Part shown: one piece after another, positions 1-31,098 of the stretch | How the letters are laid out: every line of letters starts with the position of its first letter | Numbering within the stretch: position 1 is the first letter of the stretch | Assembly (NCBI GenBank): GCA_043723545.1 | Contig: JAYSNU010000072.1 | Coordinates: 1-31,098, forward strand | Length of the DNA stretch: 31,098 nucleotides | Origin: Candidatus Nomurabacteria bacterium | GTDB taxonomy: Bacteria; Patescibacteriota; Minisyncoccia; Phycocordibacterales; UBA9973 | Direction of reading: 5' to 3' | The notes under the pieces: generated by a model | Databases searched by the model: none | What the model saw: the letters and a program-made list of their open reading frames with translations, nothing else | Told to the model about the DNA's origin: nothing | Position numbers and translations under genes: made by a program

Positions 1-450
1 GATTCTTTTATTATAGATGATACTTACAATTCTTCGCCTTTTGCATGTGAGGCTGCCTTAAAAACCTTGAATGATGTTAAGTTGCCTGGTAGAAAAATAG
101 CAATTCTAGGGGACATGTTAGAACTAGGTCGTCATACAAAAGAAGCTCATGAAAATATTGGTAAAATTGCAAAAAATTATGCGGAGATTTTAGTTGTTGT
201 GGGTCCTCGTGCAAAAGATATTAAACAAGGAGCACTTGATGCTGGAATGAATAAAAAAAATGTTTTGGAATTTCTCGATTCTAAAGAAGCGGGGGAATAT
301 ATGAAAAATTATACACAAAATGGTGATTTGATACTTATAAAGGGTTCTCAAGGTATGCGCATGGAGCGCACTGTAGGATTTTTGATGGCAAATCCCGAGA
401 AAAAAAATGAACTTCTGGTCAGACAAGATGAAGAATGGAAAAAGAGATAA
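1..450 (+). CDS. murF: UDP-N-acetylmuramoyl-tripeptide--D-Ala-D-Ala ligase, C-terminal part (5' truncated by window)
   Basis: Frame open from base 1: IIDDTYNSSP...RKIAILGDMLELG...ILIKGSQGMRME, the MurF C-terminal motifs. Confidence 0.92.
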   Translation, partial: DSFIIDDTYNSSPFACEAALKTLNDVKLPGRKIAILGDMLELGRHTKEAHENIGKIAKNYAEILVVVGPRAKDIKQGALDAGMNKKNVLEFLDSKEAGEYMKNYTQNGDLILIKGSQGMRMERTVGFLMANPEKKNELLVRQDEEWKKR

Positions 451-498
451 AATATGATATAATTATTAGTGAGTATTATTAATATAAATTTAGAAATA

Positions 499-3159
499 AT
501 GAAAAAATATATAGCTTACATTTTAATATTGCTTAGTACATTAATACCTTCTTTTATATTTGCTCAATCTGCAGTACCAATAATTTCGACCATTTCTTCA
601 GCGATGACGTTAACCTGTGATACAGTAACAATAAATGGAACTAATTTTTCACAAAACTCCTCTATAATTTTGAATGGTAATATAATTATAAATCCTACTT
701 CATGGACTTCCACGTCTTTAGTGTTTAAGGTTCCTGGAACATTGGCTGGTGGTGCATATGGAGTCCATGACTTGTTTGTTCGAAACTCTAGCAGTGTTGA
801 AAGTAATCATACATCTATAACTACTTATCCAGAACCACAATCTGGTGTGGGTGGTTTTGGTGGATATAATACGGCAATTCTTAGAGATGTATGCGTAACA
901 TTTCAAGAATTTGATAATGTAGTTGCTAGTAAAATGAAAGAGATAAAAGTTAATTGGAACACTGTCAGTCCAACAGCTTTAACGAATTTTTCTAAATTAA
1001 CAAGAAATGTAAATGGGGCGATGACTGACCAAGTTGATGCTTTGAAGCAAAAATTATTTTTTGGAACAAGCCCTTTGTCAAATGATGAAAAAGCATATTT
1101 AAGATTAACTGTTGGTGGCGGCGGTCAATATGCTGGAGTTTATAATACTTCTGATAGTTCTTATGCTTATTCTTGGAGAGCGAATGGTTATCCTCCTCTT
1201 GGTGATCCATCTAATGATGAAACTACATGGAATGTAAATATAATCACTGCCCCTTCGGCGCCGACTCTTTCTGTGGCTGTAGTTAACTGTGGTTCTGGAT
1301 TGTTTAATGTGACTTGGACCAGACAAAATGGAGCAACCAAATATAATCTTTGGCGTACCGTTGGGGCGGAAGCATCAAAATTTTATAGTGATTTATATAC
1401 TGGAATGACAACAGAAAATAATATGACTGGGGGAGAAACTTATAAGTATAAAGTTCAAGCAGAAAATAGTTTTGGCAAATCTCCTTTTTCTAAAGAAGTA
1501 ACTTATGTTTTTCCAGTTGAATGCGCCAAAGCAGAAACACCAGCGATTTCAGCAAAATTTAAAATAGGAGATACTTTAAAAACAACATCAAATATAAATG
1601 TTCGCGCAACTGCTAATGGAAATATTCTTGGTCAAAAGGTAGTAAATTCTTATGGAACGATCGTAGAAGGATCAGTTGCAAGTAGTGGATATACTTGGTG
1701 GAAAGTTGATTTCCAAAATGGTGTAGATGGTTGGGCTGTAGAGGATTATTTGATTAAAGCAACCTTGCCTGATATTACAGTTCCAGAATCTTCAACGGTT
1801 CCAGTTAATGATCAAATTGTTTCAGGTCTTGGTTTTAACATTGGAGATACTATTGTAGTTAAAGATGGTGTATCTTTGAATGTTCGAGCATCAGCTTCTA
1901 CTGCCAGTACATCACTAGGTAAACAGAATGGTGGTTCGATTGGAGAACTTGTTGAAGGACCTAAAAAAGTAAATGGTTATATTTGGTGGAAGATTAATTA
2001 TCATACAGGAGCAGATGGTTGGAGTGTGGAAAATTATTTTACAAAAGCTTCTTCTGACACAGTGGCATCTACCGCAACTACTAATTCCTCTGCAATTGTC
2101 TCTAATTCATCTCTTTCACAAATGTCTGCATCTTCTGTTGTTGGAGTTCTGAAAACTGTAGATCAATCTAGTGCTCGTAGTAAGGGTTGTTATAAATATC
2201 CAGATGGTTCAGTTATTGCTCAAAATATGACTGATGGTGAAAGTAATTATTGTGTTTATCTTGCGAAAACTACAACAGATCAACAAGCTGCGAATTTTAC
2301 TCGTATGAGTGGAATTCTTGCTCAGTATCCTAAATGGAATGAATGTGCTGCGAATACTGCTGAACTAAAAGTTGTGAATAGTAAATTAGGATATTTTGGT
2401 GATTTAACATGGCAGGCACCAACAGAAGGAGAAGCAAGTTATGATTTATATTTAAAGTGTAAAGATGCAATTAGTGTTTTGCAATATATAAATCAAAATC
2501 GTTTTGAAATTCATCCCGCGGTTTGGCTTTATGAGAAAGGTTTTTGGATTGGAAGAAGTACGAATGGAGTCCCAGCTTGGCCGCCCGTGAAATGTGATTC
2601 ATGTTTATCTACGTCAAGAGCATTTAGTGCGTCAGCTGTCATTAGTGCTCCAGTTGCCACATCGAATTCATCAACACCTTCATCATTTATTTCCGCCCCA
2701 CTCGCTCGCTCTGCTAATACATCCGGAACATACATAGGGGCTACTCCTGTTGAAGCACATCCAGCATTAGATGCAGCAGCGATAGCCAGAGCCCAAAATT
2801 CTACTGATCCATACGATGGTTTGAAGTATAAAGAAACTTCTTCTCAAGCTCTTTCTTCAAATGAAAAAACTGCCACTTATGCATATATCGATGATTCAAG
2901 TGACTTTAGTACAAATCCTCTACAATATTTTTCTCCATGTGGATCGCTTTTGACTCAATATGCCAGAACAGGAAGTGTCACTCTTGGTAGGGGCCCTGTT
3001 TATCGGTCAGCTCTTGCTACATGTAGTGCAATTAATAGTACATATGTTCCAGAAGATTCTTCTGTAAGAACTTATGCTTGTGAGAATTTCTTGTACAAAT
3101 CAAGAGTGGTTGGACGCGCGACCTTTGCATTTACTTGTAAAGCGGCAGGTACACCCTAA
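499..3159 (+). CDS. Large secreted multidomain protein (signal peptide, IPT/TIG-like, FN3-like, two SH3b-like repeats, Ser/Thr linker, Cys-rich C-terminus)
   Basis: Signal peptide MKKYIAYILILLSTLIPSFIFA from ATG 499; TVTINGTNF (TIG-like); YKYKVQAENSFGKSPFS (FN3-like); two copies of NVR...G(Y)xWWK(V/I)xxxxGxDGWxVExY. Confidence 0.8.
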   Translation: MKKYIAYILILLSTLIPSFIFAQSAVPIISTISSAMTLTCDTVTINGTNFSQNSSIILNGNIIINPTSWTSTSLVFKVPGTLAGGAYGVHDLFVRNSSSVESNHTSITTYPEPQSGVGGFGGYNTAILRDVCVTFQEFDNVVASKMKEIKVNWNTVSPTALTNFSKLTRNVNGAMTDQVDALKQKLFFGTSPLSNDEKAYLRLTVGGGGQYAGVYNTSDSSYAYSWRANGYPPLGDPSNDETTWNVNIITAPSAPTLSVAVVNCGSGLFNVTWTRQNGATKYNLWRTVGAEASKFYSDLYTGMTTENNMTGGETYKYKVQAENSFGKSPFSKEVTYVFPVECAKAETPAISAKFKIGDTLKTTSNINVRATANGNILGQKVVNSYGTIVEGSVASSGYTWWKVDFQNGVDGWAVEDYLIKATLPDITVPESSTVPVNDQIVSGLGFNIGDTIVVKDGVSLNVRASASTASTSLGKQNGGSIGELVEGPKKVNGYIWWKINYHTGADGWSVENYFTKASSDTVASTATTNSSAIVSNSSLSQMSASSVVGVLKTVDQSSARSKGCYKYPDGSVIAQNMTDGESNYCVYLAKTTTDQQAANFTRMSGILAQYPKWNECAANTAELKVVNSKLGYFGDLTWQAPTEGEASYDLYLKCKDAISVLQYINQNRFEIHPAVWLYEKGFWIGRSTNGVPAWPPVKCDSCLSTSRAFSASAVISAPVATSNSSTPSSFISAPLARSANTSGTYIGATPVEAHPALDAAAIARAQNSTDPYDGLKYKETSSQALSSNEKTATYAYIDDSSDFSTNPLQYFSPCGSLLTQYARTGSVTLGRGPVYRSALATCSAINSTYVPEDSSVRTYACENFLYKSRVVGRATFAFTCKAAGTP

Positions 3160-3163
3160 CTCA

Positions 3164-4057
3164 ATGAATTCTATTGCATCAACAACAATATCAACAATAA
3201 CTCCAAATGAAAAGTTTATTCAGGATTGCAGAGACCTTGTCCAGTACTCCGACCATAATATGTCTTTTAGTCTTCTTCATTTGAATGTAGAAAGAAGTAA
3301 GCATATAGATGCTGTAAAGAAATTACTGGAAAATAGAAATCCAGATGTTGTTTGTTTTGAAGAAGCTATGTTTAAAGATGTAGAAATGTTTGCATCTCTA
3401 TTTGGTTATGAATTTGCTTTTGCACCCCTGTTTTCTTTAAAAGATGATGATGGTAGTGTAGATGATGAAGGTCCAGCGATTTTATCGAAATTTCCCATTA
3501 CGAAAATAAAAAAATCTTCATATCATGATGGACTTTTAAAAAATCCACCAGTTCTTACATTGGACGACTTTAAACCTATTGATAATCAAAGACCTAAAAA
3601 TAGATATTCTTATCATTATACTTTGCTTTCTGTATTATTAAAATTAGAAAATGATAAAAATATTACAATTAGTACTACACACTTTCCAGTCACTGATCAT
3701 ACGACACCAATGCATAAAGACCACGATTTACAAATTATTGAAAATATAGATGATATTGAACATGAAAAAATATTGTTAAATAAGTTGGTAGACATTATTC
3801 GTTTGATACCTGCCCCACTTGTATTTACGGCTGATTTAAATAATCCACGTGGCGAATATGTTTATGACACATTAGCTCATGAGTTGGTAGATAGAGTACC
3901 AATTCTAGAATCTAGTTTAGATTCTGAACTTCATCGTATGAAAGGTTTGAAACTTATGGTAGATACAATAATGACAACACCTGATGTTTTAGTTGATAGC
4001 TTTGAAGTTATAGAGGGTGTGAGTGATCATAAAGCATTTTTGGTAACTTTTGAATAA
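3164..4057 (+). CDS. Endonuclease/exonuclease/phosphatase (EEP) family protein; start may be 3260
   Basis: Motifs HLNVE, VCFEEA, TTHF, TADLN, VDTI and SDH in EEP order. Confidence 0.85.
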   Translation: MNSIASTTISTITPNEKFIQDCRDLVQYSDHNMSFSLLHLNVERSKHIDAVKKLLENRNPDVVCFEEAMFKDVEMFASLFGYEFAFAPLFSLKDDDGSVDDEGPAILSKFPITKIKKSSYHDGLLKNPPVLTLDDFKPIDNQRPKNRYSYHYTLLSVLLKLENDKNITISTTHFPVTDHTTPMHKDHDLQIIENIDDIEHEKILLNKLVDIIRLIPAPLVFTADLNNPRGEYVYDTLAHELVDRVPILESSLDSELHRMKGLKLMVDTIMTTPDVLVDSFEVIEGVSDHKAFLVTFE

Positions 4058-4111
4058 AATTTTTTGTGTGAGCCACAATAATTTTCTCTCTCTGACCACG
4101 AAGTTTCTTTA

Positions 4112-4121
4112 TGTGACCCTA
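4112..4121 (+). repeat. 10-bp direct repeat of the tRNA-Glu 3' end (possible att half-site)
   Basis: TGTGACCCTA at 4112-4121 is identical to 8189-8198, which overlaps the tRNA 3' end. Confidence 0.4.
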
Positions 4122-4352
4122 ATTATACGAGATTGGAACCTGATTCTTAATCAAATAAAGGGAATTTATCAATTTAGTGGTGAAATTTACATTCTTTAAA
4201 TAATTCTTTGAGATAAAGCTCCATAAGCTTATGTCTTTTAGTTACAAGTTGTTTAGCACTTTTTATATGCATTCTGTCTTTCAATAACAAAAACTTCTTA
4301 TAAAAGTGATTTATAGTGCTTTCGCTATTTTTTTATACTTCTTGAGTTATAT

Positions 4353-5507
4353 TTACTTCCCCATAAACCAATTAAATATCCTTTGATACCATTTAATTTT
4401 GATTGGTTTATCAGTTATAGAAACTTGACTATCTGTTGTAGATTTTTTTTCATTTAATACTTGTTCCTTTTGTTTATTAGAAGAATCAGAAGTGGTAGTA
4501 ATAGATTGTTTTGTTGAGACAGATGTCGCATCCATTATTATCCTATCTTTAAAAATAGGGTATTTTACAATAAATTTCTTAACTAGTGTAATATCATCTT
4601 CATTTTTATATTGCGGATAATTAGCTTTTATTGTTTTTGCGAGATCAAAAATCGGATAAGCGGGGTGTTCTTTGGTGGCAAGTTTTGGAATGGATTGATA
4701 ACCACTTAAAAAATCTACATAGTGTTGCATATCTTGTGGGGAACCACTATATTTATTAGCAATTAAATTAATATTCTCTATAATTTGATTAGCGGTCAAT
4801 GGTTTTATTTTTTTATATGCCAAAGAAGATGCTGAACTGAATATTTTATTATGAGTTTCTTCTAAAGTTTTTTCTAAACCAGTTAAATCAGCATCTGGAT
4901 ATAATTTTTGTAATTCTATATTAGATTTTTTCATTATAAAATCTAAAGAATCTTGTCGAGCCTTAATAGTTACACAAGCCAACTGTATATTATCTGGAGA
5001 AGTAAATCCTATTGAATCATAAAAATTAGGAGAAGCGTAATTGGCGTCATAAGTAACATACCCGGTTTTACATGCACATTCGTGAGTGTTTTGATCATAA
5101 ATACTATTTAAAGCAAAATTATCATTGCATGATTTATTTTGCTCTTGTATCGTGTTGGAATAATCGGAATTTTGTTGTAAAAGAGTCTTATTACTAGTAT
5201 TCAATCCTTCTCTAGAAGCCTGTAATTGCAAACAAGCATTATAAGAAAGTTGGTTTGCTTCATACATTATTTGTTCACTGCTTTCTCCAGAACATGGCAT
5301 CCCAACTTGTTTTTTAGTAGTTTGAAAATAATTATACTGACTATCTTCTCCTACTTGTTCAGTTGATTCTATATAGTAAAAACATTTATGTGGTGGTGGT
5401 GGAGTAGGAGCTACGCATTGTTCAGCAAATACATAGCGAGTGGAAAGAAAAACAGATAATAAAATTATGTTAAGAAATAATACTTTTTTTATAATTAATT
5501 TATTCAT
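4353..5507 (-). CDS. Secreted Cys-containing hypothetical protein with aromatic amphipathic C-terminus
   Basis: 384-aa ORF; N-terminal signal peptide, several Cys (CACKTGY), Ser/Thr-rich linker, ends KWYQRIFNWFMGK. Confidence 0.75.
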   Translation of the reverse strand: MNKLIIKKVLFLNIILLSVFLSTRYVFAEQCVAPTPPPPHKCFYYIESTEQVGEDSQYNYFQTTKKQVGMPCSGESSEQIMYEANQLSYNACLQLQASREGLNTSNKTLLQQNSDYSNTIQEQNKSCNDNFALNSIYDQNTHECACKTGYVTYDANYASPNFYDSIGFTSPDNIQLACVTIKARQDSLDFIMKKSNIELQKLYPDADLTGLEKTLEETHNKIFSSASSLAYKKIKPLTANQIIENINLIANKYSGSPQDMQHYVDFLSGYQSIPKLATKEHPAYPIFDLAKTIKANYPQYKNEDDITLVKKFIVKYPIFKDRIIMDATSVSTKQSITTTSDSSNKQKEQVLNEKKSTTDSQVSITDKPIKIKWYQRIFNWFMGK

Positions 5508-5735
5508 TTAATAAAGTAGTTAATATCCTTATTATAAATCTTCACAAAGACTTGAAGTTCGACAACGTTAACTATTTATTGTTTATTGATATTAATTATA
5601 CAATACTTTTTAATAAAACATGAATAAATAAAAATAACTAGAATAAGTCTATGCAGATTGAGTTTTTTTCTTGCTGTGAGCTAATTATATCATTTGCGCG
5701 AACTTTTTTCGAAGGGAAATCATAGCGTACCTCGC

Positions 5736-5893
5736 GCGTGCTACGCACGCCTGTGTGATACACAGTTTCTCCAAAGGAGAAAGCCCCGGCACGCAATGCA
5801 AACGCACTCCGGCACAATGAATCTGGGGCTAATGAGGCTGAGTGAAGGGCTCGCCCGCGCGGAGGAGGGGTCTGGGGAGGAATCCGCGAGGGC
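5736..5893. other. GC-rich cluster of abutting hairpins (structured DNA/RNA, unknown function)
   Basis: GCGTG/CACGC 5736-5750; CTGTGT/ACACAG 5751-5765; TTTCTCC/GGAGAAA 5766-5782; AGCCCC/GGGGCT 5782-5830; GCCC..CGCGGA/TCCGCG..GGGC 5853-5893. Confidence 0.6.
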
Positions 5894-5969
5894 TTCGGCT
5901 TTTTGTTTTGGCAAAATTCGGGCGGACTAAAATATGGTTTTAATAAATTTAGCGTATAATATTAAGTAT

Positions 5970-6659
5970 ATGAGTATTGAAGAACCACAATTTTTGGCTT
6001 TTATGAGAACAATGTTTTCTAAATATGGCTCTGATTTTGATTTAATTAAAGAAAAATTTTATACAATTTATAATTCTTCACCAGTAGAAAGAGATAAACT
6101 TGCTGTTTACGGACATTTTTATTATTTTATTTGTACTCCAAATGAAAAAGGGGCAAGAGAAGAATTACAAATTGTTGGAATAACATCACTGATTGAAGCG
6201 ATGATGGGAGATGTAACATACAAAGATCCTTTTGTTTATTTTGAATCAGAGTATAAAGGAAAAAATTCTATTGAGGATTTTGCCAAATTTAAAAATGAAT
6301 ATTTTGAAAAATATAGTATAAATAAAAAAATTGTAAAATATTTTCAAGAATATATGCCTCAAAATGATACAAACGATATTCTTAAAAACATAAAGATAAT
6401 AAGGAAAAACGGGGAACAAATGGAACCATTAAAAAACTTAGAAGAGCTTGCTAAATTTCTATACCAAATGAGATCAGATTTTGTTCATAGAGCAGAAATG
6501 CGATTTTTATGCCCAGAGCATTGTTTTGCTTCTATGCTTGAGATTGGGGATAAAATTTATGATGTCAGGGTTAGTATTTCAACCATGTTAGAACTTTTTG
6601 AGAAGAGTTTCGTTTCTTTTTGGAAAAATAAGTATGAATTACTTATAGCCAAAGAATAA
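5970..6659 (+). CDS. HEPN-domain protein (ApeA-like), putative RNase/defence effector
   Basis: IVGITSLIEAM segment and C-terminal LYQMRSDFVH (RxxxxH) motif; TATAAT 5955-5960 favours ATG 5970. Confidence 0.65.
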   Translation: MSIEEPQFLAFMRTMFSKYGSDFDLIKEKFYTIYNSSPVERDKLAVYGHFYYFICTPNEKGAREELQIVGITSLIEAMMGDVTYKDPFVYFESEYKGKNSIEDFAKFKNEYFEKYSINKKIVKYFQEYMPQNDTNDILKNIKIIRKNGEQMEPLKNLEELAKFLYQMRSDFVHRAEMRFLCPEHCFASMLEIGDKIYDVRVSISTMLELFEKSFVSFWKNKYELLIAKE

Positions 6660-6661
6660 AA

Positions 6662-7159
6662 ATGTTTAATGAATATTTCAAGATATTAGATATTAAGCCA
6701 ACCAGTTCCATTAATGAAATTAGAATGGCTTTTAAAAAGCAATTATTTCTATGGCACCCAGATCGAGCCAAAGTAAATAACAGAAAAAACGAGGAATTAA
6801 ATAATAAAACACGAAAGATAATTGAAGCTTATAATTTTCTTAAAGATAATATTAAATATGAAACAGATTTTGAAGAAGTTATAGCCAATGTAGAAATTAA
6901 TTGGGATATTAGACAAAATATAACTTCATCTAATTTAGAATGGATTGAGTACTACCCAAATTTAGAAATTTTAATTGTTGGTTTTAAGAATAGTGGAATA
7001 TACTTATATGAAAATGTTCCGAAAATTATTCATTATGAATTAATTTCAGCTCCTTCAAAAGGAAAATATTTAAATAAAAACATAGCACATTCCTTAAATT
7101 ACCATAAATTGGAAAATTATGCTGAATGGTATAAATTTGCTAAAAGAATTTATGGATAA
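6662..7159 (+). CDS. J-domain (DnaJ-like) - KTSC domain fusion protein
   Basis: N-terminal YFKILDI...FKKQLFLWHPDR (HPD motif); C-terminal SSNLEWIEY...LIVGFKNSGIYLYENVP...APSKGKYLNKNI (KTSC pattern). Confidence 0.8.
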   Translation: MFNEYFKILDIKPTSSINEIRMAFKKQLFLWHPDRAKVNNRKNEELNNKTRKIIEAYNFLKDNIKYETDFEEVIANVEINWDIRQNITSSNLEWIEYYPNLEILIVGFKNSGIYLYENVPKIIHYELISAPSKGKYLNKNIAHSLNYHKLENYAEWYKFAKRIYG

Positions 7160-7820
7160 CATATTTAAAAAAATTTTAAATATATTTCAGGAAAATACTA
7201 CTCCTACGATATCAAAAGAAGCTGAAAATCAGGAAATTATATCTATTTATCATAAAATAAAAAGAGCCGTTCCAGACTATAACGAACCAAATTATGCATT
7301 GGCGGAAAGAGTTTTTCGTGAATTCAATGATTTTAATTTAAAGAATATAAATGAAATAAAATGTAATCTTATTCCTATTCCAAAATCTTTACTTCCATAT
7401 CCTAAAAACTATATTAAGTGTGCATACTACCTTTTTTTAGAAAATGCAAAAAAGCACAAAGATTTAGAAATGTTTAATCTTATTAAAGAAGTGGCTTGTT
7501 CGTTGTTTTATAAGTATCCTAATTATGATAATTATAAGAAAGATATATTGCAAAATAAAAAATGGGAACACATGCTTTCTGATAAGACAAAAAATGAAGA
7601 AGAGATAGAATCCCTTAAGGAATTAATAGCTATGATAAATGTTGGGCGAGAAAATTTTAAAAGACTATTTGGAGCATATGAAATATCAGAATCAGACTAC
7701 TACGCTTCTCCCAACTCGACAGATTGTACAAATAAAAAATTAATTTATGATTTTGGAGTTCTGCCAGATATTGAAGAAGATAATGATATGGAAAAAGTAA
7801 TAGTAGATATAAAAAAATAA
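7152..7820 (+). CDS. Hypothetical protein, translationally coupled to upstream ORF
   Basis: ATG 7152 overlaps the upstream stop (7157-7159); contains IPKSLLPYPKNYIK; no family recognised. Confidence 0.7.
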   Translation: MDNIFKKILNIFQENTTPTISKEAENQEIISIYHKIKRAVPDYNEPNYALAERVFREFNDFNLKNINEIKCNLIPIPKSLLPYPKNYIKCAYYLFLENAKKHKDLEMFNLIKEVACSLFYKYPNYDNYKKDILQNKKWEHMLSDKTKNEEEIESLKELIAMINVGRENFKRLFGAYEISESDYYASPNSTDCTNKKLIYDFGVLPDIEEDNDMEKVIVDIKK

Positions 7821-7827
7821 TTTATGA

Positions 7828-8013
7828 AAATTAGCAATAAAAAAATTGGGATATGTTAAAAATTTAAGAAAGGGACCAACTGGAATTGGATATACCCTAG
7901 AAACCTTGCTTAAAATTAAAGAGAATAATATTAGTTCTCCTGATTTTGGGGAAATTGAATTAAAAGCACAAAGGGAAAATCATACTGAAAATCGGGGTCA
8001 GCCACCATTTTGA
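7828..8013 (+). pseudogene. Fragment of MvaI/BcnI-family type II restriction endonuclease
   Basis: Frame not in ORF track: KLAIKKLGYVKNLRKGPTGIGYTLETLLKIKENNISSPDFGEIELKAQREN, with PD...ELK motif. Upstream ATG 7824 is out of frame; stop TGA 8011-8013. Confidence 0.75.
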
Positions 8014-8091
8014 ATGCTTCGCATACTAAATTTATGTGGTCACAAATCACTAAGCATAATTTTTCGCTTTACTCAAATTCTGCGTAAGTGT

Positions 8092-8193
8092 TTGCCGACC
8101 CCGGCTCGGCAATTTTTGTACTCAAAAATTATGCCTGTGCCTTCACAAAACGCTCACAAAAGAAGCAGTTCTTTTGCTTTGCGCGTTTTGTGA
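8092..8193. other. Hairpin cluster abutting tRNA-Glu 3' end (terminator and/or element end)
   Basis: TTGCCGA/TCGGCAA 8092-8112; AATTTTTG/CAAAAATT 8111-8130; 11-bp stem 8143-8153/8183-8193 enclosing CAAAAGAA/TTCTTTTG. Confidence 0.55.
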
Positions 8194-8262
8194 CCCTACG
8201 CGGAATCGAACCGCGATTCTATCCTTGAGAAGGATATGTCCTAACCGTTAGACGATAGGGCC
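8191..8262 (-). tRNA. tRNA-Glu (anticodon CTC), CCA not encoded
   Basis: Minus strand GGCCCTA...TATCC-TTCTCAA-GGATA...GCGG-TTCGATT-CCGC...TAGGGTCA folds as a full cloverleaf. Confidence 0.97.
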
Positions 8263-8300
8263 GATGTGCTGTGTGGAAAATATAACATTTTTTCATTAAA

Positions 8301-8340
8301 AAACAAAAAACCCGAGCTGCACGATGGTGTGCTGCTCGGG
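8301..8340 (-). terminator. Intrinsic terminator for the 81-aa ORF
   Basis: CCCGAGC/GCTCGGG stem 8311-8340 preceded on + by an A-tract (U-tract on minus). Confidence 0.7.
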
Positions 8341-8380
8341 GAGGACAAGATATTTCCTCATTGCGATGGGGGGGCTAGCG

Positions 8381-8626
8381 TCAGCGACGTGATGGAATCA
8401 TCATGAGGTAGTGTGGCTCACCGCCACACCACTTATACTGCGCACCCAGGGCTATTTCAGGTATGGGTGTGTTTCTGTGCCTACCCTTGGCACACACACG
8501 AACTCCATCTGAAAAATTGAAGTCCAAGCGAGCGCATGTTTTCTCTCCACAGCCGGGGAGACATGCAACTTCTTGATGCTCTGTCGGGATGCCGACAGTC
8601 GGTGTTTCATGTACGTGGTGTTTCAT
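8381..8626 (-). CDS. Small Cys/His-rich hypothetical protein
   Basis: 81-aa ORF with 5 Cys, flanked by its own sigma70-like promoter and terminator. Confidence 0.5.
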   Translation of the reverse strand: MKHHVHETPTVGIPTEHQEVACLPGCGEKTCARLDFNFSDGVRVCAKGRHRNTPIPEIALGAQYKWCGGEPHYLMMIPSRR

Positions 8627-8710
8627 GGCCGTCCAGTGTGGATGTGTGTCTTTGGTTGTTTTTTCAACCGAGAACTATTAATTCAATTCCAAACAACTGT
8701 GTTCAATAAA

Positions 8711-8739
8711 TTTATATACCTAAAATAGTTTTATATCAA
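8711..8739 (-). promoter_or_regulatory. sigma70-like promoter
   Basis: Minus strand TTGATA-17 bp-TATAAA. Confidence 0.5.
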
Positions 8740-8793
8740 GTTAATTTTTTTCCACTAGACAAAATTCTATTATTTATGATATAAGTATGGCTG

Positions 8794-8997
8794 ATGTTCT
8801 CGTTTATCAAGGACTACAATATGTCGAACAAGATGAAAGTTGTTTGTGCTTGGTGTAAGAAGGTTATTAAACAAGGAGATGCTTATCCTGTTTCACATGG
8901 GATATGCGAGGACTGCATCAGGGTTCTTTTGAGAAAGACTTTGTGTGATCCTGATGATCTTTCCTTGATTGATGATGAATTTAGGAAAGATAAATAA
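8794..8997 (+). CDS. Small putative zinc-ribbon protein
   Basis: VVCAWCKKV...SHGICEDC (CxxC...HxxCxxC); start may be an internal ATG. Confidence 0.75.
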   Translation: MFSFIKDYNMSNKMKVVCAWCKKVIKQGDAYPVSHGICEDCIRVLLRKTLCDPDDLSLIDDEFRKDK

Positions 8998-9042
8998 TGG
9001 TTTTTGCGGATTTCCTTACATCTAGAAAAAATCCGCTATCTA

Positions 9043-9078
9043 CCCCGACAGCCTCGCTGTTTCGGGGTTTTGTGTTTT
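9043..9078 (+). terminator. Intrinsic terminator
   Basis: CCCCGA/TCGGGG stem with inner ACAGC/GCTGT, followed by T-rich tract. Confidence 0.7.
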
Positions 9079-9108
9079 TAATTTTATTTTTAATATATAA
9101 TAAATATT

Positions 9109-9427
9109 GAGAGATGTTCCTTCTGTTCAACCATTAACTAAGATGGGAATTCGGGTATTGATTACCATTCTTCACTTACCTAAAATACGAGGAAGAGACG
9201 ATGCGAATCAGGCCGTCCAAGCCTGAGCGATTCAATACTCACAAGAGACGCAAGTTGCTTCGGTTCTTGCGGCTCTCCATGCCCCGTTCACCCAAGTTTC
9301 GGTTCTGCTTTCGGGGGGTGACCTCATCTTGGTAGTCCTTGCCTTGGGCTACTTGTTTTGGTTTAGCAGATTGATTGCCGAAAAATCTGCAGGCGTCCTT
9401 GATTTTTCTTGGGCGCCTTTGTTGTTT
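9109..9427 (+). ncRNA. Putative structured ncRNA; 5' ~170 nt weakly 6S-like
   Basis: TATAAT 9096-9101; GAGAG 9109-9113 pairs CTCTC 9273-9277; stems 9153-9161/9232-9240, 9208-9213/9221-9226, 9332-9338/9346-9352, 9366-9372/9384-9390; terminator 9391-9427; no convincing ORF. Confidence 0.4.
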
Positions 9428-9455
9428 AATTTTAATTTTATATTTATTAGAAACG

Positions 9456-9679
9456 AAAAAACCGAGCTTACTTCGTGTGACACAAAGTAAATACTCGGCT
9501 TCTAGATGGCCTCGTTTTTTTAAGAGCGAGACGGATGATGAGGGGGCCTCCGCCGCCTCCGTAGTTCCCGTGACCAGAGCGTCATTTGGGCTTTCGGAGA
9601 CGGGGAGTATTACACCCACAAGGCTGCCAAGAAGACTGCTGCATCAGGGATTCCGGGCCCCGACACACTTCAATGGCAA
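9456..9679 (-). ncRNA. Putative structured ncRNA (~225 nt), family unknown
   Basis: Consensus promoter upstream; ~120-nt imperfect rod 9543-9661 closed by GGGGCC/GGCCCC; terminator 9456-9498; no convincing ORF. Confidence 0.45.
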
Positions 9680-9684
9680 GAACC

Positions 9685-9714
9685 ATTATACACTAGGTAT
9701 AGTATATATGTCAA
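9685..9714 (-). promoter_or_regulatory. Consensus sigma70 promoter
   Basis: Minus strand TTGACA-18 bp-TATAAT, both hexamers perfect. Confidence 0.75.
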
Positions 9715-9735
9715 GCCTTTTAAATAGGGGTTATT

Positions 9736-10782
9736 TTAGTCTTCTATTTTAGGTTTTTCTATTTCAAGAAGAGAGAGTTCGGGAGAAGTTCCAGCTATAC
9801 GCAAAACATCCTTATCTATTTTCTTTAATTCTTTATTTGAAGCATTGTAGTGATTTACTACAGTTCCGAGCGCATTGCCGAGTTTGTTGTGATATTCATC
9901 ATAAGATTTTAAATGTTTACCCAAGTCTTCAACTTTTTTAATTATTTCTTTTGCGGATTCTTCTATTTGGAGAGCCTTGAGACCTTGTAAGACAGTTTGC
10001 AAGTATGCCAGAAATGAAGTTGGTGAAGTTATTATAACTTTATATTTTCCAGCTGCACGTTGAATGAGATTTTCATTATCTTCATTTGCACCTACTTTAT
10101 TTGTAATTAAATCGTAATAAATAGCTTCATGAGGAATGAACATGAAAGCAAAATCAGTGGTACCTTTTGTGGGTTGTATATATTTTGAAGTTTCAGTGAT
10201 TCTATTTTTTAAATCTCCGACGAAGATACCTTCCAGTCTCTTTTTCTCTGTAGAGTCTTTTTCTTCCACCATTTTATTATAATTTTCTAAGGAGAATTTA
10301 GAATCTATGGGTATTATTTTATCTTTAACGAATACGACAGCATCTACAATGGTGCCATCTGGGAAAGGGTATTGCATTTGATAACTACCTGGTGGTAAAA
10401 CATTTTTTAAAACTGTTTCTAAATAGTATTCACCCAAAATTCCTCTTTGTTTGGGATTTTTCAAAATGTTCTCTAAGCTTTGAAGTTGATCAGCGAAAGA
10501 GATAACTTGTTTATTTGTTTCATCAAGTCTGGTAAGTCTCTCTGTCACGTCTCTTATTATTTTATTTGATTCTGAAGAATGAAATTGTAAGCTCTCACGA
10601 ACTTGTTTATGGCTTTCTCCAAGTTTATTATCTACTGTGCGAGATAGTTCATTTAATTGAGTTAGAATAAGGTTTAATCCTGTGCCATCTTGTGTGTTAT
10701 TTTCTTTCTTTTTACCAAAAATAAAATAAGTGATGATGCCACCGACAAGTACTGCTATGATGATCGTCAAAATATTATCCAT
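9736..10782 (-). CDS. rmuC: DNA recombination protein RmuC
   Basis: N-terminal TM, coiled coil, KQRGILGEYYLE, PIDSKFSL, TDFAFMFIPHEAIY. Confidence 0.92.
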   Translation of the reverse strand: MDNILTIIIAVLVGGIITYFIFGKKKENNTQDGTGLNLILTQLNELSRTVDNKLGESHKQVRESLQFHSSESNKIIRDVTERLTRLDETNKQVISFADQLQSLENILKNPKQRGILGEYYLETVLKNVLPPGSYQMQYPFPDGTIVDAVVFVKDKIIPIDSKFSLENYNKMVEEKDSTEKKRLEGIFVGDLKNRITETSKYIQPTKGTTDFAFMFIPHEAIYYDLITNKVGANEDNENLIQRAAGKYKVIITSPTSFLAYLQTVLQGLKALQIEESAKEIIKKVEDLGKHLKSYDEYHNKLGNALGTVVNHYNASNKELKKIDKDVLRIAGTSPELSLLEIEKPKIED

Positions 10783-10783
10783 A

Positions 10784-11497
10784 TTATTTATTCAAATAAT
10801 GTCTAAGAGTATAAATCCAATCCTCGTCTATTTGATCACTGGCTTCTTTTTGAGCAAGTAGCCATTCGAGATAACCTCTATCCATAGCAGCTACTTTTTC
10901 TATCTTTTTGCCTAAATGTTTACCGAAGTTGAAAGTTTTTAGTATCGAAGGATGAGAAGAAATCTCTATCATTTGTTCTATTGCGCTATTGTCTTCAACG
11001 CCACTTTCATCTATTATTTTCTTTTTTAATCTTTCAAATAGTTGTTCGAGTACAAGTACATCACCTAATGCATCATGAGCAGTAGCGTCTATTTCTATAT
11101 CTAGAAGATAGCGAAGATATTGAAGATTGTATCTATCTATTTTGCCATCTTTGTCTAAATGCCTTGCGACTCGAAGAGTGCAAATAAATTTATTTGGCAC
11201 GATATCTTCTTTTTTGATAATCATCAAATCAAATGGTGCATTGTGAGCTACAACGACAGTATTCTTATCTTCGAAAAGTTTTTTTATTTTAGGAGCATCA
11301 GTTTCGGCGAAAGATTTTTTATCTTCTACCATTTTATTTGAGATATGATGAACAGCTGAAGCTTCAGGGGGGATTTTTACTGGAGGTTTATACATAGCAG
11401 AGAATTCTTCTTTTCCATTTTTATAAGCTATTTGGCATAAAAAGTCCTTTTCTGTGTTTCCAGTTGTTTCTGTATCAAAAAATATGATTTTATTCAT
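10784..11497 (-). CDS. DEDDh 3'-5' exonuclease (DnaQ/ExoX-like) with C-terminal FGKH module
   Basis: FFDTETTG, VAHNAPFD, AHDALGDV; C-terminal FNFGKHLGK...YLEWL. Confidence 0.88.
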   Translation of the reverse strand: MNKIIFFDTETTGNTEKDFLCQIAYKNGKEEFSAMYKPPVKIPPEASAVHHISNKMVEDKKSFAETDAPKIKKLFEDKNTVVVAHNAPFDLMIIKKEDIVPNKFICTLRVARHLDKDGKIDRYNLQYLRYLLDIEIDATAHDALGDVLVLEQLFERLKKKIIDESGVEDNSAIEQMIEISSHPSILKTFNFGKHLGKKIEKVAAMDRGYLEWLLAQKEASDQIDEDWIYTLRHYLNK

Positions 11498-11607
11498 AGT
11501 GCTATTTTACCATATTTTTGGTATAATTTAAAAAGGAAATGTATTTTTAGAAAGTCTTGCGCAGGAGCTTAGAAAATAAAAATGGTAATCCATTTATTAT
11601 TTTCTTG

Positions 11608-11641
11608 AGCGACGAGCAGTTCGCTGGGTAAGCTTGCCCAG
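11608..11641. repeat. Small GC-rich intergenic palindromes (REP-like, single copy in window)
   Basis: AGCGA/TCGCT 11608-11625 and near-perfect palindrome CTGGGTAAGCTTGCCCAG 11624-11641. Confidence 0.4.
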
Positions 11642-11685
11642 ATAGATTGCTTTATAAAAACAGCGTTTCCTTTATAATTACTGAA

Positions 11686-12135
11686 ATGTTACATGAACAA
11701 TTAAAAAATAGTATTAAAGAAGCAATGCTAGCGAAAGATAAGGTTCGTCTAGAAACTATGCGTGGAATTGTGGCTGCTTGTATGAATACATTAGTTGCGA
11801 AGAGTAAAAAGCCCACTGATATGCTCACAGATGAAGAAGTGCTAGAAGTTATTACTCGTCTTTCAAAACAGCGTAAAGACTCAATTGAACAGTTTAAGAA
11901 GGGCAATAGGGATGATTTAGTCAAAGAAGAAGAAGCTCAACTTGCAATTCTCGAGACTTATTTACCCAAGATGATGGATAAGGGGGATGTAGAGAAATTG
12001 GCACAAAATAAAAAACTTGAACTCGGTATCACAGATGTTGCAAAAAAGGGTATGCTTATGGCCGCGCTAATGAAGGATTTAAAGGGAAAGGCAGATGGCA
12101 TGATTGTGAAAGAAGTTGTAGATGCTTTATTTTAA
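11686..12135 (+). CDS. yqeY: GatB/YqeY domain protein
   Basis: LKNSIKEAMLAKDKVRL...KQRKDSIEQFKKGNRDDLV..E..ILETYLP; TATAAT 11673-11678 favours ATG 11686. Confidence 0.9.
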   Translation: MLHEQLKNSIKEAMLAKDKVRLETMRGIVAACMNTLVAKSKKPTDMLTDEEVLEVITRLSKQRKDSIEQFKKGNRDDLVKEEEAQLAILETYLPKMMDKGDVEKLAQNKKLELGITDVAKKGMLMAALMKDLKGKADGMIVKEVVDALF

Positions 12136-12141
12136 TTCTCT

Positions 12142-12744
12142 ATGCATACAGTCAAACTTTTAATTCATTTAGTTGAGAATCATCAGTTGTTGGTTTACGC
12201 TATTATATTCTTTGGTTTAATTGTTGAAGGGGAAGTTCTGGTCTTATCTACAGGTGTTTTGATACATCTTGGAGCATTGCCAGTGTTACCGTCTTTTTTG
12301 ATTGTCTTAGGTGGAGGATTTGCTAAAGCTTTCTTAGGATATTATTTGGGAACTATAATTCGTGATAAATGGAGTAATGTTAATTTCTTTAAATTTTTTG
12401 AAAAAAGAGTACGCGAAACTGTTCCCAAATTTAAAGAGAAGCCCTTCTGGTCTATATTTACTTCTAAATTTATTTTTGGTGCGAACAACATTGTCATTTT
12501 ATTTTCTGGTTTTGAAAGGATAGATTTTAAAAGGTATTTGAAAGCTGAAGCTTTTGCGAATTTGGTATGGGCCCCGGGGTTACTTTTAATTGGATATTTG
12601 TTTTCCTTTACAGCATTGAATGTCAGTCGAGAAATTTCCCAATTCTCTTTAATTGTGTTACTTTTAATAATCCTATTCATAGTTATAGATAGATTGATAG
12701 GTTGGGCTTTTCAAATTTTTGAAGAATTTTATGATAACCAATAA
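12142..12744 (+). CDS. dedA: DedA/VTT family membrane protein
   Basis: EGEVLVLSTG, LGYYLG, IFTSKFIFG, multiple TM segments. Confidence 0.8.
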   Translation: MHTVKLLIHLVENHQLLVYAIIFFGLIVEGEVLVLSTGVLIHLGALPVLPSFLIVLGGGFAKAFLGYYLGTIIRDKWSNVNFFKFFEKRVRETVPKFKEKPFWSIFTSKFIFGANNIVILFSGFERIDFKRYLKAEAFANLVWAPGLLLIGYLFSFTALNVSREISQFSLIVLLLIILFIVIDRLIGWAFQIFEEFYDNQ

Positions 12745-13630
12745 GAAAAAATTAATAACACATGATGGTACTTTTCATGCAGATGATATTTTTGCCTGTG
12801 CGACGTTGGTATTAATGCTCGAAAAGGAGGGTATGGACTATGAGATAATTCGTACCAGAGACGAAGAAATAATTAAAATAGGAGATTTTGTTTTTGATGT
12901 CGGTGGTATTTGCGATGAAGATAAAAATAAGTTTGATCATCATCAAACTGGGGGGGCCGGCAAAAGAGAAAATGGTATAGATTATTCTTCTTTTGGATTG
13001 GTTTGGAAAAAGTTTGGTATAAAACTTTGTGATGATCAAAAGACAGTAGAATCAATTGATGAAAAACTGGTTGCACCTATTGATGCGTGGGACAACGGTA
13101 TTGATATATTTGAAAGTAAATCCAACGTTATGCCATATTCTATTAATCATATTTTTTTTGCTATGTTACCTACATGGCGTGAGGATAATTTAGATAAGAA
13201 TAAAATATTTTTACAATGTGTTGAAATAGCCAAAATTGTATTGGCCCGCGAAGTGATTCAAATTAATGATATGATTTTAGCTGAAGAATCTTTAACTAAA
13301 ATTTACAATGATGCGAAAGATAAAAGAATTATTGTTTTAGACAACAATTATCCTTTTGAAATTATGTTAAATAATTTTTCTGAACCAATTTTTGTTATTT
13401 ATCCAAGAAAGACTGATAATACATGGGGTGCGAAGGCGGTAAAAGAAGATTTAAAGACTTTTAAAAATAGAAAAGACTTCCCATTATTATGGGGTGGTCT
13501 CATGAATGAGGATTTACAGAAGATTACTGGTGTGCCTGACGCTATTTTTGCCCATCGTGCATTATTCATGGTTGTTGCCAAATCTCGTGAGGGAGCTATC
13601 AAATTAGCTCAAATTGCGTTAGTATCTTAA
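12731..13630 (+). CDS. MYG1/UPF0160 family (DHH-like) exonuclease
   Basis: THDGTFHADD, IRTRD, DVGG..D...FDHHQ, SSFGLVWK, FAH. Confidence 0.9.
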   Translation: MITNKKKLITHDGTFHADDIFACATLVLMLEKEGMDYEIIRTRDEEIIKIGDFVFDVGGICDEDKNKFDHHQTGGAGKRENGIDYSSFGLVWKKFGIKLCDDQKTVESIDEKLVAPIDAWDNGIDIFESKSNVMPYSINHIFFAMLPTWREDNLDKNKIFLQCVEIAKIVLAREVIQINDMILAEESLTKIYNDAKDKRIIVLDNNYPFEIMLNNFSEPIFVIYPRKTDNTWGAKAVKEDLKTFKNRKDFPLLWGGLMNEDLQKITGVPDAIFAHRALFMVVAKSREGAIKLAQIALVS

Positions 13631-13632
13631 AT

Positions 13633-14640
13633 ATGGCGTTTATAGATGAAATAAAAATATATGCAGAGGCCGGACGTGGTGGCGACGGTGTCGTACGTTG
13701 GCGTCAAGAAAAATTTGTACCCAAAGGTGGACCTGCTGGTGGTGATGGTGGCCGTGGAGGTGACTTTTTTGTAGAAGGTGTAAGAGATGTTCATATTCTT
13801 TCTAAATATAAAGCGAAGAAGTCTTTTACTGCGGAACGTGGTGAAGACGGTGGCAAGAAGAGTCTTCATGGTAAAAATGGAGAAGATTTTATCTTAAAAT
13901 TACCGCTTGGTTCCATTATTACAAATCTAGAAACGGATCAAAAATGGGAGCTTATAAATGAAGGAGAAAAAATAATGATTCTTCGTGGTGGTTATGGGGG
14001 TTTTGGTAATGAACATTTTAAAAGTTCTGTTAACACTACACCCATGGAGTCTAAAGAAGGCAAAGAAGGTGATAAGGGGGATTTTAAAATTGAACTTCAA
14101 ATTTTTGCTGATATTGGTCTAATTGGGCTTCCAAATGCCGGTAAATCGTCTCTTCTTAATGCTCTTACGAATGCAGATGCAAAGGTTGGTGATTATGAAT
14201 TTACCACTCTAGACCCTAATTTGGGTGATTTTTATGGCTATACTATCGCTGATATTCCGGGACTTATAGAGGGAGCAAATACTGGGAAAGGCTTAGGAGT
14301 TAAGTTTTTACGCCATATAAAACGTACTAAAATGCTAGCCCACCTCGTTTCATTTGAAAATTTATCAAAGAGTTCCACTGGCATGATAAAGGTTTACAAA
14401 CAGATTAGAAAAGAGTTGGAGAAATATGACAAAAATTTAGGCCTAAAAGAAGATGGCCTTGCTACCAAAGAGGAGATAATAATTTTGACTAAGACTGATG
14501 TTATAGATAATTCAAAAGTGGTTGCAAAACAAGTTGCAGATTTTAAAAAACTTGGAAATAAAGTTTTTGTTTTATCTCTGTATGACGATAAATCTGTGAA
14601 AAGTTTTCAAGATTCTCTAATCAAAATTCTTAAAAAGTAA
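13633..14640 (+). CDS. obgE: GTPase ObgE/CgtA
   Basis: AFIDE..AGRGGDG..WRQEK..P.GGP.GGDGG; GLPNAGKSS; YEFTTL; DIPGLIEGA. Confidence 0.96.
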   Translation: MAFIDEIKIYAEAGRGGDGVVRWRQEKFVPKGGPAGGDGGRGGDFFVEGVRDVHILSKYKAKKSFTAERGEDGGKKSLHGKNGEDFILKLPLGSIITNLETDQKWELINEGEKIMILRGGYGGFGNEHFKSSVNTTPMESKEGKEGDKGDFKIELQIFADIGLIGLPNAGKSSLLNALTNADAKVGDYEFTTLDPNLGDFYGYTIADIPGLIEGANTGKGLGVKFLRHIKRTKMLAHLVSFENLSKSSTGMIKVYKQIRKELEKYDKNLGLKEDGLATKEEIIILTKTDVIDNSKVVAKQVADFKKLGNKVFVLSLYDDKSVKSFQDSLIKILKK

Positions 14641-14656
14641 TTTCGATCTAATATTC

Positions 14657-14679
14657 TGCGCAAGGTTTCGCCTTGCGCA
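14657..14679 (+). repeat. REP palindrome (family A)
   Basis: TGCGCAAGG-TTTCG-CCTTGCGCA, identical to the copies flanking the RAYT gene; lies between convergent genes. Confidence 0.88.
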
Positions 14680-14734
14680 TAGATTGATTTTAAGTATTTT
14701 TCTATTGACAACAATTAAAAGTTACTTTCTGTTG

Positions 14735-14977
14735 TTAATTTGTTAAGTGTTTAACAACAATCTTTTTGAACTCTCTTTTTGTGTTTTTTCTAAGTCCTGA
14801 CCCATTTTCAATTTCTTGTATAACCTCTTCCAGATCTTCAATTTTGTAAACTCTGTAATTATTCATAGGATGACGGAAAGCTTTTAGCATTCCATTTTTG
14901 TCCCAATTTCGGAGGGTTAGAGGGGAGACCCCCAAGATATTTGATGCTTCCTTTATTGTAATATATTTTTGGGGCAT
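14735..14977 (-). CDS. Small MerR-type/excisionase-like HTH DNA-binding protein
   Basis: YITIKEASNILGVSPLTLRNWDKNG.L...RHPMNNYRVY; lacks the long MerR dimerisation/effector domain. Confidence 0.88.
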   Translation of the reverse strand: MPQKYITIKEASNILGVSPLTLRNWDKNGMLKAFRHPMNNYRVYKIEDLEEVIQEIENGSGLRKNTKREFKKIVVKHLTN

Positions 14978-14978
14978 A

Positions 14979-15039
14979 TTTTTTACATTCATAAACCTTA
15001 ATAGAGGTATATTTTTTTACATTCATAAACCTTAATAGA
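14979..15039 (+). repeat. 27-bp perfect direct repeat, two copies
   Basis: TTTTTTACATTCATAAACCTTAATAGA at 14979-15005 and 15013-15039. Confidence 0.9.
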
Positions 15040-15262
15040 CATTTATAATCATATATGATTATAAAAACCTTTGCAATATTTTCTTGTTAATAAAATGTGT
15101 ATATATTATTTTTTAAAATAGCATGATTTTATGTTTTGAGATAGGTATTTTTTTATGGTAATAAAGAAGAATTAGTTTTTTATAAAACTAGCCATAAGGG
15201 GTTCTATTTTGAGATAATTTTTTTATAGTTTTTTGTTTAATTTTTCATATAGTTTTTGTTTC

Positions 15263-15299
15263 CCGAGATTCTCCGAGATTCTCCGAGATTCTCCGAGAT
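15263..15299 (+). repeat. 10-bp tandem repeat array (CCGAGATTCT x3.7), possible operator
   Basis: CCGAGATTCT three times plus CCGAGAT, in the intergenic region between divergent HTH-bearing genes. Confidence 0.85.
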
Positions 15300-15372
15300 G
15301 TTTTTTGTTTTCAACATATTTTGAACATATTCTCATTGTTTTTATAAAGGGTTGAAATGTATAATTATCTTA

Positions 15373-18300
15373 ATGAGTTCGGACCTATTTAAAGATAATA
15401 AGAAATATATCTCAGCCAAGGAAGCCAGCTCTTTGACTGGCTATTCCAGAGACTACATAGGTCAACTTGCAAGAGGTAATAAAATTGATTCAAAAAAAAT
15501 TCGAGGTGTTTGGTATGTGGAAGAAAAATCAATTCTTCAGTATAACGATTTTTCAATTGAGTTGGGGACACCTATTGTGCATGAACCAGTTTTAAAGAAA
15601 AATGCACTTGTTTCAGAAAATTTAGATAAAAAAATCTTAGAATCAAAATTTACCTCAGTTATTTTACCTAAACCATTTGTACCCACACTAATTCATTTAC
15701 CTCCCAAAACTCTTTGGCCAGAAATAAAAAAAACTTCTCTAAAGAAAAACATATCTTTATCTCAAAAATTATTATTAACTACTTTTGGGTTTTTAGTTTC
15801 TGTGGGAGTATTTTCTTTAATTGATATTAGCTCTTCTCTTAAACAGCTTGATGGGCCTAATTTGACCGCGAATGTTCTTAATGAAAATCCTTCTTATTTT
15901 GGGAAACTATCTGGCAATGTTATTGATGCTTTTTCTGATCTTTTGTTTCATTATTTTTATGGACCAGAAGTTGATTATACAAATGTGGCTGTAATCAAAC
16001 ATTCAACTAAACCTATTCCCACACCTGAGGTTGCAACAGTGATTACACCAGAACTAATAACAAAAACAAAAATAGAATATCCTAAAACTATAATTATTCG
16101 TGGACCCGCAGGACCCAAGGGATCTACAGGATCACGTGGATTAACTGGGCTACAAGGACTTAAGGGTGATGCTGGTATTCAAACATTTAATTCTACGAGT
16201 TCTTCACAACCTGCTTATATTCCAGTTTATTCTGCACCTATTGGAATTATTCAATCCAATCCTGCAACCAATTATTCTGGTGGCAGTTTGTTTTCGGCGA
16301 CAGATTTGTCTTCTCGTAATTTCAATACCACTAATGCAAATATTGGTTCTTTAAATGTTTCGGGAGATTCTATATTACAGGGAAATTTAACAACCATGGC
16401 GGGAATATCTTCTTCTGGAACGATTAATTTCTCTGGATTAACTGCCTCAAGAGGAGTTTTTACTGATGGTTCAAAAAATTTAACTTCGACTGGAATCCTC
16501 GGCGCTGATCAAGGCGGCACCGGTATTGCCAACAATGTCGCTTCAACTTTTACAATTTCCGGAAACTTCGGAACAACTTTTACAATCAGTGGTTCAACCG
16601 CTGTAACTCTTCCAACTTCTGGAACACTTTATGGCACGGCTACTGGCTCTATCACATCTCTGCAACTTGCAACATCACTATCTGATGAAACGGGAAGTGG
16701 TTTAGCAGTTTTCGGAACAAGTCCAACAATTTCCGGTCTAACATTAAGTGGCTTTACTCCTGGTTCAATGCTTTTTACCGGAACATCTGGTGTTGTAATT
16801 CAAGATAATGCAAATTTATTTTTTGATGATACAAATAATAGATTGGGAATCGGCACAACAACACCGCTTGCAGTATTTGATTTAAGACAAGGTGTAAATG
16901 GCGAAACTATGTTTTCTGGTCGAAGATTTACTGATGTTGCCCCATCTGGAGATTTCATTACCTACAACAATGCTGCCAATGACACTGCACTCTTTCGGGT
17001 AGATAATTCTGGAAATCTTTTTGCAGGAGGAATTTTAAATTCAGGAAGTCAAACTATCACTTCCACCTCCACTCCGCAATTTCGAGTGCAATATAATGCA
17101 TTAAATGAAAGTTCTCTTTCAGTATCTTCAGCTGGAGTTGCAACTTATGGTTTTAATGGCACCACACCTCGAGCTATCTGGACTCCACAATCAAACCTTA
17201 CAAATACTTTTACTTTTACTGATTCATCATCAAATCCAATTTTGAATATTGATACAACGAATCAAAGAGTCGGAATTGGGACTGCCACATCAAACACTTT
17301 CAAACTCGAAGTCGCAGGCAACATCGGACCAGAAGCAGATAACACTAGAGACCTAGGTGCAGTCGCGAAAAGATGGGCGAACTTATACGCGACTAATATA
17401 ACCGGTGCAATCACTCCAACCGGATTCACTCAAGGTTCAGTTGCCTTCGCTGGAGCTTCTGGTATGCTCTCTCAAGACAATGCGAATTTTTTTATTGATG
17501 ATACGAACAATACATTAGGTATCGGTAGTACACGTACAGGAGTTATCTCAGCAACTAATGCTCGTCTGTTGCTAAAAGGTAGTGGTGTAACTTCCGCTAC
17601 TTCTTCTTTTGATGTTCAAGATTCTACTGGCGCTTCGAATTTCTTTGTACGTGATGATGGCAACGTCGGCATCGGGACGACTGCACCAGCACAAAAATTG
17701 GATGTCGTGGGGAATATTCAATTTAATACAAATGGAGGGCAAGCTATACTTGTTTCAAATTATAAAGGAGCTAATTCTGATGGGAATAACTTATTTATTG
17801 GTGGAGGTGGGCAGAGTAGTATTGGAGAAGTTGGAGCTACTTATAAAGGCTCTTCCAACACCGCTAATGGATATGGTTCTCTCTTATCCAACACCACAGG
17901 ATATCAAAACACCGCTAATGGGGTTTATTCTCTCTACTCCAACACCACAGGGCTTAGCAACACCGCTAATGGATATGGTTCTCTCTACTCCAACACCACA
18001 GGAAATCAAAACACCGCTAATGGTTTTCTTTCTCTCGCCTCCAACACCACTGGCTCTTCCAACACCGCTAATGGATTTTATTCTCTCTACAACAACACCA
18101 CAGGATATCAAAACACCGCTAATGGATATGGTTCTCTCACCTTCAACACCACAGGGCTTAGCAACACCGCTAATGGATATTATTCTCTCTTATCCAACAC
18201 CACAGGAAATAACAACACCGCTAATGGGGTTTATTCTCTCTACTCCAACACCACAGGAGTTAACAACACCGCTAATGGATATGGTTCTCTCTATGACTTC

Positions 18301-21300
18301 AATGTTTCTGACGGCTCGGGTAACAATACAGCAATTGGTTATAACACTGGTAGAGGAATTGTAACTGGTATTAATAACACAATTCTCGGAGCTAATGTAA
18401 CTGGACTTTCTTCTACATTATCAAACAATATCATTATCGCTGATGGGTCGGGTAATCAAAGGATTAATGTTGACTCAAGCGGCAACGTCGGAATAGGTGT
18501 TACGAATCCGCTACATAAGTTAACTGTTGGTAATTCTTGGACAGGTACATCTCCTACAGTGATGACAGATGAATTTTCTAGCTTGGCAGGTTATTTGCCA
18601 AGCATGAGTATAAATGCTTCTACTACAAACTCCACTCTTTATGTGAAATCAATCGGCCTAAATCTTCATAATAATGATTTAACTTTAGGTGTGCGTACAC
18701 CAGCAATATCATTTTCTCAACGAGTAAATGCTAATTATTCTGCTTCTATTGGAGCGATTGATGTTATGTCTGGTGGTGGCAAGAATTCTGATTGGATTTC
18801 TGGTTCTATGATTTTTAGCACTGCTGGTTCACAAGATTATGGTCTAAAGGAAAGAATGCGAATTACTTCTCTTGGCTATGTAGGTATAGGGAAAACTGAT
18901 CCAAATAATAAGTTAATGGTTGGGTTAAATACTACTAATGGTCTTGTTTTATTAAATGGTAATGGGGGGTTAGACCAAACCTTTCCGACTGTTAATTTTA
19001 CGACTAGTTCAAGTAATACAACGAATTATGTATATAGTGTTGGTTTAAACCTTCTTAATGATGACATTACAGCCGGTGGTCGTTCGGCCGCTCTTACATT
19101 TGGTAAGAAAACAACACAGTTTTCTGATACATTAGGAGCAATAGATGCAGTTGATGTTGGTGTTGGAGTAAATGAAGATTGGCATGGGGGAGATATGGTA
19201 TTTCATACTGCAAACAAAGAAACATTTGGCATCACAGAAAAAATGAGAATCACAAGCACCGGCAACGTCGGAATAGGTGTTACGAATCCGTCCGAAAAAC
19301 TCACGGTGGTGGGTGGAGACATTTCAGTCGATGGTGGTAAGGCTATCATGCTTGTCCACGGTAGTCTGAACAATAGCATTTTTAGAAATAATGGTACTGG
19401 GAATACAACTATTTCATCTCCTTCAAATAGCGGCGGAATATCTTTTATACTTAATGGAGATCCCAATATCGAAATTATGAGAGCTTATAGTGGCGCTTTT
19501 CAATCAGGGGTCGGCATCGGGATTACAAACCCATCAGCAAAATTACACATTGTTCAAAATCCTATTAATAATGGAATAAATCCAGGTATTATTTATGTTG
19601 GTGCTGTGCATAATAGCCAAACACTTTCAACTGAAATTTCATCTGTCAATATCACAACTGCGGGCAGGCAATGGGCGACAGGTAATATTTCTATGGAGAG
19701 AGAAGTATTAATTACTCAACCTACTTATTCATTCGTCGGAGCATCAACAATCACTGATGCGGCCACAATGAGCATCGTTGGCGCACCGATCAATGGCACG
19801 AATGCGACCTTGACGAACACTTATGGACTTCTCATCCAGGCAGGAGCCGTTTCAACTGCGATCAACAGCTACGGCCTTACAGTTAATGCTCAAACAGGAG
19901 CGACGAATAATTACGTTGCCACATTCTTGGGTGGCAACGTCGGCATCGGGACGACGGGGCCGGGGGCGAAATTGCAGATTAATACTGCAACAGGTGTTAA
20001 TTTTCAAGATGCTATAAAATTAGTCAAGGATGGAGGATATGGAGAAACTTCAATACAGAACTATTACTCAACTATTAATAATTTTGGAATGGGTTTTCAT
20101 ACTGATGCCGGAACGGTAATGGTAATAAATAACAGCGGCAACGTCGGTATAGGTACGATAAATCCAGGCACAAAATTGGTAGTTACAGGAACAGGCGCAG
20201 CCATTGGGGGAGGATTCATAGCCTCGGCCCCACTCTTCGTCAATGATTCAACACTAAGTACTCGGGGTGTCGCCATAGGTTATGATGCAACTCTTGAAGC
20301 CGGCTTTATTCAAGCGGGTAAGCAAGGTGTGGCATATGAACCACTTTTATTGAATCCAAACGCCGGAAACGTCGGCATTGGGACGACGTTTCCGGTGTCA
20401 AAATTTCACGTATCAGGCGGCGGTGCAACTGGAAGCGTCGATAGCAGTACACTCTTGATGATTGACGGAACTGGTGACGGCATCGTCGCTCAGCTCAACA
20501 ATGCAAACGCAGCAAATGCCGAAACACTTCTCGCATTCTCATACCGCAATGCGGGTAATGCATCAGGAGCCGTTCCTGCTGCGATCGGATACAAAATAGA
20601 CTCTGACGGATTTACAGGGCAGACCAAGGGCGCGCTCGTATTCAAAACTCGAGGAGGTACGACCGGTGTCGCCCCAACTGAACGTATGCGCATTGACTCA
20701 AGTGGCAACGTCGGCATCGGGACGACGACACCGGCGATGAAGCTTTCCGTTGTTCAAGGTGCTTCAGGTGACCTTTATCCAACAAACACGCAGGCGATAT
20801 TCGAATATAACGCGAATGGTGGAATAGTTGTCGCAGTACCTGATGCGAATGCCGGGGGATTGTATTTTCCGAAGTCCACTGACGCATATTATTCCGGCAT
20901 TGAAAGAAGCACATCTAATCTGAACCTGAGGAATAACGGCTCGACGCGATTAACGATCGACTCTAGTGGCAACGTCGGCATCGGGACGACGGTGCCGGGG
21001 GCGAAGCTGGATGCTGTCTCGTCGACTGGAAGTGCGGGGAGATTTTCTGGATATACTTACACTAGGGTTGCAGCAGATGCCACATCGGGAACAATTCAAA
21101 TTGGTAGCAACACTAACTATTCAGGTTATATCGACTACGGTGGTAGTAGCGCCCCATCTGGATCAGTAAATTTGACATTCTCGAACTCGTACGATTCTCC
21201 GGCTGATGGTTTTTTGTTCCGTGGACGTACCAGTGGCACTGCCGTTAACGCAATGATGATTCAAGGCAACGGCAACGTCGGTATTGGGTTGACGAATCCA

Positions 21301-22932
21301 AGTGATAAGTTAGTAGTTTATGGAATTAATCCCGTTATTAGATTAACTGATTCTTCTCAAGGAAATACTTCTTTCCTCCAACAATTGGACAATGCAAATG
21401 GAGCAGCTTTGAGAATATATGACGGCACACTTTACAGTACTTATTTCAAGGGTGGCAACGTCGGCATCGGGACGACGAATCCGGGGGCGAAATTAGAAGT
21501 TAATGGATTTACGAAAATTACATCTGGCTCAGTCGATTCTAATTGGAATGAACAATTATTGGTGTTAGGCAATGGTACGTATGACCCAAAAATTGTTCTT
21601 GGTTCAAATAATGGTTATCGTTGGAGCATTAGAAATGCCGACCCATCTTCCAGTGGTCAGCTATCGTTTAGATATGAAGAAGGTTCTTTAGACGCAATGA
21701 CAATATCAAGAAACGGCAACGTCGGGATTGGGACGACGGCACCAAGTCAAAAATTAGAAGTAATGGGTGATGTTCAGATTAACGGTGGTTTACACCTTGA
21801 TGCGGGTGCTGGAGCCACCTCTCCTTTATCTGGGATTATACTTGCTGGTAAATATGAAGGAGCTTTATATTCAAATGGAGGTATTCGTGCTAATGGATTT
21901 CAACAAAATTCTCCATATGATGGTGGAGTTTCATTACAAAGAAATTACTATAATGGTGCTGCATACGTTTATCAAGATGTATTAAATGTTACTGGCGCAG
22001 GCAACGTCGGGATAGGGACGACGGCGCCGGGCGCACCACTCGAGGTCAAGGGTACGAGCACAGGTGGCACTATCGCCAAGTTCACCGATCTCAACACCAC
22101 CGGCTGTACCCTCGCGACTGGTGGCACAATTTCTTGTAGTTCAGATCAAAGATTGAAGAAGAATGTCACGGATATAAGTTATGGGTTGGATACAGTGATG
22201 TCATTACACCCAGTACTCTTTAATTGGAATTATGAAAATGATGGTACAACAAAAAATCTTGGTTTCATCGCCCAAGAAGTCGAAATTGTAGTCCCTAAAT
22301 TAGTTTCTACTGATGATGGTGGAATGAAATCTTTAAATACTACAGCGATAGTTCCTATTTTAACGAAATCGATTCAAGAATTAAATTTAAATATGAAATC
22401 AATATCAGAACCTATACCCACAATCGGTTCTTTTGGAGATAAATTTTTTACAAATTTATTTGCTCGACTTATAGCATGGTTCGCTAATAGTGCAAATGGG
22501 ATCGGAGAATTTTTCGCAAAGAAAGCTACACTCGAAGAAGTGTGTTTGAAAGATGCTACCGGCACATCTTGCTATAACAGAACTCAGCTAGATACTTTGC
22601 TTGCCAGCGCCGTGACTTCCGCGCAAGGCGCGCAAGGCGAAACCTTACGCACAAAACCAGAGGTTTCTCCAGTAGTAGATACGATAGCTCCGGTCATTAC
22701 ATTGACAGGTGAAACAAATATTACCCTCAATGTTGGGGATACATATACTGAAGCAGGGGCAACTGCCACTGACAATGTAGATACAAATGTTGCTGTGGTG
22801 ATTTCTGGAACAGTTGATACGACTGTCGCTGGTACATATATTGTTAATTATAATGCGCAAGACACAGCAGGGAACAAAGCAATAGAAGTTATCAGAACAA
22901 TTAATGTCACCGTCCTTGGTGGGACCCCTTAA
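15373..22932 (+). CDS. Giant membrane-anchored fibre/adhesin-like protein: N-terminal HTH, TM, short collagen-like stretch, GNVGIGT-module stalk, peptidase S74 chaperone, C-terminal DUF5011-like Ig domain
   Basis: YISAKEASSLTGYSRDYIGQLAR (HTH); LLLTTFGFLVSVGVFSLI (TM); GPAGPKGSTGSRGLTG; many GNVGIGTT repeats; SDQRLKKNV...GFIAQEV (S74); DTIAPVITLTG...TATDNVD...GTYIVNY (DUF5011-like). TATAAT 15360-15365 favours ATG 15373. Confidence 0.88.
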   Translation: MSSDLFKDNKKYISAKEASSLTGYSRDYIGQLARGNKIDSKKIRGVWYVEEKSILQYNDFSIELGTPIVHEPVLKKNALVSENLDKKILESKFTSVILPKPFVPTLIHLPPKTLWPEIKKTSLKKNISLSQKLLLTTFGFLVSVGVFSLIDISSSLKQLDGPNLTANVLNENPSYFGKLSGNVIDAFSDLLFHYFYGPEVDYTNVAVIKHSTKPIPTPEVATVITPELITKTKIEYPKTIIIRGPAGPKGSTGSRGLTGLQGLKGDAGIQTFNSTSSSQPAYIPVYSAPIGIIQSNPATNYSGGSLFSATDLSSRNFNTTNANIGSLNVSGDSILQGNLTTMAGISSSGTINFSGLTASRGVFTDGSKNLTSTGILGADQGGTGIANNVASTFTISGNFGTTFTISGSTAVTLPTSGTLYGTATGSITSLQLATSLSDETGSGLAVFGTSPTISGLTLSGFTPGSMLFTGTSGVVIQDNANLFFDDTNNRLGIGTTTPLAVFDLRQGVNGETMFSGRRFTDVAPSGDFITYNNAANDTALFRVDNSGNLFAGGILNSGSQTITSTSTPQFRVQYNALNESSLSVSSAGVATYGFNGTTPRAIWTPQSNLTNTFTFTDSSSNPILNIDTTNQRVGIGTATSNTFKLEVAGNIGPEADNTRDLGAVAKRWANLYATNITGAITPTGFTQGSVAFAGASGMLSQDNANFFIDDTNNTLGIGSTRTGVISATNARLLLKGSGVTSATSSFDVQDSTGASNFFVRDDGNVGIGTTAPAQKLDVVGNIQFNTNGGQAILVSNYKGANSDGNNLFIGGGGQSSIGEVGATYKGSSNTANGYGSLLSNTTGYQNTANGVYSLYSNTTGLSNTANGYGSLYSNTTGNQNTANGFLSLASNTTGSSNTANGFYSLYNNTTGYQNTANGYGSLTFNTTGLSNTANGYYSLLSNTTGNNNTANGVYSLYSNTTGVNNTANGYGSLYDFNVSDGSGNNTAIGYNTGRGIVTGINNTILGANVTGLSSTLSNNIIIADGSGNQRINVDSSGNVGIGVTNPLHKLTVGNSWTGTSPTVMTDEFSSLAGYLPSMSINASTTNSTLYVKSIGLNLHNNDLTLGVRTPAISFSQRVNANYSASIGAIDVMSGGGKNSDWISGSMIFSTAGSQDYGLKERMRITSLGYVGIGKTDPNNKLMVGLNTTNGLVLLNGNGGLDQTFPTVNFTTSSSNTTNYVYSVGLNLLNDDITAGGRSAALTFGKKTTQFSDTLGAIDAVDVGVGVNEDWHGGDMVFHTANKETFGITEKMRITSTGNVGIGVTNPSEKLTVVGGDISVDGGKAIMLVHGSLNNSIFRNNGTGNTTISSPSNSGGISFILNGDPNIEIMRAYSGAFQSGVGIGITNPSAKLHIVQNPINNGINPGIIYVGAVHNSQTLSTEISSVNITTAGRQWATGNISMEREVLITQPTYSFVGASTITDAATMSIVGAPINGTNATLTNTYGLLIQAGAVSTAINSYGLTVNAQTGATNNYVATFLGGNVGIGTTGPGAKLQINTATGVNFQDAIKLVKDGGYGETSIQNYYSTINNFGMGFHTDAGTVMVINNSGNVGIGTINPGTKLVVTGTGAAIGGGFIASAPLFVNDSTLSTRGVAIGYDATLEAGFIQAGKQGVAYEPLLLNPNAGNVGIGTTFPVSKFHVSGGGATGSVDSSTLLMIDGTGDGIVAQLNNANAANAETLLAFSYRNAGNASGAVPAAIGYKIDSDGFTGQTKGALVFKTRGGTTGVAPTERMRIDSSGNVGIGTTTPAMKLSVVQGASGDLYPTNTQAIFEYNANGGIVVAVPDANAGGLYFPKSTDAYYSGIERSTSNLNLRNNGSTRLTIDSSGNVGIGTTVPGAKLDAVSSTGSAGRFSGYTYTRVAADATSGTIQIGSNTNYSGYIDYGGSSAPSGSVNLTFSNSYDSPADGFLFRGRTSGTAVNAMMIQGNGNVGIGLTNPSDKLVVYGINPVIRLTDSSQGNTSFLQQLDNANGAALRIYDGTLYSTYFKGGNVGIGTTNPGAKLEVNGFTKITSGSVDSNWNEQLLVLGNGTYDPKIVLGSNNGYRWSIRNADPSSSGQLSFRYEEGSLDAMTISRNGNVGIGTTAPSQKLEVMGDVQINGGLHLDAGAGATSPLSGIILAGKYEGALYSNGGIRANGFQQNSPYDGGVSLQRNYYNGAAYVYQDVLNVTGAGNVGIGTTAPGAPLEVKGTSTGGTIAKFTDLNTTGCTLATGGTISCSSDQRLKKNVTDISYGLDTVMSLHPVLFNWNYENDGTTKNLGFIAQEVEIVVPKLVSTDDGGMKSLNTTAIVPILTKSIQELNLNMKSISEPIPTIGSFGDKFFTNLFARLIAWFANSANGIGEFFAKKATLEEVCLKDATGTSCYNRTQLDTLLASAVTSAQGAQGETLRTKPEVSPVVDTIAPVITLTGETNITLNVGDTYTEAGATATDNVDTNVAVVISGTVDTTVAGTYIVNYNAQDTAGNKAIEVIRTINVTVLGGTP
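17659..22023 (+). repeat. Dispersed in-frame GC-rich junction motif GGCAACGTCGG (12 copies)
   Basis: Starts at 17659, 18481, 19261, 19933, 20137, 20365 (GGA variant), 20704, 20968, 21271, 21454, 21715, 22000. Confidence 0.92.
17857..18294 (+). repeat. Coding tandem repeat, 51 nt / 17 aa (NTANGxxSLxxNTTGxx), 8 full copies plus one partial
   Basis: AACACCGCTAATGG recurs every 51 nt from 17857 to 18265. Confidence 0.95.
22621..22651 (-). repeat. REP family A copy (plus half-site) in-frame within giant CDS
   Basis: 22629-22651 matches the reverse complement of the REP at 21/23, preceded by half-site GCGCAAGGC; encodes AQGAQGETLR. Confidence 0.8.
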
Positions 22933-22945
22933 AATAAAACACAAA

Positions 22946-22983
22946 TGCGCAAGGTTTCGCCTTGCGCAAAAATGCCTTGCGCA
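22946..22983 (+). repeat. REP family A copy plus half-site, downstream of RAYT
   Basis: TGCGCAAGGTTTCGCCTTGCGCA 22946-22968; GCCTTGCGCA 22974-22983. Confidence 0.9.
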
Positions 22984-22989
22984 AAAAAA

Positions 22990-23649
22990 CTATTCCTTTG
23001 TAAAAGAAAGCCAGAATCTAATCATTTCTTTGAAATTAGTAGTATTTTCAAAATACTGAGGGAAAGCTCTCTCATTGATTATCACATTTTCTGTCCTGTT
23101 TAAATTGATATATTTTCCGTAGCTTGAATATTGATATTCTGTTAAAAATTTTTCTGCTTTCGTTTGATTTTTTATTCCATTTTTTTTCCAAGTTGCATCA
23201 ATTAATTTGATTGGATTTAGATGTATGTATGAATAAATATATTTTAAATAGTTATCATCATCTAAGTGTTCTGCTTTAAAAACACCTTGAAACAAAACCC
23301 CATTACGTTCGTATTTTTTATTGAAATACATAGTGTAAGCAGTCGTTAATTTTTGCATAAATAAACTTATACTATTTTCTGTTTTTTCTTTTAATAAAAG
23401 ATGGAAATGATTTGGCATTAAGCAATATGCTCCAATTTCTACCAAATTTTCTCCACGATCTTTCTCAAACAAATCTTTAAATGATTGTCTTCGCGTGTCG
23501 ATACGGATAGGTTCTTTAGAATTAGCAAGATAAAGAAGTATGATAAATCTTTCGTAATCATTTTTTGTAATAAATATTCTTCTTTTATCGGTTCCTCTAT
23601 TATAAATATGATAAAATTCATTAATTGAAAAAGTTATTGGACGTGACAT
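22990..23649 (-). mobile_element. REP-associated tyrosine transposase (RAYT, Y1 HUH family)
   Basis: YHIYNRG, AYCLMPNHFHLL (HUH), YFNKKYER.G.LFQG, YIHLNP (catalytic Tyr), YSSY; identical palindromes on both sides. Confidence 0.92.
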
Positions 23650-23677
23650 ATTTATATAATAATCTTATTAAAATATA

Positions 23678-23700
23678 TGCGCAAGGTTTCGCCTTGCGCA
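23678..23700 (+). repeat. REP family A copy upstream of RAYT
   Basis: TGCGCAAGGTTTCGCCTTGCGCA; stem extends to 11 bp (23676-23702). Confidence 0.9.
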
Positions 23701-23740
23701 TAGAAATAATTTTTGAAGAGAATATGTTAAAATGAGCGTT

Positions 23741-25210
23741 ATGAAGAAAAAATATTATCCGACAATAGGACTCGAAATACATGCAGAATTAAAGACACAA
23801 ACAAAGATGTTTTGTGCTTGCAAGAATGACCCTGACGAAGAAAAACCCAACAAAAACGTTTGTCCTGTATGTATGGCTCACCCCGGTGCATTGCCAGTAA
23901 TAAACAAACAAGCGGTAGAAAATGTCATTAAAGTCGGTCTTGCTTTGGGCTCCACTATCGCCAACTTTTCAGAATTTGATAGAAAAAATTATTTTTATCC
24001 AGATATACCGAAGGGTTATCAGATTTCGCAATATAAATATCCAATAGTTTCTGGTGGAGCTTTGGCAAATATGGACATTACTCGTATTCACTTGGAAGAA
24101 GACACAGGCAATAACAAACACCTAGATATAGATAAATCTTCCCCTACCCCCGGGGTAGGGGAAGAGGGATATTCTCTGATTGATTTTAATCGTGCTGGAG
24201 TGCCTTTGATGGAACTTGTAACTGAAGCGCATACCTTTGATACGGCGGAAGAAGCTGCAAAAGTTGCTTCCAATTTTGCTAAAGAATATCAATTACTTCT
24301 TTGGTATCTTGGTGTTTCCGAAGCAAATATGGAGAAAGGTGAAATGCGCGTAGAAGCGAATGTTTCTATTTCACCAGATAAAGATAAAAAGTGGAATGAA
24401 TATGTAGAAGTTAAAAATTTGAATTCTTTCCGTAGTGTTGAGCGAGCTATCAAATTTGAGGTAGAAAGAATGGTAGAACTTTTTGAAACAGGGCATGAGT
24501 CTGAAATAGTTAAAGAAACTCGAGGCTTTGATGAATCTAAACAGAAAACATTTTCCCAAAGAAGAAAAGAGTCTAGTCATGATTATAGATATTTCCCTGA
24601 CCCTGATTTGCCAAAAATGAAATTACATAGTGCATTTGATTTGGAAAAAATGGAGAAAGAATTACCAGAACTTCCTGTGGCCAAGCGGGCACGATATAAG
24701 AATGATTTTGGAATTAAAAATGAAGATATTGAAGCGTACATAAATGATATGACTCTCGGTGTATGGTTTGAGAATATTGCAAGAATTCTTGATAACAAAG
24801 AGAAAATAAAAATTGCCTCCAACTACATCACAACAGATTTTATTGGTTTAAAGAAAAATAATAAAGAGGTAAACATGCCAAGTGCCAAGAATATGGCAGA
24901 ACTCGCCTCGATGATTATGGAAGGAATGATAAGTTCTCGCGGAGCGAAGGACATCTTAGCTATGATTGTAGTGAAAGATCAAGCCCCAATGAAAATTGCT
25001 CTTGAAAAAGATTTGTTACAAAAGAATGATGTAGGTGTATTAAAAGAAATTGCACAAAAAATTATTGATGCAAATGAAAAAGTTGTAGCTGATTATAAGG
25101 GTGGTAAAGAACAAGCTTTAATGTCACTCGTGGGTCAAATTATGAAAGAAACGAAGGGAAGTGCTAATCCAGAAGTAGCTAGGAAGACTTTAATAGATTT
25201 GCTAAAATAG
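23741..25210 (+). CDS. gatB: Asp/Glu-tRNA amidotransferase subunit B
   Basis: IGLEIHAEL, FDRKNYFYPD.PKGYQISQ, HLEED, NRAGVPL.E, DYRYFPDPDL, GQIMK. Confidence 0.97.
   Translation: MKKKYYPTIGLEIHAELKTQTKMFCACKNDPDEEKPNKNVCPVCMAHPGALPVINKQAVENVIKVGLALGSTIANFSEFDRKNYFYPDIPKGYQISQYKYPIVSGGALANMDITRIHLEEDTGNNKHLDIDKSSPTPGVGEEGYSLIDFNRAGVPLMELVTEAHTFDTAEEAAKVASNFAKEYQLLLWYLGVSEANMEKGEMRVEANVSISPDKDKKWNEYVEVKNLNSFRSVERAIKFEVERMVELFETGHESEIVKETRGFDESKQKTFSQRRKESSHDYRYFPDPDLPKMKLHSAFDLEKMEKELPELPVAKRARYKNDFGIKNEDIEAYINDMTLGVWFENIARILDNKEKIKIASNYITTDFIGLKKNNKEVNMPSAKNMAELASMIMEGMISSRGAKDILAMIVVKDQAPMKIALEKDLLQKNDVGVLKEIAQKIIDANEKVVADYKGGKEQALMSLVGQIMKETKGSANPEVARKTLIDLLK
24137..24165. repeat. Perfect 14-bp inverted repeat in-frame within gatB
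   Basis: TCTTCCCCTACCCC-C-GGGGTAGGGGAAGA, encoding SSPTPGVGEE. Confidence 0.85.
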
Positions 25211-25214
25211 AAGG

Positions 25215-26081
25215 ATGAAAACTCTGAAAGAATATATTCTAGATGCATCTTTAAAGAAAATTGCAGTAGGGCATTTCAATATTTCAAATATTGAAGCATT
25301 GCATGGTATTTATGCTGCAGCCAAAAAGCTTGGTGTGCCAGTAGTTATCGGTGTCTCAGAAGGTGAACAGGCATTTATTGGGCTTGAAGAAGCAGTAGCT
25401 CTTATACACACTCTCCGTGCGCGAGATAATTATCCAATATTTTTAAATGCGGATCATCATTCAAGTTTTGAATCTGTAAAAAAATGTATTGATGCTGGTT
25501 TTGATATGGTTATTATTGATGCTGCAAAATTACCTTTTGATGAAAATGTAACAGTGACTAAGCAATGTGTAGATTACGCACATGAAGTGAATACAAAAAC
25601 AGGAAGACAAATTTTAGTTGAGGCAGAGCTCGGCTATATCGGTTCGGGTTCAGTTATTCGTGACTCAATCCCAGAAGGTGCCGGAGTGTTAACTACGCCA
25701 GAAGATGCTAAAAATTTCGTGCAGATGACTGGTATTGATTTATTTGCTCCATCTGTCGGAAGTATTCACGGACTCATTAAAACTGGTAAACCACACATTA
25801 ATACCGAATTAGTAAAACAAATAAAAGACATTACTGGCATTCCTTTGGTGCTTCATGGTGGTTCTGGTTTGCGAGATGAAGATTTTATCAACGCTATTGC
25901 CGCGGGTATCAGCATGGTGCATATTAATAGTGAAATACGTCTTGCTTTTAGAGAAGCAGAAGAATTATTTCTTAAAAACAATCCGACTGAAATAACTCCT
26001 GCGAAAATTTTACAACCAGCAGTTGATGCTATTGAAAAAGTTGTTGAAGCCCGACTTAAACTTTTTAGTGGAATGAAATAG
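25215..26081 (+). CDS. fba: Class II fructose-bisphosphate aldolase
   Basis: AVGHFN, LNADH, GFDMV.ID, VEAELG, APSVGSIHG, PLVLHGGSG. Confidence 0.93.
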   Translation: MKTLKEYILDASLKKIAVGHFNISNIEALHGIYAAAKKLGVPVVIGVSEGEQAFIGLEEAVALIHTLRARDNYPIFLNADHHSSFESVKKCIDAGFDMVIIDAAKLPFDENVTVTKQCVDYAHEVNTKTGRQILVEAELGYIGSGSVIRDSIPEGAGVLTTPEDAKNFVQMTGIDLFAPSVGSIHGLIKTGKPHINTELVKQIKDITGIPLVLHGGSGLRDEDFINAIAAGISMVHINSEIRLAFREAEELFLKNNPTEITPAKILQPAVDAIEKVVEARLKLFSGMK

Positions 26082-26082
26082 T

Positions 26083-26730
26083 ATGGACCCTAAGCCACCC
26101 CAAATACTCATAAATAATAAAGATACAAAAAGGGAATTAACTTCCGAAGAAAAAGAAATTTTCAATTCTTTTGAAAATATTCCTTTTTTAAATGAAACAG
26201 ATAAAAGTAATTTTCTGCTTGTTTGGAGGGGGTTAAAAAGTGGTTCTGGGTTTTTTATAAAAATTGAAGATATTTTGTTTCTAGGAAAAATAAAAGAAAT
26301 AATTGAGAAAGCCGGTTTGTTTTTTATTGATTTAGATCGAAAAGATGTTTCGAACCCCAATATCCCCTGTATGGTTTCTATTAATAGAGAAGATTTAGAA
26401 CTTTTAGCGACATTGTGGCCGGATGATCATATAAATGATCCACGTGTATATCTTGAACTTGGCAGAATATATGGATATCCCAAGACGGCTATTGATGCTT
26501 TTGATAAAATTCATAATTCTTCTTCGGGCCACCTAGAATTAGAAAATGAATTAACATTAAGTTCACAAGAAAAAAGACAAAAAATCCCCAAACAGCTTTT
26601 AGCTTTTGCCAAATTTGTTTTTTCTAGAGAACATTGGGGAGAAGAATTAGAAACAGTTAAAAAATGGGCAGAAGAAATAAAATTAATTGATCCTGAATTA
26701 TATAACACTCTTTCTACTCGAGGTTTTTAA
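26083..26730 (+). CDS. Hypothetical protein
   Basis: 215-aa ORF tightly packed in the operon; contains GRIYGYPKTAIDAF; no function recognised. Confidence 0.75.
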   Translation: MDPKPPQILINNKDTKRELTSEEKEIFNSFENIPFLNETDKSNFLLVWRGLKSGSGFFIKIEDILFLGKIKEIIEKAGLFFIDLDRKDVSNPNIPCMVSINREDLELLATLWPDDHINDPRVYLELGRIYGYPKTAIDAFDKIHNSSSGHLELENELTLSSQEKRQKIPKQLLAFAKFVFSREHWGEELETVKKWAEEIKLIDPELYNTLSTRGF

Positions 26731-26739
26731 AATTAAAAT

Positions 26740-28458
26740 ATGAAAGACGAAATAAAAAAGATATTTAAAGGTGATGTGGAAGATGGTGAAGAGACACTTT
26801 TGAAATACTCACATGATGCGAGTATTTTCGATATTCGGCCGAAGGTTGTGGTTTTTCCGAAAGATTCACAAGATGTACAGAATTTAGTGAAGTGGGTGAA
26901 TGAAAATAAAGAAAAATACGAAGGTCTTTCAATTACTGCACGTTCTGCGGGAACAGACATGTCTGGTGGAGCAGTGGGGGAATCTATTATTATGGATTTC
27001 ACTCGTTATATGAATAAGTTGATAGATTTTAATGTTGGAGCGATGTCTATTACAGTTCAACCTGGAATGTTTTATCGAGATTTTGAGAAAATAACATTAG
27101 ATAAAAGCCTTATTTTACCGTGTTTTACAGCATCAAAGACAATAAATGCGATGGGTGGAATGTTTGGAAATAATTCAGCAGGTGAGAGAACTTTGAAATA
27201 TGGTAAGACTGAAGATTATATTTTAGAAACAAAAATTGTTTTTGAAGATGGTGTTGAAAGAATTGTGAAACCAGTTTTCGTTAGTGAAATTTCTAAACAG
27301 GAGAAAATGTATCGTGACGTTTATGCTTTGTTTAAAAATAATGAAGAAGAGATAAAAGAGGCAAAACCGAATGTCACAAAAAATTCTTCCGGTTATTATA
27401 TTTGGAATGTGGTGTATCAGATTGCAAAGAATTCTCCCAGCGGAAGGTTCCATCCCCTGGATGGAGGAAAGCAGGAGAATTCTTTGCAATCTGAATTCAT
27501 TTTTGATTTAAATAAATTGTTAGTCGGTTCACAAGGAACTCTTGGGATAGCGACGGAAATTACTTTTAAACTTGTTCTTGAGCCTAAATATACTCGACTG
27601 GTTGTTATATTTTTACGAGATATGAATATAGTACCGAACTTGGTGAATCATATCTTGAAATTTAAACCACAATCCCTTGAATCTTATGATGATAAAACAT
27701 TTCTTTTAGTTCTCAAATATATTAAAGATTTTGCGAAGCTTTTGGGTCTTAAGAATCTTTTTAAACTTGGTTTTTCTTTTTGGCCCGAGGCGCTTATGAC
27801 TCTACGACATGGTTTTCCCAAACTTGTCCTTCTTATTGAATTTACAGGAAGTACACAAGAAGAAGCGGATAAACAAGCGAAAATCGCTTTGAAAGATTTG
27901 GAAACCATTCAGGGTATTGGTATCCGTTTGACTAAAGACGAATTTGAAATGAAAAAGTATTGGACCATACGTCACGAGGCTTTTAATCTTATTCGTTATC
28001 ATTTGAAAAAAGTTAAGTCTAAACCTTTTATTGATGATGTAATAGTTCGCCCAGAAAAATTACCAGAATTTATTCCCGCTCTTTATAAAATTCTTGGAGA
28101 ATATAAAAACAGGATGACATTTGCTATTGGTGGACATTCTGGTGATGGAAATATGCATATATATACTCTTGTAAATCCGAAAGACCCAAATCTGAAAGAG
28201 ATGATTATAGATGTAGCAGATAGAGTATATGATTTAGTTATTAAATTGGGTGGGTCAATTACGGCTGAACACAATGATGGCCTTATTCGTACACCTTATT
28301 TAAATAAGATGTATAGTTCTCATATGATTCAAATTTTTAGTGAAATTAAGCAAATTTTTGATAAAAATAATATCTTTAATCCAGGCAAGAAGGTGGCTTC
28401 GTCTGATGGTCAAGGCACCAAAAAATATCTGACTTCTCACATTACGATTGAGCATTAA
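26740..28458 (+). CDS. FAD-binding oxidoreductase (GlcD/D-lactate dehydrogenase-like)
   Basis: ARSAGTDMSG, GGMFGNNSAG, VGSQGTLG, GHSGDGNMH, SITAEHNDG, IFNPGK. Confidence 0.9.
   Translation: MKDEIKKIFKGDVEDGEETLLKYSHDASIFDIRPKVVVFPKDSQDVQNLVKWVNENKEKYEGLSITARSAGTDMSGGAVGESIIMDFTRYMNKLIDFNVGAMSITVQPGMFYRDFEKITLDKSLILPCFTASKTINAMGGMFGNNSAGERTLKYGKTEDYILETKIVFEDGVERIVKPVFVSEISKQEKMYRDVYALFKNNEEEIKEAKPNVTKNSSGYYIWNVVYQIAKNSPSGRFHPLDGGKQENSLQSEFIFDLNKLLVGSQGTLGIATEITFKLVLEPKYTRLVVIFLRDMNIVPNLVNHILKFKPQSLESYDDKTFLLVLKYIKDFAKLLGLKNLFKLGFSFWPEALMTLRHGFPKLVLLIEFTGSTQEEADKQAKIALKDLETIQGIGIRLTKDEFEMKKYWTIRHEAFNLIRYHLKKVKSKPFIDDVIVRPEKLPEFIPALYKILGEYKNRMTFAIGGHSGDGNMHIYTLVNPKDPNLKEMIIDVADRVYDLVIKLGGSITAEHNDGLIRTPYLNKMYSSHMIQIFSEIKQIFDKNNIFNPGKKVASSDGQGTKKYLTSHITIEH
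27417..27494. repeat. Family B core inside a perfect 21-bp inverted repeat, in-frame in the oxidoreductase gene
   Basis: Arms TCAGATTGCAAAGAATTCTCC 27417-27437 and its exact reverse complement 27474-27494; core CGGAAGGTTCCATC-N5-GATGGAGGAAAG 27441-27471. Confidence 0.9.
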
Positions 28459-28494
28459 TTTGCTTTTTTAAAATTTTTCTATATAATTGCATTT

Positions 28495-29160
28495 ATGTTT
28501 TCAATCAAAGCTAAAAAGAGAGATGTAGGAGCTGATTCTACTGAATTACGAAAAAAAGGAGAAATCCCTGCTGTTTTTTATGGTGCAAAAAATCCATCTA
28601 CTTCTATAACAATTTCTAATATTGAATTTAAAAAGATTTGGCTTAAAGCTGGAGAATCTTCGACTGTTGCTATAGCTATGGAGGATGGTAAAAATGTTGA
28701 TGTTCTTATACATGATGTTCAAGTTGATCCTGTTACTGATGAACCAACCCATGTAGACTTTTTAGTTATAGATATGAATAAGAAAATCAAAGTTCATGTA
28801 GAACTTGCTTATGAAGGCGTATCCGAAGCTGTAAAATCAGGTCTCGGAACACTTGTTAAGGTTCTTCATGAAGTTGAAATAGAAGCACTGCCGAAAGATT
28901 TACCACATACTTTGACTGTTGATATTTCTAAGTTAGTTACTGTTCAAGATCAAGTTTTTATCTCAGATATTAAATTACCACAAGGTGTGGAGATAGTTAC
29001 AAAATCTCACAATGTTGTTTGTTCTATTGCCTTACAAGTAGAAGAAAAGGAAGAGGTAACTACTCCGGTTGACCTATCTGCTATCGAAGTTGAAAAGAAA
29101 GGTAAGAAAGAAGAAGAAGGTGCAGAGAGTGCTACTCCAGCCCCTGAAGAGAAGAAATAA
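28495..29160 (+). CDS. rplY: 50S ribosomal protein L25/Ctc
   Basis: IPAVFYG, VLIHDVQVDPV..EPTHVDF, EVEIEALP.DLP, acidic tail. Confidence 0.95.
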   Translation: MFSIKAKKRDVGADSTELRKKGEIPAVFYGAKNPSTSITISNIEFKKIWLKAGESSTVAIAMEDGKNVDVLIHDVQVDPVTDEPTHVDFLVIDMNKKIKVHVELAYEGVSEAVKSGLGTLVKVLHEVEIEALPKDLPHTLTVDISKLVTVQDQVFISDIKLPQGVEIVTKSHNVVCSIALQVEEKEEVTTPVDLSAIEVEKKGKKEEEGAESATPAPEEKK

Positions 29161-29198
29161 TCTTCTAAATTCATGTATTTTGTGTTAGAATAAGAGTT

Positions 29199-30557
29199 AT
29201 GACAAGAAAGAAAGTCATAACTTTTTTTGTTTTTATGTTCATAATTGTAAGTACTATGGGAACAACGAAAGTCTCTGCTTTTGATTGTTTAACTTTAACC
29301 ACAGCCTCAAATCAATCTGATAAGGATTATTGCAGAACCGAACTTACTCAAATAGAATCTCAGTTGGCAGATTTATTGGCTAAACAAAAAGAACAACAAA
29401 AACAGACAGGAACGTTAAAGGGTGATGTTGATTATCTTACTAGTCAAATCAATACTTTGAAAACAAAGATAAAGGCACGAGCCCTTGCTATAGCGCAACT
29501 CAAAGTAAATATTACAGAGAAAGTAAGTAGGATAAAATCTCTCACTAGTAAAATAGATAGAGAGCATGAATCTCTTGCACAATTGTTGCGTAATACAAAT
29601 GATTTTGATAATGAGAATTTAGTACATTTGATTTTATCTGATGATAGTGTGTCTCAATTTTATAGTGATTTGGAATCATATGATTCTATCAAGAAAGCTG
29701 TTAAAGCTTCTGTCGATGTAATTAATGGTGTAAAAACAGAAACAGAAGTTCAGAAGAAGGATCTTGAGAAAAAACAAAATGCCGAAACAGACGCCAAAGC
29801 AGAGCTTGAAAGTGCTCAGAAAACTGTGGCAAAATCAGAAGCGGACAAAAAACAACTTTTAGCTATTTCAAAAAATAAAGAAATTGAATATCAGAAATTA
29901 GCCGCGGAAAAAAAGGCGAGAGCAGATAAAATCCGAAGTGCATTGTTCGCTTTGGCTGGTATTTCTACAAAAATTGAATTCGGCACAGCTCTTAGATATG
30001 CAAATGAAGTTCGAGATCAAACGAGTATTGATCCAGCATTTTTACTTGCGATACTTACTCAAGAAAGTAATTTGGGTTCAAATGTGGGGCAGTGTTATCT
30101 TTCTGATATTATGACTGGTTCTGGAGTTGGTAAAAATACTGGTATTAATTTTTCAAATGTTATGAAACCAACACGTGATGTGGAACCATTTATGGAGATA
30201 ACTAATGCTCTTGGTTTCAATGCATTTAATACAGCTGTTTCTTGTCCTATTGCTGGGGTTGCTGGTTGGGGTGGTGCTATGGGACCCGCACAATTTATTC
30301 CTTCAACATGGAAGCTTTTTGCCGATCGTTTAAAATCTGCACTTGGCCACTATGCTAATCCATGGTCACCAGAAGATGCGTTTATGGCTTCAGGAATGTA
30401 TCTTACTGATTTAGGATCCAGGGGTACAAGCGTAAGTGCTCAGAATAAAGCCGCATGTAGATATTATGGTTCTGGTGGGTCATCATGTTCTTATAGTCGT
30501 AGTGTTCAGAAATTAAAATCTACTATTCAATCCAACATTGACTTGCTTTCAAGCTAA
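29199..30557 (+). CDS. Secreted coiled-coil protein with C-terminal lytic murein transglycosylase domain
   Basis: Signal peptide, long coiled coil, LAILTQESNLG, GAMGPAQFIPSTW. Confidence 0.85.
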   Translation: MTRKKVITFFVFMFIIVSTMGTTKVSAFDCLTLTTASNQSDKDYCRTELTQIESQLADLLAKQKEQQKQTGTLKGDVDYLTSQINTLKTKIKARALAIAQLKVNITEKVSRIKSLTSKIDREHESLAQLLRNTNDFDNENLVHLILSDDSVSQFYSDLESYDSIKKAVKASVDVINGVKTETEVQKKDLEKKQNAETDAKAELESAQKTVAKSEADKKQLLAISKNKEIEYQKLAAEKKARADKIRSALFALAGISTKIEFGTALRYANEVRDQTSIDPAFLLAILTQESNLGSNVGQCYLSDIMTGSGVGKNTGINFSNVMKPTRDVEPFMEITNALGFNAFNTAVSCPIAGVAGWGGAMGPAQFIPSTWKLFADRLKSALGHYANPWSPEDAFMASGMYLTDLGSRGTSVSAQNKAACRYYGSGGSSCSYSRSVQKLKSTIQSNIDLLSS

Positions 30558-30580
30558 AATCGTGATAATCTGTTTGAGTT

Positions 30581-30808
30581 ATGAAAAAAGATATACATCC
30601 AAAATTTGATTTGAAAACAAAAGCAACCTGCGCATGCGGAGCGGTATTTGAAGTTGGTTCTACTATGGGAGATATAAAAATGGAAATTTGTTCACAATGT
30701 CACCCTTTCTATACTGGTAATGAAAAGATCATGGACACAGCTGGACGTGTTGATAGATTCAATAAACGTAAAGCAGCAACTCTCTTAAAGACTAAAGCTA
30801 AAAAATAA
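30581..30808 (+). CDS. rpmE: 50S ribosomal protein L31 (Zn-binding type)
   Basis: MKKDIHP...CACG...[12 protein letters not shown]...DTAGRVDRF. Confidence 0.96.
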
Positions 30809-30815
30809 GCAAAAT

Positions 30816-30895
30816 AAAGGGGTGAAAATAATTATGTAGCCGGAAGGTTCCATCTTTTAGATGGAGGAAAGGCAAATAATTATTTTCACCCCTTT
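30816..30895. repeat. Family B core inside a perfect 20-bp inverted repeat, intergenic (may also act as terminator)
   Basis: Arms AAAGGGGTGAAAATAATTAT 30816-30835 and its exact reverse complement 30876-30895; core 30841-30871 is 27/31 identical to 27441-27471. Confidence 0.9.
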
Positions 30896-30924
30896 TGTAG
30901 TATAATTTTATTGAAAGATTTTTT

Positions 30925-31098
30925 ATGGATTTTGATTTAAATGAATTAAAAAAGGACCACAATACTAATTATTTAGCGGGAATGCTAGAGAAGCTTTTGC
31001 GTGAAGAAGCAGAAGTTAGAGAGATGTTAGATAGTGATGAAACTCTTCATGAAATGGCTGCGAAGGAACTAAAATATATACAAGAACAAAAAGATAGT
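30925..31098 (+). CDS. prfA: Probable peptide chain release factor 1, N-terminus (3' truncated by window)
   Basis: Open frame MDFDLNELKK...DETLHEMAAKELKYIQEQ; conserved position after rpmE. Only 58 codons visible. Confidence 0.6.
   Translation, partial: MDFDLNELKKDHNTNYLAGMLEKLLREEAEVREMLDSDETLHEMAAKELKYIQEQKDS

Follow-up and report, generated by a model that had tools for sequence, protein, structure and literature searches.

How does a single reading frame come to carry a dozen unlike modules, joined by a short DNA sequence that stays nearly the same even at silent positions? The question is raised by a giant gene within the window, the 31,098-nt stretch of DNA analysed here. The original prediction saw in it a host-binding fibre whose cassettes are shuffled at a DNA-level motif, in the manner of an integron or shufflon. 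Our analysis upholds the first half of this idea, in that the modules act as cassettes and tracts of similarity end at the junctions, and leads us to abandon the integron- or shufflon-like framing.

The fibre gene and its junctions

The gene product is a very long surface fibre, phage tail-fibre-like and of the mosaic adhesive trimer (MAT) kind. Its length is 2,519-2,526 aa; the open reading frame opens with a TTG, and the database copy (identical database protein P0002) starts at the ATG at 15373 and has 2,519 aa. From the N-terminus onwards the parts are an HTH-like segment, one hydrophobic helix, a collagen-like run, the variable modules, an S74 chaperone with its catalytic SDxxxK motif (SDQRLK, aa 2264-2269) and an Ig-like end. 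PHROG tail-fibre families match the protein (E 1e-40 and 1e-38), and several of its more than 3,000 homologues are annotated as 'tail fiber domain-containing protein'. Matches to solved MAT chains range from E 7e-8 to 4e-3 (PDB 8OND, which is Bd2133, E 6.7e-8; 8OML, E 3.5e-6; 8OJN, E 3.3e-5), and the gp37 distal-tip chain 6F45 matches the chaperone part only (E 5e-4). Judged by alignment to the solved chains, the modules would adopt a trimeric beta-helix or prism fold, probably with one beta-helix subdomain per module, each opening with GNVGIGTT. For three modules (aa 1775-2050), AlphaFold2 run on the single sequence gave no usable model (mean pLDDT 36.8), and searches of Rfam and NCBIfam returned no matches. 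The gene is placed on a cellular chromosome, with housekeeping genes on both sides, and its product presumably binds host cells.

Twelve copies of AACGTCGG occur in the window, all on the + strand (shuffled sequences: mean 0.26, maximum 2), together with 11 copies of the 11-mer GGCAACGTCGG (shuffles: 0). As had been claimed, every copy is in frame inside this one gene. The junction peptide is GNVGIG(TT). Five junctions (17659, 19933, 20704, 20968 and 21454) had been said to read alike, and they share the exact 23-mer GGCAACGTCGGCATCGGGACGAC; the identical stretch reported for 18481 and 19261 covers 31 of 31 nucleotides (18480-18510 against 19260-19290). We call the GC-rich 24-mer GGCAACGTCGGCATCGGGACGACG, which spans eight codons, the master sequence, and score matches to it per codon of eight. 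The features of the gene are as follows.

15352-22932, + strand: giant fibre gene, from the ORF list and translation; TTG start at 15352
15769-15828, + strand: hydrophobic helix in the N-terminal part, from reading the sequence
16102-16182, + strand: collagen-like G-X-Y run, aa 251-277, seen in the sequence; Pfam Collagen E 0.0024, below the curated cut-off
16837-17532, + strand: three diverged junction-like motifs, NRLGIG (16837), QRVGIG (17263) and NTLGIG (17509)
17659-17682, + strand: junction 1, GNVGIGTT, 7 of 8 master codons
17857-18282, + strand: nine tandem 17-aa 'NTANG' repeats (51-nt period) within module 1; self-BLASTN identity 81-94%
18481-18504, + strand: junction 2, GNVGIGVT, with the 11-mer and the 31-nt identity to junction 4
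18874-18897, + strand: junction 3, diverged GYVGIGKT, between two paralogous modules, 2 of 8 master codons
19261-19284, + strand: junction 4, GNVGIGVT, with the 11-mer
19504-19527, + strand: variant SGVGIGIT, one codon shorter, retaining GTC GGC ATC GGG; start of the module shared with G004
19933-19956, + strand: junction 5, perfect master 24-mer; end of the module shared with G004
20137-20160, + strand: junction 6, GNVGIGTI, with the 11-mer
20365-20388, + strand: junction 7, opening GGA AAC GTC, the sole copy without the full 11-mer
20704-20727, + strand: junction 8, perfect master 24-mer
20968-20991, + strand: junction 9, perfect master 24-mer
21271-21294, + strand: junction 10, GNVGIGLT, with the 11-mer
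21454-21477, + strand: junction 11, perfect master 24-mer
21715-21738, + strand: junction 12, with the 11-mer, 6 of 8 master codons
22000-22023, + strand: junction 13, the last ahead of the conserved C-terminal region; P0004 and P0118 become sharply more similar from here on
22141-22305, + strand: Peptidase_S74 intramolecular chaperone domain, aa 2264-2318 (Pfam PF13884, E 8.6e-14)
22696-22908, + strand: bacterial surface Ig-like domain at the C-terminus (Pfam PF16403, E 9.7e-16)

The modules are as unlike one another as originally described: they measure 55-268 aa, with GC of 0.35-0.52 and GC3 of 0.15-0.46. Two adjacent ones, spanning aa 1044-1174 and aa 1175-1303, are paralogues with 41% identity (E 7e-30). 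The junction at 18874, singled out earlier as diverged and AT-rich, does differ from the others in AT-ending codons (TAT, GTA, GGT and ATA). Elsewhere in the 607-kb genome there is just one further AACGTCGG, on contig C81.

Silent-site fixation at the joint

The fixed third positions had been taken to lie beyond the reach of protein selection, and codon usage agrees. GGC AAC GTC is found in 11 of 12 junctions, against about 0.9% expected (binomial P ~3e-22). In the repeat part, once its junctions are masked, usage is 15.7% for GGC, 32.4% for AAC and 17.9% for GTC; genome-wide the figures are 10.6%, 17.6% and 10.2%. High GC3 forms a sharp island of exactly codons 0-7, the eight invariant codons, and does not extend into the modules, whereas the fibre body has a GC3 of 0.28, near the 0.21 of neighbouring genes. 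Across about 20 loci, fibre-body GC3 follows that of the neighbouring genes, and junction GC3 is 0.75-1.0. Among relatives, AT-rich codons for GNVGIG are common, with GGC AAC GTC in 1 of 24 junctions in G083 and 0 of 12 in G089. The number of copies per gene does not predict the master state (G083, 24 copies and 1 master; G095, 19 and 17). The three diverged motifs upstream in the window gene lack the master 9-mer and use mostly ordinary codons, so that the GIG(T) peptide alone does not carry the GC-rich codons along. Together, these patterns support a constraint that acts on DNA rather than on protein.

All eight third positions of the master are G or C, and its CpG count is the maximum possible. 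Its duplex stability ranks 8 of 24,576 variants, but this rank is uninformative, as it is also 8th among the 64 GC-ending ones. In the window, the first three junction codons are perfectly kept and the next three vary (GGC6/GGA2/GGT2/GGG2, ATC5/ATA4/ATT3 and GGG9/GGT3); in other genes this 5' bias is mild.

Could the GC-rich codons simply be a relic? The gene or its repeat part may have come recently from a GC-rich donor, with junctions that play no role in recombination and have not yet decayed. The order does contain GC-rich members (G080, fibre GC3 0.70-0.74), in which the triple is expected at about 18%, and three window modules reach a GC3 of 0.44-0.46, against 0.21 in neighbouring genes. 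Counter to this, the same 11-mer flanks modules with a GC3 of only 0.15-0.25. Furthermore, the module shared with G004 is saturated at synonymous sites, yet its junction is a perfect master here and AT-type in G004. Most master-bearing genes have a body GC3 below 0.5, and across 47 genes the master score of junctions shows no positive correlation with flank GC3. The 'freshness' of a junction is thus unrelated to the composition of the adjacent module, and import along with GC-rich modules is not its source. Whole-gene or module-wise import was rejected as a cause on this missing correlation and on a body GC3 like that of the neighbours. We therefore regard frozen ancestry as largely refuted, and as highly improbable.

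A constraint on mRNA or translation would be a different kind of cause, through local structure, rare-codon pausing at module boundaries for folding, or accuracy-optimal codons. Arguing for it, GGC, GTC, ACG and GGG are rare codons in this genome, and a CGUCG-N9-CGACG stem can be drawn in the joint, where one copy folds with z = -2.8. The other copies (z from +0.5 to -1.3) fold no better than shuffles, and the paired third positions do not covary (P 0.28 and 0.77), on which grounds the hairpin was rejected. The identical codons occur in hosts with fibre-gene GC3 from 0.23 to 0.76, whose tRNA pools must differ greatly, and many homologous fibres do with AT-rich junction codons. A requirement for rare codons would, in addition, not fix one particular codon. 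We consider a translational origin improbable.

The shared joint and the exchange of modules

The joint is not private to the window gene; it is a widely shared sequence. At the level of the order (121 genomes), one triple of 32 possible accounts for 109 of 366 GNVGIG sites. At the level of the phylum (201 genomes), the exact 23-mer makes up 28 of 157 GNVGIGTT sites (18%) and is the commonest of 6,144 synonymous forms, its one-step neighbours being common as well. Counting only copies that were not used for locus discovery, 138 of 407 carry it, against 0.07 expected. Over 120 viral contigs contain the 23-mer, as do over 120 genome contigs, among them archaeal contigs of 190-457 kb. The contexts of 240 master-bearing loci comprise tailed phages, NCLDV-like capsid genes and cellular chromosomes. 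Cultured phages (INPHARED) gave partial matches only, for example in Synechococcus and Roseobacter phage fibres, and a literature search found no occurrence of 'NVGIGT'.

Tracts of DNA similarity, within and between related genes, end preferentially at the joint: of 214 ends, 78 lie between 6 nt before and 30 nt after a junction start, where 16.6 would be expected (P 2e-32), a 4.7-fold enrichment that is inflated to some degree, as BLAST alignments run on into conserved motifs. Locus L031 holds a 238-nt module copy at 99.6% identity with bounds at +6 and +24; L011 and L013 have 664 nt in common at 98.9%, ending at +28; the viral contigs L120 and L128 share 317 nt at 98.4%, from -1 to +30; and the CPR loci L037 and L183 share 172 nt, from -1 to +23. 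The window gene itself bears out the expectation that a module would recur in another gene with breakpoints at the motif. Its module at aa 1386-1535 is also found in G004, of the same genus, with about 60-100% aa identity per 15-residue window and 74% by BLASTP over the core; junctions bound the match on both sides and the flanks are unrelated. The sharing is old, given saturated synonymous sites (43% third-base identity). From the last junction on, similarity to P0004 climbs to about 80%.

The window gene itself shows no visible sign of a recent recombination event; its best database match is 45% identical, and a genome-contig search confirmed no close relative. The original prediction would have been undermined by collinear orthologues with breakpoints unrelated to the motif; a search of 40 congeners found no collinear orthologue. 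Logan contigs stop exactly at the junctions with even depths (8.1-10.4, run X1), and given these depths and the flanking housekeeping genes, chimeric assembly at the repeats is unlikely. Contigs with alternative module joints always have a shorter side of less than 50 nt (20-33 nt at junctions), and this short overlap indicates that they derive from other organisms' genes with the same joint. A second, truncated fibre gene is also present in this 95-contig assembly; that gene aside, its contigs contain no silent cassettes.

What carries out the exchange? Site-specific shuffling of the integron, shufflon or invertase type, or by the neighbouring Y1 transposase (RAYT), would act on the GC-rich site directly. 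The site is sharply defined, strictly conserved over 11-24 nt and present 12 times, the fibre gene is followed, 58 nt downstream, by a Y1_Tnp gene, and three other master-type loci have relatives of this Y1_Tnp gene nearby. However, all 12 sites are direct repeats on one strand, none inverted. The original prediction saw no dedicated recombinase, and a Pfam search of the 20 flanking window ORFs likewise found no integrase, invertase, resolvase or tyrosine or serine recombinase. No neighbour gene, recombinases included, recurs beside 40 + 240 related loci. An attC-like folded palindromic site was also sought, and the joint offers a 5-bp stem without covariation, inconsistent folding (z from -2.8 to +0.5) and no Rfam match. 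The RAYT, put forward earlier as a candidate, has to be dropped: G025 has 16 such junctions and no Y1_Tnp match, and G095 has 17 such junctions and three Y1_Tnp genes, all on other contigs. The genome of G008 has eight Y1_Tnp copies, so adjacency there may be chance. A dedicated enzyme of either kind is, in our judgement, scarcely credible.

We consider it probable that the junction instead serves as a homology anchor, at which ordinary homologous recombination or gene conversion takes hold, with the fixed codons as the footprint left behind. The eight junction codons would give modules that are otherwise unrelated a 24-nt block in common, identical or nearly so, on which recombination could anchor through RecA-type proteins or, in viruses, phage single-strand-annealing proteins. 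Entire modules would then undergo in-frame duplication, conversion or replacement, be it inside one gene, among paralogues or from genome to genome. Each event would copy the junction too, and the junction would thereby be much younger than the modules on either side of it, and more uniform. In this way the GC-rich master could come to dominate a fibre-gene pool common to viruses, CPR bacteria, DPANN archaea and others. We infer that recombination causes the fixation, via conversion, GC-biased repair or selection for compatibility, and that RecA-type machinery carries out the exchange; RecA is encoded in this genome. Conversion alone leaves the 5' pattern of the window unexplained, and the homology-anchor explanation says nothing mechanistic about why one of 64 GC-ending variants wins across domains of life.

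Alternatively, the site may be passive. Recombination would strike at random, only module-preserving, in-frame products would survive, and GC-biased mismatch repair, acting in the one stretch in which heteroduplex can form, would leave the master as a scar. Selection for in-frame, fold-preserving products could by itself place the surviving breakpoints at module boundaries. Genes with AT-type junctions are equally enriched in tract ends (37 of 95 against 8.1 expected), which means that the GC-rich master is unnecessary for module-bounded rearrangement. In favour of a passive site, the island matches the invariant peptide exactly, and unrelated modules can pair nowhere else; its third positions are all G or C, and its CpG count is maximal. 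Counter to this, GC-biased repair would yield any of the 64 GC-ending variants, and one dominates across phyla and viruses. In addition, junctions at tract ends match the master at a mean of 5.32 of 8 codons, the remaining junctions of those genes at only 4.60 (P 0.004). We find a passive site rather unlikely. It largely overlaps with the homology-anchor explanation and differs from it only in the direction of causality.

A stronger form of the homology anchor, which we put forward tentatively as possible but short of probable, is that GGCAACGTCGGCATCGGGACGACG is a selected 'standard connector'. Its silent-site identity would be kept for module exchange by homologous recombination, with no dedicated enzyme, in a pool that spans viruses (tailed and NCLDV-like), CPR bacteria, DPANN archaea and other phyla.

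Episymbiotic CPR bacteria and many uncultured viruses probably recognise their hosts by such fibres, whose diversification governs which partners can attach to each other. The fixation of a single exact joint at silent sites is a recombination footprint that can be read from sequence alone and counted across genomes, and it tells genes with 'master' junctions from genes with ordinary-looking junction codons. Selection of the joint for compatibility, if real, would make it a natural standard connector across domains of life, and cassettes of host-recognition fibres would be exchanged between domains without a dedicated enzyme. In practice, short-read assemblies break at the joint, and fibre genes are therefore systematically fragmented in metagenomes; many of those found here stop at contig ends. 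Lastly, the old and contested idea that conserved linkers enable module exchange, the modular theory, now becomes measurable.

Comparison with known systems

The modular theory of phage evolution, reportedly due to Botstein in 1980, is said to cast conserved linkers as the homology for module exchange, and Clark et al. are said to have described boundary sequences in lambdoid phages in 2001. The likeness to the window gene lies in short conserved DNA between interchangeable modules and in a shared gene pool. Phage linkers, however, lie between genes and are contested, whereas the linker described here lies within one reading frame, recurs about a dozen times in each gene and allows quantification at its silent sites.

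In CdiA and Rhs polymorphic toxin genes, recombination at a conserved pre-toxin motif swaps the variable part for that of an orphan cassette. There, too, a conserved junction parts a constant region from exchangeable cassettes. Those genes carry a single junction and, downstream of it, silent orphan cassettes, whereas the window gene has many junctions. An overview of these toxins is available in PMC3482391.

Structural counterparts are the MAT fibres of Bdellovibrio bacteriovorus, in the S74 subfamily (Caulton et al. 2024, PMC10769870; PDB 8OND, 8OML and 8OJN). Both are surface fibres, in Bdellovibrio those of a bacterium living on other cells, with tail-fibre-like beta-helix subdomains that open with GN(V/L)G(I/L)GT; in the solved Bd2133 fibre, the first such subdomain starts at the G of GNLGLG (PMC10769870). 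Both also end in an S74 chaperone with SDxxxK and have chimeric ends that were swapped during evolution. The window protein is about 2.5 times longer and adds a collagen-like run and a terminal Ig-like domain. Its N-terminus is an HTH-like segment with a hydrophobic helix, whereas all 21 Bdellovibrio MATs are described as having a signal peptide and then a beta-rich, conserved domain about 130 aa long (PMC10769870). In the sections of that paper available to us, mosaicism is described at the protein level only, and a nucleotide-conserved joint is not reported.

A genetic parallel comes from T-even phages, whose adhesin genes, like the window gene, have hypervariable host-recognising segments parted by short conserved motifs. 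These are the His boxes of gp37 and the glycine-rich motifs of gp38 (Tetart et al. 1998 and Trojet et al. 2011, as related in PMC12032242), proposed as hot spots at which ordinary homologous recombination shuffles modules without a dedicated enzyme (PMC12032242). No Pfam family of the gp38 glycine-rich motif or gp37 His box matched the fibre protein; the window motif is unrelated in sequence, joins 13 or more modules and is on a cellular chromosome. For the T-even motifs we found no description of exact 23-24-nt silent-site conservation of the kind seen here across viruses, bacteria and archaea. As in the T-even genes, the motifs are conserved at the DNA level, and the end-points of exchange and duplication among relatives concentrate in them. 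Looking across the entire analysis, the findings are consistent with general homologous recombination acting at a conserved linker, the model put forward for the adhesin genes of T-even phages.

The fibre gene and its locus

The source genome, recovered from a sediment metagenome, has a size (607 kb in 95 contigs) and GC content (34%) typical of a CPR/Patescibacteria bacterium, and the window is its entire 31-kb contig C72. The features discussed here are:

15352-22932, + strand: giant fibre ORF, 2,526 aa (the identical database entry runs from ATG 15373, 2,519 aa)
Order of its parts, N- to C-terminus: HTH-like N-terminus; one hydrophobic helix; collagen-like G-X-Y run; long variable fibre; Peptidase_S74 intramolecular chaperone with SDQRLK; bacterial Ig-like domain
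15373-15830: start of the fibre, an excisionase/MerR-like, HTH-looking segment, then a single hydrophobic helix rather than a signal peptide
17857-18282: nine tandem 17-aa 'NTANG' repeats (51-nt period, 81-94% DNA identity) inside the first module
22990-23649, - strand: IS200-like Y1 transposase (RAYT-like), single-copy in the source genome and in eight copies in the congener G008

The fibre modules meet at in-frame junctions, each copy of which encodes the start of GNVGIG(TT)xPxxKLxV. We refer to the commonest GC-rich synonymous form of the junction as the master, and to junctions with ordinary AT-rich codons as AT-type.

PHROGs assigns the protein to the tail-fibre proteins. More than 3,000 homologues were found in a search limited to 8,000 candidates; those with names are 'tail fiber domain-containing protein', from many Patescibacteria lineages and other phyla, and two large homologues contain Pfam HTH_17 (PF12728). 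Among solved structures, sequence comparison finds relatives only in the Bdellovibrio mosaic adhesive trimer (MAT) fibres Bd2133, Bd1334 and Bd3182. The first beta-helix subdomain of Bd2133 is reported to start at G683, the first G of a GNLGLG motif (PMC10769870). By this correspondence in sequence, each module of the window gene is most likely one beta-helix subdomain, with the junction motif as its first strand. A structure model of the modules is of low confidence (pLDDT 37).

The gene is chromosomal, with Obg encoded upstream and GatB downstream. Fibre genes recur close to the same housekeeping genes (window 9736-14640 and 23732-25210; loci L047, L291, L025, L042 and L045), and gatB adjoins them in five loci of different families. 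An RmuC-exonuclease block abuts the fibre gene in genome G013 and on the contig of the homologue P0004, and lies 4.6 kb upstream of it in the window. The locus seems long-lived, its content turning over. Six loci, covering both junction types, share a cluster adjoining the fibre gene (L014:2244-6629, with matching ORFs in L025, L036, L039, L043 and L044). Its products are a 470-610-aa protein with an fn3 domain and, lacking Pfam matches, one protein of ~260 aa and one of ~330 aa; these may be assembly or export partners. In L014 a small HTH_17 protein comes after the cluster. A second fibre-like gene start lies in the source genome at C78:3493-3942, where the contig ends ~100 nt past its first junction (GGC AAT GTC GGA ATC GGG). 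The genome therefore has at least one further fibre gene, lost in assembly.

Silent-site composition of the junctions

Within the window gene, AACGTCGG occurs 12 times (0.26 expected) and the longer GGCAACGTCGG 11 times (0 expected), all in frame, bearing out the recurrence described in the original prediction; elsewhere in the source genome there is one further copy of AACGTCGG. The predicted fixation of silent positions also holds, as GGC AAC GTC is used at 11 of the 12 junctions against 0.9% expected (P ~3e-22). With junctions masked, the repeat part uses GGC at 16%, AAC at 32% and GTC at 18%, and the same 11-mer flanks modules with GC3 as low as 0.15-0.25. Three junction-like motifs upstream (NRLGIG, QRVGIG and NTLGIG) do not carry the master 9-mer and have mostly ordinary codons. 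The GIG(T) peptide as such therefore does not require GC-rich codons.

Across some 30 related genes, GC3 of the fibre body tracks that of neighbouring genes (range 0.21 to 0.63). By junction GC3 the genes form two classes, one at 0.75-1.0 and the other at the level of the body. The GC3 profile is box-shaped: background through codon -1, 0.8-1.0 at codons 0-7 (GNVGIGTT) and background again from codon 8. The island has the 24-mer consensus GGCAACGTCGGCATCGGGACGACG, and only junction islands of 23-60 nt match when the window gene is compared with relatives by BLASTN. GC-rich codons therefore do not spread evenly through the modules. Both this confinement to codons 0-7 and the agreement of body GC3 with neighbouring genes contradict a frozen ancestry in a GC-rich donor.

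In an even, order-level sample of 121 genomes, 74 have GNVGIG-coding sites, 366 in total, and 109 of these read exactly GGC AAC GTC out of 32 possible synonymous triples. Use of this triple clusters by gene, being high in G095 (17/19), G025 (16/23) and G080 (5/5) and low in G083 (1/24), G042 (1/20) and G089 (0/12). In 201 genomes across the phylum, the exact 23-mer accounts for 28 of 157 GNVGIGTT sites (6,144 forms possible), and the next-commonest forms are its one-step neighbours, giving a star-like spectrum.

The exact 23-mer also occurs in at least 120 IMG/VR viral contigs and at least 120 genome contigs; among the matches listed, the latter come from many CPR classes, DPANN archaea (contigs of 190-457 kb), Methanoregula, Elusimicrobia, Omnitrophica, Acidobacteria, Bacteroidia and Planctomycetes. 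In these listed matches it lies in frame within a fibre-like ORF at 231 of 240 loci, with body GC3 below 0.5 in 164 of the 231; with one ascertained copy per ORF set aside, the 23-mer makes up 138 of the other 407 GNVGIGTT sites, where codon use in those ORFs predicts 0.07. Their contexts extend from phage tail-assembly chaperone contigs, by way of NCLDV-type capsid contigs, to cellular chromosomes, and the listed loci have no neighbouring gene in common. A double jelly-roll major capsid protein of the NCLDV type is encoded on ten of the viral contigs (L154:5866-6924 plus nine more IMG/VR loci), so the master is not restricted to tailed phages. An RNA hairpin or translational pause as the reason for the junction codons is not supported, and is difficult to square with the same codons recurring in hosts that differ widely in composition. 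Since identical junctions connect modules that resemble one another neither in sequence nor in length, the junction DNA must be far younger than what it joins.

Module movement between fibre genes

Tracts of DNA similarity (at least 90 nt and at least 80% identity), taken from inside single genes and from pairs of genes in a set of 32 fibre genes, have 214 distinct ends. The interval from -6 to +30 nt around junction starts contains 78 of these ends where 16.6 would be expected (P 2e-32), a signal somewhat inflated because BLAST extends into the conserved motif. Genes with AT-type junctions have the same enrichment, so modules can be rearranged without the GC-rich form, and the position of surviving break-points may reflect selection that keeps folding units intact. 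Junctions at tract ends match the master at a mean of 5.32 of 8 codons, versus 4.60 at others in the same genes (P 0.004).

A clean case is the L031 gene of G095 (G095:C1), in which 17 of 17 junctions are master. A 238-nt module occurs twice, at gene positions 3379-3616 and 5119-5356, 580 codons apart with 99.6% identity. Its tract starts 6 nt inside one junction and ends 24 nt inside the next, a textbook junction-bounded conversion or duplication. Two genes of G025 have 664 nt in common at 98.9%, ending 28 nt inside their first junction. One module is common to viral contigs from different samples (98.4%, -1 to +30), and another to CPR genomes of different lineages (88%, -1 to +23).

In the window gene, the module from 19504 (an SGVGIG junction) to junction 19933 resembles one in G004, of the same genus, with ~60-100% amino-acid identity in 15-residue windows (74% by BLASTP over the core), dropping to noise on either side exactly at the junctions. 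Synonymous sites are saturated (third-base identity 43%), yet at the 3' junction common to both the window carries a perfect master, again contrary to frozen ancestry, and G004 reads GGC AAT GTT GGA ATT GGT. Junction state is therefore not inherited with the module. Past the last junction, similarity to P0004 and a second homologue, P0118, climbs to 60-80%; the gene of P0004 combines AT-rich module bodies with five perfect master junctions, and that of P0118 lacks such junctions. Best matches of the other modules are spread over different proteins and different slots. Forty congeneric genomes contained no collinear orthologue, just scattered module-level matches; no close relative was present in the collections searched, and no recent recombination event was seen in the window's own gene.

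Short contigs assembled from the source runs (k=31) break exactly at junctions (window 19261-21471), and apparent alternative joints among them are other organisms' genes. Contig depth is even across the gene, which argues against chimeric assembly. The samples also contain other sequences that agree with the window at a junction but differ from it beyond that point. Over the 'NTANG' stretch, metagenome contig depth is 5-10x that found elsewhere in the gene, so similar repeats occur in many other organisms of these samples. Many related fibre genes stop at contig ends (L014, L016, L017, L033-L038 and others), and the shared joint fragments short-read assemblies of such genes.

The junction as a probable recombination anchor, and known systems

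On balance we favour the reading of the junction as a recombination anchor. The eight invariant codons are the sole place where unrelated modules can pair. The minimum homology for RecA-dependent recombination in E. coli is about that of a perfect 23-24-nt block, and RecA is encoded in the source genome. Recombination or conversion anchored on two junctions would copy or replace the intervening module in frame, and the junction itself would be copied along with it in every event. Repeated over a gene pool, this could homogenise the junction and let one variant spread. Each of the eight third positions is G or C, which may point to GC-biased repair or to the benefit of a stable duplex. Counting against the anchor, the first three codons of the window junctions are perfectly fixed and the next three vary, a pattern mirrored only weakly elsewhere. 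It is possible, though less likely than not, that the master is more than a footprint and is also selected, as a 'standard connector' by which a gene stays compatible with the shared pool.

Of the proposed DNA-level site for cassette shuffling, what stands is that the junction is constrained as DNA and not through the protein, that modules act as cassettes, and that copied or exchanged tracts tend to end at junctions. A dedicated integron-, shufflon- or RAYT-type system acting on them is not supported: the sites are all direct repeats, a recombinase is neither present at the window locus nor recurrent at related loci, and Y1 transposase presence does not follow the junctions.

A full-text literature search for the junction motif gave no match. 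As a protein, the fibre groups with the tail-fibre-like S74 fibres and with the MAT superfamily of Bdellovibrio, whose mosaicism is treated at the protein level only in the available part of that work (PMC10769870). The modular theory of phage evolution offers a more general likeness in its linker idea. In mechanism, the nearest system is that of T-even adhesin and fibre genes, whose conserved glycine-rich motifs and His boxes are proposed (PMC12032242, citing Tetart 1998 and Trojet 2011) as recombination hot spots of modular shuffling. The apparently new element here is a quantitative signature at silent sites, with one exact 24-nt joint common to viruses, bacteria and archaea.

What the first reader, a model, noticed from the sequence alone, without database searches (positions are those of the whole stretch)
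22621..23702. RAYT-REP system with an inverted REP pair bracketing the fibre's terminal Ig domain (cargo-carrying REPIN-like unit)
Seen: identical 23-bp REPs flank the RAYT (22946, 23678), and another lies 8 kb away (14657). A fourth copy is inverted and translated in-frame (22629-22651). The copies at 22621-22651 and 22946-22983 both have a full+half-site layout and are inverted relative to each other, enclosing the ~295 bp that encode the DUF5011-like domain and stop. Established: RAYTs cleave at REPs, and REPINs are inverted REP pairs mobilised by RAYT, normally extragenic and without coding cargo. Inference: RAYT activity may have added or may exchange the C-terminal domain.
Basis: partly seen in the sequence, partly recalled or inferred. 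Interest (0 to 1): 0.7.

Follow-up and report, generated by a model that had tools for sequence, protein, structure and literature searches.

The report
Translated REP hairpin in fibre linker
A small selfish DNA hairpin (REP) belonging to a neighbouring RAYT transposase has landed in-frame in a flexible linker of a giant surface-fibre gene. It did not bring the Ig domain behind it, which is present in relatives that have no such hairpin.

Summary
Three perfect 23-bp REP hairpins lie at 14657, 22946 and 23678. A fourth, inverted copy with two mismatches (22629-22651) is translated as AQG-AQG-ETLRT. Two REPs flank a Y1/HUH RAYT-like gene. These four are the only copies in the 607-kb genome.

- Nine homologues carry the same S74 chaperone, linker and C-terminal Ig layout with no hairpin in the linker or after the stop. 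Two are in a genome where no RAYT was found.
- The nearest relative on both sides of the REP is the same protein (P0101). The mosaic junction lies 130-230 nt upstream of the REP, so the REP sits inside one inherited block.
- The 294-bp inter-REP segment is single-copy.

The in-frame REP is best read as an independent insertion into a variable linker. The identical 23-mer is also translated inside purH, murI and mnmA on other metagenome contigs, and another RAYT's REP sits in murD and a holB-like gene of a congener. All six frames of the REP are stop-free.

Separately, the 9.1-kb block from the HTH gene through the fibre to the RAYT interrupts an obg-gatB junction conserved across the order and is bounded by direct REPs.

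An earlier follow-up in this scan reported translated hairpin repeats of another family in this genome.

The parts
13633..14640 (+). obg (GTPase), left flank of the inserted block
   Evidence: Pfam GTP1_OBG E 9e-47. It is adjacent to gatB in most relatives.
14657..14679 (+). REP copy 1, perfect, 17 nt after the obg stop; left boundary of the 9.1-kb block
14735..14992 (-). small MerR/excisionase-type HTH gene inside the block
   Evidence: Weak NCBIfam matches to the IS607 N-terminal HTH, HspR and the excisionase domain, E 5e-6 to 1e-4, all below cut-off.
15352..22932 (+). giant fibre ORF (2526 aa), 41% GC against 34% in the flanks
22141..22305 (+). Peptidase_S74 intramolecular-chaperone domain; begins with S-D-Q-R-L-K (Ser and Lys five residues apart)
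   Evidence: Pfam E 8.6e-14; sequence.
22390..22490 (+). approximate mosaic junction: upstream the closest relatives are P0081/P0102/P0074/P0121, downstream the closest is P0101
   Evidence: Sliding-window identities.
22621..22651 (-). in-frame REP derivative: 23-bp hairpin (22629-22651, 2 mismatches) plus an abutting duplicated arm (22621-22629); encodes AQGAQGETLRT in the inter-domain linker
   Evidence: Both differences from the consensus fall on synonymous third positions (GGC vs GGT, TTA vs TTG), read directly.
22696..22908 (+). C-terminal Bact_surface_Ig-like (DUF5011) domain
   Evidence: Pfam E 9.7e-16. It is 68-75% identical to the Ig domains of REP-free homologues.
22946..22982 (+). 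REP copy 2 (22946-22968, perfect) plus a spaced extra arm (22974-22982), between the convergent fibre and RAYT genes
   Evidence: It scores as terminator-like on the - strand.
22990..23649 (-). RAYT-like Y1/HUH transposase (219 aa), single copy in this genome
   Evidence: H81-x-H83 and Y141 are invariant in 10 homologues.
23678..23700 (+). REP copy 3, perfect, 31 nt before the gatB start; right boundary of the block
23732..25210 (+). gatB, right flank of the inserted block
   Evidence: Pfam GatB_N E 5e-100; synteny.

Best explanation
Window positions 22990-23649 encode a RAYT-type Y1/HUH single-strand DNA transposase. It sits between two identical copies of its cognate 23-bp REP hairpin.

A further copy of that hairpin, with one arm duplicated, became part of the low-complexity linker that joins the fibre's S74 chaperone region to a pre-existing C-terminal Ig domain. 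It either inserted there or overwrote part of the linker. The hairpin has no stop codon in any of its six frames, and the 9-bp arm duplication keeps the frame. It is therefore translated as a harmless hydrophilic stretch (AQG-AQG-ETLRT). It differs from the consensus only at two synonymous third-codon positions; one of them coincides with the arm-duplication junction and may not be a point change.

The Ig domain was not delivered by the REP pair. It belongs to a block inherited on both sides of the REP site. Its inverted orientation relative to the REP behind the stop codon follows from where the two hairpins happen to lie.

What is shown and what is inferred:
- Shown: the anatomy, the conserved domain layout in REP-free relatives, the ancestry that spans the REP, and translated copies of the same REP in other genes.
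- Inferred: that the RAYT placed the copy, and the order of events.
For: 1. Nine homologues have the S74 region, a variable Gly/Ser/Pro linker and a C-terminal Ig domain. None has a hairpin with a perfect stem of 7 bp or more at the linker or stop positions where the window has its REPs. L004 and L025 come from G013, a 94%-complete genome in which no RAYT was found.
2. The REP-coded residues fall in the most variable, gapped part of the alignment.
3. In 20-aa windows, tail residues 1-125 are 65-95% identical to P0081 and P0102 but about 30% to P0101. Residues 160-200 (before the REP) and 221-300 (after it) are 65-80% identical to P0101. The exchange junction is therefore upstream of the REP, not at it.
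4. L004 and L025 lie in the same genome. Their Ig domains are 90% identical but their S74 regions only 46%, so Ig domains are exchanged between paralogues in a genome where no RAYT was found.
5. The 294-bp inter-REP segment is single-copy in the genome.
6. The exact 23-mer occurs on 7 other metagenome contigs. On L054 it flanks a RAYT that is 71% identical. On L055 and L059 it forms a back-to-back dimer next to a RAYT. It also lies in-frame in purH (L056, peptide FAQGETLRK, same frame as here), in murI (L057/L060, LRKVSPCA, 4 residues longer than PDB 1b73) and in mnmA (L058, CARRNLAQ).
7. In congener G007, a different RAYT's REP has 7 copies. Two of the 3 copies away from the RAYT are in-frame, in murD and in a holB-like ORF.
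8. All six frames of the REP are open.
9. RAYT homologues in relatives are each flanked by their own hairpins with a shared AAGG/CCTT core.
Against: - Homologues are only 45-75% identical in the relevant blocks, so the ancestry argument rests on old divergence. No near-identical strain lacking the REP was found.
- Some of the closest S74-region relatives (P0081, P0102, P0121) lack the Ig domain. Gain and loss of modules at this linker does therefore happen in the family.
- Only the two copies that bracket the Ig segment share the unusual duplicated arm. This suggests they are sister copies rather than fully independent arrivals.
- No enzymatic activity of this RAYT has been shown.
Confidence: 0.8

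Rival explanations
1. The inverted REP pair (22621-22651 and 22946-22983) is a REPIN-like unit carrying the Ig-coding segment as cargo, and RAYT added or exchanges this C-terminal domain.
For: - The two copies are inverted, in the same polarity as the back-to-back REP dimer on L055/L059. Both carry the duplicated arm.
- The family does gain and lose modules at this linker.
- The window gene is a mosaic.
Against: - The Ig domain is at the same place in nine hairpin-free homologues, two of them in a genome where no RAYT was found.
- The mosaic junction is 130-230 nt upstream of the REP, and P0101-like sequence continues across it.
- The unit is single-copy.
- The 294-bp spacer is unique coding DNA that cannot form the REPIN hairpin.
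- Ig exchange occurs in a genome where no RAYT was found.
Confidence: 0.04
2. The inverted REPs act as recombination sites for an inversion switch. Flipping 22652-22945 would end the fibre five codons after the REP (a 2438-aa form without Ig), giving phase-variable presence of the Ig domain.
For: - Inverted repeats matching at 21 of 23 positions, plus extra arms, bracket exactly the last domain and the stop codon.
- The simulated inversion gives ...ETLRICVLF-stop.
- Invertible C-terminal segments are known in phage tail-fibre genes (established knowledge: the Gin, Cin and Min systems).
Against: - No invertase gene lies nearby.
- Y1 transposases are not known to invert duplex DNA.
- The repeats are very short for homologous recombination.
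- The inverted state yields no alternative domain, only a truncation.
Confidence: 0.04
3. The whole block from 14657 to 23700 (HTH gene, giant fibre, RAYT) is a REP-bounded mobile island. It was inserted as a unit, or in two steps at a REP, by RAYT-type single-strand transposition or by recombination at the REP. This concerns a larger scale and can coexist with the best explanation of the in-frame copy.
For: - obg and gatB are about 5-60 bp apart in most relatives where both genes were located on one contig, across families of the order.
- Here 9.1 kb lies between them. Perfect direct REPs sit 17 nt after the obg stop and 31 nt before the gatB start.
- The fibre is 41% GC against 34% in the flanks.
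- The closest RAYT (71% identical, same REP, L054) also follows a large surface-type gene but in a different context, with tgt downstream.
- A fibre followed by REP, RAYT and REP recurs in G033, and a RAYT followed by REPs and a giant ORF in G021.
Against: - RAYTs alone also sit in the obg-gatB gap of G022 and G037. A RAYT-REP unit may therefore have arrived first and the fibre cassette later by another route.
- No second copy or empty site of this island was found.
- A rough estimate gives no enrichment of RAYT next to giant genes: about 4-6 cases seen against about 4 expected.
- IS200/IS605 relatives are not known to move 9 kb.
Confidence: 0.15

Closest known systems
RAYT-REP/REPIN systems of Proteobacteria (E. 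coli TnpA-REP; Pseudomonas Group 2 and 3 RAYTs; Bertels et al. 2017, PMC5581495; Bertels and Rainey 2011, PMC3116915)
   Same: - A Y1/HUH transposase gene flanked by its cognate short palindromic repeats.
- Single RAYT copy in this genome.
- The hairpin varies between RAYT paralogues, apparently matched to each RAYT.
   Different: - The REP population is tiny: 4 copies here and 7 for one RAYT in G007, against tens to hundreds.
- No typical REPIN doublets occur in this genome.
- Copies lie inside genes and are translated.
- Congeners carry up to 12 divergent RAYT homologues in genomes of 0.6-0.8 Mb, whereas 1.3-1.8 per replicon are reported in PMC5581495.
- The protein is below the NCBIfam REP_Tyr_transpos cut-off.
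- No GTAG or CGTC tag adjoins the hairpin.
Rickettsia palindromic elements (RPEs), reviewed in PMC10969869
   Same: Palindromic repeats inserted in-frame into unrelated protein-coding genes, housekeeping genes included. They are translated as extra peptide segments that the protein tolerates.
   Different: - RPEs are about 100-150 bp and no transposase is linked to them.
- Here the unit is a 23-bp hairpin tied to a neighbouring RAYT.
- In two cases (mnmA, holB-like) it causes little or no net length change (none in mnmA, one residue shorter in the holB-like ORF).
IS200/IS605-family insertion sequences (ISDra2 and IS608 TnpA)
   Same: - An HUH/Y1 transposase with subterminal hairpins on both sides in direct orientation.
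- A profile of the RAYT family weakly matches ISDra2 TnpA around the HUH motif (E 0.017).
   Different: - No identical multi-copy element exists in this genome.
- The NCBIfam IS200 match is much weaker than the RAYT match.
- The hairpins are identical perfect palindromes rather than distinct left and right ends.
Phage tailspike and fibre proteins with a C-terminal intramolecular chaperone domain (Peptidase_S74; K1F endosialidase type)
   Same: An S74 domain with Ser and Lys five residues apart (S-D-Q-R-L-K) near the C-terminus of a very long fibre.
   Different: About 210 further residues follow the S74 domain: a helical region, the linker with the REP peptide, and the Ig domain. If self-cleavage occurs as in the phage proteins (my knowledge, not tested), the Ig domain would leave with the released fragment rather than form the fibre tip.

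Membership tests
RAYT (REP-associated tyrosine transposase) | Y1/HUH transposase domain with the HUH motif and a catalytic Tyr | tested here: met
   Pfam Y1_Tnp scores 46.9 bits against a gathering score of 23. H81-F-H83 and Y141 (in Y-I-H-L-N-P) are invariant in 10 homologues.
RAYT (REP-associated tyrosine transposase) | Reaches the curated NCBIfam equivalog score for REP_Tyr_transpos | tested here: not met
   46.8 bits against a cut-off of 80. It is still the best NCBIfam match and far ahead of transpos_IS200 at 18.3 bits.
RAYT (REP-associated tyrosine transposase) | Gene flanked by copies of its cognate REP | tested here: met
   Perfect copies lie at 22946 and 23678. The same holds for homologues in relatives and for the 71%-identical RAYT on L054.
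RAYT (REP-associated tyrosine transposase) | Single copy per genome, vertically inherited | tested here: inconclusive
   There is one copy in G000, but 1-12 divergent copies in congeners. The closest homologues are not at the syntenic site.
RAYT (REP-associated tyrosine transposase) | Associated with an abundant extragenic REP/REPIN population | tested here: not met
   The 607-kb assembly, 97% complete, holds only 4 copies, and one of them is intragenic.
RAYT (REP-associated tyrosine transposase) | Binds and cleaves REP single-stranded DNA | not testable with these tools
   Needs biochemistry.
REPIN (REP doublet forming a hairpin) | Two inverted REPs close enough to fold into one long hairpin | tested here: not met
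   The spacer is 294 bp of unique Ig-coding DNA that is not self-complementary.
REPIN (REP doublet forming a hairpin) | The doublet unit is repeated in the genome | tested here: not met
   The inter-REP segment matches only itself.
REP (repetitive extragenic palindrome) | Short (20-40 bp) palindromic unit repeated beyond chance | tested here: met
   Four copies against 0 in 100 shuffles; 9-bp stem and 5-nt loop.
REP (repetitive extragenic palindrome) | Extragenic location | tested here: not met
   One of 4 copies here is translated. The same 23-mer lies in-frame in purH, murI and mnmA elsewhere.
RPE-like in-frame palindromic elements | In-frame presence in unrelated protein-coding genes with the reading frame continuing | tested here: met
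   Fibre, purH, murI and mnmA. For a sister REP, murD and a holB-like ORF.
RPE-like in-frame palindromic elements | Element of about 100-150 bp encoding a conserved peptide | tested here: not met
   The unit is 23 bp (31 bp with the extra arm). Three different frames are used.
Peptidase_S74 self-cleaving chaperone fibres | S74 domain with a Ser-Lys pair | tested here: met
   Pfam E 8.6e-14. S-D-Q-R-L-K is seen. Cleavage itself was not tested.

The most novel reading that the evidence does not exclude
In this ultra-small-genome lineage, RAYT-type transposases and their hairpins may behave differently from the textbook REP/REPIN system in two ways.
1. The hairpins colonise coding DNA in-frame. 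This part is essentially observed here for two REP families.
2. Three direct REPs bound a 9.1-kb block of an HTH gene, a giant fibre gene and the RAYT itself, dropped into the otherwise conserved obg-gatB junction. This would mean the RAYT/REP machinery can capture and move large cargo such as host-attachment fibres.

The probability given is for the cargo-moving part.
Probability: 0.15. Interest if true: 0.75.

Novelty: new variant of a known kind. Interest (0 to 1): 0.45.

Why it matters
REPs are extragenic by name, and RAYT-REP systems have been described almost only in Proteobacteria. The held library has no paper linking RAYTs to the Candidate Phyla Radiation.

Here a RAYT-linked hairpin is translated inside a surface fibre. 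The identical hairpin is also translated inside housekeeping enzymes of related organisms. This ties an identifiable enzyme to the kind of in-frame palindromic insertions so far known mainly from Rickettsia, where the mobilising enzyme is unknown. A purified RAYT and its hairpin would make that question testable.

For the finding as written, the result is negative. The hairpin pair did not deliver the Ig domain.

Tried and rejected
- Public reads. The four sediment runs that hold this DNA are kept only as Logan contigs. Laid on 14400-24000, they confirm the fibre-REP-RAYT-REP-gatB order: one 2551-nt contig covers 21454-24000 with no differences. They show no strand-switch or empty-site joint at the REPs. 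Contigs drop rare variants, so this carries no weight either way.
- Species-representative genomes. The exact-match scan for the 23-mer found nothing. It leaves out the window's own genome and needs exact identity.
- PDB. phmmer with the RAYT found nothing. A family profile gives only a weak ISDra2 TnpA match, E 0.017.
- Rfam. At gathering thresholds on the window and on three contigs with the other repeat family, only one tRNA was found.
- Antisense ORF. The 99-aa antisense ORF at 22645-22944 could in principle have been an alternative C-terminus after inversion. It is in the wrong frame, and the inverted gene stops after 5 codons.
- RAYT next to giant surface genes. Several cases were seen (G033, G039, G021, G038, L054), but a rough expectation of about 4 chance adjacencies among about 110 RAYT hits is of the same size. 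No claim is made.
- Chance resemblance of the coding sequence to the REP. Rejected: 21 of 23 positions match, an extra arm is present, and no shuffle matched.


Full report
**1. What is in the sequence**

The 23-bp unit TGCGCAAGGTTTCGCCTTGCGCA has a 9-bp stem and a 5-nt loop. It occurs perfectly on the + strand at 14657, 22946 and 23678. It occurs inverted, with two mismatches, at 22629-22651. None of 100 shuffles gave a match.

The arm GCCTTGCGC is duplicated next to both copies that bracket the end of the fibre gene. It abuts the in-frame copy at 22621-22629. It follows the 22946 copy after six bases, at 22974-22982.

The window is contig C72 of a 607-kb assembly with 34% GC, 97% completeness and 95 contigs. 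Allowing four mismatches, these four copies are the only ones in the assembly.

The gene between the last two copies (22990-23649, - strand) matches Pfam Y1_Tnp above threshold.
- Its best NCBIfam match is REP_Tyr_transpos, at 46.8 bits against a cut-off of 80. That is far better than the IS200 model.
- H81-x-H83 and Y141 are invariant in ten homologues.
- It is the only such gene in the genome.

The 2526-aa ORF at 15352-22932 carries Peptidase_S74 at aa 2264-2318 and a Bact_surface_Ig-like (DUF5011) domain at aa 2449-2519. The in-frame copy is read as AQG-AQG-ETLRT.

**2. Is it a RAYT-REP system?**

Forty relatives of the same genus and order were searched. RAYT homologues were found in 31 of them, with up to 12 divergent copies per genome.

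In most of the loci inspected, the gene is flanked by its own hairpins. These hairpins share the loop-proximal stem AAGG...CCTT, while the outer stem differs from one RAYT to the next.

A scan of metagenome contigs for the exact 23-mer found seven contigs.
- On L054 the two copies flank a RAYT that is 71% identical to the window's.
- On L055 and L059 a back-to-back inverted dimer sits beside a RAYT that is 44% identical.

The gene-hairpin association is therefore real and conserved.

It departs from the described RAYT systems (PMC5581495, PMC3116915) in three ways.
- The repeat population is very small.
- There are many RAYT paralogues in congeners.
- The location of the copies differs, as section 4 shows.

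**3. Did the REP pair bring the Ig domain?**

It is.

Six-frame searches of relatives, and the protein database, returned proteins with the same order of parts: S74 domain, a conserved region of about 70 aa, a variable Gly/Ser/Pro linker, then the Ig domain.
- These are L003, L004, L025, L006, L011 (cut by its contig end), L026, L027, L012, P0074 and P0101.
- None of the nine examined at DNA level has a hairpin with a perfect stem of 7 bp or more at the linker or stop positions where the window has its REPs.
- L004 and L025 come from G013, where no RAYT was found with this query at 94% completeness.
- The REP-coded residues fall exactly in the gapped, variable linker.

A sliding-window comparison adds a second argument.
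- The S74 part of the window protein (tail residues 1-125) is 65-95% identical, in 20-aa windows, to P0081, P0102, P0074 and P0121. It is only about 30% identical to P0101.
- From about tail residue 160 onward the best match switches to P0101. This holds both for the 40 residues before the REP and for the Ig domain after it, at 65-80%.
- The gene is therefore a mosaic. Its junction lies at roughly 22390-22490, which is 130-230 nt upstream of the REP.
- The REP interrupts a block that is contiguous in P0101. In place of P0101's 55-aa linker the window has 22 aa, of which 11 are REP-coded.

Module exchange at this end of the gene is real but does not need a RAYT. The two paralogues in G013 have Ig domains that are 90% identical and S74 regions only 46% identical. 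Some close relatives (P0081, P0102, P0121) carry other tails instead of Ig.

The inter-REP segment has no second copy in the genome. The cargo-REPIN reading is thus not supported.

**4. What the in-frame copy is**

The same 23-mer lies inside conserved genes on other contigs, with the reading frame running on into conserved C-terminal motifs.

| Gene | Locus | REP-coded peptide | Comparison |
|---|---|---|---|
| purH | L056 | FAQGETLRK | same strand and frame as in the fibre |
| murI | L057, L060 | LRKVSPCA | four residues longer than Aquifex MurI (PDB 1b73) at that loop |
| mnmA | L058 | CARRNLAQ | no length change against E. coli MnmA (PDB 2der) |

In congener G007, the hairpin of another RAYT has seven copies.
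- Four are around the RAYT.
- One is in murD, where the protein is six residues longer than the G000 orthologue.
- One is in a holB-like ORF, with almost no length change (one residue shorter than the G000 orthologue).
- One is intergenic.

RAYT genes of relatives even carry their own hairpin in-frame.

All six frames of the REP are free of stop codons.

In the fibre, both differences from the consensus are synonymous third positions (GGC for GGT, TTA for TTG; read). One of them coincides with the arm-duplication junction.

The most economical reading is that a REP copy came to lie in a tolerant linker and is now drifting under coding constraint. The closest parallel is the Rickettsia palindromic elements (PMC10969869). 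Here the unit is much shorter and has a candidate enzyme next door.

The shared duplicated arm suggests that the in-frame copy and the 22946 copy are sisters, perhaps from a local inverted copying event. I could not test this.

**5. The larger picture**

obg and gatB are direct neighbours, with gaps of about 5-60 bp, in most relatives where both genes were located on one contig, across many families of the order. In the window, 9.1 kb separates them.

The block starts with a perfect REP 17 nt after the obg stop. It ends with a perfect REP 31 nt before the gatB start. It holds, in order:
- a small HTH gene,
- the fibre gene,
- a third REP,
- the RAYT.

In G013 the nearest fibre homologue sits about 5 kb away, on the other side of obg. 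The fibre's position therefore differs between these two genomes.

RAYTs alone also occupy the obg-gatB gap in G022 and G037. They have other hairpins, and they are not the closest RAYT relatives.

Whether the block moved as a REP-bounded unit, or a fibre cassette landed next to a resident RAYT, cannot be decided.

An inversion between the inverted REPs would truncate the fibre five codons after the REP. The available contigs show no such form, but they cannot exclude it.

**6. Functional note (inference from established knowledge of S74 domains)**

The S-D-Q-R-L-K motif at the start of the S74 domain is intact. In phage proteins, everything C-terminal of that serine is released after folding. 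If that holds here, the REP peptide and the Ig domain are on the released fragment and not at the tip of the mature fibre. That would further lower the cost of carrying a REP there.

**7. Verdict**

- The RAYT-REP assignment is supported as a divergent variant.
- The domain-delivery idea is not supported.
- What remains of interest is that RAYT-linked REPs in this lineage are few, sit in genes and are translated, and that they bound a large insertion.

An earlier follow-up in this scan (e1-5331272) reported translated hairpin repeats of a different family in the same genome. The general phenomenon has therefore been seen before in the scan.

Noticed in passing
L028 (G000:C68) at 917, 1963, 3519 and 6085; L029 (G000:C2:6746); L030 (G000:C65:21435): A second repeat family occurs in six intergenic places. 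Its conserved core is about 75 nt, or about 115 nt with an optional insert. The core starts ATGCCTTGCGCAGG and ends GATAGATTGCAT. Each core sits inside locus-specific inverted repeats that extend the hairpin. Including the A-run that precedes it, it shares the 15-mer AAAATGCCTTGCGCA with the extra REP arm at window 22970-22984. There was no Rfam match.
   Followed up: partly
L014 1979-1997; L018 1562-1580; L023 1972-1992; L051 9744-9762; L032 2071-2107; L049 1257-1287; L050 7858-7884: RAYT genes of relatives contain a hairpin in-frame. In six of the seven it is a copy of the RAYT's own flanking hairpin; the one in L050 resembles the gatB palindrome instead. In four of them it lies at a homologous position (aa 55-61, reading R-x-G-x-T/S-x-x). 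In three it is an insertion of 7-9 aa next to the HUH or Tyr motifs.
   Followed up: partly
window 24137-24165: A perfect GC-rich palindrome (13-bp stem) lies inside gatB. A similar palindrome encodes TSPKPGLGEE inside a RAYT gene on L050. The scan's note e1-5331271 also flagged it.
   Followed up: no
L058 3313-3335 (mnmA); L062 1202-1222 (holB-like): In these two genes the translated REP replaces a loop with little or no net length change against REP-free orthologues (none in mnmA, one residue shorter in the holB-like ORF). Simple insertion does not explain this. It could be insertion plus deletion, or some overwriting process.
   Followed up: partly
L004 (G013:C1) and L025 (G013:C6): Two fibre paralogues in one genome where no RAYT was found have Ig domains that are 90% identical and S74 regions only 46% identical. 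This points to gene conversion or exchange of the terminal domain within a genome.
   Followed up: partly
L031 (G022), L032 (G037), L033-L042: The obg-gatB spacer is a recurrent landing place. It holds RAYTs with other hairpins in G022 and G037, and unrelated inserts of 0.3-1.3 kb in about ten other genomes, among them a GC-rich ORF in L039 and a small hydrophobic ORF in L040.
   Followed up: partly
window 15007-15326: In all four sediment runs, a contig matches this 320-bp stretch upstream of the fibre gene but continues into different sequence on both sides. The regulatory region therefore also exists in another context in the community.
   Followed up: no
window 22964-22973: Run X4 holds a low-depth variant of the REP behind the fibre stop: G22964A, T22973C and a 2-nt deletion at 22968. 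One X4 contig ends inside this REP.
   Followed up: no
L054 378-4338; L055 1456-2226: The RAYTs that share the exact REP on other contigs also sit next to large proteins or likely surface proteins. These are 921-aa and 402-aa ORFs without Pfam hits, the first with a weak match to the fibre's post-chaperone region, and a Laminin_G_3 lectin-domain protein.
   Followed up: partly

Follow-up and report, generated by a model that had tools for sequence, protein, structure and literature searches.

The window analyzed here, a stretch of 31,098 nt from a Candidatus Nomurabacteria bacterium, contains two long hairpins, one inside the gene of a FAD-linked oxidase and the other in the spacer between rpmE and prfA (Table 1). 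The first-pass annotation of this DNA had noticed a core pattern, CGGAAGGTTCCATC-N5-GATGGAGGAAAG, at 27441-27471 and 30841-30871, and this was confirmed: the two copies differ at four of the five loop bases and nowhere else, and the pattern occurs twice in the window versus not at all in 100 dinucleotide-preserving shuffles. A reversed-pattern control gave 0 matches in the genomes searched with a stricter pattern. The inverted repeats described around the cores, 27417-27437/27474-27494 (21 bp) and 30816-30835/30876-30895 (20 bp), are indeed perfect, with arm pairs that are unrelated to each other, and the 78-bp unit lies in frame within its ORF as claimed. Folded as single-stranded DNA, copies 1 and 2 have energies of -28.5 kcal/mol (z = -8.9) and -24.6 kcal/mol (z = -8.1), respectively. 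Neither hairpin is an assembly artifact, since both are spanned without gaps by independent contigs that come from further samples of the same study (X4 record 20 over 26900-27765; X3 record 15 and X4 record 27 over 30816-30895).

Table 1. Features of the window associated with the two hairpins.
Feature	Position	Strand	Description
FAD-linked oxidase gene (host of copy 1)	26740..28458	+	572 aa; Pfam FAD_binding_4 and FAD-oxidase_C
Copy 1, complete 78-nt hairpin	27417..27494	+	perfect 21-bp outer stem; sense orientation in the host gene; 26 codons in frame
Copy 1, 5'-arm extension	27417..27425	+	locus-specific, TCAGATTGC; paired with 27486-27494; columns unconserved across copies yet paired
Copy 1, conserved 60-nt unit	27426..27485	+	left box AAAGAATTCTCCCAGC (16 nt), 28-nt core, right box AGCAGGAGAATTCTTT (16 nt)
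Copy 1, short helix P2	27440-27441/27471-27472	+	pair counts over 61 copies
Copy 1, core	27442..27469	+	GGAAGG internal-loop strand, inner stem 27448-27455/27459-27466, 3-nt apex, GGAA, in this order
Copy 1, 3'-arm extension	27486..27494	+	locus-specific, GCAATCTGA; unconserved columns, yet paired
rpmE (ribosomal protein L31), upstream of copy 2	30581..30808	+	ORF list; orthologous locus has Ribosomal_L31 followed by PCRF/RF-1
Copy 2, complete 80-nt hairpin	30816..30895	+	rpmE-prfA spacer; 20-bp perfect outer stem, then TTTT
Copy 2, conserved 60-nt unit	30826..30885	+	core 30842-30869; alignment of 61 copies
prfA, 5' part (peptide chain release factor 1), downstream of copy 2	30925..31098	+	ORF list; orthologue with PCRF/RF-1

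Residues 226 to 252 (approximately) of the oxidase are encoded by the element. In an AlphaFold2 model of the protein (pTM = 0.84), pLDDT values below 50 are limited to residues 130-139, 145-149, and 231-248, the last of which form the element-coded loop between the strands 225-227 and 253-255; the insert is thus modeled as a low-confidence loop within an otherwise confident fold. Copy 2, with its trailing TTTT, occupies the expected site of a terminator, at which every relative has some long hairpin, unrelated to copy 2. The usual intergenic hairpins of the source genome are long, perfect, and A/T-flanked.

Both hairpins are members of family A, one of many small non-autonomous hairpin-repeat families in Nomurabacteria/Paceibacteria (CPR). 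The 0.6-Mb source genome contains 11 copies, and 61 non-redundant copies were collected from CPR assemblies, to which all true copies found belong. Pattern matches in other phyla (n = 50) form no hairpin, and neither these nor 10 viral matches have the full inner stem, boxes, or arms; one more match, from Lactobacillus, does have a paired inner stem but was discarded as due to chance. Within one genus, the family is patchy (about 9 of 61 genomes). The variant GGAGGAA is found in 10 of the 11 source-genome copies versus 8 of 50 elsewhere (Fisher p = 4.6e-6), an enrichment that we count as activity within the lineage.

The first-pass annotation was right that the 31-bp core is conserved, but this segment is too narrow. 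The information content, computed on 62 candidate copies of which one was later dropped as a chance match to give the 61-copy alignment, is high for 16 nt on either side of a 28-nt core, which defines a unit of about 60 nt with a 16+28+16 layout; the inner 9-10 bp of each arm regarded as locus-specific (AAAGAATTCT and AATAATTAT) are therefore part of the conserved unit. From its AAGAATTYT box, the unit continues with a helix of 3 bp and a conserved internal loop that is asymmetric (5' GGAAGG / 3' GKAA); the inner stem covaries and is capped by a C-GAA-G mini-hairpin, and the mirror image of the box completes the unit. Outside the unit, the information content is about 0.1-0.3 bits. Flanking inverted repeats are present in 61 of 61 cases, each copy having 5-23 extra locus-specific base pairs beyond the unit. 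Measured from the core, the stem reaches a median of 27 nt, compared with 17 nt when arms of different copies are paired with each other. Over the 61 copies, 90.1% of the cells are paired, versus 65.3% in shuffles and 43-59% with the partners slid, and covariation is observed at 24 of 24 outer-stem pairs and 3 of 3 P2 pairs. The inner stem is 99.4% paired and includes four covarying pairs. The pairing is asymmetric with respect to G:T: 30 of the 61 copies have G:T at pair 45-55, all have T:G at pair 41-59, and the arm extensions contain 21 G:T versus 7 A:C, which makes the fold strand-specific.

About 51 of the 61 copies are located in frame within ORFs of housekeeping genes, about 37 of them antisense and 14 sense. 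Since the majority of copies lie antisense to their host gene, it is not the mRNA that folds. The repeat probably moves as single-stranded DNA. Read directly, the consensus has stops in two of the three sense frames (TGA in the left box and TAA in GGAGTAA) and none in the antisense frames, so random insertion followed by filtering for an open frame would yield the observed 1:3 ratio of sense to antisense; the ratio fits such filtering and argues against an mRNA motif.

Comparison of filled with empty alleles indicates how much of the hairpin is inserted. Twelve of the 17 comparisons, which represent 8 of 10 sites, show a net gain of 48-66 nt, about the size of the conserved unit, against hairpins of 72-92 nt. 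The hairpin is longer than the insertion by 11-32 nt, so that part of the stem is probably host sequence. The "empty" alleles are those of species 50-87% identical in protein; they are unpolarized on a tree and may include deletion derivatives, and in short Lys/Asn-rich loops the position of a gap can be off by about 2 residues. The values (net insertion/hairpin, in nt) are 60/92, 60/82, and 57/84 for UvrA, 60/86 for UvrC, 63/74 for TypA, 63/76 and 48/76 for Dus, 66/78 for a class I aaRS, 57/74 for LigA site 2, 54/78 and 66/88 for a HolB-like protein, and 63/78 for oxidase site 1, where another copy gives 93/76. At the CCA-enzyme site, the insertions are near-complete or larger (81/88, 90/76, and 141/74). 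No filled/empty polymorphism was seen in the population in these data, which are contigs only. The near-invariant AATT of both boxes is missing from 6 of the 8 empty sites, which indicates that the boxes arrive with the unit. In 10 of 12 tests, including the sole sense-oriented case, it is the element's 3' arm that the peptide of the empty allele matches; this polarity was found at all four independent sites with a clear margin, a small number of sites (p of about 0.06), and to judge from these peptides the 3' arm looks native.

The first-pass annotation had suggested an insertion that copies its flank in inverted orientation. For the family, this is supported by the locus-specific extensions, by net insertions shorter than the hairpins, and by the 3'-arm match; the two window loci do not show it, and no empty allele with a single arm was found there. 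In the five closest oxidase homologues, the sequence is WNVV-KDN-x-FDL and 75 of the 78 nt are missing, including the 5'-arm extension, so both distal arm parts look new at this locus, and the hairpins in the other spacers are the unrelated ones mentioned above. Peptides resembling the one coded by the 3' arm of copy 1 (NSLQS[DE]F) are present at this position in other species, which have other core families.

On balance, we think it probable that a repeat of about 60 nt moves, is translated within genes, and acquires its outer stem from host DNA by inverted copying. The mobile part would be the unit, and the outer stem beyond it would not travel with it. Landing sites would be tolerant places, namely surface loops of housekeeping proteins, where the insert is translated and presumably disordered, and gene ends in the position of a terminator. 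The flank 3' of the GGAAGG strand would be kept and the opposite side rewritten as its reverse complement, by fold-back (hairpin-primed) synthesis or by template switching during replication, and the same copying may keep the arms perfectly paired. As described in PMC8794818, PMC8604942, and PMC13100816, template switching between inverted repeats homogenizes and expands arms, inverts spacers, and forms perfect hairpins in one step; insertion followed by such rewriting of one flank fits at least as well as duplication during insertion.

It is unlikely that the whole hairpin, arms included, is mobile in the manner of an RPE or a MITE, with arms that diverge rapidly while selection or arm-to-arm conversion preserves the pairing. 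Insertion of a whole hairpin is indeed suggested by the oxidase copy of the window, where 75 of 78 nt are additional, and by the CCA-enzyme copy, where 81 of 88 nt are. Where different species have a copy at the same site, the arms have diverged yet remain paired, for example, at the PheT site and at the intergenic site adjoining TGTGGATAAC. Two copies flanking efp (contig C68) have arms in common, with compensated differences, so arms can at times be copied together with the core. On the other hand, whole-hairpin mobility does not account for the shortfall of 11-32 nt in the 12 comparisons or for the absence of a family signal in arm columns beyond 16 nt when the unit is near-invariant across species whose proteins are 50-60% identical. 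In addition, the peptide of one arm matches native host residues (IQNLGKKN and IKNLAQEN in UvrA; EKSRLQN and EEVKLEN in UvrC).

Equally improbable is a core module that targets the apex of existing palindromes, such as terminators or older hairpin elements, with only the center being exchanged. Different core families do occupy the same positions across species (the oxidase, two MnmA sites, TGT, PheT, a LeuS-like protein, LigA, and the rpmE-prfA spacer), and oxidase site 2 has similar arms across core families A, B, D, and E. Intergenic copies lie within A-tract/T-tract hairpins that resemble the ordinary terminators of the genome, the spacer element of genome G018 has another hairpin nested inside, and insertion sequences that target REP palindromes are known (PMC1525189). 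Against this, the empty alleles at UvrA, UvrC, Dus, LigA site 2, and oxidase site 1 contain no palindrome, the TypA relatives have merely a weak 7+3-bp quasi-palindrome, and the first hairpin at a coding site is left unexplained. We regard as very unlikely a functional structured RNA, with a protein-binding internal loop or a processing signal, displayed on stems of free sequence: the strong covariation, the invariant asymmetric internal loop, and the one-strand G:U tolerance would suit it, but about 37 of the 51 copies within genes run antisense to the sole evident transcript, stop-codon filtering alone predicts the orientation ratio, the distribution is patchy among species of one genus (the 9 or so genomes above), other families substitute at the same sites, and the C-GAA-G apex is known as a DNA mini-hairpin motif and not as a stable RNA loop. 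The earlier suggestion of a conserved mRNA motif on interchangeable stems thus found no support from orientation, nor from Rfam 15, which contains no matching family; above the gathering score it gave only a tRNA elsewhere in the window, and around the hairpins only generic microRNA-precursor models scored, far under threshold.

No enzyme is linked to family A in the source genome, which has no reverse transcriptase. Its only Y1 transposase is a RAYT (22990-23649) with a different, GC-rich REP on either side; these hairpins (GCGCAAGG-TTTC-GCCTTGCGC) are not family A, and this REP also occurs in frame within a gene. RAYT genes are unusually abundant in the genus, being present in 48 of 61 genomes with as many as 11 in one genome. 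Family A copy number does not track RAYT number: genome G061 has seven copies and no RAYT match, and G003 and G007 have 10-11 RAYT matches and no family A. Small GIY-YIG genes are also numerous (49 of 61 genomes, up to six per genome). The one in the source genome (contig C65:27980-28216) and four orthologues have no hairpin repeats alongside, and a close orthologue is present in four of the nine family-A genomes, a weak co-occurrence.

Family A can be compared with several known systems. Like the Rickettsia palindromic elements (RPE), reportedly described by Ogata et al. in 2000/2002, it comprises small hairpin repeats of a reduced genome that lie in frame in housekeeping genes and are translated as extra surface loops, with several families and no transposase of their own. 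RPE copies are said to be about 100-150 bp long and alike over their whole length, whereas in family A, only the central 60 nt are shared, the information content being at background more than 16 nt from the core while pairing persists; the outer stem differs between loci and is apparently in part host sequence, and the phylum is CPR. The term "protein-coding palindromic" appears in PMC1779305 and PMC3733652, neighbors of PMC10969869. REP/REPIN-RAYT systems are similar in that short strand-specific DNA hairpins spread within genomes, but the arms are conserved in REPINs and the center in family A. GTAG- and CGTC-tagged palindromes are described in PMC3733652; the 61-copy consensus has neither tag, GTAG occurring in few copies in the variable small loop, and in the source genome, family A does not flank a RAYT. 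Classical MITEs are likewise short, non-autonomous, and foldable, with inverted ends. Their terminal inverted repeats are element-specific and the target is duplicated directly, whereas family A has ends that differ between loci and hairpins without flanking direct repeats, the sole repeated flank motif being AATT, itself palindromic. Ssn single-strand nucleases are small single-domain enzymes that recognize dispersed hairpin repeats of 20-50 nt (NTS/SRM) as ssDNA, with an unimportant loop sequence and an extendable stem (PMC11893778). Family A shares the dispersed hairpin repeats, and its genus the numerous small GIY-YIG genes, but the SRM consensus (HGTCWY...) is missing from its consensus.

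The likeness to template switching is in the stems: in PMC8794818, PMC8604942, PMC13100816, and PMC5453318, adjacent sequence copied in one step as its reverse complement yields perfect stems, and arm homogenization, arm expansion, and spacer inversion recall the apparently host-derived perfect arms of family A and its two orientations at one site. No mobile sequence is needed there, whereas family A has a conserved 60-nt center plus an extension in every copy, and the side of the unit on which its native arm is found seems to be constant. Our literature search returned no publication, and no published repeat family, with an outer stem apparently copied backwards from neighboring host sequence. 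The repeat is a small selfish DNA of ultra-small (CPR/Nomurabacteria) bacteria that is translated within essential genes.

The two copies of the hairpin repeat in the window, here called family A, have cores that differ from each other at four loop bases only, as the first-pass annotation had stated, and each core is enclosed by a perfect inverted repeat (21 bp and 20 bp, respectively) whose arms are unrelated between the two copies. The first unit is 78 bp long and lies in frame within its open reading frame. No core matches were found in 100 shuffles of the window, and DNA folding of both hairpins gives z-scores near -8 to -9. Both hairpins are spanned without gaps by contigs from independent assemblies of other samples in the same sediment study, which rules out an assembly artifact. 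Several independent contigs end within the first hairpin, and Logan contigs from three runs stop in its left arm. De Bruijn assemblies break at palindromes, and such breaks may account for part of the 95-contig state of the genome; because contigs break inside them, these hairpins also call for caution in practice when genomes are assembled and annotated. Hairpin-less variants were not seen in the population, which carries little weight because the comparison covered contigs only.

Coordinates of family A copies and of other features discussed in the text. Bare coordinates refer to the window; C numbers are contigs of the same genome, and G061 is another genome of the genus.
Feature	Location	Strand	Remark
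Surface protein gene	15352-22932		2526 aa
REP copy related to those at the RAYT gene	22621-22651		read in frame in the final part of the surface protein gene
REP hairpins flanking the RAYT gene	about 22946-22983, 23678-23700		GC-rich, GCGCAAGG-TTTC-GCCTTGCGC
RAYT-type Y1 transposase gene	22990-23649	minus	Pfam Y1_Tnp, HUH motif HFHLLL; only Y1/RAYT gene in the genome
GatB gene	23732-25210		
Insert in GatB	about 24137-24165		short, GC-rich, DKSSPTPGVGEEGY
Open reading frame of the FAD-linked oxidase	26740-28458		
First family A copy	27417-27494		in the oxidase gene
Core of the first copy	27441-27471		
Stop of Logan contigs	27424-27426		left arm of the first hairpin
Second family A copy	30816-30895		rpmE-prfA spacer
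Core of the second copy	30841-30871		
Intergenic family A copy (L008)	C2:about 11040-11136		
efp gene	C68:1163-1750		
Family A copies flanking efp (L007)	C68:1011-1093, 1766-1846		inverted orientation
LigA gene	C84:1314-3368		NAD-dependent DNA ligase
Oxidase orthologue	G061:C8:28416-30335		three family A copies

The genome (607 kb, 34% G+C, 97% complete) contains exactly 11 family A copies, and 61 non-redundant copies from all sources align without a gap throughout. The 31-bp core described earlier holds, but the region conserved by information content is wider, i.e., a unit of 16 + 28 + 16 nt with the consensus aaGAATTyTG-nnn-GS, GGAAGGTTCC-NNN-CGAAG-NNN-GGAGKAA, and wSC-nrAr-rAATTyTt. Counted on a structure that we specified, 90.1% of the cells are paired, compared with 65.3% in shuffles and 43 to 59% after the partners had been slid. 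Two-sided changes are seen in every one of the 24 outer-stem pairs and in the three pairs of the short helix adjoining the core. Within the inner stem, four pairs covary and the base (TTCC/GGAG) is invariant, as is the internal loop (GGAAGG/GKAA). The apex is mostly C-GAA-G, which we take to be the very stable DNA mini-hairpin of the d(GCGAAGC) type. In the arm columns outside the 60-nt unit, the family signal is absent and pairing is kept; the stem reaches a median of 27 nt from the core, compared with 17 nt when left and right arms are mixed between copies. Core copies without flanking inverted repeats, which would have spoken against the first-pass annotation, did not turn up, as none of the 61 copies lacks the paired extension. 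The GGAAGG strand folds better than its complement: the 45-55 pair is G:T in 30 of the 61 copies, the 41-59 pair is always T:G, and G:T pairs in the extensions number 21 versus 7 A:C. The 45-55 pair is A:T in both window copies, and their two strands fold about equally. At gathering and permissive thresholds, Rfam returned only generic long-hairpin models.

Filled sites were compared with orthologues that have no insertion at that position. Among species 50 to 87% identical in protein, with alleles unpolarized on the tree and gap placement uncertain by a couple of residues, the new DNA amounts to about 60 nt in 12 of 17 comparisons and at 8 of 10 sites, and the hairpins are 11 to 32 nt longer. 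The net gain and hairpin length are 63/74 nt in TypA (five of five relatives agree), 60/92, 60/82, and 57/84 nt in UvrA, 60/86 nt in UvrC, 63/76 and 48/76 nt in Dus, 66/78 nt in the class I synthetase, 57/74 nt at LigA site 2, 54/78 and 66/88 nt in the delta'-like protein, and 63/78 nt at oxidase site 1. What is gained thus equals the conserved unit in length and falls short of the hairpin. This pattern does not hold for the oxidase site of the window (site 2; 75/78 nt), the CCA-enzyme site (81/88, 90/76, and 141/74 nt), or one oxidase site 1 copy with extra sequence (93/76 nt). AATT, which hardly varies in either box, is missing from six of eight empty sites, so the boxes belong to the unit and not to the target; direct duplication of an AATT target is ruled out for the same reason. 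Where the comparison is clearer, the residues encoded by one arm can be aligned with the native peptide: IQNLGKKN with IKNLAQEN in UvrA, EKSRLQN with EEVKLEN in UvrC, and NISGEV with NVGAM at oxidase site 1. In a prefix/suffix alignment test on the unpolarized alleles, 10 of 12 cases place the native side in the arm 3' of the GGAAGG strand; among them are all four independent sites whose margin is at least 8 and the sole sense-oriented case.

Inverted copying of the flank, as proposed in the first-pass annotation, is therefore supported at the level of the family by the net gain of about 60 nt in longer hairpins and by the apparently native 3' arm, but not at either window locus. For the oxidase, an empty allele retaining one arm was not recovered: the five closest homologues (75 to 82% identity, 545 to 554 aa) are empty and read WNVV-[KR][DE][ND]-x-FDL, and both distal arm parts are absent from the DNA of the closest. 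At exactly the same position, hairpins of other core families are found in more distant species, and their arms resemble the arms in the window (tCAGAwTnyAAArAATTC, coding ..NQxxKNS / NSLQS[DE]F). Similar arms across core families are what an origin of one arm from old host sequence would predict; alternatively, they could reflect core exchange inside a persisting hairpin. The rpmE-prfA spacer holds an unrelated long hairpin, different in both arms and centre, in all five relatives and in the closest metagenomic relative, and is a terminator-position hot spot with turnover.

The best-supported reading is that family A is a mobile 60-nt hairpin unit whose outer stem comes from host DNA by inverted copying. 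The unit is probably handled as single-stranded DNA, because the wobble pairs are strand specific, the apex is a DNA mini-hairpin, and the unit is indifferent to gene orientation. In one version, the unit would insert first, and template switching would then replace the 5'-side flank with a reverse-complement copy of the 3' one; published work describes template switching as perfecting, expanding, and inverting inverted repeats (PMC8794818, PMC8604942, PMC13100816). In the other version, the inverted copy would be made during insertion by hairpin-primed fold-back synthesis. The near-constant net insertion favors rewriting, and the fixed polarity and the lack of any extension-less copy favor coupling with insertion. 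We consider it possible, though on balance doubtful, that CPR bacteria have a dedicated insertion mechanism of fixed polarity, in which a hairpin module joined as single-stranded DNA produces an inverted flank duplication, a signature new to all element classes. A module of about 42 to 60 nt would join a 3' end in the target, and its own fold would prime synthesis back along the host strand. Each insertion, performed by a putative CPR bacterial enzyme, would thus duplicate 5 to 23 bp or more of one particular flank, in inverted rather than direct orientation. A rival to inverted copying takes the whole hairpin as the element, the two-sided changes in its outer stem being compensatory; the net gains, shorter than the hairpins in 12 of 17 comparisons, speak against this account. 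Another rival, targeting of the unit to the apex of pre-existing palindromes, probably contributes at intergenic and hot-spot sites. At the empty coding sites, the one palindrome-like sequence seen was a weak quasi-palindrome in the TypA relatives.

About 51 of the 61 copies lie within long open frames and 10 are intergenic; approximately 37 of the intragenic copies are antisense and 14 are sense to the gene. The housekeeping hosts in this genome are the FAD-linked oxidase, TypA/BipA, MnmA (twice), TGT, PheT, and a class I aminoacyl-tRNA synthetase, and those in other genomes include UvrA, UvrC, Dus, LigA, the CCA-adding enzyme, a DNA polymerase III delta'-like protein, and a further class I synthetase. 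The consensus has TGA and TAA stops in two of the three sense frames and none in any antisense frame, so random insertion with loss of interrupted genes predicts a sense-to-antisense ratio of 1:3, as observed. This match means that the element is read through in host genes and is no motif of host mRNA; the rival reading of a functional RNA, put forward in the first-pass annotation as a conserved internal-loop motif on interchangeable stems, is not supported as an mRNA element. An AlphaFold2 model of the FAD-linked oxidase has a pTM of 0.84; in it, residues 231 to 248, which the element encodes, have pLDDT values below 50 and lie between two short strands.

In the relatives examined, hairpins occupy the same loops of MnmA (two sites), TGT, PheT, a LeuS-like synthetase (with a short allele in one relative), and LigA, and the core family varies by species. 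In related species, at least seven further core families occur in frame at the same protein loops of the oxidase (collected loci L037-L061), MnmA (L071-L075), TGT (L076-L080), and PheT and the LeuS-like synthetase (L233-L242); example cores are CCGGCTTnACCCTTCCCGGAGTACCGGGTGGGACCCAC, GCGCCCTCGGAGACAnAGGACAGGGnACC, and CCCCAGCCCTCTCCTT-GTAAA-GGAGAGGGG, the last of which codes PQPSPxKGEG. Yet another family is represented in the zinc-finger loop of LigA in this genome by a GC-rich hairpin roughly 100 nt long (fold of the region, -74.5 kcal/mol), and the same position has family A in other species. The insert in GatB looks like another small in-frame hairpin family.

By their titles, the matching public assemblies belong to Candidatus Nomurabacteria, Paceibacterota, and other Patescibacteria. 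True family A copies are present in about 9 of 61 genomes of the genus (this tally, like those of RAYT and GIY-YIG genes below, includes one unpublished genome, G083, on which no individual statement depends), the richest having 11, 7, 7, and 4 copies and the others one each; none was found in 24 other families of the order, represented by one genome each. Among the checkable matches listed, with one genome per prokaryotic species, only CPR assemblies have the hairpin together with boxes and arms, and the fifty matches listed from other phyla lack the hairpin. One match in Lactobacillus does have a paired inner stem but was set aside as a chance hit. A phage origin was rejected, as ten viral-contig matches lack the full inner stem, boxes, and arms. 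No cargo-carrying or split versions were found in this genome. GGAGGAA occurs in 10 of its 11 copies versus 8 of 50 elsewhere (p = 4.6e-6); these copies therefore form a lineage-specific subfamily that reflects recent spread or conversion of older copies and not simple vertical inheritance. The same dozen genes host family A in different species, and at MnmA site 1 it is found in either orientation. The two copies flanking efp have nearly identical arms, an arrangement reminiscent of a cassette between inverted repeats or of paired terminators. The intergenic copy L008 and its counterparts in two other species (L136 and L013) are directly downstream of TGTGGATAAC, which resembles a DnaA box, and the site may be close to the replication origin. 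Two of the three copies in the G061 oxidase are just 84 nt apart in opposite orientation (L118 5420-5531).

RAYT-like Y1 genes are present in 48 of the 61 genomes of the genus (about 0.5 to 0.9 Mb), with up to 10 to 11 matches each, far above the single copy that is usual. Their number does not follow family A and the REPs flanking the window RAYT are unlike it, so the suggested link is not supported; nor was a reverse transcriptase, another candidate, found in the 97% complete genome. A small stand-alone GIY-YIG gene is present in this genome, and such genes reach six per genome in the genus; nucleases of this kind cut hairpin repeats in single-stranded DNA (PMC11893778). This link was also rejected, given the lack of flanking repeats and weak co-occurrence (4 of 9 versus about 2 expected).

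The closest known system in behavior is that of the Rickettsia palindromic elements, which are likewise in frame, translated, and divided into several families; family A differs in its conserved centre, its locus-specific, partly host-derived ends, and its phylum. The tested defining features of REP/RAYT systems, classical MITEs, and Ssn repeats are absent from family A. Full-text literature searches returned no description of palindromic in-frame elements in CPR bacteria or Nomurabacteria, or of inverted target duplications. If the reading is true, essential proteins of the smallest known bacterial genomes would be continually remodelled by tiny hairpin repeats that draw host coding sequence into their stems, with families displacing each other at the same protein loops. 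Family A would then be a natural system for fold-back or template-switch DNA synthesis and a source of new protein loops and terminator-like hairpins, and it would point to a putative activity in CPR bacteria that recognizes single-stranded DNA.
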